DNA from: a virus
Direction: 5' to 3' (one strand)
DNA: 64,000 nt
Virus record (IMG/VR): IMGVR_UViG_3300035565_000044
Location: 36,523 to 100,522 of that record
Shown here one piece after another: positions 1-64,000 of the stretch. The notes below the pieces were generated by a model that ran no database searches, was not told where the DNA came from, and was given only the letters and a program-made list of their open reading frames with translations. The position numbers were made by a program, and so were the translations under genes. How positions within the stretch are numbered: position 1 is the first letter of the stretch; each line of letters starts with the position of its first letter.

Positions 1-105
1 GGTTCTGGTGCTATTTATTATGTTGGCCATATTCGTTCTGGCTATCATGGCGCCAGTATAGGAACCATGAGCGAGCTCCTAGGAAGTATGGGAACCATCA
101 TCAGC

Positions 106-378
106 CTACGCGCCTCCCGTTTCAAACGGGATGCTGGAACCAAATAAGATATCAAGCTCTGCAACGCCATATCTCTTCTCCTGAATTGTCAGCCCATTCC
201 ACCCTCTTACCCACCGCCTTGGGTTTCCGCATCCTAGACAACTGCATATCTGCAAGTTATCTGCGGACCTTTGCACGCGCCACAGCAGGTTAGTGGGTTT
301 AGACGTAGAGTTTTGCTTTATTATCCGTTCAGCTTTTCTGCGCATACGCTGTTTGTGGTGGCGCCTCAGGGCTCTCAT
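106..378 (-). CDS. Small basic Cys-containing phage protein
   Basis: Arg-rich N-terminus; CSCLGCGNPRR motif typical of a small phage family. Confidence 0.55.
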   Translation of the reverse strand: MRALRRHHKQRMRRKAERIIKQNSTSKPTNLLWRVQRSADNLQICSCLGCGNPRRWVRGWNGLTIQEKRYGVAELDILFGSSIPFETGGA

Positions 379-736
379 TGATCCATTCCGTCATAACGTT
401 GGTTGTCATGACGCGCCTCCCAGATCCTATTTTGAAGTAGGCGGGGGTTTCCACATTACGCCTTCCCCATAACTTTGGTACAATAATAATTTCATAACCC
501 ACCCATCCCTCGCGTTGAGCCGTTTGTAGGGCTAGGTGTACATTGGCGATAGAGAGGTGATGACCGTACATCCTCTCAAGCTCCCGTAATATGACCATAG
601 ACCGTTTTGAGCTAGTGTAGCTAAGGACGGATGGGAGGCTGTTGATGATATCATCTTGGTTAGGTCCACTGGAGACGGCCTTTATCATCCCTACTGCATC
701 TTTCCAGCTCATTACATTCTCCTGACTAGAGTCCAT
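329..736 (-). CDS. Hypothetical protein
   Basis: 135-aa ORF packed between neighbours on the same strand. Confidence 0.45.
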   Translation of the reverse strand: MDSSQENVMSWKDAVGMIKAVSSGPNQDDIINSLPSVLSYTSSKRSMVILRELERMYGHHLSIANVHLALQTAQREGWVGYEIIIVPKLWGRRNVETPAYFKIGSGRRVMTTNVMTEWINESPEAPPQTAYAQKS

Positions 737-1740
737 ATCATAAGTTTAGAGTTTATAGGAAGCTTACGATTATTGCTTGTACTCTGGATATATATCTCAT
801 AACCCCCATGGTCTCCAGGGGACAGGGATATGTTACCCTGATGCGGCAAACCAAGTAGGTCACGGGCAGCTATGCCGCTGTAGACGCTCCCTGTGGCTTT
901 GTCCCTTATGCAGATAACCTTATGATCCTGAACAACTTTTTCGTATTTAACCAACTCATACAAAGAAGTTCCCTTACGGAAATCTCCAGTCTTATCCCTG
1001 CAAAAACTCTCTATGTTGTTCGGCACGTCAACAGGAATAATGCGCACTTCACTAGAGATATCCACCAGGGCCGCTTTAACGTCCTCAGCCTTGACGTTCT
1101 TCAGGTTCGAGTAGAAGCTCGTGGTAGAGCGTCCGCCGCTGGCTCTGAGGCTGAAATACTCATTCACAGCCAAATCGTTGGCCGCTGTAGCCGCTTTGAA
1201 ACCGCTCTCAGTCTGCACCCACTCCAGGATATTCCCTTCGTGGACGCCAAGCTTAACCAGAGCTGATTTATAGCCCTTGGGAACTCTAAAGACAAAGCTC
1301 CACCTATCCGTAGCGTGAAGACGCTCCATCTCGGAGGCCAGCCCTCTTTTCCATTTCTCTGACGAGCTGTTCTCTTGCCCATCAGTTGTAACCATAACAA
1401 GAAATGAAACGTCTAGACTATCAGCGTCTGGAACGCTAGACAATAGAGTTATAGCTTCTCCAACAGAGTCAAAAAGTGGAGTGCTGGCTCCATTGGTGAT
1501 ATATGATTTTTCCTCAATAGGTTTAAGAACGTGAACACTAGAGTTGATGTGTTCTCTAACAACCTTGCCCTCACCGGGGCCAATTCCGCACTTTATAGTG
1601 CTGACGATTGTGTCGATATTATTTATGGTTGCGGCGTTCTTTATAGACGCTATGTTAGCGTTATAATCGCGAGCGGCGGGGGCAGCTATCCGACCCATGG
1701 AATAGCTATGATCACGGATAAAGGCGATGTACTGCTTCAT
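712..1740 (-). CDS. von Willebrand factor A (VWA) domain protein
   Basis: MIDAS-like DHSYSM, TPLFDSVG and VTTDGQENSS motifs; AGAAAGGA RBS. Confidence 0.85.
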   Translation of the reverse strand: MKQYIAFIRDHSYSMGRIAAPAARDYNANIASIKNAATINNIDTIVSTIKCGIGPGEGKVVREHINSSVHVLKPIEEKSYITNGASTPLFDSVGEAITLLSSVPDADSLDVSFLVMVTTDGQENSSSEKWKRGLASEMERLHATDRWSFVFRVPKGYKSALVKLGVHEGNILEWVQTESGFKAATAANDLAVNEYFSLRASGGRSTTSFYSNLKNVKAEDVKAALVDISSEVRIIPVDVPNNIESFCRDKTGDFRKGTSLYELVKYEKVVQDHKVICIRDKATGSVYSGIAARDLLGLPHQGNISLSPGDHGGYEIYIQSTSNNRKLPINSKLMIWTLVRRM

Positions 1741-1801
1741 GCTATTTCCTTTCTAGCAAAGACGCCGCCCAGAGCGGGGGCTCACTGGACGGCGTCAACT
1801 T

Positions 1802-2242
1802 CTACAACTTCTTTAGTACGTTAAGGATGCATCTGCCAGTATCAGCTCTTGTATGGGGATATGCGCCAAGGTTGTACTGGTCATCTGCATAAAGCCAATC
1901 GCACAACTTTTCGGTAAAAGCGGTTTTATCGTACACGCCTAGAGTGCTGCGTCCGTACTTGTAGGAGAGACGTCCAATTTCACCGAAATCAGGGTCAACA
2001 AAACACTTGTGCTCAACTGAAACTCTGCTCTTACCTCTAATAAACGCATACGCTAAGAAAGAGCTACGCAACGCAGACTTCACCACGCGTACTCTGTGAT
2101 CGTGAAGGCCGAAGTTAAGTTCACTGCGTTTCTCATGATTTTTGAAACGCCCATGAACTGTGTATTTCTTTTCCTCACATCTAATGATGCGCGCCTCTTC
2201 AGAGAGGCTTTTTATTTTAATCTTAAGATAAACTTTAGACAT
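1802..2242 (-). CDS. Hypothetical phage protein
   Basis: ORF with AGGAG RBS; LKIKIKSLSEEARIIR...LAYAFIRG resembles a common phage family. Confidence 0.6.
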   Translation of the reverse strand: MSKVYLKIKIKSLSEEARIIRCEEKKYTVHGRFKNHEKRSELNFGLHDHRVRVVKSALRSSFLAYAFIRGKSRVSVEHKCFVDPDFGEIGRLSYKYGRSTLGVYDKTAFTEKLCDWLYADDQYNLGAYPHTRADTGRCILNVLKKL

Positions 2243-2259
2243 TCGTTTCTCCTGATGTT

Positions 2260-2275
2260 TGTTTCACGTGGAACA
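2260..2275. promoter_or_regulatory. parS-like site
   Basis: TGTTTCACGTGGAACA, matches the bacterial parS consensus. Confidence 0.8.
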
Positions 2276-2336
2276 TGAAAGCAAATACAGGAGGTGGACG
2301 AGGTGCATATTCACGTCATTGAATGTTTCCTAAAGT

Positions 2337-2412
2337 TGGTAGCGGGAGCCAGATTCGAACTGACGACCTCCTGGTTATGAGCCAGACGGGCTTACCTCTG
2401 CCCTATCCCGCA
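2337..2412 (-). tRNA. tRNA-Met(CAU), probably initiator
   Basis: Cloverleaf with CTCATAA loop, TTCGAAT T-loop, encoded CCA, unpaired 1:72. Confidence 0.9.
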
Positions 2413-2416
2413 TTAT

Positions 2417-2503
2417 TGGTCACGGACTGCGGACTTGAACCGAAGACTTCCACCTAATAGATTGCTCTAGGGCGGTGGCGTTCTACCATTAAACTACCCG
2501 CAA
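2417..2503 (-). ncRNA. tRNA-like RNA with anticodon loop replaced by a 19-nt insert containing a TAGA-GCAA-TCTA hairpin
   Basis: D arm GTTT-AATGGTA-GAAC, stem CCACC/GGTGG, T-loop TTCAAGT, 3' CCA. Confidence 0.7.
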
Positions 2504-2506
2504 CAA

Positions 2507-2578
2507 TGGCGCTCCTACACAGGATCGAACTGTGATTTTCAGGATTGAAAGCCTTATCCCTCACCAGAGGATAGGAGC
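2507..2578 (-). tRNA. tRNA-Glu(UUC), atypical (short D arm, weak anticodon stem)
   Basis: GCTCCTA/TAGGAGC acceptor, CTTTCAA loop, TTCGATC T-loop, CCA. Confidence 0.7.
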
Positions 2579-2585
2579 ATATACT

Positions 2586-2645
2586 ACTCGTTACGTCACG
2601 TCAAGTTACGGGGCAAAGCGTCAAGACACGATACGATGCATCATG
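2586..2645 (-). repeat. Pentamer array A (12 units), candidate guide RNA
   Basis: CATGA TGCAT CGTAT CGTGT CTTGA CGCTT TGCCC CGTAA CTTGA CGTGA CGTAA CGAGT. Confidence 0.8.
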
Positions 2646-2712
2646 GAAACATAATACTAGAGGGAAATGGATGGGGTCCACTCCCCTCTAGTACGGCCAC
2701 GGTTCTCTACAG

Positions 2713-4353
2713 TTAGAGAACGTGATGGGCAATCTTCTCTACTATTTCCTTCAATGCCTTGAGCTCGTCATCTACGTTCGAGCTCTTATCGAGCATGGCT
2801 GTAAACTGACGACCAGCATGCTGATTAGGAGACACAGTCTCCGCATCACCGCCACTGGCGAACTCATGATGATGCTTCATTCCGATAGCTGCATCAGCAA
2901 TGTCTTGACCGATCAGTACAGAACGACCATCCATGATAGCGCTCAGCTTGGCGGACTTGCAAACCTCAGCAATAGTAGCTGGAGTGAAGCTATTCATGAT
3001 GCGAACTGCGTCAGAAATATCTTCACCATTCCCCAGAAGTTCACCAGAGAACGCCCGGATCATACGATCCATGGTCTTGGCGTCAGGCAAGCTAACGTTG
3101 ACGATAACGTCGAGACGCCCAGCGCGCCGAACAGCAGGTGTGATCTTTTCAGCGTGGTTCGTTGTAAATACGCTGATAATCTGGTCATTCTTGCTCAAAA
3201 CGCCGTCAAGCGTATTGAGAAGATCGTTCGTCAAATCTTGACCACGGTCATTCGTAACGCGGTCAATGTCTTCAACAAATACAAGGCAAGGCTGGAAACG
3301 CTTGGCAAACTCCAGGGTTTCACGAAGACCCTTAGGGTTATCAACCAGAATGAAAGTCCAACCGTTCTGCACAGCAAGGGCGGCGGCGGCGCGTCCGGTA
3401 AGAGACTTACCCATGCCGTATTTGCTGCTGAGAAGAACCTTGCGGCTCAAACTAATTCCAGCCTTAACGCACTCAACGCGCTTACGGATTGGAGTGAAGA
3501 GAGACATATTCAACAGACGAGTAACGTCTTCGTTGAAAATCAAATCATCAACACTGATGCCGCTAACGTCAATAAACTTGGGCTCGCTTCCCTCGATAAT
3601 GTTACCATTACCGTTGATGGAAAGGCGCAACGCCTTGGCCTTGTAGATAGACTCGCTGGCGATAAGCTTTTTCGTAAGAGCGATGAGGTCAAGAACGGCC
3701 TTGCGGTCCTTCGTCTTAACTTCAGCGTTCACATAGAATGAAAACTTTCCTGTACGACGATCCCTATCAAATCCAGTAGTGACGTTTCCGTCAATGCCAG
3801 GGAGATCGTAACGTCCAACCGGAACCATCACAGAGTCTTCTGGCTTATGGCTCAACTGCACGGTGCGCCATTCAGGCTTAACCTTGACAGGTCCGAAGAA
3901 ACCCTGGACAGTGTACGACTTAACGTCGCTAAGGTGATAAGTCTGACGCAGAGCCTTCACGAACGCCACAGCGGCGTCATAGGGATATGCGTCAAAATAC
4001 TCTTCAACTTCACACTCTTCGTTCTGCGCCCTAGCATGGTCAGCGAGAATCTTGGATGCGGCTTCCGAGGTCATCTTAATCGGAAGTCCAGGAAGCGTAA
4101 TGCCCTTGCTGTCCATGTCATGGACGATAGCAGGTTCAACCTTGTTCCACAGCATTTCCGCAAATACAGCCTTATCGCTGTCGGGAAGAGCGTCGTAAAA
4201 AGCGCTGGCGTCAGTGTGGACGCCGTTGGCGTGTCCATTAGAAAATGAATTTGCCGCAGAGGCCATAGTATTAATGTTTGCCACTCCAACTTTCCTTTCG
4301 TTACCGTACTTCTTATTCAGTCTTTCAATGATCTGAGCGTCGGTTTCAGCCAT
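2713..4353 (-). CDS. AAA+ ATPase
   Basis: Walker A-like SKYGMGKS, Walker B VFVEDID, SRH TTNHAEKITPAVRRAGRLD. Confidence 0.9.
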   Translation of the reverse strand: MAETDAQIIERLNKKYGNERKVGVANINTMASAANSFSNGHANGVHTDASAFYDALPDSDKAVFAEMLWNKVEPAIVHDMDSKGITLPGLPIKMTSEAASKILADHARAQNEECEVEEYFDAYPYDAAVAFVKALRQTYHLSDVKSYTVQGFFGPVKVKPEWRTVQLSHKPEDSVMVPVGRYDLPGIDGNVTTGFDRDRRTGKFSFYVNAEVKTKDRKAVLDLIALTKKLIASESIYKAKALRLSINGNGNIIEGSEPKFIDVSGISVDDLIFNEDVTRLLNMSLFTPIRKRVECVKAGISLSRKVLLSSKYGMGKSLTGRAAAALAVQNGWTFILVDNPKGLRETLEFAKRFQPCLVFVEDIDRVTNDRGQDLTNDLLNTLDGVLSKNDQIISVFTTNHAEKITPAVRRAGRLDVIVNVSLPDAKTMDRMIRAFSGELLGNGEDISDAVRIMNSFTPATIAEVCKSAKLSAIMDGRSVLIGQDIADAAIGMKHHHEFASGGDAETVSPNQHAGRQFTAMLDKSSNVDDELKALKEIVEKIAHHVL

Positions 4354-4370
4354 GGATCACTTTCTCCTCT

Positions 4371-4399
4371 TGTCTATCCGAACCGGATGCTTTCGTCAA
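4371..4399 (-). promoter_or_regulatory. Sigma70-type promoter with ATCCG-N3-CGGAT operator
   Basis: TTGACG-17-TAGACA; palindrome at 4376-4388. Confidence 0.65.
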
Positions 4400-4428
4400 C
4401 CACTAATTTGCAGAAAATTCGTTAATAA

Positions 4429-4782
4429 TTAGTTAACATGAGCCATTGGCGGCGGAGCTAACCAGAACCCTGTTTCCTCCATAAAATTGTCCCGCTGCTC
4501 AAGCGTCGCATGACAACGGACCAGGACAGCGCACTGTTTATATCTAGCATCAAATGCGTAAACTCTGCTGATGCCCATCCTATGGCGCAAGGCGGCCTCG
4601 AAAAACGTTCCTAGGCTTGCCTTAGACAGATTGAGAGACCTATGCGGCCTCCCGTCTCTGGGGTATTCTCCAGCGTCCCAAGGGAATTGGCCATAGACGT
4701 TTGGATTGTATTTGTTTCCAATCTCTATGGCTCTTTCGATTTCGGCGCTGAATTTCTTATTTAAAGTTTCTTGAATGGACAT
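4429..4782 (-). CDS. Hypothetical protein
   Basis: 117-aa ORF immediately downstream of array B. Confidence 0.5.
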   Translation of the reverse strand: MSIQETLNKKFSAEIERAIEIGNKYNPNVYGQFPWDAGEYPRDGRPHRSLNLSKASLGTFFEAALRHRMGISRVYAFDARYKQCAVLVRCHATLEQRDNFMEETGFWLAPPPMAHVN

Positions 4783-4783
4783 A

Positions 4784-4838
4784 AGACGTTGCGTTATGTT
4801 GTGATGCGAGACGTAACGGCGAGTTACGATACGACGTG
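4784..4838 (-). repeat. Pentamer array B (11 units), candidate guide RNA
   Basis: CACGT CGTAT CGTAA CTCGC CGTTA CGTCT CGCAT CACAA CATAA CGCAA CGTCT; fills the intergenic gap. Confidence 0.8.
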
Positions 4839-4841
4839 GTG

Positions 4842-5144
4842 TTACTCAGGCGGGCGCCATCCTTCTTTGGTAAGCGCCGCCATAGCCAATCTAGCGTACT
4901 CTTCAGCTAAAACTCTACATCCATCAATGACATCTTCACCACGGTAATGGATATCTGGCCTGGACCTTGGGCATAATTCGCATGTTTTCTTATCTCCAAT
5001 CTGTCCATTGTTGCGGCATAAATGCCTACACATGGTCCAGGTTAAGAGATCACTCGGGCGTGGTTGCCTGCACATGTCCCGGATCGTTATCGGGATGAAT
5101 TCCTCTTTCGTCTTCGTCATTGAGATATTCCTCAAGGATAACAA
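4842..5144 (-). CDS. Small Cys-rich hypothetical protein
   Basis: CxxxC and CxxC motifs. Confidence 0.5.
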   Translation of the reverse strand: MLSLRNISMTKTKEEFIPITIRDMCRQPRPSDLLTWTMCRHLCRNNGQIGDKKTCELCPRSRPDIHYRGEDVIDGCRVLAEEYARLAMAALTKEGWRPPE

Positions 5145-5280
5145 TACCTTTACGTAGAGAAGCGGCGGCTACGTCTGTTTTGCAGCCGTTGAATGTAGAA
5201 CCACGCCCACACTGAGATAGCATGGTGGCTAATTTTCTAATTTTGGTTAAATCTTCTTGAGAGAAGTGGCTTTGCGGCAT
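5050..5280 (-). CDS. Hypothetical protein (start moved to MPQSH)
   Basis: The upstream extension of the ORF is array C plus a parS site. Confidence 0.4.
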   Translation of the reverse strand: MPQSHFSQEDLTKIRKLATMLSQCGRGSTFNGCKTDVAAASLRKGIVILEEYLNDEDERGIHPDNDPGHVQATTPE

Positions 5281-5281
5281 T

Positions 5282-5297
5282 TGTTCCACGTGAAAAT
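5282..5297. promoter_or_regulatory. parS-like site abutting the 3' end of array C
   Basis: TGTTCCACGTGAAAAT. Confidence 0.65.
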
Positions 5298-5355
5298 ACG
5301 TTGCGTTATGATGCGGAGAGATACGATGCGCCACGTGACGTCAAGTTGCGCTGCG
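5296..5355 (-). repeat. Pentamer array C (12 units), candidate guide RNA
   Basis: CGCAG CGCAA CTTGA CGTCA CGTGG CGCAT CGTAT CTCTC CGCAT CATAA CGCAA CGTAT. Confidence 0.85.
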
Positions 5356-5357
5356 TC

Positions 5358-5394
5358 ATCCGATTCAGATAGTCCACCTAGCGGGAGGAGTCAA
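5358..5394 (-). promoter_or_regulatory. Promoter and operator directly upstream of array C
   Basis: TTGACT-17-TATCTG; ATCCG-ATT-CAGAT at 5358-5370. Confidence 0.6.
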
Positions 5395-5959
5395 CCCTCA
5401 AAAATTGTCCACACCCCCTTTCAAAAAAAGTCCAACATGTTACGTTTTCGTATTGACTTCCAACCGGGCGCGTTGTAAAATTTTTACTATGCTGCTATTG
5501 GCAGGCCCAGACAGAGATAACTCCCTAAAATCGAAGAATATCGCAACCAGATAGGTGAAAACCTTCCTGGTTTTCCGTGTTTATCACTCATTTGGTTAAA
5601 AATCGATGCCAGGACAGAATGTATGGATTGCTTCCATTTTTTCTGAAGCAAACGGCCATGCGCAGAATCATCTAGACTTCGGCGCCGCGAATCGTTTAAG
5701 GTCCGGAAACGAACAAAGGCCGGTGCTCCCTGAGAAAGAGCAACCGGCCTTCAAAAAGCATAAATCTGAACAGTGCCCCTCGCAAGAGCAATTCAGAAAG
5801 GAACTTTAGAAACCAAGCTTGGGCTATCTAGCTTCAGCTAAAGGCGGCTTTTGCCGTTCCAGGCGCCAACTTTACTTCTGGCGTCAACCAATGTCCGCTC
5901 CGAACGCGTCAGGTCGCCTTGACGTGTAACGGACCTATGCGCTCCAGTCAAGGAAAAAT

Positions 5960-7321
5960 ATGACAAACTTTAAAAATAGCGTTGCCGTCGCCCCTCTCGC
6001 CAACCATGAGCTGGAGAAGGCGCTGCTCAGCTCCATACTTAACACCCCTGATATATTTGATAAAATTGGGGACTCTATCCTCCCTGAATTCTTTAGCTCC
6101 CCCCTCCACCGGGCTCTGTACACGCGCCTGTCTGCGTTCCTTATGCGGGGAGAGCGGGTCAATCCACTCTTGCTGACTAAAGATATGAATGATGAAAGTA
6201 AGAAAGAGGTAAAGGAAATATCTGATTACCACTCAGATGGTTCTCTTGCCGAAAGTAACCTGGAAGCCCTTCGGGAGCTATGGCAAAGGCGCGAGCTCCA
6301 GAGAATGTGCGATGAGGGAGCGGCGCTTGCTTCTACGGACATGGCACCTGAAGCGTTGATCAACAAGCTTGAGGAGAAATTATATAAAATAGCTATTCCC
6401 GTGGAAAGCGAAATGGTTTCTTCTGCTCAAGCTTATAAAGAGCTTATGGATGAAATTAAGGCGCGTGTTGATAAGGCTAATGAGACTTTTCCCCGCACTC
6501 CCATTCTCCCAGGTCTAAGAAGTGGCTTCGAACAGCTAGATGACATGTTAGGTGGCCTCCAAGAAGGACACTGTATACTTCTTGGAGCTCGTCCGTCTAT
6601 GGGAAAAACGGCCTTATTAGGGAACATATCCCATAACGTAGCTGCTGCTGGAGACCCTGTTGGATTTATAACCTATGAAATGACTGTTGAGCAGTTACTC
6701 TTACGGGCGGCGGCGTCTGAGGCAAGTGTTAGCTCAGACGCACTCAACCGTGGAGACCTCAGCGATCCACAACTTATCAAGTTCCAAGAAGATTCTGGTT
6801 GCTTGGCGCATCTCCCCATACACTACGTATACAACCCAGGTAACATTGACAAGCTACTGACAGTCATGAGGAAGCTTGTTAGAGTTAAGAAATGCAAGCT
6901 TATCATCATAGATTACGTTAATCTTATACCTGGAGGTATAGGAAGAGATGCTACAGAGAAGCTTGGAAACATCTCTGCTTCTCTGAAAATGGCGGCTGGA
7001 CGCCTTGGAATTCCAATTATCATAGCTTGTCAGCTCAATAGAAACCTAGAGTCTAGAGACGACCAAAGACCACAGCTCTCTGATCTAAAGCAGTCTGGTA
7101 ATCTAGAACAGGATGCTGACGCTGTTATTTTTCTTCACAGAGAAATATACTTTGTTGAGCGTAGGCGCCCAGATGTTTCTGATCCAAAATTTTCAGCTTG
7201 GCAGGCTGATTGCAACAGATGGCGTGGAAGGGCTGAGATCCTTCTTAGAAAAAACCGCCATGGCCGTATAGGAGAATCCGAAATAAACTTTAACGAGTCC
7301 ACCACCAAATTCTCTAATTGA
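5960..7321 (+). CDS. dnaB: Replicative DNA helicase DnaB-like
   Basis: GARPSMGKT, IIIDYVNL, QLNRNLESR, RPQLSDLKQSGNLEQDAD and KNRHG motifs. Confidence 0.97.
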   Translation: MTNFKNSVAVAPLANHELEKALLSSILNTPDIFDKIGDSILPEFFSSPLHRALYTRLSAFLMRGERVNPLLLTKDMNDESKKEVKEISDYHSDGSLAESNLEALRELWQRRELQRMCDEGAALASTDMAPEALINKLEEKLYKIAIPVESEMVSSAQAYKELMDEIKARVDKANETFPRTPILPGLRSGFEQLDDMLGGLQEGHCILLGARPSMGKTALLGNISHNVAAAGDPVGFITYEMTVEQLLLRAAASEASVSSDALNRGDLSDPQLIKFQEDSGCLAHLPIHYVYNPGNIDKLLTVMRKLVRVKKCKLIIIDYVNLIPGGIGRDATEKLGNISASLKMAAGRLGIPIIIACQLNRNLESRDDQRPQLSDLKQSGNLEQDADAVIFLHREIYFVERRRPDVSDPKFSAWQADCNRWRGRAEILLRKNRHGRIGESEINFNESTTKFSN

Positions 7322-7385
7322 GAAAAATAAGAGAAAAATAAGAAGAACATAAGAATTGATCTTCTTTCTCACACAGTTTAAAATA

Positions 7386-7416
7386 AAAAAAGGAGGCTGT
7401 AAGCAAGCCTCCTTTT
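7386..7416. terminator. Intrinsic terminator-like hairpin
   Basis: AAAAAAGGAGGCT...AGCCTCCTTTT. Confidence 0.6.
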
Positions 7417-7454
7417 AATAAAGAATAGAAACCCTAACCCATAAGGGACTTCCT

Positions 7455-8807
7455 ATGGCCGATTCTACTGCACAAAAAAATAATGTCAATAAGTTTTTGC
7501 CAGAGTACGAATCACAGAGTGTTTTCCGCTCAGACGGGGCTGACTACGCATACACACTGGTATCTAACAGACTGCTCCAAGACTCTGGCATTGATTGGGA
7601 AACCAGGGGAATGATTGCGGACCTGCTGAGCAGGCCAAAGGACTGGGATATTAGCGTTATGGGGCTGGTGGCTATGGCCAATGGCCTAACTAAGAAAGCA
7701 AAAATTTATAGGATGATAAACGCCGCTATGGCGAGTGGGTACATCCGACGCTTTACCAAGCGTGGCGCCGATGGACGTGTGGCTGGATATACGTATGTCG
7801 TATCAGACAACCCTTCTCGCCTTGCACTGCTTTCCGATTTTCAGGAAACTGCTAAGCAGGAAGCTGAAAAACAGCCACAACAAAGTAAAGATCTTAAAAA
7901 AGTAAAAACAGAAAAAAAATACACAGCGCCAACATCGCATTTCCCACATTTTGAAGAGGACATGGAAACAAAAACTCCCCCCATCCCCCAAGGGGGGAGT
8001 GGTCATTCCTGCGTCATGACCGTTCGTGAAAACGCCGAGCCTACAAGCCAACCATCCCAACCAACGTGGGAGGACGAGGAAGGGTTTGTTAACCATATTA
8101 AGATAGACGACTCCGCTACTCATTCCACTTCAATGGTATCCAGCCTTGAGGAAACGCCAGAAGCGGTGAAAGCTGAAACCCTGGTCCTGACGCCCCCAGA
8201 GCCAGAAGCGCCGTCTGTGACGCGTAAGAAGGCCAAGAAAGCGCCTTCTACGAAGCTGGACCACAATACCGACCCTGAGTTTGGAAAATTCTGGGATAAA
8301 TACCCAAATAAGAAAGGAAAGGCTGGCTCTTACGCCCATTGGAAGAGATTTTGTAAGGATAAACCGGAGCTGGCTTCTCTTTTGCCACAGGCCGCTATGG
8401 AATACGAGAGCGATCTTCGTAGGCAGTACAAGAGCGCTTCTGAGGCTAAGCAGCGCACCTGCTGTGGATATAATTGGTTCAACAAAGGTCTCCATGAGTA
8501 CTATGTTGATGTTATAATTGAGAGAAGTAAGCCACAGCCTGTGGAAAATTCAGAAAGCCAATTAGAGCAACGTGCACGCGAAGAACGCGAGAGAGTCGCT
8601 AGGGTAGCTGAAGCATGTTCTGAAACTAAGCGGGCTAGGTTCGTTGAATTCTTGTCAAAGGTGTACTCCAACGTTAAAGACGCATGGAACGAAAAGGTTA
8701 TTGAATATTTCCATGCCCGTAAGTACTGGGATATCGACGCCCTTATCCCAGTTGATGTGAAGAATGAAGCCAGGGCTGCTATCGGAGCTCCACTTCTGGC
8801 TTGTTAG
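7455..8807 (+). CDS. Phage replication initiator / replisome organizer
   Basis: N-terminal HTH (YTLVSNRLLQD...LLSRPKDW), FGKFWDKYPNKKGK motif, between helicase and primase. Confidence 0.75.
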   Translation: MADSTAQKNNVNKFLPEYESQSVFRSDGADYAYTLVSNRLLQDSGIDWETRGMIADLLSRPKDWDISVMGLVAMANGLTKKAKIYRMINAAMASGYIRRFTKRGADGRVAGYTYVVSDNPSRLALLSDFQETAKQEAEKQPQQSKDLKKVKTEKKYTAPTSHFPHFEEDMETKTPPIPQGGSGHSCVMTVRENAEPTSQPSQPTWEDEEGFVNHIKIDDSATHSTSMVSSLEETPEAVKAETLVLTPPEPEAPSVTRKKAKKAPSTKLDHNTDPEFGKFWDKYPNKKGKAGSYAHWKRFCKDKPELASLLPQAAMEYESDLRRQYKSASEAKQRTCCGYNWFNKGLHEYYVDVIIERSKPQPVENSESQLEQRAREERERVARVAEACSETKRARFVEFLSKVYSNVKDAWNEKVIEYFHARKYWDIDALIPVDVKNEARAAIGAPLLAC

Positions 8808-8822
8808 AAAGGAAAGATTACC

Positions 8823-9731
8823 ATGTCCGAAAGGTTTACCGACGCCGCCCGCTCCAGGGGCTTGCTTATACAAACTCCCATTGCTGATGGGACTGTTCAC
8901 CGAGTACGCACTTCTGACAAACCCCACTCCCGAAATGGCGCCTACGTGCTCTTTACCAACGGCCGGGGATGGTTCGAAAACCACGCTGACGGCATGGGGC
9001 GTCAGGAATACGCTCCAGAGTCTAAGGGCGGGCTCACAGCGGCCGAAAGGTATGAGGCTAGGATTAGGGTAGCCGAAGAGAGAAAGCGGTTCCAGGAGGC
9101 TCGCACAGAGGAATACAGAGCGGCTGCGCTGGAGGCCAAGGATCTCTTTGGCAGAGGGCTTATGGTCAAGGCGCATGGCTATCTGAGCGCTAAAGGCGTC
9201 CTCCCTCACGGACTGCGCGTTTTGGACGGCGCATTGCTTGTCCCAGTTCGAGACGCGAATGGGAACTGGCAGAGCTTGCAAAGGATTTTTTTAAATGGTT
9301 CAAAAACCTTTCTAAAGGGCGGGAGACTTGAAGGGGGGATGTTTGTCATTGGCAACATATACCCTGAAGGGGCGGCGCTGGTTGCCGAGGGTTACAGTAC
9401 TGGGGCGACTATCTATGAGGCGACGGGTTGCGCTACGATTGTGGCGTTCAACTGTGGAAACCTTACAAAGGTGGCTAGGTCCCTTAGGAAGAGATATCCT
9501 AAGTTGAAAATAATCATTTGCGCTGACGATGACCGGAACACGCGTGGAAACCCAGGACTGACAAGCGCGAGCGAAGCGGCTAGGGCGGTGGGTGGTTATC
9601 TGGCCAAACCAAATGTTAAAAAAGGTAGCGACTTCAACGATATGTGTGCTGAACTAGGCATGCAAGAGGTTAGGCGCGCGCTTATGGCGGTAGTGAAAGG
9701 TTGCATGGCAGAGCCGGATCGTGGTAAGTAG
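8823..9731 (+). CDS. TOPRIM-domain DNA primase (TraC-like)
   Basis: VAEGYSTG, IIICADDD and GSDFND motifs. Confidence 0.9.
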   Translation: MSERFTDAARSRGLLIQTPIADGTVHRVRTSDKPHSRNGAYVLFTNGRGWFENHADGMGRQEYAPESKGGLTAAERYEARIRVAEERKRFQEARTEEYRAAALEAKDLFGRGLMVKAHGYLSAKGVLPHGLRVLDGALLVPVRDANGNWQSLQRIFLNGSKTFLKGGRLEGGMFVIGNIYPEGAALVAEGYSTGATIYEATGCATIVAFNCGNLTKVARSLRKRYPKLKIIICADDDRNTRGNPGLTSASEAARAVGGYLAKPNVKKGSDFNDMCAELGMQEVRRALMAVVKGCMAEPDRGK

Positions 9732-9740
9732 GAGCATTAA

Positions 9741-9800
9741 CGTTTCGCCTCGTAACGCATCATAACACGCCTCTCCTCTTCGCACCATAACGTAACGTTT
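9741..9800 (+). repeat. Pentamer array D (12 units), candidate guide RNA
   Basis: CGTTT CGCCT CGTAA CGCAT CATAA CACGC CTCTC CTCTT CGCAC CATAA CGTAA CGTTT. Confidence 0.85.
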
Positions 9801-9811
9801 CATGTGAAACA
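9796..9811. promoter_or_regulatory. parS-like site overlapping the last unit of array D
   Basis: CGTTTCATGTGAAACA. Confidence 0.7.
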
Positions 9812-9848
9812 ATGCGCTACCTTGACAAAATCGTTGAGATAGCGCATT

Positions 9849-10235
9849 GTGCTTTTGTATGCAAAATTGAAAGGGATGAATATGTCTGAAGGGAATCAGT
9901 ACAACTCTGGCGCCCGACCACGGGCTAACAGACTTTTACTCGGAAAGTTATACGAAAAGACTAGTCAGAGTGGACAAAAGTATTTTCAAGGCGTTCTTGG
10001 ATTTCTAAAAGTCCTTGTTTTTCATGATGATAACGCGGAAGCGGGCAACGAATGGAATTTTTTCGTTGTAGAACGTGATCCTTCAGAAACTAAGCCTCGT
10101 CAGATTAGTGGTCCACCTCAGCACCAGCCCAACGCTGTAGGCCAAGGCGGCGGATATGGCGCTCAGACGGCCCCCCGCCCCATACGCCAGCCGCGACAGT
10201 TGCCTCCAGAAGGTGGGAGCAATGACCCTTTCTAA
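9849..10235 (+). CDS. Putative ssDNA-binding protein
   Basis: GKLYEKTSQSGQKYFQG beta-rich core, Gly/Gln/Pro tail ending DPF like SSB tips. Confidence 0.55.
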   Translation: MLLYAKLKGMNMSEGNQYNSGARPRANRLLLGKLYEKTSQSGQKYFQGVLGFLKVLVFHDDNAEAGNEWNFFVVERDPSETKPRQISGPPQHQPNAVGQGGGYGAQTAPRPIRQPRQLPPEGGSNDPF

Positions 10236-10776
10236 GCCTCCTAGAGGGTTCCTGACGCCTAGATGGGCGACAGAGGCTTTACTGTCCCATGTCGAACATT
10301 TGGTCAATGGCCTGGAGCCTGCGGCTGGTCAGGGGGGAATATCGAGAGTCTTGAAAGAAAGTGGTAAAAAAGTCGAATCTTTTGATATTTACGAGCACAA
10401 GGACGATGGAATAACGGTTAACCGGCGTAACTTCCTCAGTCAGCATTGGGACGTTAAATATTCAAACTTTCGAATGAAACTGAAAGCTTCGGATGGCGGG
10501 ATTATCTGCCATCCACCCCAGCATCTATTCAAACAGTTTATCAAGAAAGCATTGACGCTAACCGAGCACCACGGGACAGTGGCGTTCTGGCTTAGTCATT
10601 CAATTGACACAGAGCTCTGCTACCAGGAGTTCTTCCATGGAAGCGACGCATTTTATAAAAAGATCGTTCCAATTCAAAGACTAAGACTATCGGATGATAC
10701 TCTGGAGCCAATGGCGTGGTATATCTGGAGACATGGATATGGGGGAGTTCCGACTCTTCATTATGAAATAATTTAG
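10222..10776 (+). CDS. DNA amino-methyltransferase-like protein with altered catalytic motif
   Basis: FLTPRWATEALL, LEPAAGQG SAM-binding motif, HPPQ in place of NPPY. Confidence 0.65.
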   Translation: MTLSKPPRGFLTPRWATEALLSHVEHLVNGLEPAAGQGGISRVLKESGKKVESFDIYEHKDDGITVNRRNFLSQHWDVKYSNFRMKLKASDGGIICHPPQHLFKQFIKKALTLTEHHGTVAFWLSHSIDTELCYQEFFHGSDAFYKKIVPIQRLRLSDDTLEPMAWYIWRHGYGGVPTLHYEII

Positions 10777-10922
10777 GTGAGTAATGGGGCGTATGAGGAA
10801 TAGAGCGGTTGATGGAGTGCGCCGCCATAGGCGTAAATTTTCAATTGACCGTGAGAAGGCTATTGAAAGCACTATAGAGGAAATGATATCCATCATGAAT
10901 AGACTGATTATTTTAGTAAGAA

Positions 10923-11573
10923 GTGATGAGGATGGACTTGACTCTAATGAGGCAAATAGAGGAAACGGCAGTAGAGATATCAATGGAGCCACGGTGGCAA
11001 GACGCTACGGCCGAAAGGATAATGAAAGCCAAGAAGGCTGAACGGCAGGTCCATGAAAATATAGTATATGGTACAAACGGTTTTCCTACTGGTGAGAATC
11101 GTAGAGAAATTTATTCTGCTTTGGACACTCTTTACAGGCGTAACCCACCGATGATCTTAAAAGAAGAGTGGGAAGCTGGTTGCCATTTCTTATTTATATA
11201 TAGAAAATCAGAACAGCATACAAGAACTACAATGAAATGGGTAGCTCAAGTGGATGGAGGCGTTTATGCGCCAGACCCGCTAGAGTTTAAAGAGTTCTCA
11301 ATTAAAGAACTCTATTCAGCTAGCAAGTCAGTCCATCCCCAGGGGCGTACAGCCCTTACATGGCTTATAGAAAACGAATGGCATGATATGAGCCTCGTTG
11401 ACCTTGGAAGCCAATACCCTGGACCACAGGGAAGGGACGCCCAAAGAGAACGAGGCCGAGTCTATCTGCGGCTGGCGCTTAACGATTTAGGGAAGTACTT
11501 CGGATTTATTTCCCCCAATAACGCTTGGGATACCAGGAGGTTTCTGGAGCAATTATTGGGGAAGAGGCGTTAG
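10923..11573 (+). CDS. Putative late-transcription regulator (Q-like/DUF6456-like)
   Basis: C-terminal HTH-like region ending LRLALNDLGKYFG; last gene of replication block. Confidence 0.45.
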   Translation: MMRMDLTLMRQIEETAVEISMEPRWQDATAERIMKAKKAERQVHENIVYGTNGFPTGENRREIYSALDTLYRRNPPMILKEEWEAGCHFLFIYRKSEQHTRTTMKWVAQVDGGVYAPDPLEFKEFSIKELYSASKSVHPQGRTALTWLIENEWHDMSLVDLGSQYPGPQGRDAQRERGRVYLRLALNDLGKYFGFISPNNAWDTRRFLEQLLGKRR

Positions 11574-11935
11574 CGGTTCTTGTTCCTATTATATATGGTT
11601 TCTAGCGCAGTTATAGATTCGCTAGATAAGGCTTCTTTGAAAATCTCAATAAGCTTTTCATTGTTAGGAGTTTCCTTTTCGGTAGGGGCTGAGTCCCTGA
11701 GCGACACAGCCACCTTTGCCACCACGCCCCCAGCATAGTAGCACAGAGCGCAAATAACTTCGTTGTAGTCGCTCCCCCTTCTCTCCTCAGAATCAAGCCA
11801 CCTAAGGGCAGACTCTAGCATGTGTTTACGGGCGCGTCCTACGAGCGCGACCTGTTCGCTATCGCTGAGGCTATCTTGGTGGGCTGACTCCACCGCCGCA
11901 ACGATCATTTCATCAAGCTGCTTTTCAATGTCCAT
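11570..11935 (-). CDS. Hypothetical protein (start MDIEKQ)
   Basis: GAGGAG RBS; promoter TTGCAA-17-TACAAG at 11982-11954. Confidence 0.55.
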   Translation of the reverse strand: MDIEKQLDEMIVAAVESAHQDSLSDSEQVALVGRARKHMLESALRWLDSEERRGSDYNEVICALCYYAGGVVAKVAVSLRDSAPTEKETPNNEKLIEIFKEALSSESITALETIYNRNKNR

Positions 11936-11990
11936 ATTTTTCTCCTCTAACCCCTTGTATCCGTTACGGACGTTCGTTGCAAATGAGAAA

Positions 11991-12006
11991 AGTTTCACGT
12001 GGAGCA
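11991..12006. promoter_or_regulatory. parS-like site
   Basis: AGTTTCACGTGGAGCA, between divergent promoters. Confidence 0.55.
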
Positions 12007-12015
12007 TTTTCCTCG

Positions 12016-12044
12016 TTGACATGGGGTTAATTAGGGCTTAATTA
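12016..12044 (+). promoter_or_regulatory. Promoter for the Y RNA cluster
   Basis: TTGACA with AT-rich -10 (GCTTAATTA) about 17 nt downstream. Confidence 0.6.
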
Positions 12045-12054
12045 TCTCTTCACA

Positions 12055-12120
12055 GCCGGTGGCTAGGAAGTCGATTACAACGTCTTGTGAACGCTAACAT
12101 CGCCTCCGCTTTCCCCCGGC
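12055..12120 (+). ncRNA. Y RNA-like 1 (minimal)
   Basis: Closing stem GCCGG/CCGGC; scaffold TGGCTAG..CGATTACA...ATCG..GCTTTCC shared with RNAs 2 and 3; upstream of Ro60 gene. Confidence 0.7.
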
Positions 12121-12130
12121 GTCTGAATTT

Positions 12131-12268
12131 TTGTGTCGTGGCTAGGGATACGATTACATCTTCTATAGACAAGAAGACTTGCTTGGTTCGATTCCGAGCT
12201 CCCCCACCATCTACGGGGGAGTGTCCAGGGTGGACAGTCGTTATCGTCCCCGCTTTTTCCCGACGCAA
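12131..12268 (+). ncRNA. YrlA-like Y RNA 2 with circularly permuted tRNA module
   Basis: Stem TTGTGTCG/CGACGCAA; T arm CTTGG-TTCGATT-CCGAG; closed acceptor CTCCCCC-ACCATCTAC-GGGGGAG; then D-like hairpin. Confidence 0.85.
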
Positions 12269-12275
12269 CTTAATT

Positions 12276-12415
12276 CAGTGGAGTGGCTAGATTTCCGATT
12301 ACAACGATAGCTCAGTTGGTAGAGCAACAGACTTCATATCTGTAAGTCGTAGGTTCAAACCCTACTCGTTATCCCGTAAGGGGTAATCCATCGTAAATCG
12401 TTTTTCCCTCCACTG
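12276..12415 (+). ncRNA. Y RNA-like 3 carrying a non-permuted tRNA cloverleaf (UCA at the anticodon position)
   Basis: Stem CAGTGGAG/CTCCACTG; D arm GCTC-AGTTGGTA-GAGC; ACAGA-CTTCATA-TCTGT; T arm GTAGG-TTCAAAC-CCTAC; no CCA end. Confidence 0.8.
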
Positions 12416-12425
12416 CTTTAAACAG

Positions 12426-12462
12426 GCGCCGGTTCCTTCGCAAGAGGGGATCGGCGTTTTTT
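12426..12462 (+). terminator. Intrinsic terminator after the Y RNAs
   Basis: CGCCGGTTCCTT/AGGGGATCGGCG stem followed by T6. Confidence 0.8.
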
Positions 12463-12481
12463 GTTTGTAATGCGTAATTTA

Positions 12482-12536
12482 CGTCTCGCTTCATAGCGTG
12501 TCGTGACGTGCCGCAACTCACCGTAACGTAACGTCT
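12482..12536 (+). repeat. Pentamer array E (11 units), candidate guide RNA, in the Ro60 leader
   Basis: CGTCT CGCTT CATAG CGTGT CGTGA CGTGC CGCAA CTCAC CGTAA CGTAA CGTCT. Confidence 0.85.
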
Positions 12537-12553
12537 TGTAGAAAGGAAAGAAA

Positions 12554-13960
12554 ATGGCTCGTACTAATACTAGGACCAGAGCGCCACGCCCTCTGACGCA
12601 TGAAGGCGCTCCAGCCGATAGGATCACAAAAGAGCAAGAGTTGCGCCGCTCTGTGTCTTGCTGCCTGCTTTGGGAGAATGAATTCTATGAAAGCGGTGAA
12701 GACATTGCTAGCCGCATCAGGCGTCTCGCGCTGGAATGTTCTCCTCAATTTGTGTCTAATCTTGCTATTGATGTTCGCAATCGTCTTCACCTTCGTCACG
12801 TTCCTCTTTGGCTGCTTTGCGCTTTGGCTAAAACTGGAACTGGAATTCCGGGGCTTGTGGGGAATACTGTAGCACAAACCATCCAACGCCCAGACGAAAT
12901 TCCTGAGCTTTTGGCGCAGTATTACAAGGCCAATGGCGTTGCTATTAAGGATAAGGGCGGAAAGATCAACAAGATCAAGATGCCTAAGCAATTCAAGAAT
13001 GGTATCGCGCGAGCCTTCACTAAGTTCAACGAGTACTCGCTGGATAAGTGGAACAAAGACGGCGATATCTCCTTGAAATACGCCATGCGCGGCGTCCATC
13101 CAAAGCCAAAGGATGAGGCTCAGGCTCAGTTGTGGGCTAAGCTTTTGGGTAAGGAAGATAAGGAAACTGGCAAGTCTCAGAAGCTTAAGACGGCAGATAC
13201 AGTCATGTCCGCCTTGAGCGCTGGAAAAGAAAAGAAAACAGCAGAAGATAAGAAAACTGTTTTCGAGCGCCAGTTGCGTGAAGGAAAGATTGGATATTTC
13301 GCGTTATTGAAGAACTTGCGCGGGATGGTTGATGCTGGCGTTGACAGGCAGCTCGTTATTGACGCATTGCGCGCTAGGAAGGGAGACAAGGGAATTTTGC
13401 CGTTTCGCTATGTTTCCGCTGCGCGGGCGGCGCCAACGTATGAACCATATGTTGATGAAGCTCTTCAGCACGCGATTAAGAGCAGCAGGGAACTTCCAGG
13501 GCATACTTGGGTGCTTGTTGACGTTAGCGGCTCCATGGACGCCAGTATCTCTGCAAAGAGTGATCTTAGCCGGATAGACGCCGCTGCGGCTCTGGCGTCT
13601 CTGATTCACGGAGACAGAACAGTTATTACGTTCAGCAATGAAATAAAAGTTGTTCCAAGTCGCCACGGTATGGCTGGAATTGAGGCTATTCTCAAGAGCC
13701 AGATTCATAGCGGTACTGAGATGGGAAGGGCCATAAAGTATGTGAATGATCGCGCCAAGCCCCAAGATCGGCTTATCGTGATCACTGACGAACAGAGCGG
13801 GGATGTCGTCCCTGATCCAGTTTGCCAGAACGCATACGTCATAAATGTTGCGTCCTACCGCAATGGCGTCAGTTACGGCCATGGATGGAACCATATTGAC
13901 GGTTGGAGCGAAGCCGTGATAGATTACATTCATGAGCATGAGGCTACGCTTAAATTGTAG
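12554..13960 (+). CDS. rsr: Ro60/Rsr-like TROVE-domain RNA-binding protein with C-terminal VWA
   Basis: THEGAPA, LLWENEFYESG, VHPKP, ALLKNLR, LPFRY, VDVSGSM and VITDEQS motifs; adjacent Y RNAs. Confidence 0.95.
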   Translation: MARTNTRTRAPRPLTHEGAPADRITKEQELRRSVSCCLLWENEFYESGEDIASRIRRLALECSPQFVSNLAIDVRNRLHLRHVPLWLLCALAKTGTGIPGLVGNTVAQTIQRPDEIPELLAQYYKANGVAIKDKGGKINKIKMPKQFKNGIARAFTKFNEYSLDKWNKDGDISLKYAMRGVHPKPKDEAQAQLWAKLLGKEDKETGKSQKLKTADTVMSALSAGKEKKTAEDKKTVFERQLREGKIGYFALLKNLRGMVDAGVDRQLVIDALRARKGDKGILPFRYVSAARAAPTYEPYVDEALQHAIKSSRELPGHTWVLVDVSGSMDASISAKSDLSRIDAAAALASLIHGDRTVITFSNEIKVVPSRHGMAGIEAILKSQIHSGTEMGRAIKYVNDRAKPQDRLIVITDEQSGDVVPDPVCQNAYVINVASYRNGVSYGHGWNHIDGWSEAVIDYIHEHEATLKL

Positions 13961-13974
13961 TTTCATGTGAAACT
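13959..13974. promoter_or_regulatory. parS-like site at the Ro60 stop codon
   Basis: AGTTTCATGTGAAACT. Confidence 0.65.
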
Positions 13975-13998
13975 GCTACGCCCATAGCATGCTGATAG

Positions 13999-14040
13999 GC
14001 CCGCCCCTTGATCGCACCAGGGGGCGGGTTTATTTTATTT
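13999..14040 (+). terminator. Intrinsic terminator
   Basis: GCCCGCCCC/GGGGCGGGT stem plus T-rich tail. Confidence 0.75.
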
Positions 14041-14247
14041 GTTGATGTTTATAGCTGGAGAATTTTGTCCCTTGGTGATAGCCACCTGAGCCTTTCTTCC
14101 GCTAGTTATATTGATATTCGTATAGCCGTCTTCTGTTGTTATGGTTATCTGAGCCTTGTCTATGATAAACCAAAGTATGAAGCTAATCACAGCTATAGCA
14201 ACTAGACCAGCAACGTACAGGTTGATTGTTGATATGATATCTATCAT
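14035..14247 (-). CDS. Small membrane protein
   Basis: N-terminal hydrophobic helix. Confidence 0.45.
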   Translation of the reverse strand: MIDIISTINLYVAGLVAIAVISFILWFIIDKAQITITTEDGYTNINITSGRKAQVAITKGQNSPAININK

Positions 14248-14532
14248 TTATTCTGTCACTCCAGCCTTAAACTCTTCAAGACACTGCCCCTTTTCCTTAA
14301 AATAAAATGGATACGGAGGATGGCAACCATATGGCTGCGGTACGTTATTGCATCCCTTCCGGTTCCATTCATCTATATTGTAATATAGATTAGAATCCGC
14401 TTGGGCCACACAGAGTTTGTATCTCTGATTAGCCGCCTTTCTCTCGTCAGGAGTAAGACAATCGGCATGGGCGACTCCGCAGAGCCGCGCCAGAAGAGCC
14501 ATTATGATTACGGTTCTATTCATTTCGCCCAC
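14248..14532 (-). CDS. Small secreted Cys-containing protein
   Basis: Signal-peptide-like start ending AHA; several Cys. Confidence 0.5.
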   Translation of the reverse strand: MGEMNRTVIIMALLARLCGVAHADCLTPDERKAANQRYKLCVAQADSNLYYNIDEWNRKGCNNVPQPYGCHPPYPFYFKEKGQCLEEFKAGVTE

Positions 14533-15143
14533 TTGATTTGAACTGGTTTTCCCATACGCAGAAGCGTTATTGCTCTGCGCTCTATGCCGTCTTCAGATAC
14601 GAACTTAGCCTCCTCTTTCCACCTTCCATCTTCAAGAGTCCACAGAACATGCGTGCTCGGTACTGGATGCATTTGCGCAAACAGTTTTCCAAGCGTGGCC
14701 ATGGGATCGGTGTCTAAACGAGTGGGGGAGGCGTCTGGAGCCTCTACGGCCTTGGCCTTGCCGAACAGGGTTAATTTCTCCCTTGCTGGCTTCTTGACCG
14801 TCACAACAGGACGTGGCGCTGTTGACTTCTTTATTTGGGCTATGCCGCGAACGTAGGGAACGCCTAGCGCGTCCTTAAGGTCATTCACTGCTCTTACTAG
14901 GTCAGCCTTGCCGTTCGTGTGAGCTCTTGAGTCTGTTGTGTTGAGCGTCACATCGATTTCAACTTTGTGCTCAACATCTTGATAGGTGTAGACGCCGCTG
15001 AATTTGGCGGATGCGCCGCGACGTTCGATTATAACTTTGGTTAAATCAAGCTTGTCCTTAGCGTATGAAATTAATTCTCTCATATGCTTCAGGCTTGAAA
15101 CGTCAGATTTGGCCATGATCATCCCTTTCGGACTGTGTTGCAC
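14520..15143 (-). CDS. Hypothetical protein
   Basis: 207-aa ORF; AAGGG RBS before an internal Met. Confidence 0.55.
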   Translation of the reverse strand: MQHSPKGMIMAKSDVSSLKHMRELISYAKDKLDLTKVIIERRGASAKFSGVYTYQDVEHKVEIDVTLNTTDSRAHTNGKADLVRAVNDLKDALGVPYVRGIAQIKKSTAPRPVVTVKKPAREKLTLFGKAKAVEAPDASPTRLDTDPMATLGKLFAQMHPVPSTHVLWTLEDGRWKEEAKFVSEDGIERRAITLLRMGKPVQIKWAK

Positions 15144-15202
15144 TCTTTCTGTTCGATGTGTAGCCTACGGCATAACGGTTAAGAAACCGTTACCAATTCC
15201 CA

Positions 15203-15231
15203 TTGACCACAACGTTCGTATCGGATATACA
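15203..15231 (+). promoter_or_regulatory. Promoter of the RAMP operon with operator
   Basis: TTGACC-17-TATACA; GTTCG-TAT-CGGAT at 15214-15226. Confidence 0.6.
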
Positions 15232-15233
15232 TT

Positions 15234-15599
15234 ATGTCTAAGTTAAAAGGAAGGGGACTTGTAGAGGAACAGCTCCTCAAATTAGCCCCTAGCGTAAACG
15301 ATAGGTTTCGATCCACGTTTGAAGAATCTGAGCTTGGCGCCCGGCGCTTCGCTCACCTCGTGAGATGGAAGATTGAGCCTAGAGTTCATGTCTCAAAGAA
15401 TGGATGCGTCACGTTTCGTTTTATAGACATAGGCGTGTCAATGACGGCGTTCATTTTTTTAGATAACAGCGCCTTAGATTACAGAGCTAGCATGGAAAGA
15501 GAAGGATTTAAATATACTCCGTATTGCCAGGGGATAGACACAATGGTTAATTCATTGTCTATTATTAAGGCGTTTGGGGTAGATTTATTTACCATATAA
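15234..15599 (+). CDS. Hypothetical protein, first gene of the RAMP operon
   Basis: 121-aa ORF ending 13 nt before the RAMP gene; start uncertain. Confidence 0.45.
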   Translation: MSKLKGRGLVEEQLLKLAPSVNDRFRSTFEESELGARRFAHLVRWKIEPRVHVSKNGCVTFRFIDIGVSMTAFIFLDNSALDYRASMEREGFKYTPYCQGIDTMVNSLSIIKAFGVDLFTI

Positions 15600-15612
15600 G
15601 AAAGGAAAGATA

Positions 15613-16215
15613 GTGAAGATTTGTACAGTCATGCTTGAGGGCATTTCCCATTACTCTCAATCTCGCATGCATTCAGAGCCAGCGTTGGAACAGGAAAGCG
15701 CTGACGAGTACGCCAAGCGCACAGCCCTAGACCATTTGCATTTCGACAGCAAAGGGCATGTGTTTATCCCCCCTATGTCTATCAAGCAAAGCATTGATAA
15801 CGCTGCGAAATATATGCAGCAAAAGGTTCCTGGAAAGGGACAGGCGACATATACAAAGCATTTTAAAAGCGGATTGGCGGTTGTTGAGCCTCTTATGCTT
15901 TTTGACAGTGAAGGAAACCCTGTCATGAAGAGCGCATCCCCCGTTGAAAAACTATGGCTCAACTCCGATGGAGTCAGGGGAGGCGGAAAGCGCGTATGGA
16001 AGTATTGCCCATATATCCCTTCTGGATGGACAGCCGAGCTTCAGGCTCATATTCTTGACGACACCATAGGCGAAGAAGTTTTTTTAAATACTCTCGTGAA
16101 CGCAGGAAGGTTTATTGGGCTTGGAAGGTTCCGCCCCGCTAGTGGGGGATACTATGGACGCTTCACATATAAGCCTGATAGCGTCAATTGGGAAGTTCTT
16201 AGAAACTTCTTGTAA
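15613..16215 (+). CDS. Stand-alone RAMP (Cas7-like RRM-fold) protein
   Basis: N-terminal strand KICTVMLEGISH, FIPPMSIKQSIDNAA (cf. Cas7-group IPGSSLKG), C-terminal Gly-rich loop AGRFIGLGRFRPASGGYYGRF; strong AGAAAGGAAAG RBS. Confidence 0.8.
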   Translation: MKICTVMLEGISHYSQSRMHSEPALEQESADEYAKRTALDHLHFDSKGHVFIPPMSIKQSIDNAAKYMQQKVPGKGQATYTKHFKSGLAVVEPLMLFDSEGNPVMKSASPVEKLWLNSDGVRGGGKRVWKYCPYIPSGWTAELQAHILDDTIGEEVFLNTLVNAGRFIGLGRFRPASGGYYGRFTYKPDSVNWEVLRNFL

Positions 16216-16224
16216 GGGCGGACC

Positions 16225-16755
16225 ATGAAAATAGAAGACGAAGACGGTAAGTATAATTATTACGCCGATATCTATGTTATACGTGATTTGTTTTCCAAGG
16301 TGGAGATTGGGGATACAATAACGTTTTCTCAAATAGAAGAAGTTATGAAGAAACCCGTTGACGGCTCTGTCTACTCCGCTATTCATCAGGCAAAGATTTT
16401 GCTTGAAAGCGAAGATAGAATGGTGTTTGGCAACGTGCGCAGCGTAGGATACAAGCGGCTAACCGATAGCGAAATTATAGAATCTTTCGAGCTCGACCGC
16501 CGCCGCCTCCGCCGAAGGGCTCAAAGGGCTGCGCGCAGATTGACTAATATAAATGACTACGCCAGCCTCAGCAATGTGCAGAAGATAACGCATCAGGCGG
16601 GGCTAGGCGTCCTAGCGGCAATATCTAGAGTGGCTATGCCTAGGACGGTTGAGGACGTTAAGAAGTCCGTAGCTACGCTGGAGGCTCCTACTAAGTCAAC
16701 TCATGCCCCGATTGGGAAGATTTTGGATATCATGAGGGGAAACGTAAAAGATTAG
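16225..16755 (+). CDS. Basic, possible winged-helix partner of the RAMP protein
   Basis: 9 nt after RAMP stop; GDTITFSQIEEV helix, VFGNVRSVGYKRL wing-like hairpin, Arg-rich helix. Confidence 0.55.
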   Translation: MKIEDEDGKYNYYADIYVIRDLFSKVEIGDTITFSQIEEVMKKPVDGSVYSAIHQAKILLESEDRMVFGNVRSVGYKRLTDSEIIESFELDRRRLRRRAQRAARRLTNINDYASLSNVQKITHQAGLGVLAAISRVAMPRTVEDVKKSVATLEAPTKSTHAPIGKILDIMRGNVKD

Positions 16756-16769
16756 TTTCACGTGAAACG
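16754..16769. promoter_or_regulatory. parS-like site
   Basis: AGTTTCACGTGAAACG. Confidence 0.75.
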
Positions 16770-17205
16770 GTGGCATATGAACTTTTTCGATGGATTCGAT
16801 AGCCAGGATCGGGCTAAGATAACGAATATCTCATCTAGCCTAGTTGGCTTGATGGTAAAGATTAATGGTTTGGTTAGGCAACTATCCAACTTTCGGCCAG
16901 AGGGACTTATGTCAGCAATTGAAGACCTGCGCGAAGGCGTAAAGAATGCAGTTGGCAAGATCGAAGCGCTTACAAGCCAGCTTGGTTCCGTGAGTTCGCA
17001 CGTTGAGACTTTGTTTAAGGAAAACTCAGAGCTCAAAATCCAGCTTGCTGACGCCAATACTCAGCTAGCGGCGCTCAAGGGAGCGGCTACAGCCCCCGCT
17101 GAGGCTCATAGTGAGGTTGAGTTGCAAGACTTAGCCAATCAGCTTAAGGCGGCTGTGACGCCTGCTGTAACAGCTCCTGATGTCAATCCAGCGCCACAGG
17201 CTTAA
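16762..17205 (+). CDS. Coiled-coil protein (start uncertain)
   Basis: Heptad pattern; followed by a hairpin terminator. Confidence 0.55.
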   Translation: MKRWHMNFFDGFDSQDRAKITNISSSLVGLMVKINGLVRQLSNFRPEGLMSAIEDLREGVKNAVGKIEALTSQLGSVSSHVETLFKENSELKIQLADANTQLAALKGAATAPAEAHSEVELQDLANQLKAAVTPAVTAPDVNPAPQA

Positions 17206-17208
17206 TGA

Positions 17209-17246
17209 AAAGGGCGCGGTCTCTTGATGGAGCCGCGCCCTTGCTT
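17209..17246. terminator. Bidirectional terminator between convergent blocks
   Basis: AAGGGCGCGG/CCGCGCCCTT hairpin. Confidence 0.7.
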
Positions 17247-17506
17247 TATGATACTTTCTCAAATAGGTGAGCCACCCACCAGCCATCATCTAAAAGAAGA
17301 GTTCCTATATAATCGTATCCGTCTTCTATGGGCTTTCCTGTTTCAATAAAAGAGAATATTCTTTCTTCCTTGGGCTGTTCATCGTCTACGAGAGCCCACA
17401 TGCAGCCAATGCCGTGTTGTATTCCTAGTTTTATCACCTTAGCCCCTTTGGGCATGGATAAGGTGTTATGCTCATTTCCTAATTTATATTTTAGTATGGT
17501 TTTCAT
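17246..17506 (-). CDS. Conserved small phage protein
   Basis: MKTILKYKL...MPKGAKV...MWALVD...YIGT...HLFE pattern. Confidence 0.65.
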   Translation of the reverse strand: MKTILKYKLGNEHNTLSMPKGAKVIKLGIQHGIGCMWALVDDEQPKEERIFSFIETGKPIEDGYDYIGTLLLDDGWWVAHLFEKVS

Positions 17507-19600
17507 CGTCTTTCCTTTCTATCTATGGTCATACATATGATAGCGCTGTCTTGTATAATTTGGCTTTGCCTTGAACGTATTTAGACCGTTCCTATTCCAA
17601 GGCAAAATCCATGCTGGGAGCCAGCGCCAACCTTCCGCCTGACGCCCACGCCATACGCTCCTATCATATAGGTCTGTCATGACGCATTCCCACATAGGAA
17701 AAACTTCATCTTTCCTATTGCAGTAATCGTCAGATAGTTGATCAGCAATATGCGTAGGAAGGCGCACTCTCATTTCTTTTCCTGTCTTTCGTACTGGCAT
17801 ACGCACTTCATTCGTGGACGCGTAGCCTTAGGGTCTTTCCCGGCGCCATCGATGCAAGCTGAATAGGAAATGTATTTGTGAATGAGCTCTGGGGGAATGT
17901 AGCCTTCAGGCGAGCAATAGAGCGCGTAGGCGACAAGAAGTTCCTTCATCATCTTCCCTTTCTGGTTACAAGTTTTTCTAAGGCTTCGTGTAGATAGCGT
18001 ATCACAAACTCTCTAGGCTTCCCTCCCCATAAACACCCCTCCCTAGCCTCTATAGCGGCCTCTAGAGCCTCTTGAAAGGTAGGGCGCGGCTCCCCTAGCC
18101 TGGACCACCTAGGACGCCCAGGACCGCCCGCATAGTGAGCTCTGAGCACCTTCCTAGTCCACACCTGATATGGGCCAGTTTTTCCCTTAGCCCATACCTC
18201 AAATGTATATTTATTCTCATGGGTAGACCAAGAAATTAGCCGTATTCCATCCGGGGCGGATAGGTCAATCTCAACGCCGCTAGGCATTGACGATAATAAT
18301 TTGAGGGCCATTTACTAATATCTCATGTATCCGCGACAGTGAAGCTGTCGCTTCAGCGAACATGAGAAAAATTTTTACATTTTTTTGAAAAAAAGTCAAA
18401 AAAAGTGTTGACTCTACCTGTGAAACACACTATATGTTGTTTCACGAGAGTTCTTTGACAATTTGTTTCTCTGATGACTGGGGCCACTAATCCGTTTGGA
18501 TCAGTGGCCGCAATGCGTTGTGGGGTTAGTGTTCTATGCTACACACGCTAAACATGGCGTAGCCAGTAGCGATAACGTCTAACAGCTCCGCTGTCTTCTG
18601 GTTGTGGCCACGCCTTTTCCAGAAGTCGCTAAGGTTTGGGGAAAACGACATGCGGTGATAAATTTTGTTTTTTATATCAACGCTTTGTCTGATTTTTTCT
18701 TGCTCATTCTCAACTTCGCGTGGAATTTGCGAAAGTTTTTCTTCAAACATCCTGGCATCTTCAGGATTATCTAGAAACCTGTCAAAAGACTCTATGATAT
18801 CTGGTAAATGCATAACGTCTGAGCCATCAATCATAACGATTGACGCCATGGGGATAACCTTTAGAAGGTCGTCAGCGTCGGCTCGCTCCATGGGCATGGC
18901 TTTATCTTTGGTTCTACTCATGCTAAGCGCCACGTCGTCAAACGACACCATGTAGGCGCCTTGCGCCATGATAAAACAGTCTTTCTCGCTCACTTAATTT
19001 CCTTTCAGTTAGAAACTCTCAAACGGCTTTCGATAATCTGCTCTGTGCTCATTCTGCGACGATTGGCAGTTGATAGCACCGCCGCCGCCTTTGTGCGGAA
19101 CTTACGCGCCGTGCGCTTCATTCCCTCCTGGATAATGATGATTTTGCGCCAGACTTCAAGCTGATTGTCGGCTTCCGCCTTAGCCATGCGCCATGCCGTC
19201 TTGCGATGGGCGTAGACGCCAACCACCTTAACGCGTTCATCAACCGTGACAATCGCCTCAAATGTCCCATCTTGGCGCTTGTGGGTTTGCCATTTGAATT
19301 CATGACCAAAGTAATTGAGCGTTCCCATCATGGTATCCCTTCCCTTTCTAATCTAAAATTCCCATCCTCTTACGGCAGATGGGGCATAGTCCGCTAATAA
19401 TCTTTATTCTCTTGTAGACTCCACCACAAGTTATGCAACGTAGGTGATAGTAGTCCAGAGCACGACGTTTCTTCTTCTTCTCAAACGCCACTGTCCCACG
19501 CTTCAGTCTAGCCTTATGGTTGTCTCTGTGTCCTTTCCCCATCAGTTTACCTCTTAAAGGTTAACAAAATGAAAACGCCCAGGAGTTACCCCAGGCGTTT

Positions 19601-19616
19601 CGTTTCACGTGGAACT
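19601..19616. promoter_or_regulatory. parS-like site
   Basis: CGTTTCACGTGGAACT. Confidence 0.7.
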
Positions 19617-21682
19617 ATTCATCAACCTTGAAAGGTTTAGACCAAACGTCTCGCTCAAAGCTTCTGGATAGGGCGTCAACTAGATTGGCGTCTACAGGAC
19701 GGTCATCGCTATGGTTATGTTCCATGCTGGTTAGGGAAACGCCGTCATTAATCATCTCCGCCGCCGCTTCTTCGAAGCTAACCTTGCACTTTTCCCCCTT
19801 ACGTGGCGTGTATGTCTCTAGCTCTGGTTCTTCTCCCAAAAGATATCTGGCTCTTTCAGGAGTTATGATTTCATGGGCTAGATGACACTGACTAAGCGGT
19901 GGAAGGTCAATACTCTCTACAGGCGTGCGCCCATCCTCCCAGTGCAGCCCCTCAGCTCCACATGGCTCTGTTACCTTGCTGTGGTAGATCACCGAGCCAT
20001 CTGTTTTAAGCGCGACACGGACCACAGAAGCGTGAGCATCATTTCCATTAATGGCGTATACAGCGAGATTACACTTGCAGTCTATGCCATATGGTTGCCC
20101 ATGTACACAATTTGGGCAAGTCTTTTTCATTCCGTCCATGGCATTAGCCTTTCTACTTAATAGGAAACATGCGAGCTATTATTTCTTCGTCTGTTTCCTT
20201 CTCTATCGCTTTAGTAGCGCTACGCGTCTTTGCTATTTCTGCAAATGCGCGTATGTCTCCTAGATGCGCAATCCTCTCCACCTCCATCAGCGCGTTACAG
20301 ATGTAAGGCGCCAGCGTTACAAAATCTTGGTATTCTTCCATTCCGTACATGCGAAATTCTGAATTTATTGGACCTTGATAGTATTTGTAACACTGAGAAA
20401 TATATTCAATGGCTACGCGCGCAACGCGCATATGATGCTCGTTGGGGGTAACGCTCTGAATTGGCTCAGCTTCTTTGTGTTTCACAGTCTTTCCTTTCGT
20501 ACAGGGAAGGGCGAGCTAGCCTAAGCTAACCCGCCGTATTGTTTTTACAGTCCTTCTGCGTCTTCGTACACGTCATATGGGTTGCAAAGTTCAGGCTCGG
20601 CAATCACATTCCCATAAACATCATGAGTAATATCAGCTCTACTCATGAACTCAGGAATAATTTCCAGTACACTACGTATGCATACTTCTTTCTGCCTAAG
20701 CTTTTTTACAAAGCTTTCTTCAATATCATGAATAGCGTCTTCGTAGTTTCTATTAGCCCTAGTGTGGGCGTCTTCACGTCTGCGCAAATTTTCACGGTTC
20801 TTTATAAAATCTTCTGTTCCGTGTTCTCTGTTGTAGATATTAAAGTCTAGTTCTGCGGCCTTGGCGTTGTCGTCCCTGTTTCTCTCAGCTTGAGTCATTT
20901 CAAGGTCTTTTATATAGTGCTCTTCTAGGGTAAGAGTTGGATAAGGCGGAACCTTTATGTCATGGATAGTGCGCCAGTTAACGCCAAGGCGCACGTTCGC
21001 CATTTTCTTCTGAAAAAAATTCAGAAATTCAAACGCTTGCTTATGATTTATAACTTCTTCCCAATTCTTACACTCAATAAGCGCTCGATAAGTTCCGCAG
21101 CTTTGGGTAGCTCCTACGTACTGCGCCCATGCCGCCATTTGTTTGACTGTGACTGCCATATTAGTCTTTCCTTTCGTCAGTGACGCCCTTGGCGCCTGTG
21201 TTAGGGTATGATAGAGAAACTTAATTATTAGTTACCTTTCCGCTTATTTTCACCTCGCCTTCCGCTATTTCGCGAAGCGTGCTTACATCTACGTCAAAGC
21301 CAACAACGATACGCAAGTTATTGTTATAATTGCGTAATACGTAGTCCCACGCTTCGATTGCGTTCTCTAAGCCAAACTCTTTAACGCGCGCACGGTCAAC
21401 ATCATCAGTTTCGAATATATGAATTTTCATTTCTTTCCCTTCTCGTATCGTTCGATCTTAGCGCGGTTAGCAGCTCTAAGCGATGCTGCACGTATGGCTT
21501 GGGTTACGCCTGTGCGCCCGTTAGACGCTAGCGCCACTCTCAACGACAAATCTATTGAAATGGCCATGCGTTCGTCAAACACCTTTGCGAATTTGATATC
21601 CATGCTACACCCCTTCTAAAACCGCCTACGTTGGGCCGTGGCGGCTTTAAGAGAGGGGCAGGCTCTACACCTGCCCATGATG

Positions 21683-22693
21683 CTAATTGCCGTGTACAAG
21701 CGCCCTTGTGACGTTGTCAAAGAAACTCAACTCAAGGCCAAGCTCCCTTGCAATCCTTACGCTTTCAGCGCGTTCAATCAAATGACAACCGGCCTTTATG
21801 TCGCCATTGGGATAAACGCAATTGACGGTAAAAGAACCTACGCGTTTATTGATCTCGAACGTACTAACGATTCTCATAGAGCTTAGAAGCTTGTCCGTGG
21901 TTTTAAACAGCTCCACAGCTTCACTAAGAGGGACACGGGCGCCGAGTGATGTTTCTAACGTGTCGCCCTTCACTCTGAGATATGCGCCGCCGCTTGGCGT
22001 CTTGAAGCCTTCCCAAGGCAACCTGACGTGAGCGCCTTTCATCCATTCCGTTAACGCCTCAAGTTGCGACAGCCTAAGCAGGCGCTCTTGTTCGGTCTTG
22101 GCATCCAGTCGTTTCTTCTCACGCTTAGCGCGGGCAGCAACCTTCTTTGGATCGTTCGCCGCAAGGGCTAGGCGCTCAAATCTGGCGTTAATACGCGCCC
22201 AGTCGGCGCCGTAGTCGATTGCAGGTTCTTCAAGGTCGAATATGAGACAATATCCGGAAACGTCTCCACGGGAGCGCAAAAGAAAATTCCGCCCGTATTG
22301 GTTCCATTCGTCAGATTTTATCGCGCGTTCATATCTGTTAACGCCTGCTCTGTATTGACTTACAAGGTAATCAATGTTTTCCTTGTGCCTTATCCTGCTA
22401 TCTCCGAAATCTGGCTCAATCCAAGGGACGACATAGCTGTGAACAAGATGCTTAGTCGCCACTTGTGCAAGGCCGAAATGTTTACTTGTAGAGTTAGACC
22501 GATTGCGCGCTGCAATGTTAAGAAGTACAACTGATATATCATCTTTTTTTATGATATTTGCTATATTCATTGCGTATGAATATAATTTTGTTCCTAAAAA
22601 AGATATTGTGTTTTTAGCGTTGTTCGCTTCATCCTGCGTTTGCGCCGCCCACAAATGCGCAACCATTGCTGAGTTAACTACTTTACGAGTCAT
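21683..22693 (-). CDS. Hypothetical early protein
   Basis: 336-aa ORF with RBS; VAHLWA, LETSLGARVP and IKAGCHLI motifs. Confidence 0.7.
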   Translation of the reverse strand: MTRKVVNSAMVAHLWAAQTQDEANNAKNTISFLGTKLYSYAMNIANIIKKDDISVVLLNIAARNRSNSTSKHFGLAQVATKHLVHSYVVPWIEPDFGDSRIRHKENIDYLVSQYRAGVNRYERAIKSDEWNQYGRNFLLRSRGDVSGYCLIFDLEEPAIDYGADWARINARFERLALAANDPKKVAARAKREKKRLDAKTEQERLLRLSQLEALTEWMKGAHVRLPWEGFKTPSGGAYLRVKGDTLETSLGARVPLSEAVELFKTTDKLLSSMRIVSTFEINKRVGSFTVNCVYPNGDIKAGCHLIERAESVRIARELGLELSFFDNVTRALVHGN

Positions 22694-23644
22694 AGTCTTT
22701 CCTTTCTTGAGTTAACGTCTACACGCTAGCAGCCACAGCGGCGCCATGGCTGCTAACATTTAGGCATTATCTCTTATTCCCATCCTTCCGGATTCTGCGC
22801 CTTTTCCGCTGTCATAACGTCAATAATATTCTGCAACATGCTTATTAGCAGTTTAATCTCGTCAATTTTTATAGGTATTGATTGAGACTCATGCGAAAAT
22901 TCATTTGCTTCTAGATACGCGCATTTCCTATAATTTTCGTATGAAATTGAAATGTAGTCGTCATAATATGTATGAAGTGTATGTTTTACTTCATCCTTTC
23001 CTTTCATCTTTTCCTTACCTTTATCGAATTTCCAGGCGAGAAAAAGTTCTGCTCAAACTTGGGATGCTTCCAAGCTGTTTCGCGCCTCATAAGGTTCTCT
23101 GCGCTTTTCTTCGCTTGCGCCGCAGTCTCTAATACGCCCCATGCGCCGCCTACGGACTGCTTAGCCAAAACTTCGCCGCTAGCGGTTATCTTTATGGCGT
23201 GATACGTCCATTTCCAATATGAACGCAGTAGCGCCTTTTCCTTAGCTGACAGCATTGTCCTTCCTTTGCGCCGCCTTCAACATCAACTCAGCGAAAAATT
23301 CTTCCATATTTTTCCTATATTTTTTCTCTTCTCTCACTTTCCTTAAGCGCTGCGCCTTTGTCGCTGGCGCCTTCTTATATTCTCCCCTAACAGCGTCGTC
23401 TAATTCCTTTAATAAATAGTTAATTAGCTTATGCTGCTCATCATGCCAAGCCTGATACTCCACATTATTTTCAGCAATAACGCTTGCGAGTTGCCCCACT
23501 TCAGGCATGGGTTTATATGGGTTGTCGTAATGGTGGAGACTGGCGCTTGTGAGAATTGATTTGATATCTCTGTATGGTATCCCTGATATGGTAACGTTTC
23601 CGTCCTTATGGAGTTTGACGCGTAGGCTCATACCCTTTCCTTTC

Positions 23645-23660
23645 CGTTTCACATGAAACA
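23645..23660. promoter_or_regulatory. parS-like site
   Basis: CGTTTCACATGAAACA. Confidence 0.7.
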
Positions 23661-24466
23661 AAACCATGCTAACGCCCATGCCACGGCATAGGCGTTAACA
23701 TTGTTCTGTTACCTTTATCTTATTTCCATGGCTGACTCTATTAGAGTCTTAAGCATTAAAATTTCACCACTATCCATTTTCGCGTATATTTCCCCGCCAT
23801 CCTCAATCTGTATGGTTAAGGTAAATTCTTTTGTACCATTAACATGTCTAATTGACATTTTCTCTTTGTCGTCAATGGTGAATTTATGAATTGCTATTTC
23901 CTCAATCTTGTAAGTCATGCGTTTTACCTTCCTATCTGTTGAGCATAGCTCTCATGGCGTCAATAGTTTCTGAAAGTTTACGCAAATCGTCTGCGTAAAG
24001 ACTCATAACAAAGAACTTCTTTTCCCCCTCTATTCCATGGGTTATTGAAAAGCGCACACATGGCGATGTTTCGTTGTCATAGTTAATCTTTACAAATTCA
24101 CCTGTTGACGCTTCAAAGCTGACTTGAGTTGTTATTCTAACCTCACCCATGCGCTTTCCTTTCTTGCTAGGGTTACTAAATTGGGCGAATTTCGCCCAAT
24201 TGGATAATCCCAGCTATTCAGGTAACGCCCTAAGCGCCTTGTACGTAGGCTTACCTTTGCCGCCTATAGCCTTCCATGCGGCGTCTGCGGCGTCTCCATC
24301 CTTGCACCAGTTATTCCCTACGCCTGTTATGGTATCCCTGACGCCACCCATAAAGCGCTCTAGACGCATGGCGTCTTGCGCCCATGGATAACGTTTTAGG
24401 AGTTCTGCACGTAGGGCGACTAAAAATCCTGTTCTGGTCATACGCTTTCCTTTCTAGCTTGGTTAA

Positions 24467-25520
24467 ATGAGCTTATTTCTGTGGGCTGGCGCCTGTTACA
24501 ACTGAAAATAGTTGTGCGGTTTATATTCTGGATTAACTTCGTTTTGCATAAACGCGCACCACGTATCAGCATCGCGCAGAAGTCCTATGCGCTCAATAAC
24601 ACTAGCTGTGTCACAGAGCACGCGAGCTTTATCCGCGCTAGGCGCTTCTGCCATCTCCTCAATGGTCCGCATGTAGAGCGGACAAACAAATTCCTTTAAT
24701 GGCTTAACCATTGCTAGAATTACGATGGCTTTAACAACTTCATCCATCACAGAACCAATTCCCCATCTGCATCAACAATGTTAGTCAAACATGTAAGAAA
24801 CGTATCTGCTATGTACTCTTTTATGTCTCTGTAGTTTTTACCAGTGACTTTTATGTTAATTTCGCCAAAGCATGGCGTTACTATTACTGTGTGGTCCGTC
24901 CATCCACAGTAATAACCGTTGCTATTCATGTGATGAAATGCAGTGATAAAGATAAGCTTGTCATCTGTTGACTTGTCAAAGTTAAACTGCGTTCCCTTGT
25001 CAAAACCACTACCGCTAGGCATATGCGCCTTGCATGCGTGCTCAATGGCGTGTAAGTGGCCATGAAAGTTTTGATATAAATGCTCAGCTTGCTTTTGCGT
25101 TTGCTTGGCGTTGTAGTTATCGCCTTTGGCTTCATATGCCTTGCTTCTGCATTCCGCTTCTGCCTCTAACTTTCCGCAGTTGCGCATGGCGTTAGCCTTC
25201 AGCGCCATGTAATAGTACAGCGGTTTGTTATGGAGTATCATAGGTTACTAATCCTTTCTTGCGCGGCCTTCCATGATACCAATAATAAGCCTGTTGGCCC
25301 AATGGGCCACGCGTGACTTTGAACTTACAATCAGGCTCATTTTTCCGATATATTTTAAGCCATATTTCTGTTGTTCCATCGGTTAGCGTCATGACTAGAC
25401 GCCAACAGTTAGGCTTGGGCGCACGGGGATTGTAGCGCCATAGCCTTTCATAACTGGCGTATTCTATCGCCATGGCTTGCCTTCCTTAGCGTAAGGCGCC
25501 GCCCACAGAAATAAGCTCAT
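24467..25520. repeat. Long-range inverted repeat pair 1 (24467-24494 / 25494-25520)
   Basis: ATGAGCTTATTTCTGTGGGC(T)GGCGCCT vs AGGCGCCGCCCACAGAAATAAGCTCAT; encloses three ORFs. Confidence 0.85.
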
Positions 25521-25526
25521 ATCTAG

Positions 25527-26922
25527 GCATGCAATCTTAGAGCCTCATTGCGCTAGGCTAGTTAGATGTTAGTCTGAGAACTTGGCAAGAAGTGAATAAG
25601 CAGCAAACTCGTATTCGCGGCGTTTTTCCTGAATACGAATAGTTTTTGCAGCTTCTGTTAACGCCTCATGCGCATCAAACACAGTTTCTATTGGATGCTG
25701 ATTAGCATTGAAACCAATCTGCATAATCTTCTGCGTTTCTCCCTTGCCAATGGCTCTAACAAAAAGGCGCTGCAAGAAATGCATTCTCGCCTCGTCTTTG
25801 TCATCATTCTTTTTGGAGTCAGTGATAGCCTTAATTCTTTCATTCTTCATTCCAGTTACCTGTTTAATGAAGGATGAAATTTCTAGAGCGCTATCAAATA
25901 TCTCGTCAGATTGACGGTTAATGCGCAGATTACCATTTTTGGTATGGTTAATCCGATGGGTTTTCTTCCCCATGACGCCACGCAAAGAAAGATTACAGCA
26001 TACGCCTTGCAGCATCATACCTGTGAACCACGTAGACTGTGATTTTACCTCACTTCCACCAAACATTAAGCCTGGAAAGAATATATCAGGTAAACCACGA
26101 CGCGTTTTTCCTATCTCTATAGGGTGGCCGTCTTGACATACAAAACACTGCATATCTTCCGGCCCCATAAAGAGACTGTTCTGCGCGTCCATATCATAGG
26201 GGTTATGCTCCATTGTTCCCCAGTTGATTTTTCCTGGAGTTTTCCACTTGAGCGGATTATTAGCCGTCAAATCACCTAGCAATGGGCGCAGCGCCCGCAA
26301 GAGTTGGGCGTTTGTCGTCCGTGTTTCTGGCGTAAACGCCAGCGAGCGCAATTCCCGTATGTCACCTTCGCCCCCATCCGCCGTGTACGCCGTTATTTTA
26401 GCGTCGGGCGCCAAATCCTTTAAACCTTCACGCAGAATTCTAGCCGCCCGTTTTGCATCGGGCAGCTTACGTAAATAGTTAGCTGGGATAGGCGTTTCCG
26501 CCGCTGCACATAACTGTGTAAACGCTAAATGCGTTGGATCGACGGGGATATATTCCCCCCTATGATTTGGAATAATAATTTCCATGCTATCTGACACGAC
26601 AATGTTGTGAATGTTCACTGTGTTGTCGTGGGAAATGCTTTCCCAATGCTCAGCGGCGTTTAAAAGTTCGTCAAACGATGAAAACGTTTCATCGTCAGGA
26701 CGCGTCGCCCATTGCTTAGACATGCTCCAGTCTACATCACCCATACGGTCAGGATTGACCTTATAAGCTCCAGATACACGGCGCCCGTCATAGACAGGCT
26801 TAGTGTCCGCAACAACGTCAAACTTAGCGTCAATGATGGCTGGATTGTTGTTAGTCATGATTGCATTTCCTCTTGTGATAGATTGTGAGAAAGAAACGCA
26901 ATGAGGCTATAGGATTGCATGC
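25527..26922. repeat. Long-range inverted repeat pair 2 (25527-25552 / 26897-26922)
   Basis: 26 bp with 2 mismatches; encloses the DUF932 gene. Confidence 0.85.
25569..26858 (-). CDS. DUF932-family protein
   Basis: AYKV...WATRPDDE, THLAFTQL, YLRKLP, WKTPG, PIEIG, PDIFF and VCCN motifs as in alphaproteobacterial mobile-element DUF932 proteins. Confidence 0.75.
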   Translation of the reverse strand: MTNNNPAIIDAKFDVVADTKPVYDGRRVSGAYKVNPDRMGDVDWSMSKQWATRPDDETFSSFDELLNAAEHWESISHDNTVNIHNIVVSDSMEIIIPNHRGEYIPVDPTHLAFTQLCAAAETPIPANYLRKLPDAKRAARILREGLKDLAPDAKITAYTADGGEGDIRELRSLAFTPETRTTNAQLLRALRPLLGDLTANNPLKWKTPGKINWGTMEHNPYDMDAQNSLFMGPEDMQCFVCQDGHPIEIGKTRRGLPDIFFPGLMFGGSEVKSQSTWFTGMMLQGVCCNLSLRGVMGKKTHRINHTKNGNLRINRQSDEIFDSALEISSFIKQVTGMKNERIKAITDSKKNDDKDEARMHFLQRLFVRAIGKGETQKIMQIGFNANQHPIETVFDAHEALTEAAKTIRIQEKRREYEFAAYSLLAKFSD

Positions 26923-27710
26923 TAGGCTAGATACGGACTTGCTATTGCTGGCGCCAGTGTGGGTTATTTCTCAAGAATTTTATGCAATGGCTTCATTACA
27001 TGCTTAACCAATTCATTCTTTGCCATCACAAGATTTGTACGGCAAAGCAATGGCAATCCAGGTATTTGTAACACCTGTTCTATCATGTAGGTTGAACGCT
27101 CAACCCACTTGATAACCATGGATATTTGCGCCCGTTCTTCGCCGTCTATCATTGGCTTTTCTTCCTAGCAACTTTACACATGCGCGCGCTATTGTTTTCG
27201 CTGACGCTGCACTCAATAAGAAAACTCATATACTTAGCTTTCCTATGGATAATTAACTCTAAATGGTCGCAGTGAAGGCCAGATTTTTTAGTGCAACCGT
27301 TATTACCGGCGCCTGCTTTCCAGAATAGGGTTAATTCATCGCCAGTCTTAAGCAGTGATACCACGGTTGACCATACGCTATCACAGCGTGATGCATGGTT
27401 CATTTCGAATGCATTCTCTATTTCATAGTCATAATTATACATTCCGTCATAATTATAACCATAAATAACAGTACTGGTATTGCACTCTATTATATGTATT
27501 TGCTCGAATGGATTAGTATCGCTTTGTCTCTTAATTGCTTCGATTGTTGATGTTCCGTTAATATAGCGGAACACTACATCATTGCATTGTTTAAGAGCGA
27601 TTAAATCCGCTTTACTTACTTCCATTTCTGGCGTCCTTTCCTGTGTTTCACGTGAATTCTCACTACGTGAGGGAAAAGGCGCCAGCAATAGCAAGCCCAT
27701 ATCTAGCCTA
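26923..27710. repeat. Long-range inverted repeat pair 3 (26923-26955 / 27678-27710)
   Basis: 33 bp with 2 mismatches; encloses two ORFs. Confidence 0.85.
27644..27659. promoter_or_regulatory. parS-like site
   Basis: TGTTTCACGTGAATTC. Confidence 0.55.
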
Positions 27711-28624
27711 TTAAGCTAGATACAAGCTTATAAGTCACCTATCCCCTTATCGCACAAGAGGATAGGCAATCGTTTACGATATCAATGATCGATATATGGG
27801 GAATTTTCCTGTTGATTTATGCAGAAAAGTGTTGCTTTTCTTAGACTTATACCACATTGCGCGGTATAATTGCGTAACAACACAAGATAACGTCTATACC
27901 TATGGCATAGGCGTTATCGTTTTGTTGTCATGCTAATTTGGTTTTGTCTATGAGATAGAACACTGTGAACTTATCACTTATGGTTCTATTCCTAGCTCTT
28001 CTGTTGAGTAACCAACAGATTAACCTTGCGACGCGAGAATTTCTATATTCTGAGTACAGATATTCTGTGTCGTTTTCGTAGGCTATAATCATGTATCTCA
28101 TATTATCACCTATGCCAGAATGATAATTGCGCTAAAGAACGCAAAGGCGCTTAGCAATACGCCTATAGTGGCGCACAACAGGCAATCAATAATCATATCT
28201 AACCCTATCCCCAAAATACCTAGCGTTTTTATGAGTCGCCTTACGCGTCGCTCTGAATACGTCCTTACGGACCATGCGTTGTCTAACGTATGGCCTAGGA
28301 TATGAGCGCTTTCGCCTAGGTTTAGGCTTAGGATAGTATCGCCAAGGCTTAGGCTTAGGGAGGCATAGGACGGGCGCCGGTCTGGAGCGTTTGATATCGT
28401 CAACAAGCCAAATTATGATATATATCATAATCGCTGGATAGATAATGATAACCGCGTATGGCGCCGTTTCAATTATACCGCCTAGGATGAAAAAGCCTAT
28501 AAAGCCTGTCGTCACATAGGACAGTATTTTTGGAATATCGTTCATGTCATTTCTCCTATATTGGTTAACCGCATAGCCTACTATATGCAGACTATGAAGT
28601 TAACCAACAAAGGAAAATTCCCCA

Positions 28625-29075
28625 TGGACACTAGCGCCTTAGATTGTACGCCATTGGCGTTTGTTATCTTAAACCATACCACACTTTAACGGAATAACCG
28701 CTATGTTTAGTCGCTTTAACCTTCTCTTTAAATTCCTCTATAGCTGACTCTCTACAATTAGCTTTAGAGTTAACAAGCTTAGGCGTTGCATATCTGTCGT
28801 CAAACTTTAACATTTCAGTGAATAATGCAGGTGACCCTAAAGCAGTATTCAAGCTAAGCGTTGTTAAGCGCGGTTGCTTTCTTGGCTCAATAACCATAAT
28901 GGCAGTTGCAGGTTTAGGTATGCATGTATTCCATTCCCTTGTCGGAGCATGGCCGTCAAATATGACTGTCACCATATACTCACCAACAGGCAAGGCGCCT
29001 TTAGTCCATTCTGTTAAGCTCATTGTATCGCCTTTCTATACGCGCATGGCGTACAGTCAAAGGCGCTAGTGTCCA
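28625..29075. repeat. Long-range inverted repeat pair 4 (28625-28654 / 29046-29075)
   Basis: 30 bp with 2 mismatches; encloses ORF 28664-29023. Confidence 0.85.
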
Positions 29076-30006
29076 CAACGTATCAGGCTTATCAATGGGC
29101 GCCGGGGGATTACATTATTATGGTATTTCCACGTAGTCTCTATATGGAAATGATGGGGTTATGATTTCCCCCTCATAATCGCTAAACCTTTCTGCATACA
29201 ACATGGCGCTATCTTTATTTTCATAGCGCGCAACCTTGTATGTTATTTCTCCATTTGGGTTGCTTATATGCCATACGCCTAGCGGCGTATTGGCATTAAA
29301 GCCTAACGGAGGCGTTTTACTTCCATAGAATGAACCATGATTAGATTCTCTATGTTGCGAGTTGCATAGATAATATGACATGTCGGGCGCCTTAACTATG
29401 TTGAATACTTTCCCACAAGTTAACAATGCGATTTTTAGCGTTTAAGGCGTAATCAAGCCTATACGCTTCCGCCATGCTTAGGGACTTAAGGTTGTTTGTG
29501 GTATAAATTCCGTGGTCCAAAAGTTTTATTTTGACTAGAGCGTTTATTTCCAATCCTTCGAAATTTGGTTCTACGCGTTTAAACCACCACAGGCGCCGCT
29601 TTGCGATGACATGTAACAACATTTGAATTGCATGTTCTGGCGTATCGCCAAAACCAACGCCCATACTACTCATGGACGTTGCTTTCCATATGCCATCAAA
29701 CGTTGTTTTTATGTCTATGTCTCTATTTTCTTCAGGATGCGGAAACCATGGCTCAAATGGACTTGTATCAAGATACATACATTCCATATCGAATAGTCTA
29801 GTATCCCCGCAATAGTTGCAATCTTTGCCATCTACCTGTGAAATTTGCACGTTGCCTATTTCAACTTCGATATATGGATAGTTTTCATTTATCCACTTGG
29901 CGAAATCTTCGACACGTGTCATGTCATCAGATAGAACTATCTTCGATATTTTCATATCAAAACCTTTCCTTAGGCTATGGCGCCCATAGAAAAGCCTGAT
30001 ACGTTG
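29076..30006. repeat. Long-range inverted repeat pair 5 (29076-29103 / 29979-30006)
   Basis: 28 bp with 2 mismatches; abuts pair 4 with no gap. Confidence 0.85.
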
Positions 30007-30028
30007 TAAACTCGTTAGCCGTTATAGC

Positions 30029-30543
30029 GATTGATGCTTACATCTAGGCGCTAGGTTGAGCCTATATGCCGTATGTGTCGCGCCTTAGGCGGCGCAGCAT
30101 AACCATAGTGTAGAATGAATTGCGTTCACTAAACGCCGCATGACGCGCATGAAGGTCAAATAAGCGTCCATCATTACGAGCACGTAGCGCGCGCATGACG
30201 CGTAGTCTAATGGTTAGACGCCTTTCTTGCGCCGCCATTATTTCATGCGTGCGCGTGGCATAGGCGCTAGGATTAGATAAACCCATCGTAAACGCCCTTT
30301 TCACGCCAGAATTTATGAAGATTAAGCCAATGCCTTGCCATGTCTTTGGCGCCGCTTAGCCGTGCTTCGTGCGCATACTGGATTAGTCTAAACGCTTGCG
30401 CCCTTACATTCTCTGTAGGGTTTTTACGCAAGTTGTAGCGTGTACAGCGTTTATACCAATCGCTGTAAACCCCATCTTCAGGATTATATGAGTACATTCT
30501 AGTCGCCTGTCTTGAGTTAAGCGCCTAGGTGAAAGCATCAATC
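30029..30543. repeat. Long-range inverted repeat pair 6 (30029-30052 / 30520-30543)
   Basis: 24 bp with 2 mismatches. Confidence 0.8.
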
Positions 30544-30544
30544 A

Positions 30545-31094
30545 CATTTGGGGTTTACATCTATACGCCAATGGCGTGTTAGTTAGTCTAGTATTTGTGG
30601 ATTGGCGGCAATCAGCGCCTTAGCGTAAGCCTTGCGCGCTTTATGCAAGTTAGAAGTTAATATTTGCGCGTCAACACATAGGCGCTGTTTAGATGTAAGG
30701 AATGAACCTTCCGGATTATCACCAAAAGAGTCAATAGCTCTTATTGTGTTGCGCAAATCTACATGCAATCGCACAAGATTTTCTTCTAATTCCCACAATG
30801 GAGTGTTTATCATTTACCGCGACCATTATTAGGCTTAAGCGTTATCCATCCGTCTAGATCAATGCCTTGCGCATATTCATCGAATAGCGCTTGCATCAAT
30901 TCTTGGCGTAGCTTGTGGCGCGTAGCTTGCAAAGCGCAACTGGCGTTATATGCTCCAATTGCAACGTTGCTAAGCTCACTCAGCGCTTTATTGATAGCGC
31001 ATAAGTCAGCTTCTACTAAGTGTATTAGGCGTATATCTCTATCTCTCATAATTTACCCCTTACGCGCGTGGCGTATAGGTGAAAACCCCAAATG
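30545..31094. repeat. Long-range inverted repeat pair 7 (30545-30570 / 31069-31094)
   Basis: 26 bp with 2 mismatches; shares TTACATCTA/TAGGTGAAA core with pair 6. Confidence 0.8.
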
Positions 31095-31124
31095 CTAGCC
31101 GTGATTAATAAGCGATTGATCTAG

Positions 31125-31791
31125 TAATGAGCCTAGAATTGCTGGCGTATGTTAAACTAACGGACGCCACCACGTAGAAAAGACGGAAGAAACGATGATA
31201 TGAACGGAGGCTCATACCAATCTAAATTTCCCGGTTTTTTCCAGGAAAGGCTATGCTTTCCTTCTGCCAAAGCGCGCTTTAGACGCTTTAGGCGCTTTTT
31301 ACAAACGCGTGGCGTATGTTGACGCCATGCGCGTTTAGCGGCTTTCTTTGCTCTGTTCTGGTTTTTATTCCAGAATTCCGCCAATGGTTCGTCACACATT
31401 TGCGCATAGTCATCCACATAGATGCTATATCCATGCAACATTCCATCGAACTTAGGAGCTCTGTATTCAAGTATGTAAGCCATTATAACCACCTATTAAC
31501 TTTGGCGTTATAACCGTGCGCTAATCTTGTGTATAACTCTTCTTTTTTACGCCAAACATTGCGGCGCACGCGCTTTTCTGATACTATACCCTTTGTGCAA
31601 TCTCGGACTACGCGAGTTTCTACATAGTCTAGATTGCCCCAATAGTCGCGATAAACGCGCCACATAACTTTGTTATTAGGGCGTATTCTCGCATAATCCT
31701 TAGCATAGTACGACAGAAGCGGATTATTCATTCTCATGTTTTCTATCATTGCTTAGTCTTTCTTGAGACGCCAGCAATTCAAGACTCATTA
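31125..31791. repeat. Long-range inverted repeat pair 8 (31125-31148 / 31768-31791)
   Basis: 24 bp with 2 mismatches. Confidence 0.8.
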
Positions 31792-33055
31792 CAGCTTAAG
31801 CCACGGATTAGCCGCTTAATACATTTGGTTAACTCGCTGGCGCCCACACAAGACGCGTTCGGCATTGTTAACCAAAGATTAAAAGCATACGGATCATTGA
31901 CAAGAGAATGACGGGATAGAGATTGCCACGGGCAACGCCTCACACGGCGCCGACAGCATAGTGACAATCCGCCCCATAGCACACATTCCCTAGTGTGGCT
32001 TTAGCTGGATCAATCGCCCATTAACCTAAACGGCTAACGAGTCATATTAACGATGTCAAAGAATGCAGGTGTTAACGTGACAAGTTGCGCTAATCTGGCG
32101 CTGCCACTACAGTTAAGAGACAATGGGTTGCGTTAGAGTTATCGCCAGTCTTGGGGCTTTCCATCCCTATTGGCGATTATGGGCTAGGCGCTGCTTACGC
32201 TCTGATACTGGCCTAAGCCTAGCTCGGAGCTTGGTTCTGACACTAGGCGCTTCGCAGCGGCTTTTGCCAATCTCGCCAGCGACGTTTGCCGTCTGACAAA
32301 AACCAGAAACGGCTTTTTCAGCTTCGCTTCAAGGAAAAAACATCCGAATCGGATGAAAAAGAAACAGAGCTGTGGATAACTTGTGGTCAAAAGCGGAACA
32401 TTTTTCAAAGATGAATGTTCGCGTCGCTCAGAGCTCGGAAAAATAGGCGCGCTTTGCGGTGTAAAGTGGAAAAAAGTTGGCGCGCAAGTTATTGATTTGG
32501 TTGATGCGGAAAAGCGGAGTTCATGATGCGTTTAGCATATGTCTGACAGGCAAGCGGCGCATTGGGGATAAGACGGCGCAAGGCGCGTAGTCGATGCACA
32601 GAGCGAGCGGAGCAAGGCCAAAGGCGGCGCACACAAGGCAAAAGCTGCATGCTACGTAGAACGCCGTTCAAGGCATGCTACACAGGCGAAAGCTCATAGA
32701 GCTATGTCACCATAGCTAAAGGCGCAAACGCCAGTGTGGGCGCAAATGTGGAGTGAACCATATGAAGGTGGACGCGAGCGCAGCAAGACAAGCGCAGACT
32801 GCGGCAAAGGCGTAGGCGATTGAAGAACGCGAGCGCATGACGCGCATGTTCATTATACATATGGTATGCATCAGTAAATGCGAATGTTTTCAAGCGTGAT
32901 AAAAGCGTGAATACGAATGTGTGAATATGTAAACGTTTGTGTTTTTGAATGCGCGCAGCGCGGTCTAGGCGCTTTCTAAGAGACACATAGACATACGGAA
33001 CTTAGAAAGCGCTGATACTCTAATATCTAAACATATGAGAATGATGATATGTGAT

Positions 33056-33071
33056 TGTTTCATGTGAAACG
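33056..33071. promoter_or_regulatory. parS-like site
   Basis: TGTTTCATGTGAAACG. Confidence 0.7.
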
Positions 33072-33708
33072 CTAAAGGCGCAGATAGAAGCAAGGTATGC
33101 AGATATGCGAAAATGCATATGTTAATGTGTTAAGATATGCAGATATGCATAGTTTAGTATGTTAAGATGTGTAAGTGTTTGAAAATTAATGAGTTTGCAT
33201 GTTTTTGGGAGGGGAAATTTGGGGGGAACATGCGCACGACACTCTGGATTGTACCGTTCGGTACAGTGAACCAATGTAATAACATAACATCGCAAACCTT
33301 TGATATTACATAATAAAGCTTATGCGAATTGGGCATTTAGGTCAGCATTACTGACCTATTTTCTGGTATGGCCCATGATTCTACCCGGATAGAATTGCTT
33401 ATATCGTACAATCTAGATATGTAGATGTATTAATAACTTACTAATAGTTGCGTGTATTGCTATTACACTTCTATCTAAAGCTGAGCTGTGCACCTATAAG
33501 TTACATTCAGGACCCGTAATGTAACCTGTGGTGGGTGGGGGGTGGTTGCGCAACGCCGGGACCCAGTGCCAGGAGTCCCATCCCCTATACGACAAAAACC
33601 CTTCCGAGGCATCCGATTCGGATAGACATCCCCCTTCAAATCTGCTAGTCTCCACCCTTCCAAGCACTCCTGCTCGTTTCTCCAGAGGCGCTGTTAGAAG
33701 AAAAATTC

Positions 33709-34302
33709 ATGAAAATCAACATGATAGGTAATAGATTTGGCCTTTTAACCGTTATCGCTGTTTCAACCGAACGCATACACGGCAATATAAGCTGGGACTG
33801 TGTTTGTGACTGTGGCGGCGCCAAGACTTGCCCTGGGAATGCGCTAAGAAGCGGGACTATCAAGTCATGTGGCTGCATAAATGGCAGTTTTCACCCTGAC
33901 CACGGGCGTACTTTACGCATATGGCGGGGAATGCGTCAGCGTTGTTACAATCCAAAAAACCAAAACTATCACAGATATGGAGGGATAGGTGTAACTGTAT
34001 GTTTTGAATGGGAAAAATTTCAAAATTTTCTTTCCGACATGGGATATGCGCCGCCAGGGTTCCAGATAGATCGCATCAACAACGACCGTGGGTATGAGCC
34101 TGGGAATTGTAGATGGACGACACGTCTTAAACAAGCCAGGAACAAAAGAACTAATCGCATGCTCAGTTACAAAGGCGAGACAAGATGCATATCCGAGTGG
34201 TGCGAGAAACTAGACTTAAAGTATGCCACGGTCTTAGACAGATCGCATAGATACGACAATCCCCACTGGATACTGCTTGGAAAGCCAAAGGAAGCTCCGT
34301 GA
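33709..34302 (+). CDS. HNH-type homing endonuclease-like protein
   Basis: RFGLLTV, CVCDCG, KSCGC, MRQRCYN, YGGIG and IDRINNDRGYEPGNCRW motifs. Confidence 0.85.
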   Translation: MKINMIGNRFGLLTVIAVSTERIHGNISWDCVCDCGGAKTCPGNALRSGTIKSCGCINGSFHPDHGRTLRIWRGMRQRCYNPKNQNYHRYGGIGVTVCFEWEKFQNFLSDMGYAPPGFQIDRINNDRGYEPGNCRWTTRLKQARNKRTNRMLSYKGETRCISEWCEKLDLKYATVLDRSHRYDNPHWILLGKPKEAP

Positions 34303-34567
34303 CGGCCTAAACAACTTTTTAGCTAGGTAGGTAGCCATGTCAGATTACCCCTGTCCAGAGATCATCTGGCGCGTTTTTAGCATAGGTTCTGGAAAAGAGC
34401 GTCATGAAGGCTCCTACACCACGGCCCTGGGCGTTTGGACTCATCCCCTGGACGCTGAACGGGCATATTTTGTCGAATTCAATGGCAAGCGATTCTCTTA
34501 TGGGGAGTTCCTTTGCATGTTCGTCAGCATGCAGACTATCAAGCGGCGCCACGCTAGAAAACATCCT

Positions 34568-34583
34568 GGTTTCACGTGAAACA
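34568..34583. promoter_or_regulatory. parS-like site
   Basis: GGTTTCACGTGAAACA. Confidence 0.75.
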
Positions 34584-34684
34584 GGGCTAAAAATATTCAG
34601 TCTTGACAGAAAATGCCAAGAAACACCGGGAAAACACTTTTTCCTTGACGAAAATACCCTGTTTGTGTACTAGATGCCAAAACG

Positions 34685-34999
34685 GTGACAACACGCTTAT
34701 CGGATAGTATCTTGACTTGCACAATCAGACTACGAACTATCAAAGAGAAAATGGAGCTTGACCCTGCTGAAAGGGAAAGGCGCCAGAAGGAAGCCGCTCT
34801 ATTCAAACAAGCACTAAAAAAGTACGGAGTGACGGCGAAAAGGTTTGCGGTATGGACGGGAACGCCTCTCAGTACAGTGTACGCCTGGACGCGAAAATCT
34901 AGGTGCATACCGCCTCCAAAGTGGGCATGGCGCATCTTGGAATTAGCTTCAAGGGTTCCTGACGCCAGGGTCTACCTTGATAACAATTGGATGGAGTAA
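34685..34999 (+). CDS. XRE/Cro-like HTH protein
   Basis: LKKYGVTAKRFAVWTGTPLSTVYAW helix-turn-helix. Confidence 0.65.
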   Translation: MTTRLSDSILTCTIRLRTIKEKMELDPAERERRQKEAALFKQALKKYGVTAKRFAVWTGTPLSTVYAWTRKSRCIPPPKWAWRILELASRVPDARVYLDNNWME

Positions 35000-37900
35000 T
35001 GAGAATAATCCTCATACTGATGATCATGCTTCTCACCGGCTGTCGAGACTACGAGAAGACCTACGCCCCTGACGGCTCCAAAGAGTTTCGCGTGAAATGC
35101 GGCGTACCCGATGAAGACGCCTGTGACATACGCGCTGGCCAACTTTGCAAGAAAGGCGGATACCAAATATCTAACCATCGCGACTCCGAGGGAAACGTCA
35201 TCGTCACATGCAATCAGAGGAGACGCCGGTGAACCATTACATCGAGCTCGCCACAGGCGTCCTTCACGGCGTCCTGTTCACCTTAACCACCATCGCCACG
35301 CCCGTCTACCAGGAGCATGGGCTCCACGCCACGAACTACGACTTTGGCCTGCTCGCCATATCATTCAGCGTACTGATATTCGTTAACGCAACCATGGGAT
35401 GGGACTATGAACCCTACTGACAGAAGAGAACTGGAAACGGCCTTGGCGTTGCTATCTTCTATGGTTCAAGGCGCTAAGTTAGCCCTTGACGGCGCGGTGC
35501 GAACCGGGGACCTCAAGGACACACAAGCCTTCGCTGATAAGGCGCATACCGCCGCTGGCCTGTTCCTGGAACTCGTTGACGCTATAGTGGAGGGAAAATG
35601 ATAGCAGAGTCCGATAAGTTATACAACAAGCTTCTTATTTTTATCGCAGAAGAAGCTGGTTCTAGCGCAATTTCCCTTGTGCGCGCCTTCTCCAAGGCGA
35701 CGAACATGGCGCTGAGGATACTTCCTGAAGACAAACAGCCCACGGCTCTTAAACTGGCCAAGTCCGAAGTAGAGTACAAAGTTAAGGACGAGGGCGGCCT
35801 TGCTGAGGTGTTATTGAAAGAAAGTGGACACCTATGAGCCTGAACGAAAACGAAGCCATAGCCCTGGAGCGAATAGCCTTGAGCGCCCGCAACCTGCTTA
35901 ACGCCGTAGCGCAGAACCCCAACCTCCTAGGCGTCGGCCTCAAACGCGAGCTGGCCAATCTGGGGCAGGACATTGGTTTCCTGGATATGATCCGCAAGGT
36001 GGAGCCTGTCCCCACGGCCAAAGATGTCATAGCCAAGGTCATTGACGACAATTGGGCTATTGGCTCTGGTTCTGTAGACAAATTAGCTGGTGATATTCAC
36101 GAAGCGCTTATGGAGGCGGGATACCTATGACGGCTAAATTAATAAAGGACAATCTGGACGGATGGAAGGGCCATGCGGCGCTCTATTCCGTAGAAAACCC
36201 GCCCCGCCCTGAGTGCTCCATGCTCAAGGCGGGGATATGCGACCATTGTCTAACTGAGCCTCCCGCCTATATCATCATAAGCTCCGTGGAGAAGGCCATA
36301 GCCAGCGCCCACGGCGGCCCTGAGGCTAAGGCGTTTCCCGCCAATGAGCATGGGGAGCCAGAGTGCATGGCGACGTTTGCCGAAGTCATAGGAACGCAGA
36401 GCCACCAGGAGCTTCTGCAAAAGATGGGGTTAGCATGGAAACAATAGTCCTTCTCCAGCTTGAGAAGCATGTGCGTAATCTTATGAAGGCGGTTTACGCA
36501 AGCAATGGCGAGACGAATTTCAGACATGCCGCATCTTATCTTATGGTTATAGAGCAGGATTTGAGCGCTCTCACCGCCATTAGAGAAGTGAACGAAGCTA
36601 TGGACGTCACAGACGCCGAAAACCCGTTGATAAGGAAGCATAATGTCGGAGAAGAATGAACTTGGATTTGTCGAGGTTCCGTATCCTGAGGTTCAACTTC
36701 TCATCGAAAACGGGGCCAGACGCCTTTGCCTTATATTGGAGCAGAGAGAGCCGTGGAATGATATCAAAGACCCTGAGGTAAGGGCTTTGGTTAACAGCCT
36801 TGGTTTAGTATTTGAATGTCTTGATAAATGGAGGGCTAAGTGAGCGATACGGAAAAGGGACTTCTCATGGCGCTGGAGTCTGACGCCAAGGCCATGGTCC
36901 GAGAACTTGAGAATGTTCTTATATGCAATCCTCTCATCTATGTTTCTATGCAAGAAAATACAGAAATTATTCATAGAATGGTTATGATTAAGGCCAAATT
37001 ATCTAAGTTGGAGACTGAACGTCAGGTGCAGACGGATAAAGATAGCATTTCTGATATTATCCAGGATAATTTCGATAATTACGGAATTCTAGACTCAGAC
37101 GATGAAGAAGATAATTCAACGCGTCGAGACCTTATAGCTTCTATATTATATGACCTTGAGAAGGTAGGCTTTGCATTTGTCAGGGTCAAAAGGACAGACT
37201 TCGTTGAAGAAGGGCCTGTGCTCCCAGATGGAGGGGTGACGGATTGATAAGCAAGGAAGCCTTGGAGTGGTGGGCGCACTGTAACAAGGTAGGAGCTCAA
37301 CATATGAGCAACTATTTGGCGCAGCAGCAGAATGCGTATGCGTTCAGCAATTACAATCTTCAAATGCAGGAGTTGCAGAATGTTTATATGAATAAACTCC
37401 AAGGTCTTTCTCCAGTTCATTACCACTACCTGACAACTGAGACAAATAGGGAGAAGAACACATCCCATTGGGAAGAGATGACGGAACTGCTGCTGTCGCT
37501 TCCCCAGCCTCCAGCGCCGCCTCCTAAGAAATGTTTCTGGAGAAAATGGTTGTGAAATTCACGCTCAAACGTAAGCCGAAGTATGAAGCCTGGGGCGTCT
37601 CCGTAGATGGAGAAGAACCAATGGTTTACTTCAAGGACAAACCCTTAGCCAAGAAATGGCTTGGCTACTGCACCGGGCGCAGAGGCGCTAATATGCGGAA
37701 ACACCCAATGAGGAGAGAGGTTATATGACTGGATTTACAACCAATGGTTATATTGAAGCTCTTGAGGATCGTATAGGCATGCTTAAAGAGATCATTAAGA
37801 TTAAGGACCATAAGATAGCGGAGATGGAGGTCAACGCCAATCCCGCTACGTCGCGCATGGCTCTGGTGTTTGAGGAGCCAGATGAGAAAATGCTTATTGC

Positions 37901-38336
37901 GGCGGCAAACGCCCTCATGACATTCAAGGACTTGGAGCAAACTCCATACAGCGAGATAGCTAGGAAGGTATGGAAAGCTATGTTAGAGGCGAGTCAGTGA
38001 ATGAGATAGATGATTATTTTTCATTTCTCATTCTTGCATTCCTGGTACTGTCGTTCTTTGTCTACGCGCTAATAAATATGAGGAGATGATGAAAAAGATA
38101 ATCCCTGGAGACGAATTATTAGACGCCATTTGGGAAGCTATATATAAAGAGTTGTGCGCTTGTGGCGTCACCCATCTTACGAGTGATCTTGAGGTTGTAG
38201 ATGGCCTCAGCTTTGACCAGGATCAGGCCCATGCCGTCGCCAGGGCCGCATGGGACGCATCTAAGCAGCATCTTGAGGACGTTATAGCGCCTCTGGCGAA
38301 AAGGATCGTGGCTCTGGAGCGCGATAGGGACGAGTA

Positions 38337-38642
38337 ATGCTGTCAATCATTGTGGCTATCTGCATTGTTATCATCTTAATAGCAATATGGAGCAAGTGAT
38401 GCAGGGGCATTTAACGTTGGCGTTTATAATTGGCATGGTCATAGCAATTCTATTCTTATCGAGGACAAGATGACAATGGAGTCAGCGATTGTTGGCGTCG
38501 GCCTGTGCGTCGCAATTTTAGTTATCACTTGGCTATTAGCGAGGATATGATGGAAATAGATGCAAACACCATAGCCGGTTTTGCTGGAATGGCGTTATTC
38601 GCCATCGGATTGATAGTGTGTATTTATATATGTCTAAAATAG
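38337..38642 (+). CDS. Four tandem single-helix membrane microproteins (38337-38399, 38399-38473, 38470-38550, 38547-38642)
   Basis: Manual translation: 20-31 aa hydrophobic peptides with overlapping stop/start codons. Confidence 0.65.
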
Positions 38643-39115
38643 GAGGAAGAAATGGATGGAAGCAGCTTGCCTCTGCTCTTCTTGAGCGCAGCGGTGATAA
38701 TTCTAGCGCTACTGATGATGAAGAAAAGGTAGTCCAGGCTAGATATAAGACAGAAGCGGCGTTGAGAGACGCCGTTTCTAGGCAGAGAAGGGAGCACACG
38801 GCGTTAATCCATCGCCATATGGAGGAAATGAACCAGATACAGCAGGAATGCGAAAAGGTAGGACACGAATTTATTTATAGCAATAATGCGTTTCTTGGCC
38901 GCTGTAGGTGGTGTGGAGCGCCAGAGAAAGGAAAGAAAGGGTAATGTTAGTCGCGTTGTTAATTATAATATTGGTTTGCGCAGCGGCGCTCTATACAAGC
39001 GGGGGCTGCTGGAAATGACGGAAGCGCAGAAGGCGGCTATCAGGAGACAGATAGAAGAGCTTGAGGTTCAGGTGGAAGTCCTTAAGCTTAACGTCACCAT
39101 ATGGCCGGGAGTGAA

Positions 39116-39131
39116 TGTTTCACGTGAAAGA
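39116..39131. promoter_or_regulatory. parS-like site (intragenic)
   Basis: TGTTTCACGTGAAAGA. Confidence 0.65.
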
Positions 39132-40501
39132 GATAGGGCTGAACGTGAGGGGTTCGAGAGGCAAATAGGGAAGATTAATCATTTGGTTTCATCCATCGAG
39201 CTTAGCATAAAGAATATGCTGCCCGTGGTTGAGAGAGAGCGCCCGCCCCACCCGGATTGCAGTGTGTGTGATGGCAATGGTTGGGTATGGGGAGGGGAGC
39301 GCGGGGAACAGCCTGAAAACTGCGAATGCGAAGACGCTTATGATGAGGAAAGATGCCCATAACATCTAAGGAAGCATTCTTATCGAAGCAAATAATGGAA
39401 GATAAAGGCCATGATTTGTTTCAGAAACAGTGGAAGCGCGGTTCCTCAGCCAGGACTAAGCGTCGCGCCACGGCAAAGCTCACAAGGCAGAAAGAATCTC
39501 TGGCGGAGGCGTTGGAGATCGTACAAGACGATAAGCGTCATGAAGAATTGATGAAGCGTATGGAGTTCATCAATAAAGAGTTGGAAAGGAACGAGTGTGA
39601 CTGAAGACCAAGAAAAGATAGCTATGCACCAGCTCCATCAAGCTTGCTGGGAGACTATCCTGGAAGTGAACGCTGTTCAGAAGGAACTCTGGAGCGCCAT
39701 ATACAATAATCTTTCCCCTGACTTCAATAAGATTATGCTGGCGGCAGGAGAAGCAGAGCGTAGGGTTATTTCTCTGCGCAAAATGGCTGAAGAGATGCGT
39801 GTTCAGGGGCTAGAAATCGATGCCGGATAATTTTAAGGATGTGGCGTATTCTCTTAGGGCGACTGCGGATAGGATATTCCAGCTTGCAGAAAGCATAGAG
39901 CGTAAAAAGCCAGAAAAGAATTTGGTTTCTTTAACATATGATCTAAATATGCTTGACGAAGAAATCAGTTCAGCTCTAAAGTCTGCAAGGTATCTTAGAG
40001 ATTGCGTTATGAGCGCAACGTATCCATATGTTATATCTGCACATGACTTCGGCTATAGTGGTAGACACAGCGTAGGATGCGTAACCTATGTTGCCAACGG
40101 AGGCGGTGGAGGAGGTGGATCATACACCGGGGGCAACGGACAGGCAATTGGTCTAAGCGGAGCAGGCGGCGGTGGCGGCACGTACTCGCCACAGACCACC
40201 GTCACAGTAACGACTATGCCGAAGCATCATACGCTGAGCGCAGAAGAGCTCTCTACTGCGTCCGCCAAAGCTCCAGAGGGTAGCGAAGCTACGCTTCCGC
40301 CAGACGCGCCGGGGACACGCTATCTTCGTCCTGGGTGGAAAGTTGAGGTTATAGACCTCACAGAGGTCGCGAAGGAAGCCGCAGCGCCATTGGCGATGGA
40401 CATGGCGGCTGAAGCCGTGGAGGAAACATCATACGGCTTGACGGATTGGGCGCTTAACGCCTATAAATGATCCGCGATGCAACGATAGCTTATGCTGAGA
40501 G

Positions 40502-40536
40502 AAAGCCCTGGGAAGCACGAGTCCTGGGGCTTTTTT
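40502..40536 (+). terminator. Intrinsic terminator
   Basis: GCCCTGGGA/TCCTGGGGC stem followed by T6. Confidence 0.75.
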
Positions 40537-40548
40537 GCGTTTAAGGGC

Positions 40549-40591
40549 TTGACGCCGTCCCCCCATAGCGCATATAACATCCGTATCGGAT
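40549..40591 (+). promoter_or_regulatory. Promoter and operator directly upstream of array F
   Basis: TTGACG-18-TATAAC; perfect ATCCG-TAT-CGGAT at 40579-40591. Confidence 0.7.
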
Positions 40592-40593
40592 GA

Positions 40594-40658
40594 TGTGTCG
40601 CACCGTAACTTGCCACAGCGCGCCGCTCCATAACGTCACATAACGCAACGCAACGAGT
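40594..40658 (+). repeat. Pentamer array F (13 units), candidate guide RNA
   Basis: TGTGT CGCAC CGTAA CTTGC CACAG CGCGC CGCTC CATAA CGTCA CATAA CGCAA CGCAA CGAGT. Confidence 0.85.
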
Positions 40659-41390
40659 TCCAAATGCAAAATTGCCTAAATTGCAATAATCCTATCCATG
40701 AAGACGATATGGCGCAGATTGAGCTTAGGGATGGACATAAGGTTATAGTCCACTCTCATTGTCCAGAGCAGCGCACGGCGCGGGGGAAGCTGGAGCCAAA
40801 GCCTAATCTTAAGTACAGCAAGCCTGTTTCGTACAAGGACGTATGTTTCCAGGTTAGGATAGACCAAGACGGAAACTATGTGATCTGTGATGATGAGACA
40901 GGGGATGACATGGATGAAAAGTGGGAAGAATCTGACCTTAGCAATCCAGAATCTTGTCAGACATATAGCTTTACCATCAAGATTCCAGTACCAAAAAATA
41001 TCTCTGTAAATCATACAGTTGACGCTGAAGAAACTGTAGAAGTAGAAGTTTCCGCAACGTTCTAAGGGGGATGCTCCACATGGAAGAAGATGAAGAGATT
41101 GCAGAGTTTGACGTAAAGCAATTGAAGGGTATGATAATTACCTATGCAGTTATAAAAGTTGTATTCTTATTCCTATTCATGGGAAGCGTATTTATTTTCC
41201 CATATGAGATCATAGTCGATCATAGTTTTGGTTTGGGAAAGGCGTTTCTCCTGGTGTTCTGGGGAGGCGCGTGTCTATTTTTCGGCTTGGGCGCTGGCGA
41301 ACATCAACATAAACTAAGGAAGCGCATCAAAGAGTTGCAGAGCAATAGCTCTGAGGGCGACGACTCCGGGGCGTCTAACGGCCAGGATAC

Positions 41391-41759
41391 ATGGACAAAA
41401 CAGACTACCATGGCGAAGAAAGTTTCAGAGAAAGACTCGTCAGACTAGGAATAAGCCAGACTGAATTTGCAAAAATGGTTAGCGCGGGGATTAGCACAGT
41501 CCAGCACTGGGCTCAAGGAAAACACAAGGTTCCCGCGCTAATAATGGACATACTGGATATGATAGAAGGCGTAGGGGCGGCAAAAGGCGTTACCGGCGCC
41601 AGAAAATTTTTTGAATGGAAAGTCAATGGCAATGGAAGAAAAACCAGCAAGGGAAATAAAGACATACGAGGAGATGTCGCAAGCCGCAGTGGATATGACA
41701 AAAGTGCTCTATCCATACGTAAACGAAAAATCAGGCCGGGATATAGTTCTGGCGATTAG
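41391..41759 (+). CDS. XRE-family HTH regulator
   Basis: LGISQTEFAKMVSAGISTVQHWAQGKHKVP. Confidence 0.75.
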   Translation: MDKTDYHGEESFRERLVRLGISQTEFAKMVSAGISTVQHWAQGKHKVPALIMDILDMIEGVGAAKGVTGARKFFEWKVNGNGRKTSKGNKDIRGDVASRSGYDKSALSIRKRKIRPGYSSGD

Positions 41760-44440
41760 GGGCATGGCGTACACCCTTGGCCTTCTAATATCCGACCTTC
41801 CGCTCAATGTCAGGGATATCGCCCTGGAGGCGGTGATAAAGGACGCCAGGGAGACGGAGAAGAGTATATCCGCCGCTGGGATGGGTGGTAGGTGTAACTT
41901 TGTAGAGGTTAAGTCTAAAGAAGGAAAGTTGTGGTGACGTATCACGATTTCCTCAACATTCTTAAGAAGGCGAAGGTTAGCCAGCACGATTTCTTTAGAG
42001 TGCATGGACGCTCAGCCGCGTCAGCCAAGGTCATATGGGGCGGGAAAGGCGTCGTCCCCCCATGGGTGGAGAAGCACGCCACAGCCCTGTTAGAAGTTCC
42101 TGGTTACAGAGACTATATCATGGATCAGGACATGGAAAGTTTGAAAGGAAAGCCTAAAAATGGCGGACAAAACCCGTTCTGGCTCCACAGAAAGAAACAT
42201 AACGGTGATCCTGTCGGAGGAAGAATTGATCTGGTTGGTCCAGATGATGGCTCAGGTGAAAGTTAACACCACCTGTCCCCATTGTGAAGACGAAGCTGTA
42301 GACAAGGGATGTCTATTTCTTTCCGCAATATCTCCAGAAGCTAGAGAGCATGCGGTGGAGGTAGCGCGTATGGGGGCCGAGCGCGTTACTATGATGAAGA
42401 GCATGGTCACAAGCGATACTATCAATTAGGCCGTCCAATGCAAATGCATGCCCCACTATGGAATGGGAAGAAGCTTGGTAAGGTTTCGTCAATACACACC
42501 ACAACCTATGTCAGGGAACTGGGTTTCTTCCATGATAGGCTGGTAGAGACCGGAGGAGTTGCGATATACGCCGTATACGTCAGGAAGAATAGGGAGGTAT
42601 GGATACCTCTCTTGAAGAGCTCGATAGACTACTTGAACCAGCTATGTGTCCTGATAAACGACATTGCTCTGGTTTCGGGGCTGGCGCAGTCAGACGTATA
42701 CGAAGCAATTACGCAGCTAAGCGAAGATGCCGAATAGAAAAGCTATTGAAGAGCTTGCGCAAAGGACTGGAGCCCCATTCACCTGGGGCTCCATAGTCGA
42801 AATAGATGGTTTCACCGGAGTAGTCGTTGAAGCCAAAGGAAAATACATTGGCGTTATATTCAAAGAAGACGCTGCGGAAGTAGTTAAGTTCTTTCACCCT
42901 CATGACCCTAAGATAATCTATCGAAGGGTGATCGATCCTGGAAAACTCCGGGAGTGGTGGGTAAAACACCCAAGCGGAACCTGGGACGATATTGAAAACC
43001 TGACTATCGTATGCGCCTCAACGTATATGAAGGCCAGATATAAGGGGTGGAAGAAGTTTGACGATAGTGAATGCGTAACAAGAGAAGACTTATTATTAAG
43101 CAGAGCAAGAAGGAAATACAGCAGTGACGACAGAAGACGATGGAATGACGTCAGAGATAATGTACCACGGGAAAAATAGGGAGGTTTTTGAGAAGGTTAT
43201 CAGAAACAAGTTCGGGGGAGACGATAGCGTTAAGTCTAAGACTGCTATAATTTCTTACCTTGCTATGTTCGATCTTATGGAAGTTATTGAGCCTACTGTC
43301 GTTAGCGGCGAAACGGCCATGAGGGCGTCAGAGGCCATCTCTGAAAACTTTTCTAATGTTATTACGTCTCTGGTGGTCAACTTATTCCCTAGTGAAATCA
43401 GGGATGACGTTCTTAAATACATTTTGATGGATATGGTCACGACCATACCAGGGTTTTTCAAGAAATGCCTTGAGACCCAGAAGGAAGAAGAAGAAAGAAT
43501 TAAGAACGGATTGAAGAACTGAAAGGAAAGAGTATGGCGAGTTATCCTGAACTTAGCGAAGCTATCAGCTCATGGCTCACGCACATGGCGCAGAGGGGAA
43601 AGGCTCCCCTGGAAATAGACAGGCGCATGGACATGATGTGGCGCGTGACCGACTATCTTGATCGCCAGATGCTTAGGTATTATTCGGGTAATACATCGCC
43701 ATACATCTCCGTATACGACATAGCGACTGCTCACTATGGTAATTACGAGATTATGATAGAAGAGCAACGCATGGATGTGGGTGATGTGGAGCTTCTTTAT
43801 AACACAGTCAATGGTTTCTTAGCATTTATAGCCAATGAATATAGAGTGTCGCCAACGCTGTTGAGGATTATAAAGGACAACGTTGGGAAAAATAGGAAGG
43901 GGATTACGGAGAAACATCTTAATTTGGTTAATATTTTGAGGAATATGGAGCGTAAGCAGCGCCGTAATCTCCTGGGAGTCCTCATGGAGCGCCACCGGGA
44001 ACTGAAAGAGACGGACGACTTTATCAGGAGGTATTGGGGTGACTGGTAAGAGGTGGAGCAAGACGAATAAACGCCGGACTGTGCGCCGAATTATGAAGCG
44101 CTGCGCTCTCCATAGCTACGGAAATAAGCGTATATACCGTATGCATTGGGGAGACGGAGGCGGACTGTGCGATTTCCGCTATACCATAAGGAACGATAGC
44201 AGAAATGAGCTTCAGGTTCAGGGACATTGACTACTACGATACCCTTCCCCCATGGCTGCGCAAGATGATAAGGGATTCTGAATTTCCTATATCTTCCATA
44301 GTTGTGGGGGAGAAGCTTAAGAGATTGAATATAGAAGACGAAATTTACAAAGTTCAAGCCGCTGAGTCTATAATATCTGGAGAAGAGAACGCCATGCGCG
44401 AAGCTATCAGGTGGAAAGACGAAATGGAGGCGCGTAGAAA

Positions 44441-44875
44441 GTGATAGGGAGCAGAGAAGCCATTCTTGGAGCCATGTGTTTGCGTCCGAATATGACGATG
44501 ACTATTCATCATATTCAAAGGGCTGTATTTCTCGTAGAGGTTGGCTTCTATGGTGATCCGATTGCAAACACTACTGGATTTGGTTTTCATCCTGGGGCGT
44601 ATGGCCCCGTAAGTCATGAGGTTTTCAATGAAGTTTGTCAACTGGCAAGTGGGAGAAGCATAGCCGCCCTCTCCGGGATTGGATTATCGACGTATATCCC
44701 GCTTGAAAGCGGATATGCTGAAGGTCTTTCGATCCTAAGCTCTTTATCTCCCGTGCGTCGTCATGGGTTTATAGAGACTGTGACCTGGGTAAATAACAGC
44801 ACAATCGAGGAGATGGCGGCCTCGTTTAGGCAATGTTACCCGGAATTTATCACAAATGAACTTCAGGAGAAATAA
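44441..44875 (+). CDS. Possible Panacea/YwgA-like antitoxin-fold protein
   Basis: IQRAVFL...FHPGAYGPVSHEV resembles the QK..F...YGP motif. Confidence 0.4.
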   Translation: MIGSREAILGAMCLRPNMTMTIHHIQRAVFLVEVGFYGDPIANTTGFGFHPGAYGPVSHEVFNEVCQLASGRSIAALSGIGLSTYIPLESGYAEGLSILSSLSPVRRHGFIETVTWVNNSTIEEMAASFRQCYPEFITNELQEK

Positions 44876-45415
44876 GCCAAGGCTTAGAACTGTCAAAACA
44901 GGATGGTCCAGGAACTCTTGGCGCAAGCGTAACGGCCTCGTGGTGAAACAGGGAGTGTTTCCCTACGGACCTGAGGACTGGAACACCTACAAGAGCATGA
45001 TGAGCTCTAACCCTGCGTGGTGGGATAGAATGCACCACACACGGCCCTGGAGGGCTAAATCAGACAGGGTTACGAGAATGGTTATGAAGGGCTACGATCC
45101 GGATGAACTGGCGTGGCCGGTCAACCATAAGCCTCATATCTACTACTGGTGAAGCGTAGCTTCGCTACTGAAGTGAGGGTGGGGCGCAGAGCCCTGCCCA
45201 TTTTTGTGAAAGGGGACAGACGTGCTATATGCAGACAATTGCGCCAGGGGATATTACTGGGTTAGGCATAAAAATAAGACTCTTGGAAAGAAGCCGTGGA
45301 TAATGGAGAAGCGAGATGGCAATACGTGGTGGTTCATGGGGTGGGATTGCCACTGTCAAGACATGGATCAGTACGTTATCCTAGGTGAAGTTGAACCATA
45401 TAAGAGTAAGTAGGG

Positions 45416-46288
45416 GTGTTTCACGTGAAAATCCATTGCATGAGCGATTTGCATCTTGAGCATGGGGACTTAAAGCTTCCTGGTGGGGATATCCTGGTGT
45501 TGGCGGGGGATATCTGGGTGGCTAAGCACATGCTGTTAAGTTCAGATGAGCATTTTATTAAGTTGCGCGGGAGATACGTGCGTTTTGTTGAGGAAGAGCT
45601 AAAGAAATATAAGCAAGTGCTTGTGGTTAAGGGGAACCATGAATGTTATGGTTCAATTATTGAGGAAACGTCTGAGATTATCAAGGATTTTGTGGTAAGA
45701 TTCTCCCATAGAGTGGCGCTTTTGGACGATGAGGCCGCAATAATTGACGGCGTGGCGTTCATTGGCTCAACCATGTGGGCAACCTATGGAGCCAGCGACG
45801 TTTTGGGCGAGATTCGCGTCAGAAACAGCATGAACGACTGCCGTGTCATCATGACGCATACAGAGCCGAAGGACGGCTGGGGACGGCTCCCTCCCCATTC
45901 CCGCGCTATGCTCCCTTCTGACTTTGAAAAGATTCATAAACAGAGTAGGAAGCGGGTTCTTGATCTATTAAAGAAGCATGCGGATAAGCCGTGCGTCCTA
46001 ATTACGCACCATGCGCCCACCTACGCCAGCGGGAAATATGATCCTCATTGGGGTAAAGGGTTAGATGAAGCTTATTATTCTAATTTCCTCGATTATGCTG
46101 TTCGAAAGCACAAAAATATTGTTGCGGCGGTCCACGGTCACACTCATATTAAGGTCAGATTCGAACACCATGGGGTGCTGGTGGTGTCCAATCCTAGGGG
46201 ATACGCAGGCCACGAGCCTATGGCGAACGAATTTGACCCAGAAGCAGGCGATTTTGAGATAACCAAGGAAGGAAAGATAGCAGAATGA
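45416..46288 (+). CDS. Calcineurin-like metallophosphoesterase
   Basis: SDLH, LAGD, GNHE, THHAP, HGHTH and NPRGY motifs. Confidence 0.92.
   Translation: MFHVKIHCMSDLHLEHGDLKLPGGDILVLAGDIWVAKHMLLSSDEHFIKLRGRYVRFVEEELKKYKQVLVVKGNHECYGSIIEETSEIIKDFVVRFSHRVALLDDEAAIIDGVAFIGSTMWATYGASDVLGEIRVRNSMNDCRVIMTHTEPKDGWGRLPPHSRAMLPSDFEKIHKQSRKRVLDLLKKHADKPCVLITHHAPTYASGKYDPHWGKGLDEAYYSNFLDYAVRKHKNIVAAVHGHTHIKVRFEHHGVLVVSNPRGYAGHEPMANEFDPEAGDFEITKEGKIAE
45417..45432. promoter_or_regulatory. parS-like site
   Basis: TGTTTCACGTGAAAAT. Confidence 0.65.
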
Positions 46289-47166
46289 GCACGTATATTG
46301 ATGATAAAGCTTATATAAAGCAATTGCAGGAAGCAAATTATAAGCTTAAGGATGAAATGGCGGAGTTTAGGGTACAATTTGACGCTGTGAGAAGGCTTGT
46401 GGACAGAGCTGTTATATTTTCCATAGGATATGATGAAAGAAATTGCGAAATTACGGTTGAAAAGAGATCAGAAGGAAGGTGGGCCGTGTGCCAGCATGGC
46501 CTTTGCCTTAATAATGAAGATGGATGGGAGTTTGAAAGACTTGCCACCAGCCGTGGTGAAGACTTTCTTGCTAGAACACGGTTCAGCTTCGATGTAGCTA
46601 TGCGTTTGGCGTCGGAGAAGGTTGTTTCACAAGAGCGTATTGTCAGAAAGCCTAAGATGATAGAGGAAGTTATTATAGATGTGTAATGGCGGAGAAGAGG
46701 AAGAGGCGCAGCCGGAACCGGCTCCAACTCCGGAGCCAGCTTGCCCTCTTTGCGAAGATACTGGATCATATGTTCCAGACGCAGAGGTTGGTTCTGGTTA
46801 TATGCCATGTCCTAATGGCTGTGACCCTCTAGACGAGGAAGAGTAATGGTTAAAAAGCCTGTGAGAACCGGCACCAGCAGTGGTACAAGGACTGGTGGTG
46901 CGCCGAAAAATCCTACAGATTACCCACGACCAAGCCCACCGAAGGAAAAGAAGTAATGGATGATATTGTAGAATCATTTCCAGGAGGTAATCCTAGGCCG
47001 GACCCAATTCCCCAGCCGTTGCCTTCTCCGCCTCCGGAGTCTCCGCCCCCGCTGCCGCCTGAACAGCCGCAGCCAGACGATAGGCCAATGCGGTAGTGAT
47101 AGAACGGCGGGTATGGCTATTACCTGAGGATCGGAAGCCGAAGATGACTGAGGAAGTTATATAGGC

Positions 47167-47559
47167 GTGACTGAGAGACGCGTCTGGCTCTTATCTGAGG
47201 ATCGGGTTCCGCTTTCCAGGAAACAGAAGGCGGAACTTTTTATGCGTCAGGACGGAAAATGTCCCCAGTGTGGGCAGAAGTTGCATATTAAGGGCCATGA
47301 AGGCGTCACGATCATCGATGAACACGTCAATCCCCTCTGGCGCGGCGGCGCAAACGACCTTGCAAACCGGGAGCTGTGGTGCTCTAAATGCGCTTCTGAG
47401 AAGACGGCTCAGGAGGCCGCACAGCGGGGAAAGACGCTGCGGCAGAGAGATGGACACATCGGCGCAAAGCCCGCCAGCAAGCGTCCTATGCCCGGTGGAA
47501 AGGCGTCTGGTTGGAAGTGTCGTCTAGGGCCGAATGGGAAGGAATGGGTGAAGAGATGA
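47167..47559 (+). CDS. HNH endonuclease
   Basis: CPQC...EHVNPLWRGGANDLAN...CSKC. Confidence 0.8.
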   Translation: MTERRVWLLSEDRVPLSRKQKAELFMRQDGKCPQCGQKLHIKGHEGVTIIDEHVNPLWRGGANDLANRELWCSKCASEKTAQEAAQRGKTLRQRDGHIGAKPASKRPMPGGKASGWKCRLGPNGKEWVKR

Positions 47560-47689
47560 GAAAAGATGATATCTGGCTCCTAACCCGTCGATACGTCTAT
47601 GGTCCACGAAAGTTTTTAAAAAGCGCCAGGATATTGAACCATAGGCTACAGTTGCCCCGTGGCTCCGGGTGTATAGTTAGTAAGTTTAA

Positions 47690-48109
47690 GTGGGGAAGAG
47701 AAGTTACTTTTATGAATGTGAGGATGGTGCGCTCATGGCAGTAGAACCAGAAGACGTTATGAAACGTAATGCGTTGAAGGATGAATATAATCCATATGGT
47801 TACGTTATCAAGCGCCCAGAAGATGTGGCGCATCCTCCCTTTATGACAGAGGATGGAATGTTGATCGACAGCACCGATGACGCTCGTGTAAACAACAATC
47901 CATCTGAAAGAAGCGTCGCCAATGATCCTATGTGTATGAAGTATCGCGTTCTTACTGAAGCAGAGAAGGCGCAGATGGGGAGCCTGAAGCGGGACTATGC
48001 GGATATGTATGAGGTCCTTAACGCTCTAGGCTCCAGTCGTGAACTGTCGATAGCAAAGACGAAGTTGGAAGAATCGTGTATGTGGGCAGTCAAGCACATT
48101 ACGCGTTAG
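47690..48109 (+). CDS. Acb2/Tad1-like nucleotide-signal sponge candidate (likely start 47735)
   Basis: YRVLTEAEK and SRELSIAKTKLEESCMWAVK resemble Acb2/Tad1 helical hairpin motifs. Confidence 0.6.
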   Translation: MGKRSYFYECEDGALMAVEPEDVMKRNALKDEYNPYGYVIKRPEDVAHPPFMTEDGMLIDSTDDARVNNNPSERSVANDPMCMKYRVLTEAEKAQMGSLKRDYADMYEVLNALGSSRELSIAKTKLEESCMWAVKHITR

Positions 48110-48391
48110 ATGGAAGTGAAGAAAGGAAAGTGTACCAAATGAAGAAAATTATCCTAGTCTCCATGCTCTTAGCCTCAATGTATACGCCTGTGGCGGCGCA
48201 GGAGTGCGAGCAAGGTCCATATTATGGTGATTGCAGCAGGAACAACCAGAACTACCGTCATGGTAGGTCGCGTTCAAGGGTTGAGCCGTATTACCATTTA
48301 AGCAATAGATACAAACTACACCAGCGCGCAGCCTCTAGAAGGCAAGGATACCACGAGCGCGCAGAGAGTTATAGAAGACGGTAAGGGTGGG

Positions 48392-48422
48392 GCGCCAGGA
48401 AGAAATTTCTGGCGCTTTATTA
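48392..48422. terminator. Terminator between convergent units
   Basis: GCGCCAGGAA-GAAA-TTTCTGGCGC followed by TTTATT. Confidence 0.65.
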
Positions 48423-48423
48423 A

Positions 48424-48499
48424 TGGTGCCAGTTGCAGGCTTCGAACCCACGACCCCCGTCTTACAAGGACGATGCTCTACCAACTGAGCTAAACTGGC
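48424..48499 (-). tRNA. tRNA-Thr(UGU)
   Basis: Canonical cloverleaf, CTTGTAA loop, CCA. Confidence 0.95.
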
Positions 48500-48514
48500 A
48501 TTCCACGTGAAATG
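48499..48514. promoter_or_regulatory. parS-like site forming the spacer between two tRNAs
   Basis: CATTCCACGTGAAATG. Confidence 0.5.
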
Positions 48515-48589
48515 GTCGGAGAAACAGGAATCGAACCTACAACCCCTAGCTCCCAAAGCTAGTGCTCTACCAGATTGAGCTATTCTCCG
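48513..48589 (-). tRNA. tRNA-Pro(UGG)
   Basis: Canonical cloverleaf, TTTGGGA loop, CCA. Confidence 0.95.
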
Positions 48590-48625
48590 CCTATGCTTAT
48601 TCTAAGTATACCAACAAAAATTTAG

Positions 48626-48697
48626 AAGTCCAGTGGAGAATCGAACTCCAATCAGGCGGTTATGAGCCGCCAGCTTTAACCGTTAAGCTACAGGACC
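48626..48697 (-). tRNA. tRNA with CAU anticodon (Ile2 or elongator Met), no encoded CCA
   Basis: GGCGG-CTCATAA-CCGCC arm, TTCGATT T-loop. Confidence 0.8.
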
Positions 48698-48704
48698 ATA
48701 AGAC

Positions 48705-48975
48705 TACGCTGAGAAGCAATTACAGCACCGAAACTCTATCAGAGCTAAGGCTATAGTAGGCTGTAACAACCCCTCAGCGTAAGATATGAGTGGTGATCAG
48801 GACTGGGTTTCCCCATTTTCTTGCTCTAGCCGTCCACCCGTATGACAGTCCTACATGGCGCACAGGTGCTGCAATTCCTCTTTCGAGCCTGATAAAGCCA
48901 CTCTAGAAGCGCCAGACTAGGGTGAGATGGCGCCCGTCCGTCAATCACCGGAGTTCGCCCCTTAGTCTGTCGCTG
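48705..48975 (-). ncRNA. Three closed structured RNA domains of unknown class within the tRNA operon
   Basis: Closing stems TACGCTGAG/CTCAGCGTA, GAGTGG..ATCAGG/CCTGAT..CCACTC and AGCG..CAGACTA/TAGTCTG..CGCT; GNRA loops on the minus strand. Confidence 0.5.
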
Positions 48976-48990
48976 CTACAATGGCTTGTA

Positions 48991-49088
48991 GCCCAGAGAA
49001 GGATTCTAACCTTCCTCCCCACCGTCAGGGTCAATTACTCCCTCGTGTGTCGCATGGGGACGCAACATTTCCAGCAGTTGCTCTGGAC
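48991..49088 (-). ncRNA. tRNA-like RNA with greatly extended anticodon arm
   Basis: Acceptor GTCCAGA/TCTGGGC, D-like GCAAC/GTTGC, TCCCCA/TGGGGA closing about 33 nt, T arm GAAGG-TTAGAAT-CCTTC. Confidence 0.6.
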
Positions 49089-49147
49089 ATAAGCTGAATA
49101 CGTCAACGGCGTACTCGAATGCTACCTCTACACATGGCAGAGAAGAC

Positions 49148-49222
49148 TGGCTGGCAAGACTGGATTCGAACCAGTAACCTACGCCTTAACAGGGCGACGC
49201 ACTACCATTGTGCTACTTGCCA
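49148..49222 (-). tRNA. tRNA-Asn(GUU)
   Basis: Canonical cloverleaf, CTGTTAA loop, CCA. Confidence 0.95.
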
Positions 49223-49324
49223 AAAGTAAGTAATACTGCTACAGCTAACATCATAATTAATAGCGCTATTATTATCCCAGCGCAACCCTGAACTTCTCTA
49301 TCTGGCATTGTAATATCTCTTTTT

Positions 49325-49523
49325 TGGTGGAGCCGGGGGGATTCGAACCCCCATGAGCCGGAACCTTGGCCAAGCATCACTGCACTAACAGTCATACAAT
49401 TCCAAGGCATATAGTCTTATAAACTGCGTGCTTACCCAGTGAAATTGGGACTATAATTTAATCCAGCCTGTCTTTCGACACCGCTTCAGTTTAGCGGCGC
49501 ATTCACCGTTGTGCTGCGGCTCC
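49325..49523 (-). ncRNA. 199-nt tRNA/tmRNA-like RNA
   Basis: Acceptor GGAGCCG/CGGCTCC-ACCA, T arm GGGGG-TTCGAAT-CCCCC, large internal multi-stem domain. Confidence 0.75.
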
Positions 49524-49527
49524 GTAT

Positions 49528-49614
49528 TGGTGGGCGCCGGTGGAATCGAACCACCCATGGACGCAATGCCTACGGATTTACAGTCCGTTCCCTTCTCCAG
49601 TTGGGTAGACGCCC
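49528..49614 (-). tRNA. tRNA-Tyr(GUA)
   Basis: CTGTAAA loop, long variable arm, CCA. Confidence 0.93.
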
Positions 49615-49621
49615 TTATTCG

Positions 49622-49903
49622 TTAGTTCCGAATAACCCAGTCTTCAGAAAGCATATCTTCTTGGCTAGCAAGCCATCCCATCACGATTTCGCCATTAGCG
49701 TTTTTCATGATGATGGCTGGTTTTACGACTGCGGTTCCGCCATGCAGAAGGGCGTAACTTTGAGCTTGTTTGCTCCAGAACTTTTCAGCCTCAAGCGCTG
49801 GATTTCCAGGAGAAAGGGCAATCCACACTCCCTTGCCATTCCACCCCTCACGGGCGACGGCGTCTCCATTTTTCATAGCGCGAATAGCGTCACCAAAATC
49901 CAT
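49622..49903 (-). CDS. DUF2829 / Tad2-family anti-defence sponge protein
   Basis: MDFGDAI...VAREGWNGKG...WLASQEDMLSEDW signature. Confidence 0.88.
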   Translation of the reverse strand: MDFGDAIRAMKNGDAVAREGWNGKGVWIALSPGNPALEAEKFWSKQAQSYALLHGGTAVVKPAIIMKNANGEIVMGWLASQEDMLSEDWVIRN

Positions 49904-50007
49904 ATCATTTCCTTTCTTGAATAATTAGGTCCAGGGAAGACGAGGTCTTTTGGGAAAGGCGCCTTCCCTGGAGTTTCGCCCGATATGCATCGGGTTGATG
50001 CGTATTT

Positions 50008-50036
50008 GGTGTAGCCGATACGGATGCCTGTGTCAA
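50008..50036 (-). promoter_or_regulatory. Promoter of the Tad2/tRNA operon with operator
   Basis: TTGACA-17-TACACC; AGCCG-ATA-CGGAT at 50013-50025. Confidence 0.6.
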
Positions 50037-50084
50037 TCATATAATTTGGTTGAAACGAGCGGAGCCGGACCCTAGGTAGGGCGC

Positions 50085-50390
50085 ATGGCTGCAATCTTCA
50101 ACCACCGCCATCGTCAGCGCATGGCGGCGAAGCAGGTTCCCAATCTCAGGAATCTCTTCATAGCGCAGAACGGCCTTTGCTTTTACTGTAAATGCCAAAT
50201 GCAAATGTTCATTAGTGATGAAACGGAGGCTACACGTGATCATAGGACGCCAATATCCCGTGGCGGAGCCATGAGGGGAAGAAACGTGGTCGCAGCCTGC
50301 AATGGCTGTAACCATTTGAAGGGGGAAATGACGGAAGCGGAGTTCAGACTGGTGATGGAAATAATTAGAAATTTGTTGAAGCTTGGTTAA
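50085..50390 (+). CDS. HNH endonuclease
   Basis: CFYC...TRDHRTPISRGG...NVVAACNGCNHLKG. Confidence 0.88.
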   Translation: MAAIFNHRHRQRMAAKQVPNLRNLFIAQNGLCFYCKCQMQMFISDETEATRDHRTPISRGGAMRGRNVVAACNGCNHLKGEMTEAEFRLVMEIIRNLLKLG

Positions 50391-50479
50391 TGAAAGGATA
50401 AGGTAGGGGTGCGCGGCTAGGGTAGCTACCGAACAGTGGTGTTTTTCCTGCCCTTTCCCACCACCGCCGCGCCCCTCTT

Positions 50480-51310
50480 ATGGAAAGGCTGTCTGAAAGG
50501 CAGACTATGACTAATAAGATTACTCTTTGCAAAGATGAGAGCGGCGAACCAATGGCGGATAGCCGCCATGTTGCAGAACGGCTTGGACGCCAGCATAAGC
50601 ACATTCTCGAAGCGATAAAGCTCTTGGATTTGTCTTTAGATTTCAAAGGCCGGAATTTCCGACCTTTGAGAATCAAAGACTTAGCAGGAGAAAGGTTGTC
50701 ACATATTTTGATGACCGAACGTGGATTTATGGGGCTGTGCAGATCACTCAAGGGTGGCGTCGCCTCAGAAATTTACGAGGCGTTTGTAAACGAGTTTTAC
50801 CGTATGCGCTGTGAGTTGGAAATGTTGCGGGGGAATGCTCCTGTTCCTCAACTGTCTCAGCTTGAAATCGCCAAAATGGCGGTTGCAGGCTGGGAGAAGG
50901 CAGAGCAAGAGAGAGACGCTGCTCGCGCCCAACTTGCCGCCTCAGAACAGAACGTCGGCCGTCTATCGAACGAAGTCCAGGAGCTAAAGCCATCAGCAGC
51001 GGCGCTGGCGCTCATCACATCAAGTCCAAAGTCTATTCTTCCCCGCGCAGCAGCCAAGGCGCTTGGCGTAGGGCCGAATTATCTGTTCCAATGGTTTCGT
51101 GAAAATAAATGGATTTACGATTCGTCCAGTGGCGTCCTGCCAAACCAGGATAAGATAAACTATGGGCTCATGGAGTTAAAGTACTACGACCGTGGGCTTG
51201 AAGAATACCTTTCTGTGGACGCTCCAGGGCGCCGTCCACAGGTTATGGTCACAGGACGTGGAATGCAGAAGCTAGCGAAGATATTCGTTAATAATGTTGT
51301 AGCTATCTGA
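50480..51310 (+). CDS. Rha-family / antirepressor (KilAC-ANT C-terminus) protein
   Basis: DSRHVAERLGRQHKHIL N-terminus; AAKALGVGPNYLFQWF...VMVTGRGMQKL C-terminus. Confidence 0.85.
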   Translation: MERLSERQTMTNKITLCKDESGEPMADSRHVAERLGRQHKHILEAIKLLDLSLDFKGRNFRPLRIKDLAGERLSHILMTERGFMGLCRSLKGGVASEIYEAFVNEFYRMRCELEMLRGNAPVPQLSQLEIAKMAVAGWEKAEQERDAARAQLAASEQNVGRLSNEVQELKPSAAALALITSSPKSILPRAAAKALGVGPNYLFQWFRENKWIYDSSSGVLPNQDKINYGLMELKYYDRGLEEYLSVDAPGRRPQVMVTGRGMQKLAKIFVNNVVAI

Positions 51311-51860
51311 CATAACGCTCTATCCCACACTTCAAAACGCCGTGGGTCTCCAGCAGGGCCACGGCGTCATCTAGCGTATCAGCGCAATAAACCAGCCATC
51401 CTCTCTCAAACAGTCCTTCCAATATCTCACGCCTCTCTGGCGTAGGCGCTACACCAGCGCGTTTCAATTCTAAAAGAAATGGTTCTGCAATAACGCCTTC
51501 GCCTAAATAATCTGGATCACCTCTAAGCAAAAGGTCAGGAAATCCAGGCATGAGCCCCATTTTCTTTAGATTCCAAGTTTCACCAGCCCCTCTACTCCCT
51601 TCATTGGGAATATGAACGAAAGTGCTTTTAGGAGTGCCACGTAGGCGCCACTGGGTAAACAGCGCTCGTTGCATCTGGTCTTCTTTCATAGCTCTGTCAA
51701 TTGGATTTATCACACGCTTTGGACGCCATTTCTTTGGCGCCACGATCTTCTTAGCAACCGGAGACATAAATGAGTAGACCTTCCCGTTCGAAACGCGCTG
51801 TATCTGAAGCCAGCGTCGGAACTTGCATGAGTTGCGGAATAAGTGTAAGACGCAGCTCAC
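51303..51860 (-). CDS. VRR-NUC / PD-(D/E)xK nuclease (likely start near 51767)
   Basis: HIPNEG, GLMPGFPDL and LELK motifs. Confidence 0.8.
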   Translation of the reverse strand: MSCVLHLFRNSCKFRRWLQIQRVSNGKVYSFMSPVAKKIVAPKKWRPKRVINPIDRAMKEDQMQRALFTQWRLRGTPKSTFVHIPNEGSRGAGETWNLKKMGLMPGFPDLLLRGDPDYLGEGVIAEPFLLELKRAGVAPTPERREILEGLFERGWLVYCADTLDDAVALLETHGVLKCGIERYVR

Positions 51861-51932
51861 CTTTTGTGGTATTTGCTACAGAGAATATAATGCATGATCA
51901 TTGCTATGTAAATAGCAGAAAGAAAACACCTA

Positions 51933-52289
51933 ATGAGCAACGATCCGGGGCAGTACCGCCCCCTAACTCCACAAGAAATATTGTCATTCTTTCAGGAGAT
52001 GAAAGAAAGGATAGTGTTGATAGAAGAACTAATATCGAATATATTGCGAAACAACGACCTCAAGGTGGAGGCGGAGCCCAAGAAGCGGAGCCAGAAAAAG
52101 GAGCGCGCAGTGGCAAAAAGACCGTCAAAAGAACCACATGATGATGTGGAAGAAGACAAGGCGATGATTAATAAAGCAGTCGCCAAGCATACAGCTAAAG
52201 AGCATCCGGGTCATGCTCCTACAACAATCAAGAAGGGCGGACGCCCAGTGCCCAAACCATCTGCCAAGAAGGCAGGGCGCGGACGATAA
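51933..52289 (+). CDS. Basic hypothetical protein
   Basis: Lys-rich tail; HDDVEEDKAMINKAV...KKGG. Confidence 0.55.
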   Translation: MSNDPGQYRPLTPQEILSFFQEMKERIVLIEELISNILRNNDLKVEAEPKKRSQKKERAVAKRPSKEPHDDVEEDKAMINKAVAKHTAKEHPGHAPTTIKKGGRPVPKPSAKKAGRGR

Positions 52290-52305
52290 TAAATTAGTGC
52301 ATGGG

Positions 52306-52334
52306 TTGACATTAGCATATTATAATGTTATCAT
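52306..52334 (+). promoter_or_regulatory. Strong sigma70 promoter (putative late promoter) inside a 50-bp palindrome
   Basis: TTGACA-17-TATCAT; inverted repeat 52293-52342. Confidence 0.7.
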
Positions 52335-52443
52335 GCACTAATCATAACAATGCTGTTATGTGTCCTATTAACAAGCACGTAAGCAACATTGGATGCGCTA
52401 ATATAGGTCGCGACCAGACCTACTGCGTATGCAGACGCTAGAT

Positions 52444-52470
52444 AACCGTCATTTCTATGGCGGTTTTTTT
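52444..52470 (+). terminator. Intrinsic terminator ahead of the head operon
   Basis: AACCGTCAT-TTCT-ATGGCGG followed by T7. Confidence 0.75.
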
Positions 52471-52497
52471 ATGCGTGCAAAAAACGGGAGCATTAAT

Positions 52498-52830
52498 ATG
52501 CCTCATCGTCATTTAGAGCGGGCTCATCATCACCTGTCGATGGCCGCGAAGAAAATTGGTCATGAAGCTGGTGGCGGCGTTCACGAGAAGACCACAGCTC
52601 ACCGTCACGGTGGCCATGCTAAGCATCATGAGGCGGGCGGGGGAACTCGTAAGCACCATGAAGCAGGCGGCGGCGCTCGCAAGTGCGGCGGTACTGCTAA
52701 GCACCACGAGGCGGGTGGCGGCGTTCGTCATCGTTCGCATCATGAAGCGGGCGGCGGCGCTCGTAAGTGTGGCGGCTCTGCCAAGCACCATGAAGCTGGC
52801 GGCGGCGTCCGCAAGCGTGGCAAGTGCTGA
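52498..52830 (+). CDS. His/Gly-rich repeat protein (HEAGGG x6)
   Basis: Repeats conserved at protein level with synonymous variation; GGGAG RBS. Confidence 0.75.
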   Translation: MPHRHLERAHHHLSMAAKKIGHEAGGGVHEKTTAHRHGGHAKHHEAGGGTRKHHEAGGGARKCGGTAKHHEAGGGVRHRSHHEAGGGARKCGGSAKHHEAGGGVRKRGKC

Positions 52831-52957
52831 TATAAACACAGATTAATGGCATTGGCGGCCAATCCGAAAAGCAGGAAGACTGCTAAGGGGGCGCTGCCGC
52901 CTTTGTCTGTGAGTAAGAGTAAAAGAAAACTGAGATAGTCAAACCTAAAAAGAAAAA

Positions 52958-53593
52958 ATGAGCGAAATCGACAAGGTCGCAGATCGCAGCGTTGGTGAAC
53001 GGATAGCTAAAGAATTAGAAGGCATAGATCGTAAGCTATATAGGGGAGATGACCTGTACTGTCAGGAGATGATGGACAAGGTTTGCGAGCTTATATCAGT
53101 TGGTTATAGCATGAATGAGATAGCTAATATCACTGGAATAGCTACGAATACGATCTATAGATGGTGTTGGAAGAACAAAGCGTTCTCAGACTCCATGATT
53201 CTAGCTAGACGTAACCAAGCTCATGTACTTATGGACAGGGCGCATCAGGCGGCTGCGGATGGCGTTATCCACGAGAGAGAGAAAGACGCTAACTTCACCG
53301 TCAACGCCTATATTAAAATAGCTGAGAAGTTAAATCCTAGAAAATATGGTGTTAAGCTTGTCGAGTATAGTGGCGAGCAAGATATAAGGATAACCGATGA
53401 GCAAAGAACCCTCAGGATTCTTGAACTCCTCGCAAAGAACAATCCAGCCCTCATCGAACAAGCAGTCGAAGTTGACGCCCTCCCAGATTACTCAGATGTT
53501 GAAGAGTATGAGTCCGGAGAAGAGGAAGGCGCTCCTGACGAAGATTACTCCTACAGTAGACGATATTCGGGGCCTGGAGAAGACGGACGCTGA
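52958..53593 (+). CDS. terS: Terminase small subunit
   Basis: HTH (GYSMNEIA...TIYRW) and KLNPRKYG motif; upstream of TerL. Confidence 0.8.
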   Translation: MSEIDKVADRSVGERIAKELEGIDRKLYRGDDLYCQEMMDKVCELISVGYSMNEIANITGIATNTIYRWCWKNKAFSDSMILARRNQAHVLMDRAHQAAADGVIHEREKDANFTVNAYIKIAEKLNPRKYGVKLVEYSGEQDIRITDEQRTLRILELLAKNNPALIEQAVEVDALPDYSDVEEYESGEEEGAPDEDYSYSRRYSGPGEDGR

Positions 53594-54296
53594 AGAGTTA
53601 TATCAGCAGGCCGAGGCGCAAGCCAATTTTTCTAAGCATAATAAGCTTCTTACCCTTTACCCAGAATATGGGCCGCTTAGGAGGGGATTGTATAAGAAGC
53701 ATATGCAGTTCTTCCGTGCAGGTAAAGAGTATAATGAAAGAGCAGTTATTGCCGCTAACCGTTCTGGTAAATCATTTGGTATAGGCGGATACGAGACTAC
53801 GCTCCATCTAACTGGATTATATCCTGAATGGTGGGAAGGGCGCCGCTTCCATGGGCCAACAGAAGCATGGGCGGCAGGCGACACCAGCGAAACGACACGC
53901 GATATTATTCAGCATATTATGTTAGGAAATCCAGGGGAATTTGGAACTGGATTAATACCAAAAGATTGTATTCTAGGAAATCCTACGCATAGAGCTGGCG
54001 TTGCGGCTGCGGTAGACACAGTAAGAGTTCGCCATACATCAGGTGGAACTAGCTGGCTTGGTTTTAAATCATATGACCAGGGCCGAGCAAAGTTTCAAGG
54101 TACTGCGAAAGACATAGTATGGCTTGATGAAGAGCCGCCATTAGATGTGTATACTGAGTGTTTAACGCGTTTGATGACAAGAAACGGTATAATACTTTGT
54201 ACATTTACGCCACTAAGCGGATTGTCTGACGTGGTGCTGATGTATATGCCAAGCATGGCTCCAGAGCCGGATACAATTGAGATGGAGGCGTTTTGA
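53397..54296 (+). CDS. terL: Terminase large subunit, N-terminal ATPase part (P22-like)
   Basis: AANRSGKS Walker A, WLDEEPP Walker B, TFTP motif. Confidence 0.92.
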   Translation: MSKEPSGFLNSSQRTIQPSSNKQSKLTPSQITQMLKSMSPEKRKALLTKITPTVDDIRGLEKTDAEELYQQAEAQANFSKHNKLLTLYPEYGPLRRGLYKKHMQFFRAGKEYNERAVIAANRSGKSFGIGGYETTLHLTGLYPEWWEGRRFHGPTEAWAAGDTSETTRDIIQHIMLGNPGEFGTGLIPKDCILGNPTHRAGVAAAVDTVRVRHTSGGTSWLGFKSYDQGRAKFQGTAKDIVWLDEEPPLDVYTECLTRLMTRNGIILCTFTPLSGLSDVVLMYMPSMAPEPDTIEMEAF

Positions 54297-55054
54297 CAAG
54301 CGGGCGCTTCACACTTCAAATTGGTTGGGCTGACTGTCCGCATTTATCCAAGGCGGATTGTGAGCGCATGCTCAGAGCGTTCCCCGTCCACGAAAGGGAC
54401 GCGCGCTCTCTTGGTGTTCCGATGCTTGGCGCCGGAAAGGTATACCCAGTGAGTGAAGACGAATTCGTTATTGATCCATTTAAAATGCCAACATATTGGC
54501 CCCGTGCTTATGCTCTTGACGTTGGTTGGAAACGTACAGCGGCGGTATGGGGAGCAATAGACAGAGATGATGATATTCTGTATATATACAGCGAATATTA
54601 TCAGGGACATCAACCTCCCGCTGTCCATGCTTATGCTATCAAGGCGCGTGGTGAAAACCTAATTGGTTGCGTAGACCCTGCGGCGGCTGGCGTCAGTCAG
54701 GTTGATGGTAAATCTCTTATTAACGAGTACCGCAAAGCTGGATTGAGACTGTTTCCTGCTAATAATAAGGTTACAGGTCAAGAGGGCGGAATACATAATA
54801 TTTTTACGAGATTAACTGAAGGTAGATTGAAAATCTTCAGAACGTGTGTTAATCTTATTAAAGAAATGCGCATATATCGACGTAATGACCGTGGCGCAAT
54901 CGTAAAAGAGAACGACCATTTGTGCGACGCGCTTAGATATTTGTCGATGAGTAACATGGTTCATGCCCAGAAGCTTCGTGGAGACGAAGATGAAGAGGAT
55001 GACGCCGACAATGTCATTTCAATGGCTGGTAGAAGCAAAATAACTGGATACTGA
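54293..55054 (+). CDS. terL: Terminase large subunit, C-terminal nuclease part
   Basis: W..CPHL, GVPMLGAG, ALDVGW and DHLCDALRY motifs; GGAGG before TTG. Confidence 0.9.
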   Translation: MTSGRFTLQIGWADCPHLSKADCERMLRAFPVHERDARSLGVPMLGAGKVYPVSEDEFVIDPFKMPTYWPRAYALDVGWKRTAAVWGAIDRDDDILYIYSEYYQGHQPPAVHAYAIKARGENLIGCVDPAAAGVSQVDGKSLINEYRKAGLRLFPANNKVTGQEGGIHNIFTRLTEGRLKIFRTCVNLIKEMRIYRRNDRGAIVKENDHLCDALRYLSMSNMVHAQKLRGDEDEEDDADNVISMAGRSKITGY

Positions 55055-55055
55055 G

Positions 55056-55307
55056 ATGGCCAAGACCCCAGAGCACCACCGTTGGATACATTCCATGGCG
55101 AAGGATTTTATCGCTGCTGGCGGAGGCTCCACTCACAACTGGATTGCTGGCGCTACAAAGAACAAAGGCGCTCTGCACCGCGCTCTTGGCGTCCCACAAG
55201 GCCAGAAGATACCAGCATCTAAACTTGCTAAGGCTGCGCACAGCAAAAATCCAACTATGCGCAAGCGGGCGGCGCTGGCGAAGACACTTGCAGGTTTTCA
55301 TAAATAA
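55056..55307 (+). CDS. Small basic conserved phage protein
   Basis: NWIAGA..KGALHRALGVP..KIP..KLAKAA pattern. Confidence 0.65.
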   Translation: MAKTPEHHRWIHSMAKDFIAAGGGSTHNWIAGATKNKGALHRALGVPQGQKIPASKLAKAAHSKNPTMRKRAALAKTLAGFHK

Positions 55308-56611
55308 TGCCTGAGGACGAAGGTTACTTAGACCAATTCGGAAGATACGTCAGAAATTCAGCGGAAGCGCTTGGTCGCATACCCAGAGATTTAAGAACGT
55401 ACTGGAATGATCTGCCTTCGTCCTCCGGGGACTACGCTAGCGCCATAACAGGCGGCCCTGTCTACGCCGCAGATCAAGCTACGCGATTGGCGACACGTGG
55501 TCAATATGGCTATGCAGATGTGGCCAAATCCCTAGGCGGGACAGGCGAAGCGGCGCAGCAGAGCATAGACCGATTTAAAGGGGCGTATGGCCCTGTAACG
55601 CAGGCTGCTGGAGACGTGGGAACGTTTCTAGGCGAGGGTAGTAGGGGCGGCGTAAAAGTCAGCCCTAGCGAAGCCTGGACGGCCACAGAGCCAGCCCGTA
55701 GCAGATACGCAGAAGCGGCTACGATGGCTGGCGCTAGACGGAATATCATGATCGGTCCTGTAGGGGTTGAGAATCTATTCCATGCTGGCCGTCCAGCCGC
55801 CAAGCAGGCGTTTCAGATGGCGGACGACATGGCCGCTAAGGGACATACCAGGGACGAAATATGGGAAGCTACGGCTAATCATTTCCGTCGCCACGACCCT
55901 GAGTTTGCAGGCGTCCATTATGGACCTGATGGATTGCCACGGGCAGAATTAAGTGACGCTGGCGTTCCGTGGGCGGGTGGAACGCCAGAGAATATGCCAG
56001 TTCATGGCGTAGATTTAACAGAACCAGAAAAAGCATGGCCACATGCTACTCTGTATCAAGCTTACCCAGAAATGGGAAATCGCGGTCTAATCGTTAGTAA
56101 TCCTCCGCCGTCCGCGACGAATACAATATATGGATCATATGATCCTAGAAGTAAATCTCTTGCTATTAACTTAAATAAGATATACCCTCCTGAAAGCGTT
56201 ATAGTCCACGAGTCTCAGCATGGCGTTCAAGGAACGGAGGGGATGCTAACTGGAAGTCACTGGCGTAATTTTCCAGTTAACTCGGTTAACGTTCAAAAAA
56301 CATTAAAAGACCCATCGCTTGACCCAAAACTTGCTAATGACATGATAGATGTCGCCCAAAGACACATGGGTTTCAAGGGAGACACGATGGATGAACTTAA
56401 TAAATTTGCAGAAGAAAAAGGAATGATTCCATCTGTATTTGCTATGAATTTAAGTGCAAAAATTCCTAGAGACAAATACAATAGGACATATGGAGAGACA
56501 GAGGCGCGCAACGCGCAGACTCGCTACCATATGAATGCAGAAGAGCGCAGACAGACGCCACCCTGGAAAACGTTTGATTATCCAGAGAATAAACTCATTA
56601 CGGAATACTGA
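55307..56611 (+). CDS. LPD23-like protein with zincin HExxH motif
   Basis: HESQHGVQGTEG and YNRTYGETEARNAQTR...PWKTFD motifs. Confidence 0.65.
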   Translation: MPEDEGYLDQFGRYVRNSAEALGRIPRDLRTYWNDLPSSSGDYASAITGGPVYAADQATRLATRGQYGYADVAKSLGGTGEAAQQSIDRFKGAYGPVTQAAGDVGTFLGEGSRGGVKVSPSEAWTATEPARSRYAEAATMAGARRNIMIGPVGVENLFHAGRPAAKQAFQMADDMAAKGHTRDEIWEATANHFRRHDPEFAGVHYGPDGLPRAELSDAGVPWAGGTPENMPVHGVDLTEPEKAWPHATLYQAYPEMGNRGLIVSNPPPSATNTIYGSYDPRSKSLAINLNKIYPPESVIVHESQHGVQGTEGMLTGSHWRNFPVNSVNVQKTLKDPSLDPKLANDMIDVAQRHMGFKGDTMDELNKFAEEKGMIPSVFAMNLSAKIPRDKYNRTYGETEARNAQTRYHMNAEERRQTPPWKTFDYPENKLITEY

Positions 56612-56620
56612 GGAACCAAA

Positions 56621-56803
56621 ATGGCAGACGCCTCTGTTGGGATACGCAAAGACCCGAACTACGGACCAAATCCGGAGCAGATTTTCAATCATCAGAAAAG
56701 CGAACTTATCCGCTATAAAAAGTCTATGTCTATGCATATGCTTGGTGAAAAGCTTGAAAAGCCTAAGCATCCACGTGGCAATTCCGCTCCAAAGACAGAC
56801 TAA
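56621..56803 (+). CDS. Small hypothetical protein
   Basis: GAGG RBS; fills the gap before the portal gene. Confidence 0.5.
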   Translation: MADASVGIRKDPNYGPNPEQIFNHQKSELIRYKKSMSMHMLGEKLEKPKHPRGNSAPKTD

Positions 56804-56817
56804 TTTCACGTGAAACA
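56802..56817. promoter_or_regulatory. parS-like site
   Basis: AATTTCACGTGAAACA, upstream of portal. Confidence 0.65.
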
Positions 56818-56832
56818 TGAGGGCGCCGCGTA

Positions 56833-58881
56833 ATGGCTGACAGCTTTCTTCCGGAACCACAGCCAGACGCACAACAGCCTATGCCGCCACAAGCGATGAA
56901 CGGCTCTGCGTTGCCTTCTATGGACGAAGGTAACGTGACGCCAGAGTACGGCGCTCCACGGGGCATGAATATCCCTGGACTTAACATGGCGCCAGGGCCA
57001 ATGCGTCCTCGTGAGCCGGAAGAGTTGCAGCAGCTTCGTAAATGGGCGGCGTCTCCCAATGTTGCAGAAGACATTGATGAGTTAGAACTAAATAGAATTG
57101 GTGGAAGAGTAGGCGAAGGCTACGAGATAGATAAGCGTTCTCGTGGCGACTGGGAAGATAGGGCGTACAAGGCGCTTGAAATAGCGAAACAGAAGCGCGA
57201 AGAGAAAAGTTATCCTTTCCCTGGAGCAGCCAATGTTAATTATCCCCTTCTTACTACAGCCAGCCTCCAATTCGCAGCTAGGGCTTATCCAGCTATCATA
57301 TCTGGCCGTGAAATTGTTAGGGCTAAACTGACAGGAGGAAATCTACAAGGCGAGTTAGCCGCCCGTGGCTCCAGAGTCGGCATGCACATGTCCCACCAGC
57401 TTCTAGAAGAGATGGAAGACTGGGAAGGCGAGACGGATATGATGCTCCACCAGATGCCGGTTGTCGGTGGCGCAGCGCGTAAGGTGTACTGGCGGTTTGA
57501 AGCAGACCGTCCAAGATCAACCTGGATTTCACTAATCAACCTAGTTGTAAACCAAAAAGTAAAATCTCTGGAGTCTGCGCCGCGTATCAGCCATTCTTTC
57601 CAGCTTTATCCTCAAGAGGTTGAGGAACGTAAGCGCTCTGGAATGTTCCTGGACGTGGACTTACACCCAGAGAGCGCAGAAGGAAATGATGACCAAGCTC
57701 CATTGGATTTTATCGAACAGCATTGTTATTATGACCTTGATGGCGACGATTTTGCAGAGCCTTGGATCATTACTATCCATGAGCAAAGTGAAAAAGTAGT
57801 ACGTATTACAGCAGGTTTCGACGTTAATGAAATACGTCACGATGGAACTAAAATAACAAGAATTCCACGTGAAGATTATTTTGTAATTTATCCATTCATT
57901 CCGGACCCAGAAGGTGGGTTCTACCCAATAGGGTTTGGGTTCCTTCTGGAAAGCATCACGTCTATCGTTGATACAACGATGAACCAAATGATTGACGCCG
58001 GTCACTTGCAGAACGCAGGCGGCGGCTTCATTGGTTCTGGCCTAACATTCAAGAAAACAGAACTGCGCTTTGAACCTGGAGTTTACCATACGGTAGACGC
58101 CCTTGGCCAGGACATACGCGCCGCCATCGTCAACATGGAGCATCCAGGGCCATCTATGGCTCTGTTTCAGCTATTAACCATGATGATAGATGCAGCAAAG
58201 CAGATAACATCTATCCAAGACATTCTAACTGGCGACATGACGCAAGACAACGTGGCGCCAACGACGATACTTGCCCTTATTGAGCAGGGACATAAGGTGT
58301 TTACTGCTATTTATAAGCGCATATTTAAGTCTCTATCTAAAGAATTTAAGATTATTTACAGGCTTAATAGGAAGTATCTGTCGGATAAGGCGTACAGCGA
58401 AATTATTGGGCAGCAGGCGGACGTAGGTTCTGATTATGCTGACGATAACATGATCGTATGCCCTATAGCTGATCCTACTTTGGTTACAGAGATGCAGCGC
58501 ATAGCGCGGGCGCAGATGCTTACACAGCTCCAGATGCAGCCCCCATACGATAAGCTTCTCGATCCAAACAAGACGTTGGTGCGTTTGCTGTCAGCAGCAG
58601 GTATCGACAACTACATGGAAGTCATACAGCAGAACCAGGGGCAGAATCCTGAGGACCAGATGAAGATGGCCATGATGCAGAAGCAGATAGAGAAACTGCA
58701 ATCTGAAATCGACTTCAATACCTCTAGGGCGTCGGCAAAACTCTCTGAAGCTCATACGCAGGGCATTAAGGCTCATGCGATGGCTGATGCTGCACAGTTT
58801 AAAGCTGCTGAGTCTGCAATGAAGAATGAAGACTCCAGCGCCGCAGACATGCATCTTACTAAGATAAAAGGCTTTGCATGA
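56833..58881 (+). CDS. Portal protein
   Basis: 682 aa; PFPGAANVNYPLL, DLDGD, FYPIGFG and NQMIDAGHL motifs; position after terminase. Confidence 0.9.
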   Translation: MADSFLPEPQPDAQQPMPPQAMNGSALPSMDEGNVTPEYGAPRGMNIPGLNMAPGPMRPREPEELQQLRKWAASPNVAEDIDELELNRIGGRVGEGYEIDKRSRGDWEDRAYKALEIAKQKREEKSYPFPGAANVNYPLLTTASLQFAARAYPAIISGREIVRAKLTGGNLQGELAARGSRVGMHMSHQLLEEMEDWEGETDMMLHQMPVVGGAARKVYWRFEADRPRSTWISLINLVVNQKVKSLESAPRISHSFQLYPQEVEERKRSGMFLDVDLHPESAEGNDDQAPLDFIEQHCYYDLDGDDFAEPWIITIHEQSEKVVRITAGFDVNEIRHDGTKITRIPREDYFVIYPFIPDPEGGFYPIGFGFLLESITSIVDTTMNQMIDAGHLQNAGGGFIGSGLTFKKTELRFEPGVYHTVDALGQDIRAAIVNMEHPGPSMALFQLLTMMIDAAKQITSIQDILTGDMTQDNVAPTTILALIEQGHKVFTAIYKRIFKSLSKEFKIIYRLNRKYLSDKAYSEIIGQQADVGSDYADDNMIVCPIADPTLVTEMQRIARAQMLTQLQMQPPYDKLLDPNKTLVRLLSAAGIDNYMEVIQQNQGQNPEDQMKMAMMQKQIEKLQSEIDFNTSRASAKLSEAHTQGIKAHAMADAAQFKAAESAMKNEDSSAADMHLTKIKGFA

Positions 58882-59114
58882 TAACGGAAGACGAGTTTGA
58901 AGTTTGGAAAGTTCATCCAGTAACAGTAGCAATGGTAGAAAAAGCAAAGGCCCTTGCAAAGCAGAGTGAAAGACAGTGGGTTTCTCTTTTGGACGCCACT
59001 GGCGGAGTTGACCAGCAGAAGCTTATCATAACGTACCTTGATTTAAGAGCGCGCAGACAAGCTCTTGAGTCATTTATAGAGTTAAAACTAGAGGAAATTC
59101 AAGCAGATGCATAA
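58878..59114 (+). CDS. Small head-module protein
   Basis: F..WK.HPVT motif; coupled to portal. Confidence 0.6.
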   Translation: MITEDEFEVWKVHPVTVAMVEKAKALAKQSERQWVSLLDATGGVDQQKLIITYLDLRARRQALESFIELKLEEIQADA

Positions 59115-59535
59115 CGAAAATGACCTTGACGCAGGAACCGAGCCGAAGCGGCGCGGATGGCCAAAGGGCAAGCCACGGAAAGTAAATGGCGTGATCCATA
59201 CCAAGAAAGAAGACGACAGCCACCCATCTGGCGTTATTCCTTTTGAGTTTAAAGTTCTGGTTAAACAGGACATTATGGCTGAAAAGACCAAGGGTGGAAT
59301 TATCATACCAGAGCCAGCTCGTGATGACCAGCAGCGCGCGGTGATGAAGGGAGAAATCGTCTCCATGTCGCCAGCGGCGTTCAGCTATCACAACTGGGAT
59401 GAGAATACGCGAATTCCAAAGATTGGAGACCGTGTCGTCTACGCTCGGTACGCAGGAAGCGTCATCATCGGTAAAGATGAAGTTGAGTATCGCCTAATCA
59501 ATGACAAAGACATTGGCGCGATTATTGACTTCTAA
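59107..59535 (+). CDS. groES: GroES-like co-chaperonin
   Basis: KVLVK, EKTKGGIIIP mobile loop, KIGDRVVYARYAG and YRLINDKDI. Confidence 0.9.
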   Translation: MHNENDLDAGTEPKRRGWPKGKPRKVNGVIHTKKEDDSHPSGVIPFEFKVLVKQDIMAEKTKGGIIIPEPARDDQQRAVMKGEIVSMSPAAFSYHNWDENTRIPKIGDRVVYARYAGSVIIGKDEVEYRLINDKDIGAIIDF

Positions 59536-59546
59536 GGAAAACATAA

Positions 59547-60737
59547 ATGGTTAATAATTCAATGGCTGGCTTTATCGAGAGAAATCAAGGTAATATGCAG
59601 CAGAACGAGCAAGACTCACAGACTTCCTATGATCCTGACCTCGTAAGGCGAGCTAAGGAATTAGGATGGCGCGATAAGAACGAATACAAGGGTCCGGAAG
59701 ATCGTTGGGTTGAGCCAAACGAGTTTGTGCGCCGGGGAGAAGAAGTTCTTCCTATCGTTAAATCTCAGCTTGAGCGCGAACGTGAACGCGTTGCCGAGCT
59801 AGAGCGGCGCCAAGCTGAAACCCAGCGCCAGATTGACGAACGTCTCAAGCGTCAGAGCGAAGAGTGGGAGCAGCGTATAGCGCGCCAGGAGCGGGAGAAT
59901 AACGCCCGAGCCGAAGCCAGCGCTAAGGTGGCTCAGCTAGCCCTCCAGCGCCAGAGAGACCGCTTTATGGCGGAGCTGGACGCAGCCAAGCGCGCAGTCG
60001 TCCCTGAAGAGCAGCGGACTCAGTATGACGATTTGGTTCGTCGTGAACAAGAATTCTATCGGTCGGTGGCGCAGGAAGAGGAGCAGATACGAGCTCCTAT
60101 CCGGGAAATTGAGTCAGAACCAGAACGCCGGGAGACGCCACCCCCACAGCAAAACGGACAGCGCCAGCTTTCGCAAGACGAAATGGACACTGTTACGAAC
60201 TGGCGCAAGAGCAATCCTTGGTTTGATAATAGGATTGATGCAAATCGCATTGCCAATATGATTCACGTTAATCTTTTGGAAGAGCGTCCAAATATTAGCT
60301 TGAGGGAGAATCTTGATCTCGTCTCTGAAGAGATGAAGCGTAGGTTCCCTGAAAAGATTGGTTACAACCCTCAACAACAGCGCCAGGAATTCCAGAGCTC
60401 ACAACAGCAGGAGTTCCATGACAATGGTCGCGATAATAATAGACAGAATAACGAACAGCAGTGGGATAATGGGAACCAGCGCCGTGACGACAGGCAGCAG
60501 GATAACTACCAGTCCCAGCAAAATGATCGTACTCAGCGGCAGTATAGCTCTGTTGAAGGGGGGCAGTCTTTCAATAGCGCCGGGAGCCCTAGAAACAAGA
60601 AAGGATGGAGCCAGATCCATCCAAACGATAGACAAATGTTTGAGAACATGGTGTTCCCGACTGGAGTCTATGGAAACGATCTCGCCAAGGCGAGAGAACA
60701 ATGGGCTTCTGACTACCACACTATGTACGAGGAATGA
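59547..60737 (+). CDS. Capsid scaffolding protein
   Basis: Charged coiled coil; AKELGW and W...NPWF motifs; position. Confidence 0.7.
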   Translation: MVNNSMAGFIERNQGNMQQNEQDSQTSYDPDLVRRAKELGWRDKNEYKGPEDRWVEPNEFVRRGEEVLPIVKSQLERERERVAELERRQAETQRQIDERLKRQSEEWEQRIARQERENNARAEASAKVAQLALQRQRDRFMAELDAAKRAVVPEEQRTQYDDLVRREQEFYRSVAQEEEQIRAPIREIESEPERRETPPPQQNGQRQLSQDEMDTVTNWRKSNPWFDNRIDANRIANMIHVNLLEERPNISLRENLDLVSEEMKRRFPEKIGYNPQQQRQEFQSSQQQEFHDNGRDNNRQNNEQQWDNGNQRRDDRQQDNYQSQQNDRTQRQYSSVEGGQSFNSAGSPRNKKGWSQIHPNDRQMFENMVFPTGVYGNDLAKAREQWASDYHTMYEE

Positions 60738-60741
60738 TTAA

Positions 60742-61248
60742 ATGGCTTACGAGAAAAAGAACCCAATACCAACACCACCAGTAAATCAGGCAAGAGTAGA
60801 AAATACGCAGAAGGCTCGTAGACGGCGTGAAGAGTCGTTTGACGGTCTTGATTACAGACTTCACGTCCCTGAGGAATTAAAAGACCCTAGGTACGTGTAT
60901 CGCTGGATAAACGATGAGCCGGGTAGGATTTTCCAGCTTACAGAACAAGATGACTACGACTTTGTATATGATGAGCGTATCCGTTCAGAGGGAAAGGACG
61001 CCCATAAGAATACAGATGGTGGAACTAGAATCTCTCGTATTGTTGGACGCAGCAAAACTGGAGAACCATTAAGAGCGTATCTTTGCCGTAAGCTGAAAGA
61101 TTACTACGAAGAAGACCAGCGCAAGCGCCATGATCATTGGCAAAAAGTTACTGCGCAAGTTGAAATGGGCCGTGTCCCTGGGGCTGGCGGCTTATTCAAC
61201 AGTGACCCGGAACACGCCTACATTCCACGCGATGCGCGTAGGCGTTAA
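60742..61248 (+). CDS. Conserved head-module protein
   Basis: YVYRWINDEPGRI motif; between scaffold and capsid genes. Confidence 0.65.
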   Translation: MAYEKKNPIPTPPVNQARVENTQKARRRREESFDGLDYRLHVPEELKDPRYVYRWINDEPGRIFQLTEQDDYDFVYDERIRSEGKDAHKNTDGGTRISRIVGRSKTGEPLRAYLCRKLKDYYEEDQRKRHDHWQKVTAQVEMGRVPGAGGLFNSDPEHAYIPRDARRR

Positions 61249-61267
61249 AAAATATAGGATTTAACAA

Positions 61268-61912
61268 ATGGCTAACGTTAATGGACCGTTCGGCTTGCGG
61301 CCACTGCGGTACAGGAGCGGCTTGCCCTACAACGATGCGGCGACTCTCTACTATGTCCCATCGTCTAACGCAAGCAATCTCTTCATTGGAGACCCTGTTG
61401 TCAAGATTACTGGTGGTAATGCCGCTGCATATTACGGCAATCCTGTTGGTTCTCTTGCTCAAGTACAGATCGCTACCGCAGGCGTCGGTAATGCCATCAC
61501 AGGCGTTATCGTAGGGTTTTTCCCAGAGCAGGCTACTTCTCCAGTCTATCTACCTACTGGTACAGCGCGCGGCGTCTACATCGCTGATGACCCGAACCTT
61601 GTGTTCGCCATCCAGGACGACGGTGTTGTCGCTACAGACTATACCTGGACCTCAGCTAACGCGAACCTGCTTCTTACCACTGCGGGCAGCACGATCACCG
61701 GCCTTTCCGGCGCTCAGCTCTCGACAGCGACGAAGTATGTTGCGGCCACTGGCTCTTCTGCCACTGCGCAGCTCAAGATTCACCGTCTCCGTCCGGTTGT
61801 CAACAATAACACTGGTGCTAACGCAGTGTGGGAAGTCACCATTAACCAGCACACCGAAGGTTACGGCGCTGGGACTGGCACGACTATCACAACTGGCGCG
61901 CCAGGGTTCTAA
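61268..61912 (+). CDS. Head decoration / capsid cement protein
   Basis: MANVNGPFGLRP start; Ala/Thr/Gly-rich; immediately upstream of MCP. Confidence 0.65.
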   Translation: MANVNGPFGLRPLRYRSGLPYNDAATLYYVPSSNASNLFIGDPVVKITGGNAAAYYGNPVGSLAQVQIATAGVGNAITGVIVGFFPEQATSPVYLPTGTARGVYIADDPNLVFAIQDDGVVATDYTWTSANANLLLTTAGSTITGLSGAQLSTATKYVAATGSSATAQLKIHRLRPVVNNNTGANAVWEVTINQHTEGYGAGTGTTITTGAPGF

Positions 61913-61932
61913 GTAATCGGAGGGTATAGACC

Positions 61933-62841
61933 ATGGCTATTATTAACACTGGCGCACATCCAAAATCACTTTGGCCGGGTGTCCATAGGTTCTTCGGACA
62001 AATCTACGACGAGTATCCGAAGGAATATACTGAAATCTTCACAATTGAGAAGTCCCATCAGGCGTATGAGGAAGACGTAGCCAGCTCTGGCTTCGCGTTT
62101 GCTCAGAAGAAGCCTGAAGGTGGTTCTTTCACCTACGATTCCCACAATCAGGAATACGTCGTGCGCTATACGCATGACACCTGGGGCCTGGGTTACATCG
62201 TTACCATGGAAGAACTTCAGGATAACCTGTACCAGTCCCGTTCGTTTAAGCGCGCCCGTATGCTGGCGTTCTCTATGAACCAGACTAAGGAGTTTAACGG
62301 CTCCAATATCCTGAATAACGGCTTCTCTGCTAACTACCCTGGTGGCGACGGTCAGCCTCTCTTCTCGACAACTCACCCATCCGCCTCTGGCTCGCAGGCT
62401 AACCAGCTTTCGACCACAGCGGACCTCAGTGAAGCTGCTCTTGAAGATACCTGCATTGCAATCAGCCAGATCAAGACTTCTCGTGGTCTTATCTTCCACG
62501 CTTTGCCAGAACTGTTGATCGTTCATCCGAACGACATGTTCAATGCTGAGCGTATTCTGCACTCCCCACTCCAGAACGATACCGCTAACAACGCTATCAA
62601 TGCTCTGAAGTCCAAGGGAACTCTGCGGAAGGGCTATATCGTCAATCACTTCCTGACATCGCCCACGGCGTGGTTTGTGAAGACGAATGTCCCGGATGGT
62701 CTTACCATGTACGAACGTCATGAGATGACTTTCGAGCAGGATAACGACTTTACCACAAGCAACGCTCTGGCGAAAGCTTGGGAACGGTACAAGTTCGGCT
62801 TCAGTGACTGGCGCGGCGCTTGGGGCAACCCCGGCTTTTGA
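61933..62841 (+). CDS. Major capsid protein
   Basis: LWPGV..FFG..Y, SMNQTKE, GGDGQPLFS, NHFLT..AWF and ERYKFGFSDWRG motifs. Confidence 0.9.
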   Translation: MAIINTGAHPKSLWPGVHRFFGQIYDEYPKEYTEIFTIEKSHQAYEEDVASSGFAFAQKKPEGGSFTYDSHNQEYVVRYTHDTWGLGYIVTMEELQDNLYQSRSFKRARMLAFSMNQTKEFNGSNILNNGFSANYPGGDGQPLFSTTHPSASGSQANQLSTTADLSEAALEDTCIAISQIKTSRGLIFHALPELLIVHPNDMFNAERILHSPLQNDTANNAINALKSKGTLRKGYIVNHFLTSPTAWFVKTNVPDGLTMYERHEMTFEQDNDFTTSNALAKAWERYKFGFSDWRGAWGNPGF

Positions 62842-62956
62842 TTTTTGATAGTAATATCAATATCTTAGCTGGATATTTTAAGTCACTCCCTTATCTCGCC
62901 CAGAGACTTGGGACCGATAAAGGAACCCCCGAAAGGGGTGAATAAGGAGCATAAAT

Positions 62957-64000
62957 ATGGTTAATACACAGCCAGGATTTACGCAATTCCCTGGTGGATT
63001 CGCCAATGGCGTCTCCATCCGGGGCGTTCCTGTAGTCAATACTAATCCCGCACGCGTGTTCTGGGTTTCTAGCCTCATCGGCTCCGATGTTTATCGTGGA
63101 ACACAGCAGCGCCCATTCCGCACACTCGCCAAGGCCATCACAGCCACTACTTCTGCAAAGAACGACGTGATCTATGTGATGCCCGGTCATACCGAGACTG
63201 TGAGCACTGCGGCTGGCATTTTGATGAACACCACCAACGTCAAGGTTATCGGCCTTGGCGACGGCGATGATCGTCCTCAGTTCACATTCTCCACCATCAC
63301 CACAGCGTCTCTGCGCATCACTGCGGCGGGTTGCAGCATTTCCAATATCATTGGCATTGCTGGCATTAACGCCTTGACCGGACCAATCGATATCCGCGCT
63401 GCTGGCGCTTATGTTGACGTGGAATGGCGCGACGCCTCTGCGGCGGTTGCGGCTGTGTCTCCAGTCGTGACAACGGCGGCTGCGAACTATCTCCACCTTA
63501 ACCTGATTGTCAAGGGCTTCGCCGCTGGCGGAAGCAACACGGCTGGCGTAACGCTGGTTGGTGGAACTGGCGCGCGCATCAATCTTGACTATTATGGTTA
63601 TACAGGCGCAGCGGCTACCTCTGCGGTTATCGTCACATCAGGAACCACTGTTACCGATCTCGTGGTCTTTGGCGATGTGAATAATAACGGCGGCGCATTG
63701 TTCTATGATGGCGCTGGCAGCTCCACATGGGCTGTGCGCGTCATGGACGGCTATGCGGACGCTATGGTCACTGGTGGTGATCGTAACGCTCCATCTGCTA
63801 GCGGCGGCGCTGACTGGCGTTATTTCACTGTTACAGCAGACTTCACCTCTGCCACTTGGAATACGCAGGCTGCACATCGTATCGCTACAGTTAGCGGCCT
63901 TGTGGAAGTTCGTATTATCCCAGTGACAACTGCTACTGTTACTGCTGTTGGCGCTGCGACATTTGTTCTTGGTGATTCTGTAACGTCTAATAGTATTATA
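62957..64000 (+). CDS. Virion structural protein with probable beta-helix, truncated by window end
   Basis: Manual translation open to 64000 (MVNTQPGFTQFPGGFANG...GTQQRPFRTLAKAI...DVIYVMPGH); AAGGAG RBS; absent from ORF track. Confidence 0.75.
   Translation, partial: MVNTQPGFTQFPGGFANGVSIRGVPVVNTNPARVFWVSSLIGSDVYRGTQQRPFRTLAKAITATTSAKNDVIYVMPGHTETVSTAAGILMNTTNVKVIGLGDGDDRPQFTFSTITTASLRITAAGCSISNIIGIAGINALTGPIDIRAAGAYVDVEWRDASAAVAAVSPVVTTAAANYLHLNLIVKGFAAGGSNTAGVTLVGGTGARINLDYYGYTGAAATSAVIVTSGTTVTDLVVFGDVNNNGGALFYDGAGSSTWAVRVMDGYADAMVTGGDRNAPSASGGADWRYFTVTADFTSATWNTQAAHRIATVSGLVEVRIIPVTTATVTAVGAATFVLGDSVTSNSII

What the first reader, a model, noticed from the sequence alone, without database searches (positions are those of the whole stretch)
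15613..16755. Stand-alone phage RAMP (Cas7-like) gene plus partner: candidate effector of an RNA-guided system without CRISPR
Seen: a 200-aa ORF with RAMP hallmarks (IPxxSxK helix; terminal Gly-rich loop GRFIGLGRFRPASGGYYGRF), followed 9 nt later by a basic wHTH-like ORF. No other cas genes and no CRISPR array occur in 64 kb. Known: Cas7-group RAMPs polymerise along guide RNA with fixed periodicity. Inference: its ligands are the six 5-nt-periodic arrays in this window, one subunit per pentamer. The RAMP operon promoter carries the same operator as the promoters of arrays C and F. From memory and unverified, this resembles the recently reported viral VIPR architecture (RAMP plus GGY/NN repeat RNAs). 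Here the constant triplet is C-led (CGY/CAY/CTY) and the arrays are scattered in trans, so it would be a distinct variant.
Basis: partly seen in the sequence, partly recalled or inferred. Interest (0 to 1): 0.95.

Follow-up and report, generated by a model that had tools for sequence, protein, structure and literature searches.

The report
Phage VIPR system with dispersed guides
This 100-kb phage carries a small Cas7-like protein of the recently described VIPR family, a DNA-binding partner, and ten scattered pentamer-repeat guide RNA genes, so it is a new example of a known CRISPR-independent RNA-guided system rather than a new kind.

Summary
ORF 15613-16215 (200 aa) and ORF 16225-16755 (176 aa, 9 nt later) exist. 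The window has six 11-14-unit arrays of C-(G/A/T)-Y-N-N pentamers. The complete 100,522-bp phage has ten; shuffles give 0-2.

A profile of the 200-aa protein's family matches the solved SUSP1 Vipr protein (PDB 36pp, E 1.8e-12). Its AF2 model (pLDDT 97) matches Cas7/Csm3. The partner has a winged-helix N-domain, and homologues follow vipr in 46 of 80 related viral loci.

In 72 of those 80 loci my caller finds pentamer arrays, mostly abutting vipr on its strand. Of the 70 loci with arrays near vipr, 22 are C-led, 37 G-led and 11 mixed, so the C-led triplet is not special to this phage.

The closest relative (83% identical Vipr) keeps arrays at the places of D and E, with conserved flanks but different NN. 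It also has two vipr/vap-adjacent arrays that this window lacks.

The locus is therefore a member of the published VIPR systems (bioRxiv 2026). Three features are unusual:
- No array lies next to vipr.
- There is no structured 3' tail.
- Every array sits in the leader of a co-oriented gene or tRNA.

I found no convincing natural target. Expression could not be tested. The scan had already noted this system on the overlapping window of the same genome.

The parts
15613..16215 (+). vipr: 200-aa single-RRM RAMP with a thumb hairpin (about residues 111-133) and a glycine-rich loop (165-184)
   Evidence: The family profile matches PDB 36pp 'SUSP1 Vipr protein' at E 1.8e-12. BLASTP to SUSP1 ALH47069 gives E 2e-8. 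The AF2 model has pLDDT 97.4. Foldseek top matches are Cas7 and Csm3, E 4.5e-9. 916 representative clusters match at E<=1e-3.
16225..16755 (+). vap-like accessory gene: winged-helix N-domain (about 14-78) followed by a helical C-terminal part
   Evidence: The AF2 model has pLDDT 91. VIA-align matches winged-helix domains of PurR, ScpB and BirA at Z 6.7-7.9. Foldseek hits are weak and all are winged-helix regulators. Homologues lie 50-450 bp downstream of vipr on the same strand in most of the 46 of 80 related loci that have one. There is no similarity to SUSP1 Vap1.
12482..12536 (+). array E: 11 units. It lies behind a terminator hairpin, and its last unit is 17 nt before the ATG of the TROVE/Ro60-vWA gene.
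   Evidence: The homologous array in L085 has 18 units with other NN between near-identical flanks.
9741..9805 (+). array D: 13 units. Its last units are fused to a parS-like palindrome. It lies downstream of the primase gene.
   Evidence: The homologous array in L085 has 15 units with other NN.
5286..5355 (-). array C: 14 units, with its own TTGACT-17-TATCTG promoter-like site and the palindrome ATCTGAATCGGAT just upstream
4784..4838 (-). array B: 11 units. The ATG of a 117-aa ORF starts 1 nt after the last unit.
2591..2645 (-). array A: 11 units, behind a terminator hairpin. A tRNA-like gene follows 13 nt downstream (2510-2578), then tRNA-Met.
40599..40653 (+). array F: 11 units, with a TTGACG-18-TATAAC promoter-like site and the palindrome ATCCGTATCGGAT upstream. 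The ATG of a 133-aa ORF lies 10 nt downstream.
15203..15231 (+). weak promoter-like site TTGACC-17-TATACA upstream of the 121-aa ORF and vipr. It contains CGTATCGGAT, which is shared with the promoter of array F and conserved in L085.
   Evidence: The consensus scan did not call it.
15234..15599 (+). 121-aa ORF directly upstream of vipr. Whether it belongs to the system is doubtful.
   Evidence: It has no family match and no homologue beside vipr in 80 related loci. It is present only in the syntenic relative L085.
16755..16768 (.). parS-like palindrome GTTTCACGTGAAAC right after the vap stop. In the relative L085, a 13-unit array sits between the vap stop and this palindrome.

Best explanation
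This is a VIPR (Viral Interference Programmable Repeat) system of a complete 100-kb tailed phage.

The 200-aa Vipr protein is a minimal RAMP. It binds RNAs made of CGY/CAY-NN pentamers, one protomer per pentamer. Protomers join head to tail, so that the glycine-rich loop of one and helix 1 of the next clamp the constant triplet and present the two variable bases.

The resulting filament uses the string of NN dinucleotides as a gapped guide. By homology with SUSP1 VIPR it binds double-stranded DNA with one skipped base per unit and silences transcription, most likely of competing mobile elements. The winged-helix partner acts as the accessory (vap) DNA-binding factor.

The guides are ten separate cassettes (six in the window). 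They are transcribed with, or just ahead of, unrelated phage genes rather than beside vipr.

**Shown here:** family membership of the protein, the RAMP fold, the reality and genome-wide count of the arrays, the family-wide protein-array linkage, and turnover of NN between close relatives.

**Inferred from the published SUSP1 work:** RNA binding, one protomer per unit, DNA targeting, the skip rule and silencing.
For: **Protein**
- The family profile matches the solved SUSP1 Vipr at E 1.8e-12 and matches nothing else in the PDB sequences. The same profile finds the annotated vipr gene in the SUSP1 genome.
- The AF2 model has pLDDT 97.4 with an RRM core, thumb hairpin and G-loop. Its top fold matches are Cas7 of type VII and Csm3/Cmr4.
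- A trimer prediction supports head-to-tail self-association through the G-loop (166-168, 175-180) and helix 1 (55-62). The score is 0.45 and the best of 3 controls is 0.00. That mark was reached by 20 of 30 proteins solved as pairs of one chain and by 1 of 23 solved as single chains. Runs agree in at least 87% of contacts and partner pLDDT is at least 88. Similar Cas7 and Vipr filaments are solved, so the pass may come from memory.

**Arrays**
- There are ten arrays of 10-21 units against 0-2 in shuffles. All are co-oriented with flanking genes. As RNA they are no more structured than shuffles, with z from -1.0 to +1.9.

**Linkage**
- My caller finds period-5 arrays in 72 of 80 related viral loci, mostly within 100 bp of vipr and on its strand.
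- The same caller recovers the known SUSP1 vrRNAs.

**Guide-like turnover**
- In L085 (Vipr 83% identical, 70-75% nt synteny), arrays sit at the places of D and E. The flanks are conserved, most strongly upstream of E. NN identity is only 8/22 and 10/26, and unit numbers differ.

**Accessory gene**
- Partner homologues follow vipr in 46 of 80 loci. The partner has a winged-helix fold.

**Other**
- NN composition fits codon positions 1-2 better than other registers.
- No guide matches the phage's own genome under the 1-nt-skip rule, as reported for published systems.
Against: - No transcript or binding data could be obtained.
- No convincing natural target was found.
- The residues that read the GGY triplet in SUSP1 are only partly kept. 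R179 aligns with R174 and W178 with F173. D177 aligns with R172, R138 with C132, and H17 with S17.
- The arrays have no conserved structured 3' tail like the SUSP1 pseudoknot.
- No array lies within 3 kb of vipr in this phage.
- The partner is not homologous to SUSP1 Vap1.
- The skip rule has been shown experimentally only for type II systems.
Confidence: 0.8

Rival explanations
1. The arrays act mainly in cis. They are leader elements of phage mRNAs, and a Vipr filament assembling on them controls translation or stability of the gene that follows. This would resemble TRAP binding to 11 spaced triplets in the trp leader. Trans guiding would be absent or secondary.
For: - Every array lies upstream of a co-oriented gene or tRNA. 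Six of ten have a start codon of an ORF of 76 aa or more within 1-17 nt of the last unit.
- In relatives, arrays end 10-25 nt before the Shine-Dalgarno and start codon of vipr or vap itself.
- Eleven units of a triplet plus 2-nt spacer is the TRAP-site geometry (established knowledge of B. subtilis TRAP).
- No trans target was found.
Against: - A cis operator needs only the constant triplets. That would not explain why NN and unit number are replaced between close relatives while the flanks stay conserved.
- The homologous SUSP1 system is shown to act in trans on DNA.
- Four arrays (A, D, G1, G4) are 43 nt or more from the next start or precede a tRNA.
- The two roles are not exclusive.
Confidence: 0.1
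2. The Vipr-array complex targets RNA rather than DNA, like the type III and type VII Cas7 backbones that are its closest solved folds apart from Vipr.
For: The best Foldseek matches are RNA-targeting effector backbones: type VII Cas7, Csm3 and Cmr4. This clade is only about 31% identical to SUSP1 Vipr, and only over the C-terminal half.
Against: - The accessory protein is a predicted DNA binder, as in the DNA-targeting VIPR types.
- The only experimental data for the family show dsDNA binding.
- The Foldseek library predates the Vipr entries, so it could not rank them.
Confidence: 0.06
3. The arrays are unrelated to the RAMP gene. They would be, for example, DNA-level protein-binding repeats or a compositional accident.
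For: No array is adjacent to vipr in this window. Three arrays are fused to parS-like palindromes.
Against: - The protein-array linkage holds in 72 of 80 independent related loci and in the closest relative.
- The arrays are strand-specific with respect to transcription.
- Shuffles give 0-2 arrays against ten observed.
Confidence: 0.02

Closest known systems
Type II VIPR of Escherichia phage SUSP1 (Vipr ALH47069, Vap1 ALH47068, GGYNN vrRNAs; bioRxiv 10.64898/2026.04.26.720920 and .720927; PDB 36pp)
   Same: - The effector is a homologous ~200-aa single-RRM RAMP with thumb and G-loop.
- It forms a two-gene vipr-accessory operon in a lytic-type phage without cas genes or CRISPR.
- The guides are 11-14 tandem pentamers with a constant triplet ending in a pyrimidine and two free bases.
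- There is no self-match under the 1-nt-skip rule.
   Different: - Identity is about 31%, and only over the C-terminal half.
- The triplet is CGY/CAY/CTY, not GGY.
- D177, R138 and H17, which contact G1 and G2 in SUSP1, are not conserved.
- There is no ~35-nt pseudoknot tail. Instead the last two or three units carry constant AA.
- The accessory protein is unrelated in sequence to Vap1.
- The arrays are spread over 46 kb in leaders of other genes instead of flanking vipr.
Solo (orphan) vrRNAs of SUSP1-family phages and F5 satellites (bioRxiv 10.64898/2026.10.15.759431)
   Same: These are vrRNA cassettes encoded away from any vipr gene and used in trans.
   Different: Those elements lack vipr and borrow or redirect another element's protein. 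Here the same genome encodes both vipr and all ten dispersed cassettes.
Cas7-group RAMPs of class 1 CRISPR effectors (type VII Cas7, Csm3, Cmr4)
   Same: They share the RRM core, thumb hairpin and glycine-rich loop (Foldseek E 4.5e-9, TM 0.55-0.6). They also polymerise head to tail along a guide RNA.
   Different: - The repeat is 5 nt rather than 6 nt.
- The guide is a tandem repeat rather than spacer plus handle.
- There is no Cas5/Cas6/large subunit, no Cas1-Cas2 and no CRISPR array.
- Pfam RAMP and NCBIfam models do not match.
TRAP (trp RNA-binding attenuation protein) and its 11 (G/U)AG repeats
   Same: About eleven spaced triplets in an mRNA leader, each read by one protein subunit, placed next to a ribosome-binding site.
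   Different: The fold is unrelated (a beta-sandwich ring). TRAP has no guide function. It is an analogy for the cis rival only.

Membership tests
VIPR system | Vipr protein: minimal RAMP with RRM core, thumb and glycine-rich loop | tested here: met
   The AF2 model has pLDDT 97.4 with beta1-alpha1-beta2/3-thumb hairpin-alpha2-G-loop-beta4. Foldseek places it with Cas7/Csm3 at E 4.5e-9.
VIPR system | Sequence homology to an experimentally characterised Vipr | tested here: met
   A profile of 112 homologues matches PDB 36pp_D SUSP1 Vipr at E 1.8e-12. The same profile matches the SUSP1 genome at E 8.8e-14, at the annotated gene. Pairwise BLASTP gives E 2e-8.
VIPR system | Minimal locus: vipr plus one accessory (vap) gene predicted to act on DNA; no cas genes, no CRISPR array | tested here: met
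   The partner starts 9 nt downstream and has a winged-helix domain. Synteny is conserved in 46 of 80 loci. No Cas1, Pfam-RAMP or CRISPR repeat was found. The partner is not homologous to Vap1 of SUSP1, and I could not assign it to one of vap1-6.
VIPR system | vrRNA genes: 9-16 tandem pentamers with a conserved triplet (GGY or related consensus) and hypervariable NN | tested here: met
   There are ten arrays of 10-21 units with the triplet C-(G/A/T)-Y. This corresponds to the paper's YNNNG class. NN and unit number differ from the syntenic relative while the flanks are conserved.
VIPR system | vrRNA genes flank the vipr gene | tested here: not met
   The nearest array (E) ends 3.1 kb upstream of vipr. 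The gaps beside vipr and vap are 9 nt and 6 nt. The feature is met in most related loci and in the closest relative L085, which has arrays between vipr and vap and after vap. The paper calls this feature 'typical', not obligatory.
VIPR system | Invariable structured 3' tail after the repeats (pseudoknot in the SUSP1 clade) | tested here: not met
   There is no conserved sequence beyond about 7 nt after the arrays. SUSP1 arrays analysed the same way show a shared ~35-nt tail. Here and in relatives the constant part is the last two or three units, xRCAA xRCAA xGYNT. Tails of the other six published types are not described in the text I could read.
VIPR system | vrRNAs are expressed and co-purify with Vipr | not testable with these tools
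Only promoter-like and terminator-like sites could be listed.
VIPR system | Gapped recognition of dsDNA with a 1-nt skip; natural targets in competing mobile elements; no self-targeting | tested here: inconclusive
   No self-match rises above shuffles under the 1-nt skip. NN composition fits codon positions 1-2 best. Collection scans gave only chance-level or unconvincing hits. A skip-rule comparison on 242 guides was uninformative.
VIPR system | Encoded by a virus or provirus | tested here: met
   The genome is a complete 100,522-bp viral record with direct terminal repeats. It encodes a portal, primase, DnaB-like helicase and tRNAs.
VIPR system | SUSP1 residues that read the GGY triplet (H17, R138, D177, W178, R179) | tested here: not met
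   The aligned residues are S17, C132, R172, F173 and R174. Only the aromatic residue and the last arginine are kept. This is not a family-defining feature. G-led and C-led relatives share GxGRFR, so this loop alone does not set the first base.
Class 1 CRISPR-Cas effector (Cas7 backbone) | CRISPR array, crRNA with repeat-derived handle, and partner Cas5/Cas6/large subunit or adaptation genes | tested here: not met
   No CRISPR-like repeats. No Cas1 or Pfam RAMP match in the genome. No Pfam, NCBIfam or PADLOC-type cas annotation for the two genes.

The most novel reading that the evidence does not exclude
In this Vipr clade the guide cassettes may be built into mRNA leaders, directly ahead of the ribosome-binding sites of vipr and vap in relatives and of ten unrelated genes here. 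These include the phage Ro60/Y-RNA module and a tRNA cluster.

Vipr filament assembly on the nascent leader would then do two jobs. It would cut out or protect a trans-acting guide, and it would set translation of the gene behind it. Guide supply would be tied to the phage's gene-expression programme.

The clade also switches the first scaffold base between G and C among proteins that are about 45% identical. That offers a natural map of how a RAMP reads its constant triplet.
Probability: 0.2. Interest if true: 0.7.

Novelty: new member of a known kind. Interest (0 to 1): 0.4.

Why it matters
VIPR was described only in 2026, and all experiments so far are on the SUSP1 and P. fulva type. This phage gives a complete genome in which one vipr serves ten dispersed, tail-less guide cassettes with a C-led scaffold.

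Together with its relatives it offers natural material for three questions:
- Which residues choose the constant triplet, given that G-led and C-led arrays occur among closely related proteins.
- Whether a structured tail is needed.
- How guides are made when they are embedded in mRNA leaders or placed next to tRNAs.

It does not change the picture of what VIPR is.

Tried and rejected
**G-loop change does not explain C versus G.** The change D177 to R172 looked like an explanation for C instead of G at scaffold position 1. I rejected it because G-led and C-led relatives share the same GxGRFR loop. The columns that best separate the two groups lie at 113-117, 131-134, 141, 176 and 178. However, the G-led group is one tight clade, so phylogeny confounds this.

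**Target search**
- Self-genome scans under 0-3 nt skips gave nothing under the 1-nt rule.
- Cross-scans between this phage and L085 gave nothing.
- A test of 242 guides against 2.4 Mb of related loci did not separate the skip rules.
- Eight IMG/VR scans were run:
  - G2 and C cores gave 0 hits.
  - E and F 8-unit cores gave 13 and 19 hits, which is chance level.
  - D gave 2 hits, G4 gave 1, and A gave 6 (4 independent).
- The best hit is guide A at 22/22 in L156/L157. It sits in an E/K-rich 92-aa ORF of a 36% GC contig with no relation to this 48% GC phage. No two guides converge on one contig. I do not accept it as a target.

**Peptide similarity among guide-A hits.** This similarity is forced by the search pattern and is not homology.

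**parS-like palindrome as a clade-wide vrRNA tail.** Rejected: 0 of 237 relatives' arrays have it.

**Host inference.** Relatives occur in MAGs of many phyla, so no host could be inferred.

Full report
**What is there.** The window is the last 64 kb of a complete 100,522-bp viral record with direct terminal repeats. ORF 15613-16215 (GTG start, 200 aa) and ORF 16225-16755 (176 aa) lie 9 nt apart on the + strand. Neither has a Pfam or NCBIfam match. The first matches phrog_4652, a family of unknown function.

They are A 2591-2645(-), B 4784-4838(-), C 5286-5355(-), D 9741-9805(+), E 12482-12536(+) and F 40599-40653(+). A motif-free scan for period-5 information content over the whole genome returns these six, four more just upstream of the window, and one A-rich false hit. 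Shuffled genomes give 0-2. Over 127 units, position 1 is C in 121, position 2 is G in 87, A in 25 and T in 14, position 3 is always a pyrimidine, and positions 4-5 vary. There are no GGYNN arrays, no CRISPR-like repeat, and no Cas1 or Pfam-RAMP match.

**What the protein is.** An exhaustive HMMER search finds 916 representative clusters at E<=1e-3. A profile of 112 of them matches one thing in the PDB sequence set: chain 36pp_D, 'SUSP1 Vipr protein', at E 1.8e-12 over profile positions 25-185. The same profile picks out the vipr gene in the SUSP1 genome. Pairwise BLASTP gives E 2e-8 with 31% identity over 101 residues.

The AlphaFold2 model is very confident (pLDDT 97.4). It shows an RRM core, a beta-hairpin thumb at about 111-133 and the glycine-rich loop at 165-184. 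Its best Foldseek matches are Cas7 of type VII and Csm3/Cmr4, with E down to 4.5e-9 and TM 0.55-0.6. That library predates the Vipr entries. The protein is therefore a RAMP and a sequence-level member of the Vipr family.

A trimer prediction supports head-to-tail self-association through the G-loop and helix 1. The score is 0.45 and the best of 3 controls is 0.00. That mark was reached by 20 of 30 proteins solved as pairs of one chain and by 1 of 23 solved as single chains. Runs agree in at least 87% of contacts and partner pLDDT is at least 88. Because Cas7 and Vipr filaments are solved, this pass shows likeness and no more.

**What is published.** VIPR systems were reported in 2026. They consist of a Vipr RAMP, a vap accessory gene, and vrRNAs of 9-16 YNNGG repeats followed by an invariable tail. 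One protomer binds per repeat. The GGY triplet is sequestered by two neighbouring protomers, and the NN bases pair with dsDNA with one skipped base per unit. The outcome is transcriptional silencing of competing phages and satellites. Seven types are described, with repeat variants NNNGG, YNNNG and NNNNG and varied array layouts. Solo vrRNAs away from any vipr are also known. Read as Y-N-N-C-G, the window's pentamer falls into the YNNNG class.

**Relatives.** Eighty IMG/VR loci encode homologues at 42-50% identity. In 72 of them my caller finds period-5 arrays, usually within 100 bp of vipr and on its strand. The same caller recovers the three expected GGYNN arrays and their shared tail in SUSP1, which serves as a positive control.

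Of the 70 loci with enough units near vipr, 37 are G-led, 22 are C-led and 11 are mixed, although nearly all share the loop GxGRFR. The C-led triplet is thus common in this clade, and the loop residue that replaces SUSP1 D177 does not by itself decide the first base.

In both groups the arrays end with units whose NN is constant (xRCAA xRCAA xGYNT). These are followed 10-25 nt later by a Shine-Dalgarno sequence and the start of vipr or vap. Homologues of the 176-aa partner lie downstream of vipr in 46 of 80 loci. Its model (pLDDT 91) has a winged-helix topology at residues 14-78 and long helices after it. VIA-align matches the N-domain to winged-helix domains of PurR, ScpB and BirA at Z 6.7-7.9. 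Foldseek gives only weak hits, all to winged-helix regulators. It shows no similarity to SUSP1 Vap1.

**The closest relative.** A metagenome contig (L085) encodes a Vipr that is 83% identical and is syntenic with window 5352-18145 at 70-75% nucleotide identity. It has arrays at the places of D and E. The flanks are conserved, and about 100 nt upstream of E are almost identical. The arrays themselves have 15 and 18 units instead of 13 and 11. NN identity is 10/26 and 8/22, about what chance plus the constant 3' units gives.

L085 also has an 11-unit array between vipr and vap and a 13-unit array between the vap stop and a parS-like palindrome. Both are missing from the window as clean indels. 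Arrays therefore behave as exchangeable cassettes, and the absence of vipr-adjacent arrays in this phage looks like a recent loss.

**Layout in this phage.** All ten arrays are co-oriented with the next gene. Six have the start codon of an ORF of 76-468 aa within 1-17 nt of the last unit. Among these is the TROVE/Ro60-vWA gene behind array E. Array A is followed after 13 nt by a tRNA-like gene and then tRNA-Met. Arrays C and F have their own promoter-like sites. Arrays A, E and one array outside the window follow terminator hairpins directly. As RNA the arrays are no more structured than shuffles. No conserved tail follows them.

**Targets.** Under the published 1-nt-skip rule, no guide matches the phage's own genome above shuffled controls. 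This agrees with the reported lack of self-targeting. NN composition fits codon positions 1-2 better than other registers, which is weak support for wobble skipping.

Eight scans of IMG/VR gave either nothing or numbers near chance. The best case is guide A at 22/22. It lies in an E/K-rich ORF of an unrelated 36% GC contig, and no two guides converge on one element. I could not run shuffled-pattern controls on the collection.

One oddity remains. Guide C matches window 6045-6098(-) at 23/28 if two bases are skipped per unit. The next best site scores 19, and 400 shuffles reach at most 21.

**Verdict.** This is a VIPR system, and a new member of a family already described. It differs in three respects: dispersal of all guide cassettes into leaders of other genes, the lack of a structured tail, and a C-led scaffold that it shares with many relatives. 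RNA binding, DNA targeting and silencing are inferred from SUSP1 and not shown here. The main rival is a cis role of the leader-embedded arrays in translation. It is compatible with the data and may coexist with guiding.

The scan had already noted the same arrays and the same gene on the overlapping window of this genome.

Noticed in passing
window 6045-6098 (-): The NN string of array C matches this site at 23 of 28 positions if two bases are skipped per unit. The next best site in the genome scores 19, and 400 unit-order shuffles reach at most 21. The site lies in the 5' part of the DnaB-like helicase ORF, over a promoter-like TTAACA-16-TAAAAT.
   Followed up: partly
window 16755-16768; also 5282-5297 and 9796-9811: The parS-like palindrome GTTTCACGTGAAAC sits directly after the vap stop. 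Near-copies are fused to the last units of arrays C and D, and of one array outside the window. None of 237 arrays in related phages has it, so it is specific to this phage lineage. L085 has it too.
   Followed up: partly
window 5358(-), 32342(+), 33611(-), 40579(+); half-site 15217(+): The 13-nt palindrome ATCCGWATCGGAT occurs four times in the genome. Two copies overlap the promoter-like sites of arrays C and F. A half-site, CGTATCGGAT, lies upstream of the vipr operon and is conserved in L085. It could be a regulator site or a phage promoter element.
   Followed up: partly
window 2510-2578 (-): A tRNA-like gene (Rfam tRNA, 34 bits; not called by ARAGORN) lies 13 nt downstream of array A and upstream of tRNA-Met 2337-2412. 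RNase P cleavage could define the 3' end of that vrRNA.
   Followed up: no
window 12301-13960 (+): A TROVE/Ro60-vWA gene (12554-13960) is preceded by a tRNA with anticodon UCA (12301-12375) and a strong terminator. Array E sits between that terminator and the Ro60 ribosome-binding site.
   Followed up: no
G000 30867-30971 (-), outside the window: This is the longest array, at about 17-21 units. Its NN string is internally repetitive (GG AA GG AA GG, then TA AT three times). That would point to a tandemly repeated target, or to two fused cassettes.
   Followed up: no
L085 10603-10657 and 11243-11307: The closest relative keeps one array between vipr and vap and one after vap. Both are absent from the window as clean indels.
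   Followed up: yes
window 52653-52808: Tandem Repeats Finder reports an 84-nt unit repeated 1.9 times, G+C-rich and at 84% identity. I did not examine it.
   Followed up: no

What the first reader, a model, noticed from the sequence alone, without database searches (positions are those of the whole stretch)
24467..32041. Early genes looped out by eight unique, abutting long-range stems with RNase III-like geometry
Eight inverted-repeat pairs of 24-33 bp, each a different sequence, flank cassettes of 1-3 genes 0.4-1.4 kb apart. Successive pairs often abut (29075/29076, 26922/26923, 30543/30545). Seven of eight have exactly two single mismatches separated by 2 bp, the stagger of an RNase III cut. 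Most carry GGCGC or GGCGT near the gene-proximal end. A higher-order pairing (30011-30023 with 32029-32041, 13/13) may nest several cassettes. Known: T7 early mRNA uses local RNase III hairpins, while rRNA operons use long-range stalks. Inference: the early transcript folds into a rosette cut into end-paired, stabilised (possibly circularisable) mRNAs; alternatively the repeats mark exchangeable gene cassettes.
Basis: partly seen in the sequence, partly recalled or inferred. Interest (0 to 1): 0.8.

Follow-up and report, generated by a model that had tools for sequence, protein, structure and literature searches.

The report
Phage early genes wrapped in RNA stems
In a 100-kb uncultured phage, nine successive groups of one to three early genes each sit between two complementary 15-36-base stretches, so the early message most likely folds into a rosette of long stems, probably cut or clamped the way bacteria handle ribosomal RNA; I found this layout in no paper.

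Summary
A ninth pair (27796-27810/28611-28625) abuts pair 4. A nested tenth (31103-31121/32008-32026) is weaker. All arms are intergenic on the minus (coding) strand, between the previous stop codon and the next ribosome-binding site. Neighbouring arms are 0-6 nt apart. The minimum-energy fold of the 7.7-kb transcript contains all nine stems.

Seven stems carry exactly two non-Watson-Crick positions with 2 bp between them (chance about 1e-8), at least 10-11 bp from either helix end. This fits the two-turn, 2-bp-stagger geometry of RNase III. However, mapped E. coli and B. subtilis sites are normally paired at those positions.

The phage shows no Pfam match to RNase III, RNA ligase or RNA polymerase. 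My best reading is RNA stems of a host-made early transcript, probably processed by host RNase III (about 0.5). Mobile-cassette and circular-RNA readings have little support.

Covariation and RNA ends could not be tested, because the tools that reach the close relatives and the sequencing reads were closed. This scan has noted the same layout in several other uncultured phages. I class it as a new variant of a known kind.

The parts
24467..32042 (-). Whole array: the promoter-proximal part of the leftward early operon, folded into nine cassette stems plus up to two nested outer stems
24467..25520 (-). Cassette 1. 5' arm 25520-25501, 3' arm 24486-24467. 20/20 perfect, extended to 27 bp by GGCGCC after a 1-nt bulge. 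Encloses three ORFs (81, 164 and 84 aa). No mismatch island.
   Evidence: 20/20 pairs in the MFE
25527..26922 (-). Cassette 2. 5' arm 26922-26897, 3' arm 25552-25527, 26 bp with C.A and U.C at i, i+3. Encloses one 429-aa ORF (25569-26858), a distant relative of DUF932 (phrog_1362).
26923..27710 (-). Cassette 3. 5' arm 27710-27678, 3' arm 26955-26923, 33 bp with U.G and G.U at i, i+3. Encloses ORFs of 183 aa (phrog_27970) and 62 aa. The ATG at 27700 lies inside the arm, so the true start is probably further downstream.
   Evidence: 33/33 pairs in the MFE
27796..28625 (-). Cassette 9 (new here). 5' arm 28625-28611, 3' arm 27810-27796, 15/15 perfect. Shares nt 28625 with cassette 4. Encloses ORFs of 119 and 57 aa.
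   Evidence: 15/15 pairs in the MFE. Its length alone is at the chance limit; the case rests on its position.
28625..29075 (-). Cassette 4. 5' arm 29075-29040, 3' arm 28660-28625, 30 bp with U.U and C.A at i, i+3, plus 4 more bp after a 2x2 loop. Encloses one 119-aa ORF.
29075..30007 (-). Cassette 5. 5' arm 30007-29979, 3' arm 29103-29075, 29 bp with U.U and U.U at i, i+3. Encloses ORFs of 187 and 102 aa.
30029..30543 (-). Cassette 6. 5' arm 30543-30520, 3' arm 30052-30029, 24 bp with U.U and C.A at i, i+3. Encloses ORFs of 74 and 80 aa.
30545..31094 (-). Cassette 7. 5' arm 31094-31062, 3' arm 30577-30545, 26 bp with U.U and C.A at i, i+3, plus a short extension. It shares the 9-mer UUUCACCUA around the island with cassette 6. 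Encloses ORFs of 79 and 76 aa.
31124..31792 (-). Cassette 8. 5' arm 31792-31768, 3' arm 31148-31124, 25 bp with U.G and U.U at i, i+3. Encloses ORFs of 88 and 111 aa.
31103..32026 (-). Candidate outer stem Y. 5' arm 32026-32008, 3' arm 31121-31103, 19 contiguous pairs on the minus-strand RNA including 3 G.U. It would enclose the 67-aa ORF (31779-31982) plus cassette 8. Its 3' arm fills the gap between cassettes 8 and 7.
   Evidence: (I19). Its score of 17.5 sits at the top of the shuffled range, so it is tentative.
30010..32042 (-). It is either an outer stem or a sequence-specific binding site.
   Evidence: Absent from the MFE. The same 12-15-mer forms an inverted pair in L011.
23666..23701 (-). 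Strong intrinsic-terminator-like hairpin (16-bp stem plus a T run) about 770 nt after the last cassette. Likely end of the early unit.

Best explanation
The arms are the two strands of long-range RNA helices in one early, leftward polycistronic transcript made by the host RNA polymerase.

As each cassette of one to three genes is transcribed, the stretch just before its first ribosome-binding site pairs with the stretch just after its last stop codon. The message therefore folds into a chain, or rosette, of nine looped-out cassettes on a compact hub.

The most likely next step is that host RNase III binds each roughly two-turn helix centred on the 2-bp core between the two weak positions and cuts there. 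That would release each cassette as a separate mRNA whose 5' and 3' ends stay paired over 9-18 bp. Paired ends should be shielded from 3' exonucleases and from 5'-end-dependent RNase E attack.

Shown here: the helices exist, they are far beyond chance, they are strictly non-coding, they lie on one transcription unit, and they dominate the predicted fold. Inferred: that they act as RNA, that RNase III is the enzyme, that the island is the cut site, and that the outcome is stabilisation or insulation.
For: 1. Ten or so unrelated sequences share one property, complementarity across a cassette. None occurs elsewhere in the 100-kb genome, and shuffled genomes give none. That points to selection on pairing, not on sequence.

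2. Every arm sits in an untranslated gap on the coding strand. The 5' arm is followed by 12-40 nt with a Shine-Dalgarno-like stretch and then ATG. The stop codon is followed by 3-16 nt and then the 3' arm. Genes inside a cassette overlap or nearly touch.

3. All stems lie in one same-strand unit, between the divergent region near 32.1 kb and a strong terminator at 23701-23666.

4. The MFE of the 7.7-kb RNA keeps 15/15 to 33/33 of the expected pairs in all nine stems. Duplex energies are -29 to -70 kcal/mol.

5. The i, i+3 island occurs in 7 of 7 imperfect stems. Its core centre is 10-20 bp from either helix end, and 11-12 bp from the loop-side end in stems 4-7. This matches the two-fold, 22-bp, 2-bp-stagger substrate model of RNase III and its 11-bp half-site (PMC3867540, PMC1540722).

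6. If the island positions are counted as proximal-box position 4, the distal proximal-box position 2 is A-U or U-A in 7 of 7 stems, position 3 is A/U in 5 of 7, and position 1 is G/C in 4 of 7. This follows the E. coli preference (PMC1540722).

7. The two core positions are always paired and include a G-C pair in 6 of 7 stems, as in E. coli in vivo sites (PMC6212723).

8. Long-range RNase III duplexes in mRNAs are documented: 10-36 bp and up to 505 nt apart in B. subtilis, and up to 1080 nt apart in E. coli (PMC11780869, PMC6212723).

9. A Pfam sweep of 103 ORFs of at least 100 aa at E<=1e-4 listed no RNase III, RNA ligase, RtcB or RNA polymerase, so a host enzyme acting on a host-made transcript is the economical reading. 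The sweep showed 25 of 27 matching families, and separate Pfam calls covered the array's own ORFs.

10. Another phage contig that shares the DUF932-like gene (G001) has two gene-enclosing stems. One of them has C.A and C.A at i, i+3.
Against: No covariation test was possible. IMG/VR, the metagenome set and the GTDB genomes hold no close relative of this region.

Duplex energies are the same on both strands (-466 against -459 kcal/mol), so the sequence alone does not prove the sense RNA is the folding species.

Mapped E. coli and B. subtilis double-cut sites are paired next to the cuts in most cases (PMC6212723; PMC11780869, over 90% at -2/+2). The island is therefore atypical. It might restrict cutting to one strand, as internal loops do in T7 sites (PMC3867540), or block cutting altogether.

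The A/U rule at proximal-box position 2 has p of about 0.006 alone but about 0.1 after allowing for the 18 positions inspected.

Stems 1 and 9 have no island.

The 67-aa ORF, if it is real, ends inside the 5' arm of cassette 8.

The host is unknown, and its RNase III preferences are assumed to resemble those of E. coli.
Confidence: 0.5

Rival explanations
1. The helices form in the RNA but are not cut. They act as clamps or insulators. Each cassette folds on its own, local structure around each start codon is shielded from neighbouring sequence, and entry of exonucleases or Rho is slowed. On this reading the central two-mismatch island is there to prevent RNase III cutting, or to keep perfect repeats too short for recombination between the arms.
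For: Positions next to mapped RNase III cuts are normally paired (PMC6212723, PMC11780869), and loops or mismatches at a target can stop productive engagement of a strand (PMC3867540). The island caps the longest perfect run at 11-18 bp in stems 2-8. The phage encodes an ERF-type single-strand annealing protein, which could recombine longer repeats.
Against: One central mismatch would achieve both aims, so an exact i, i+3 spacing in 7 of 7 stems is unexplained. Stem 1 keeps 20 perfect bp. Helices of 24-33 bp with A/U-rich pairs beside the island look like substrates, not like helices carrying G-C antideterminants (PMC1540722).
Confidence: 0.2
2. The stems are processing sites for a different double-strand- or structure-specific nuclease, possibly one of the many phage proteins of unknown function. 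That enzyme would read the conserved island and its flanks (5'-CUU-U-NN-Y on one strand and R/U-NN-U-AAG on the other).
For: Stems 4-7 share sequence around the island, and stems 6 and 7 share a 9-mer, although their cassettes are not paralogous. This suggests some sequence readout beyond helix shape. Most ORFs in the genome have no family assignment.
Against: No candidate nuclease was identified. The ORF that another first-reader note called RAMP-like has no Pfam match even at E<=1. Stems 2, 3 and 8 do not share the flank motif. From memory, CUU/GAA-type boxes were also noted in classical T7 RNase III sites; I did not check this in a paper here.
Confidence: 0.1
3. The repeats act at the DNA level. 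They would mark the borders of gene cassettes that are exchanged, inverted or captured by recombination, as PeSL units, integron cassettes or terminal-inverted-repeat elements are.
For: The layout is modular, with one to three ORFan genes per unit and abutting borders. The phage has an ERF recombinase and two HNH endonucleases. Duplex energy does not favour either strand.
Against: Every pair is a different sequence, so no single recombinase or transposase site is shared. Adjacent units share no direct repeats that could recombine. There are no target-site duplications, and no integrase or transposase lies in or next to the array. Inverting a cassette would put its genes antisense to the operon. 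The arms avoid coding sequence and sit exactly between stop codon and ribosome-binding site, which is an mRNA logic. Distant homologues of the 429-aa gene are not flanked by such repeats. The few apparent cases are repeated terminator hairpins. The closest sequenced phages by portal protein have no such array.
Confidence: 0.08
4. After cutting, the paired ends are ligated so that each cassette becomes a circular mRNA.
For: The ends would be held together by 9-18 bp. The phage carries an RNA-handling module (Ro60/TROVE plus Y RNAs; and scan note e1-5985631).
Against: The Pfam sweep listed no RtcB or RNA ligase. By textbook knowledge, RNase III leaves 5'-P and 3'-OH ends with a 2-nt overhang, which is not a sealable nick and is the wrong chemistry for RtcB.
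Confidence: 0.03

Closest known systems
Processing stalks of bacterial rRNA operons (leader-trailer helices around 16S and 23S rRNA, cut by RNase III)
   Same: A long-range helix of about two or more turns is formed by sequence before and after a functional unit 0.4-3 kb long. Successive units sit on one transcript. The helix is the expected RNase III substrate (PMC3867540; PMC6212723 notes the very large distances between cuts in 16S and 23S).
   Different: Here the enclosed units are translated protein-coding cassettes, and there are nine or ten in a row with abutting arms. Each helix carries a two-mismatch island. Cleavage has not been shown.
RNase III sites of the phage T7 early operon (R0.3 to R1.3)
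   Same: Intergenic double-stranded signals punctuate a host-transcribed early polycistronic phage message. Non-helical features at the target site modulate cutting, and the cut ends act as stability determinants (PMC3867540).
   Different: T7 sites are local hairpins between genes, each with an internal loop. Here the two strands of each helix are 379-1344 nt apart and enclose the genes. This is therefore not a member of that class.
Long-range intramolecular RNase III duplexes in cellular mRNAs (B. subtilis priA, atpA, asnB and others; E. coli double-cleavage targets)
   Same: Duplexes of 10-36 bp form across hundreds of nucleotides of mRNA and are cut with a 2-bp stagger (PMC11780869; PMC6212723).
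   Different: The cellular cases are isolated, mostly less than 0.5 kb apart, not arranged as gene-by-gene arrays, and paired next to the cuts.
5'-3' end pairing of single mRNAs (icaR 5'/3' UTR pairing in S. aureus, PMC3868564; hok fold-back inhibition, from memory)
   Same: The two ends of one message pair and change its stability or translation. In icaR, RNase III is involved.
   Different: Those pairings mask the ribosome-binding site of one gene. Here the Shine-Dalgarno regions lie outside the helices, and the feature is repeated along an operon.
PeSL (promoter-early stem-loop) cassettes of T4-type phages (title of PMC2839356 as cited in scan note e1-5750818; content from memory)
   Same: Small early ORFan genes are organised as modules separated by structured intergenic elements.
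   Different: PeSL units are one repeated local motif (promoter plus hairpin) shared by all modules and thought to drive recombination. Here no sequence is shared between units, and each helix is long-range.

Membership tests
RNase III processing stalk (rRNA-operon type) | A long-range helix of about 20 bp or more, formed by sequences flanking the unit on one transcript | tested here: met
   Nine helices of 15-36 bp have loops of 379-1344 nt, all on the minus-strand unit, and all are present in the MFE of the 7.7-kb RNA.
RNase III processing stalk (rRNA-operon type) | Cleavage by RNase III on both strands with a 2-nt 3' overhang | not testable with these tools
Only the geometry is compatible.
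RNase III processing stalk (rRNA-operon type) | Helix sequence compatible with the enzyme: no G-C at proximal-box position 2, weak pairs next to the scissile bond, and at least 11 bp from cut to helix end | tested here: inconclusive
   Distal position 2 is A/U in 7 of 7 stems and proximal position 2 in 5 of 7. Half-helices are at least 10-11 bp (rules from PMC1540722). The result is not significant after multiple testing, the register is assumed, and the host enzyme is unknown.
RNase III processing stalk (rRNA-operon type) | Pairing kept by compensatory change in relatives | not testable with these tools
   No close relative of the region is in IMG/VR, the metagenome contigs or GTDB. The contigs encoding the 85-86% identical proteins P0002 and P0003 could not be fetched.
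T7-type early RNase III site | A local intergenic hairpin with an internal loop at the cut site | tested here: not met
   The arms of each helix are 379-1344 nt apart. Abutting arms belong to different helices and are not complementary to each other.
PeSL / repeated promoter-stem-loop cassette | One repeated motif shared by all cassette junctions | tested here: not met
   All arm pairs are different sequences. The direct-repeat families in the region are short (16-30 nt) and weak. Promoter-like sites are no more frequent than in shuffles (22 against 24.7).
Integron gene cassette (attC) | A local imperfect palindrome at the 3' end of each cassette, plus an integron integrase | tested here: not met
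   The complementary halves flank the cassette instead of lying side by side. No integrase was found in the Pfam sweep.
Terminal-inverted-repeat transposon / MITE | The same terminal repeats on several copies, target-site duplications, and a transposase somewhere in the genome | tested here: not met
   Each repeat pair is unique in the 100-kb genome. Neighbours abut without duplications. No transposase family was found.

The most novel reading that the evidence does not exclude
The phage runs a dedicated 'rosette' programme for its first genes. Every early cassette is excised at a coded two-mismatch cut site into an mRNA with clamped ends. These RNAs outlast host RNA during takeover and are later cleared with the help of the phage's own Ro60/Y-RNA module, which in bacteria adapts PNPase to structured RNA. 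Together with the similar arrays noted by this scan in other uncultured phages, this would be a widespread and undescribed mode of phage mRNA processing, with the i, i+3 island as its recognisable signature.
Probability: 0.15. Interest if true: 0.85.

Novelty: new variant of a known kind. Interest (0 to 1): 0.7.

Why it matters
Bacterial and phage operons are usually thought to be punctuated by local hairpins. Long-range helices that enclose a whole unit are textbook only for rRNA, and are seen sporadically in mRNAs. An operon in which nine or ten consecutive protein-coding cassettes are each enclosed by their own helix would show that a phage can apply rRNA-style packaging to messages. That could give gene-by-gene control of stability and stoichiometry from one promoter.

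The design is compact: arms of 15-36 nt, no shared sequence, and a simple island. It could be reused as an insulator or stabiliser in synthetic operons. The island also offers a testable rule for where, or whether, RNase III cuts. Because the arms are unique sequences, such arrays are invisible to repeat-family and Rfam-type searches, so they may be common and overlooked.

Tried and rejected
**Relatives**
- Megablast of the region against INPHARED phages gave no match.
- Protein-seeded scans of IMG/VR with the 429-, 336- and 183-aa ORFs found no close relative. GTDB genomes gave none with P0002.
- A profile of the 429-aa family pulled 160 loci from metagenomes and IMG/VR at about 30% identity. 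None shows a comparable array.
- The few homologues that seemed to be flanked by repeats carry the same terminator hairpin on both sides.
- The closest phages by portal protein (MW202785, OK172329, MW202796) have no such stems.
- G001 has two weak examples, and I found no relatives of its stem-enclosed ORF.

**Strand test**
- Duplex energy and G-U counts gave no preference for either strand.

**Other checks**
- Cassette paralogy as the source of similar arms: none found.
- Rfam: no hit in 23000-33500 at E<=1.
- Promoter scan: not above shuffles; no per-cassette promoters seen.
- The 'RAMP-like' ORF at 15613-16215 as a possible processing enzyme: no Pfam support.
- boxA upstream of the array: by eye, CATTCTTTGACAT at about 32063-32051 only loosely resembles the boxA consensus as I remember it, and it overlaps a TTGACA hexamer. 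I do not claim it.
- A quantitative score against the E. coli site matrix: the supplementary table is not held.
- Four literature searches found no paper describing gene-by-gene long-range stems in a phage operon.

Full report
**What the window is.** The window is bases 36523-100522 of a 100,522-bp IMG/VR virus record with direct terminal repeats, estimated complete. It encodes an SU10-type portal, a T4-type large terminase, a DnaB helicase, an ERF recombinase, GroES, an Acb2/Tad1-like protein and a TROVE/Ro60 protein. A Pfam sweep of 103 ORFs of at least 100 aa at E<=1e-4 listed no RNA polymerase, RNase III, RtcB or RNA ligase. The sweep showed 25 of 27 matching families, and separate Pfam calls covered the array's own ORFs. 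The nearest sequenced phages share only 24-46% portal identity. Genes from about 18.5 to 32.0 kb are on the minus strand, and GC skew flips at about 32 kb. The finding therefore lies at the promoter-proximal end of a leftward operon. A strong intrinsic-terminator-like hairpin lies at 23701-23666 on that strand.

**The observation.** My own scan of the complete genome (spacing 100-3000 nt, at least 19 matches) returns these eight and nothing else. Markov shuffles of the genome never exceed a score of 15, whereas these pairs score 18-27. The same scan at lower stringency adds a perfect 15-mer pair, 27796-27810/28611-28625. Its right arm shares nt 28625 with the left arm of pair 4, just as pairs 4 and 5 share nt 29075. 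It closes most of the only large gap in the array. Its length alone is at the chance limit, so its case rests on position.

**Order on the minus-strand RNA, 5' to 3'.** The order is [Y or X outer arms], a 67-aa ORF, cassette 8, a 29-nt gap, cassette 7, 1 nt, cassette 6, a 21-nt gap, cassette 5, cassette 4, cassette 9, an 85-nt gap, cassette 3, cassette 2, 6 nt, cassette 1. Each 5' arm is followed by 12-40 nt containing a Shine-Dalgarno-like stretch and the first ATG. Each last stop codon is followed after 3-16 nt by the 3' arm. Inside a cassette the genes overlap or nearly touch. The arms thus fill what would otherwise be unusually long intergenic gaps.

**Fold.** The minimum-energy structure of the whole 7,701-nt minus-strand RNA (pair span up to 2,300 nt) contains all nine stems. 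From cassette 1 to cassette 8 in map order, the expected pairs present are 20/20, 24/26, 33/33, 15/15, 31/36, 27/29, 22/24, 24/33 and 24/25. Instead it forms 32026-32008 with 31121-31103, 19 contiguous pairs including three G-U. The 3' arm of this stem occupies the 29-nt gap between cassettes 8 and 7. This stem, which I call Y, scores at the top of the shuffled range once G-U pairs are allowed, so I treat it as tentative.

**Pair X.** X is doubtful as a stem. Fourteen-mers occur about twice per shuffled genome. The same 12-15-mer, AACGGCTAACGAGT, recurs as an inverted pair only 88 nt apart in L011, a metagenome contig that shares nothing else with this phage except the DUF932-like gene. That pattern suggests a protein-binding site.

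**The mismatch island.** Seen as minus-strand RNA, stems 2-8 each have exactly two non-Watson-Crick positions with two Watson-Crick pairs between them: C.A/U.C, U.G/G.U, U.U/C.A, U.U/U.U, U.U/C.A, U.U/C.A and U.G/U.U. With random placement the chance of this spacing is about 0.07 per stem, or about 1e-8 for seven of seven. Among stems of at least 21 matches in 1.7 Mb of unrelated loci, none with two mismatches has it. The centre of the island is 10-20 bp from either helix end, and 11-12 bp from the loop side in stems 4-7. Stems 4-7 share CUU-U on the 5' arm and U-AAG (U-AAA in stem 7) on the 3' arm. Stems 6 and 7 share a 9-mer, although their proteins are unrelated. Stems 1 and 9 have no island.

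**Comparison with RNase III rules.**
[quoted passage not shown] It also states that loops, bulges or mismatches at the target can restrict cutting to one strand.
- PMC1540722 gives an 11-bp half-site and a 4-bp proximal box. G-C or C-G at position 2 blocks binding. At position 4, next to the scissile bond, it blocks catalysis. A-U pairs are preferred at positions 2-4 and G-C at position 1.
- If the two core pairs are the positions between the cuts, the mismatches occupy position 4 on both sides. On the distal side, position 3 is A/U in 5 of 7 stems, position 2 in 7 of 7, and position 1 is G/C in 4 of 7. On the proximal side, position 2 is A/U in 5 of 7. The 7 of 7 has p of about 0.006 alone, but about 0.1 once the 18 inspected positions are allowed for.
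- PMC6212723 finds the two positions between the cuts paired in about 90% of E. coli sites, with a G-C preference. Here they are always paired and include a G-C pair in 6 of 7 stems.
- Against the reading, both PMC6212723 and PMC11780869 find the positions next to the cuts mostly paired. The island is therefore a departure from typical double-cut sites.
- PMC11780869 shows that B. subtilis RNase III cuts long-range mRNA duplexes of 10-36 bp up to 505 nt apart. PMC6212723 reports distances up to 1080 nt but calls large ones infrequent. Long-range mRNA substrates are thus known, but not arrays of them.

**RNA or DNA.** Duplex energies are equal on both strands, so the sequence alone cannot decide. 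The arguments for RNA are positional. All arms lie on one transcription unit, all are untranslated, each sits between a stop codon and the next ribosome-binding site, and none occurs anywhere else in the genome. Several points count against a DNA-level cassette system:
- No sequence is shared between pairs, and there are no direct repeats between units.
- There are no target duplications.
- No integrase or transposase was found.
- Inversion would be deleterious.
- The cassettes are not paralogous.

The genes themselves are ORFans, apart from a distant DUF932-like 429-aa protein (phrog_1362; S-ESS1 annotation) and a phrog_27970 member.

**Relatives.** The 429-aa protein has 85-86% identical homologues on two 15-kb contigs. 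No other collection holds a close relative of the region, so covariation is untested. One more distant phage contig (G001, IMGVR_UViG_3300035307_000034) has two gene-enclosing stems close together, in L091 coordinates. One is 19 bp with C.A/C.A at i, i+3, around two small ORFs. The other is 23 bp, exactly around a 104-aa ORF.

**Earlier notes of this scan.** Notes e1-5927092, e1-5727698, e1-5852499 and e1-3286803 report back-to-back gene-enclosing stems in early operons of other uncultured phages, some with compensatory changes. I could not check them. They are leads, not evidence, but they mean this layout has been seen before in this scan on other DNA.

**Verdict.** The most likely mechanism is a rosette of RNA helices in the host-made early transcript. 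I put RNase III processing at the islands into end-paired cassette mRNAs at about 0.5, and some RNA-level role for the helices at about 0.75. Uncut clamps (0.2), another nuclease (0.1) and DNA-level cassettes (0.08) remain open. Circular mRNAs are unlikely (0.03). It works like rRNA processing stalks combined with the intergenic punctuation of the T7 early operon. It is not a member of the T7 hairpin class, PeSL, integron or transposon families. Four literature searches found no description of such an array.

Noticed in passing
window 2261, 5283, 9797, 11992, 13960, 16755, 19602, 23646, 27645, 33057, 34569, 35085, 39117, 45418, 56803 (14 nt each): The 14-bp palindrome GTTTCACGTGAAAC occurs 15 times with up to 2 mismatches, against 0.16 expected. 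Sites at 23646 (just past the terminator that ends the early unit) and at 33057 bracket the array. It is probably the binding site of a dimeric phage or host regulator that marks transcription-unit starts.
   Followed up: partly
window 27753-27771 and 26859-26877 (minus strand): A 19-nt stretch (17 matches) in the 85-nt gap upstream of cassette 3 is complementary to the Shine-Dalgarno region just before the ATG of the 429-aa gene in cassette 2. Closing stem 3 would bring the two together. It may be an anti-SD that processing relieves, but its score is within the chance range.
   Followed up: no
L011:99-110 and 199-210; window 30010-30023 and 32029-32042: The same 12-15-mer (AACGGCTAACGAGT) forms an inverted pair in this phage, 2 kb apart, and in an otherwise unrelated metagenome contig, 88 nt apart and apparently inside an ORF. 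This is unexplained. It may be a conserved protein-binding site.
   Followed up: partly
genome 30.9-33.6 kb (window coordinates about -5620 to -2940, outside the window): A cluster of inverted and direct copies of CGTTACG/CGTTGCG-rich 30-43-nt repeats about 2 kb apart. These were the only other high-scoring long-range complements in the genome once G-U pairs were allowed.
   Followed up: no
L091:3963-5153 (IMGVR_UViG_3300035307_000034, contig 27013-28203): A second, unrelated phage contig carrying a DUF932-like gene has two adjacent gene-enclosing stems. One of them has C.A/C.A mismatches at i, i+3.
   Followed up: partly
window 25569-26858 (-): The 429-aa early protein belongs to a very large phage and metagenome family (over 550 metagenome and 212 IMG/VR matches at about 30% identity; phrog_1362; annotated DUF932 in Synechococcus virus S-ESS1), yet has no Pfam hit at E<=0.01.
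   Followed up: partly
window 32341-32355 (-) and 32043-32340: A terminator-like hairpin with a T run on the minus strand lies about 300 nt upstream of the array, followed by an apparently non-coding stretch. The early promoter should lie here but could not be placed. TTGACA at 32059-32054 and TAATAT at 32049-32044 are too close together to form one promoter.
   Followed up: partly
window 15613-16215 (+): The ORF that another first-reader note called RAMP/Cas7-like has no Pfam match even at E<=1, and neither do its two flanking ORFs.
   Followed up: partly
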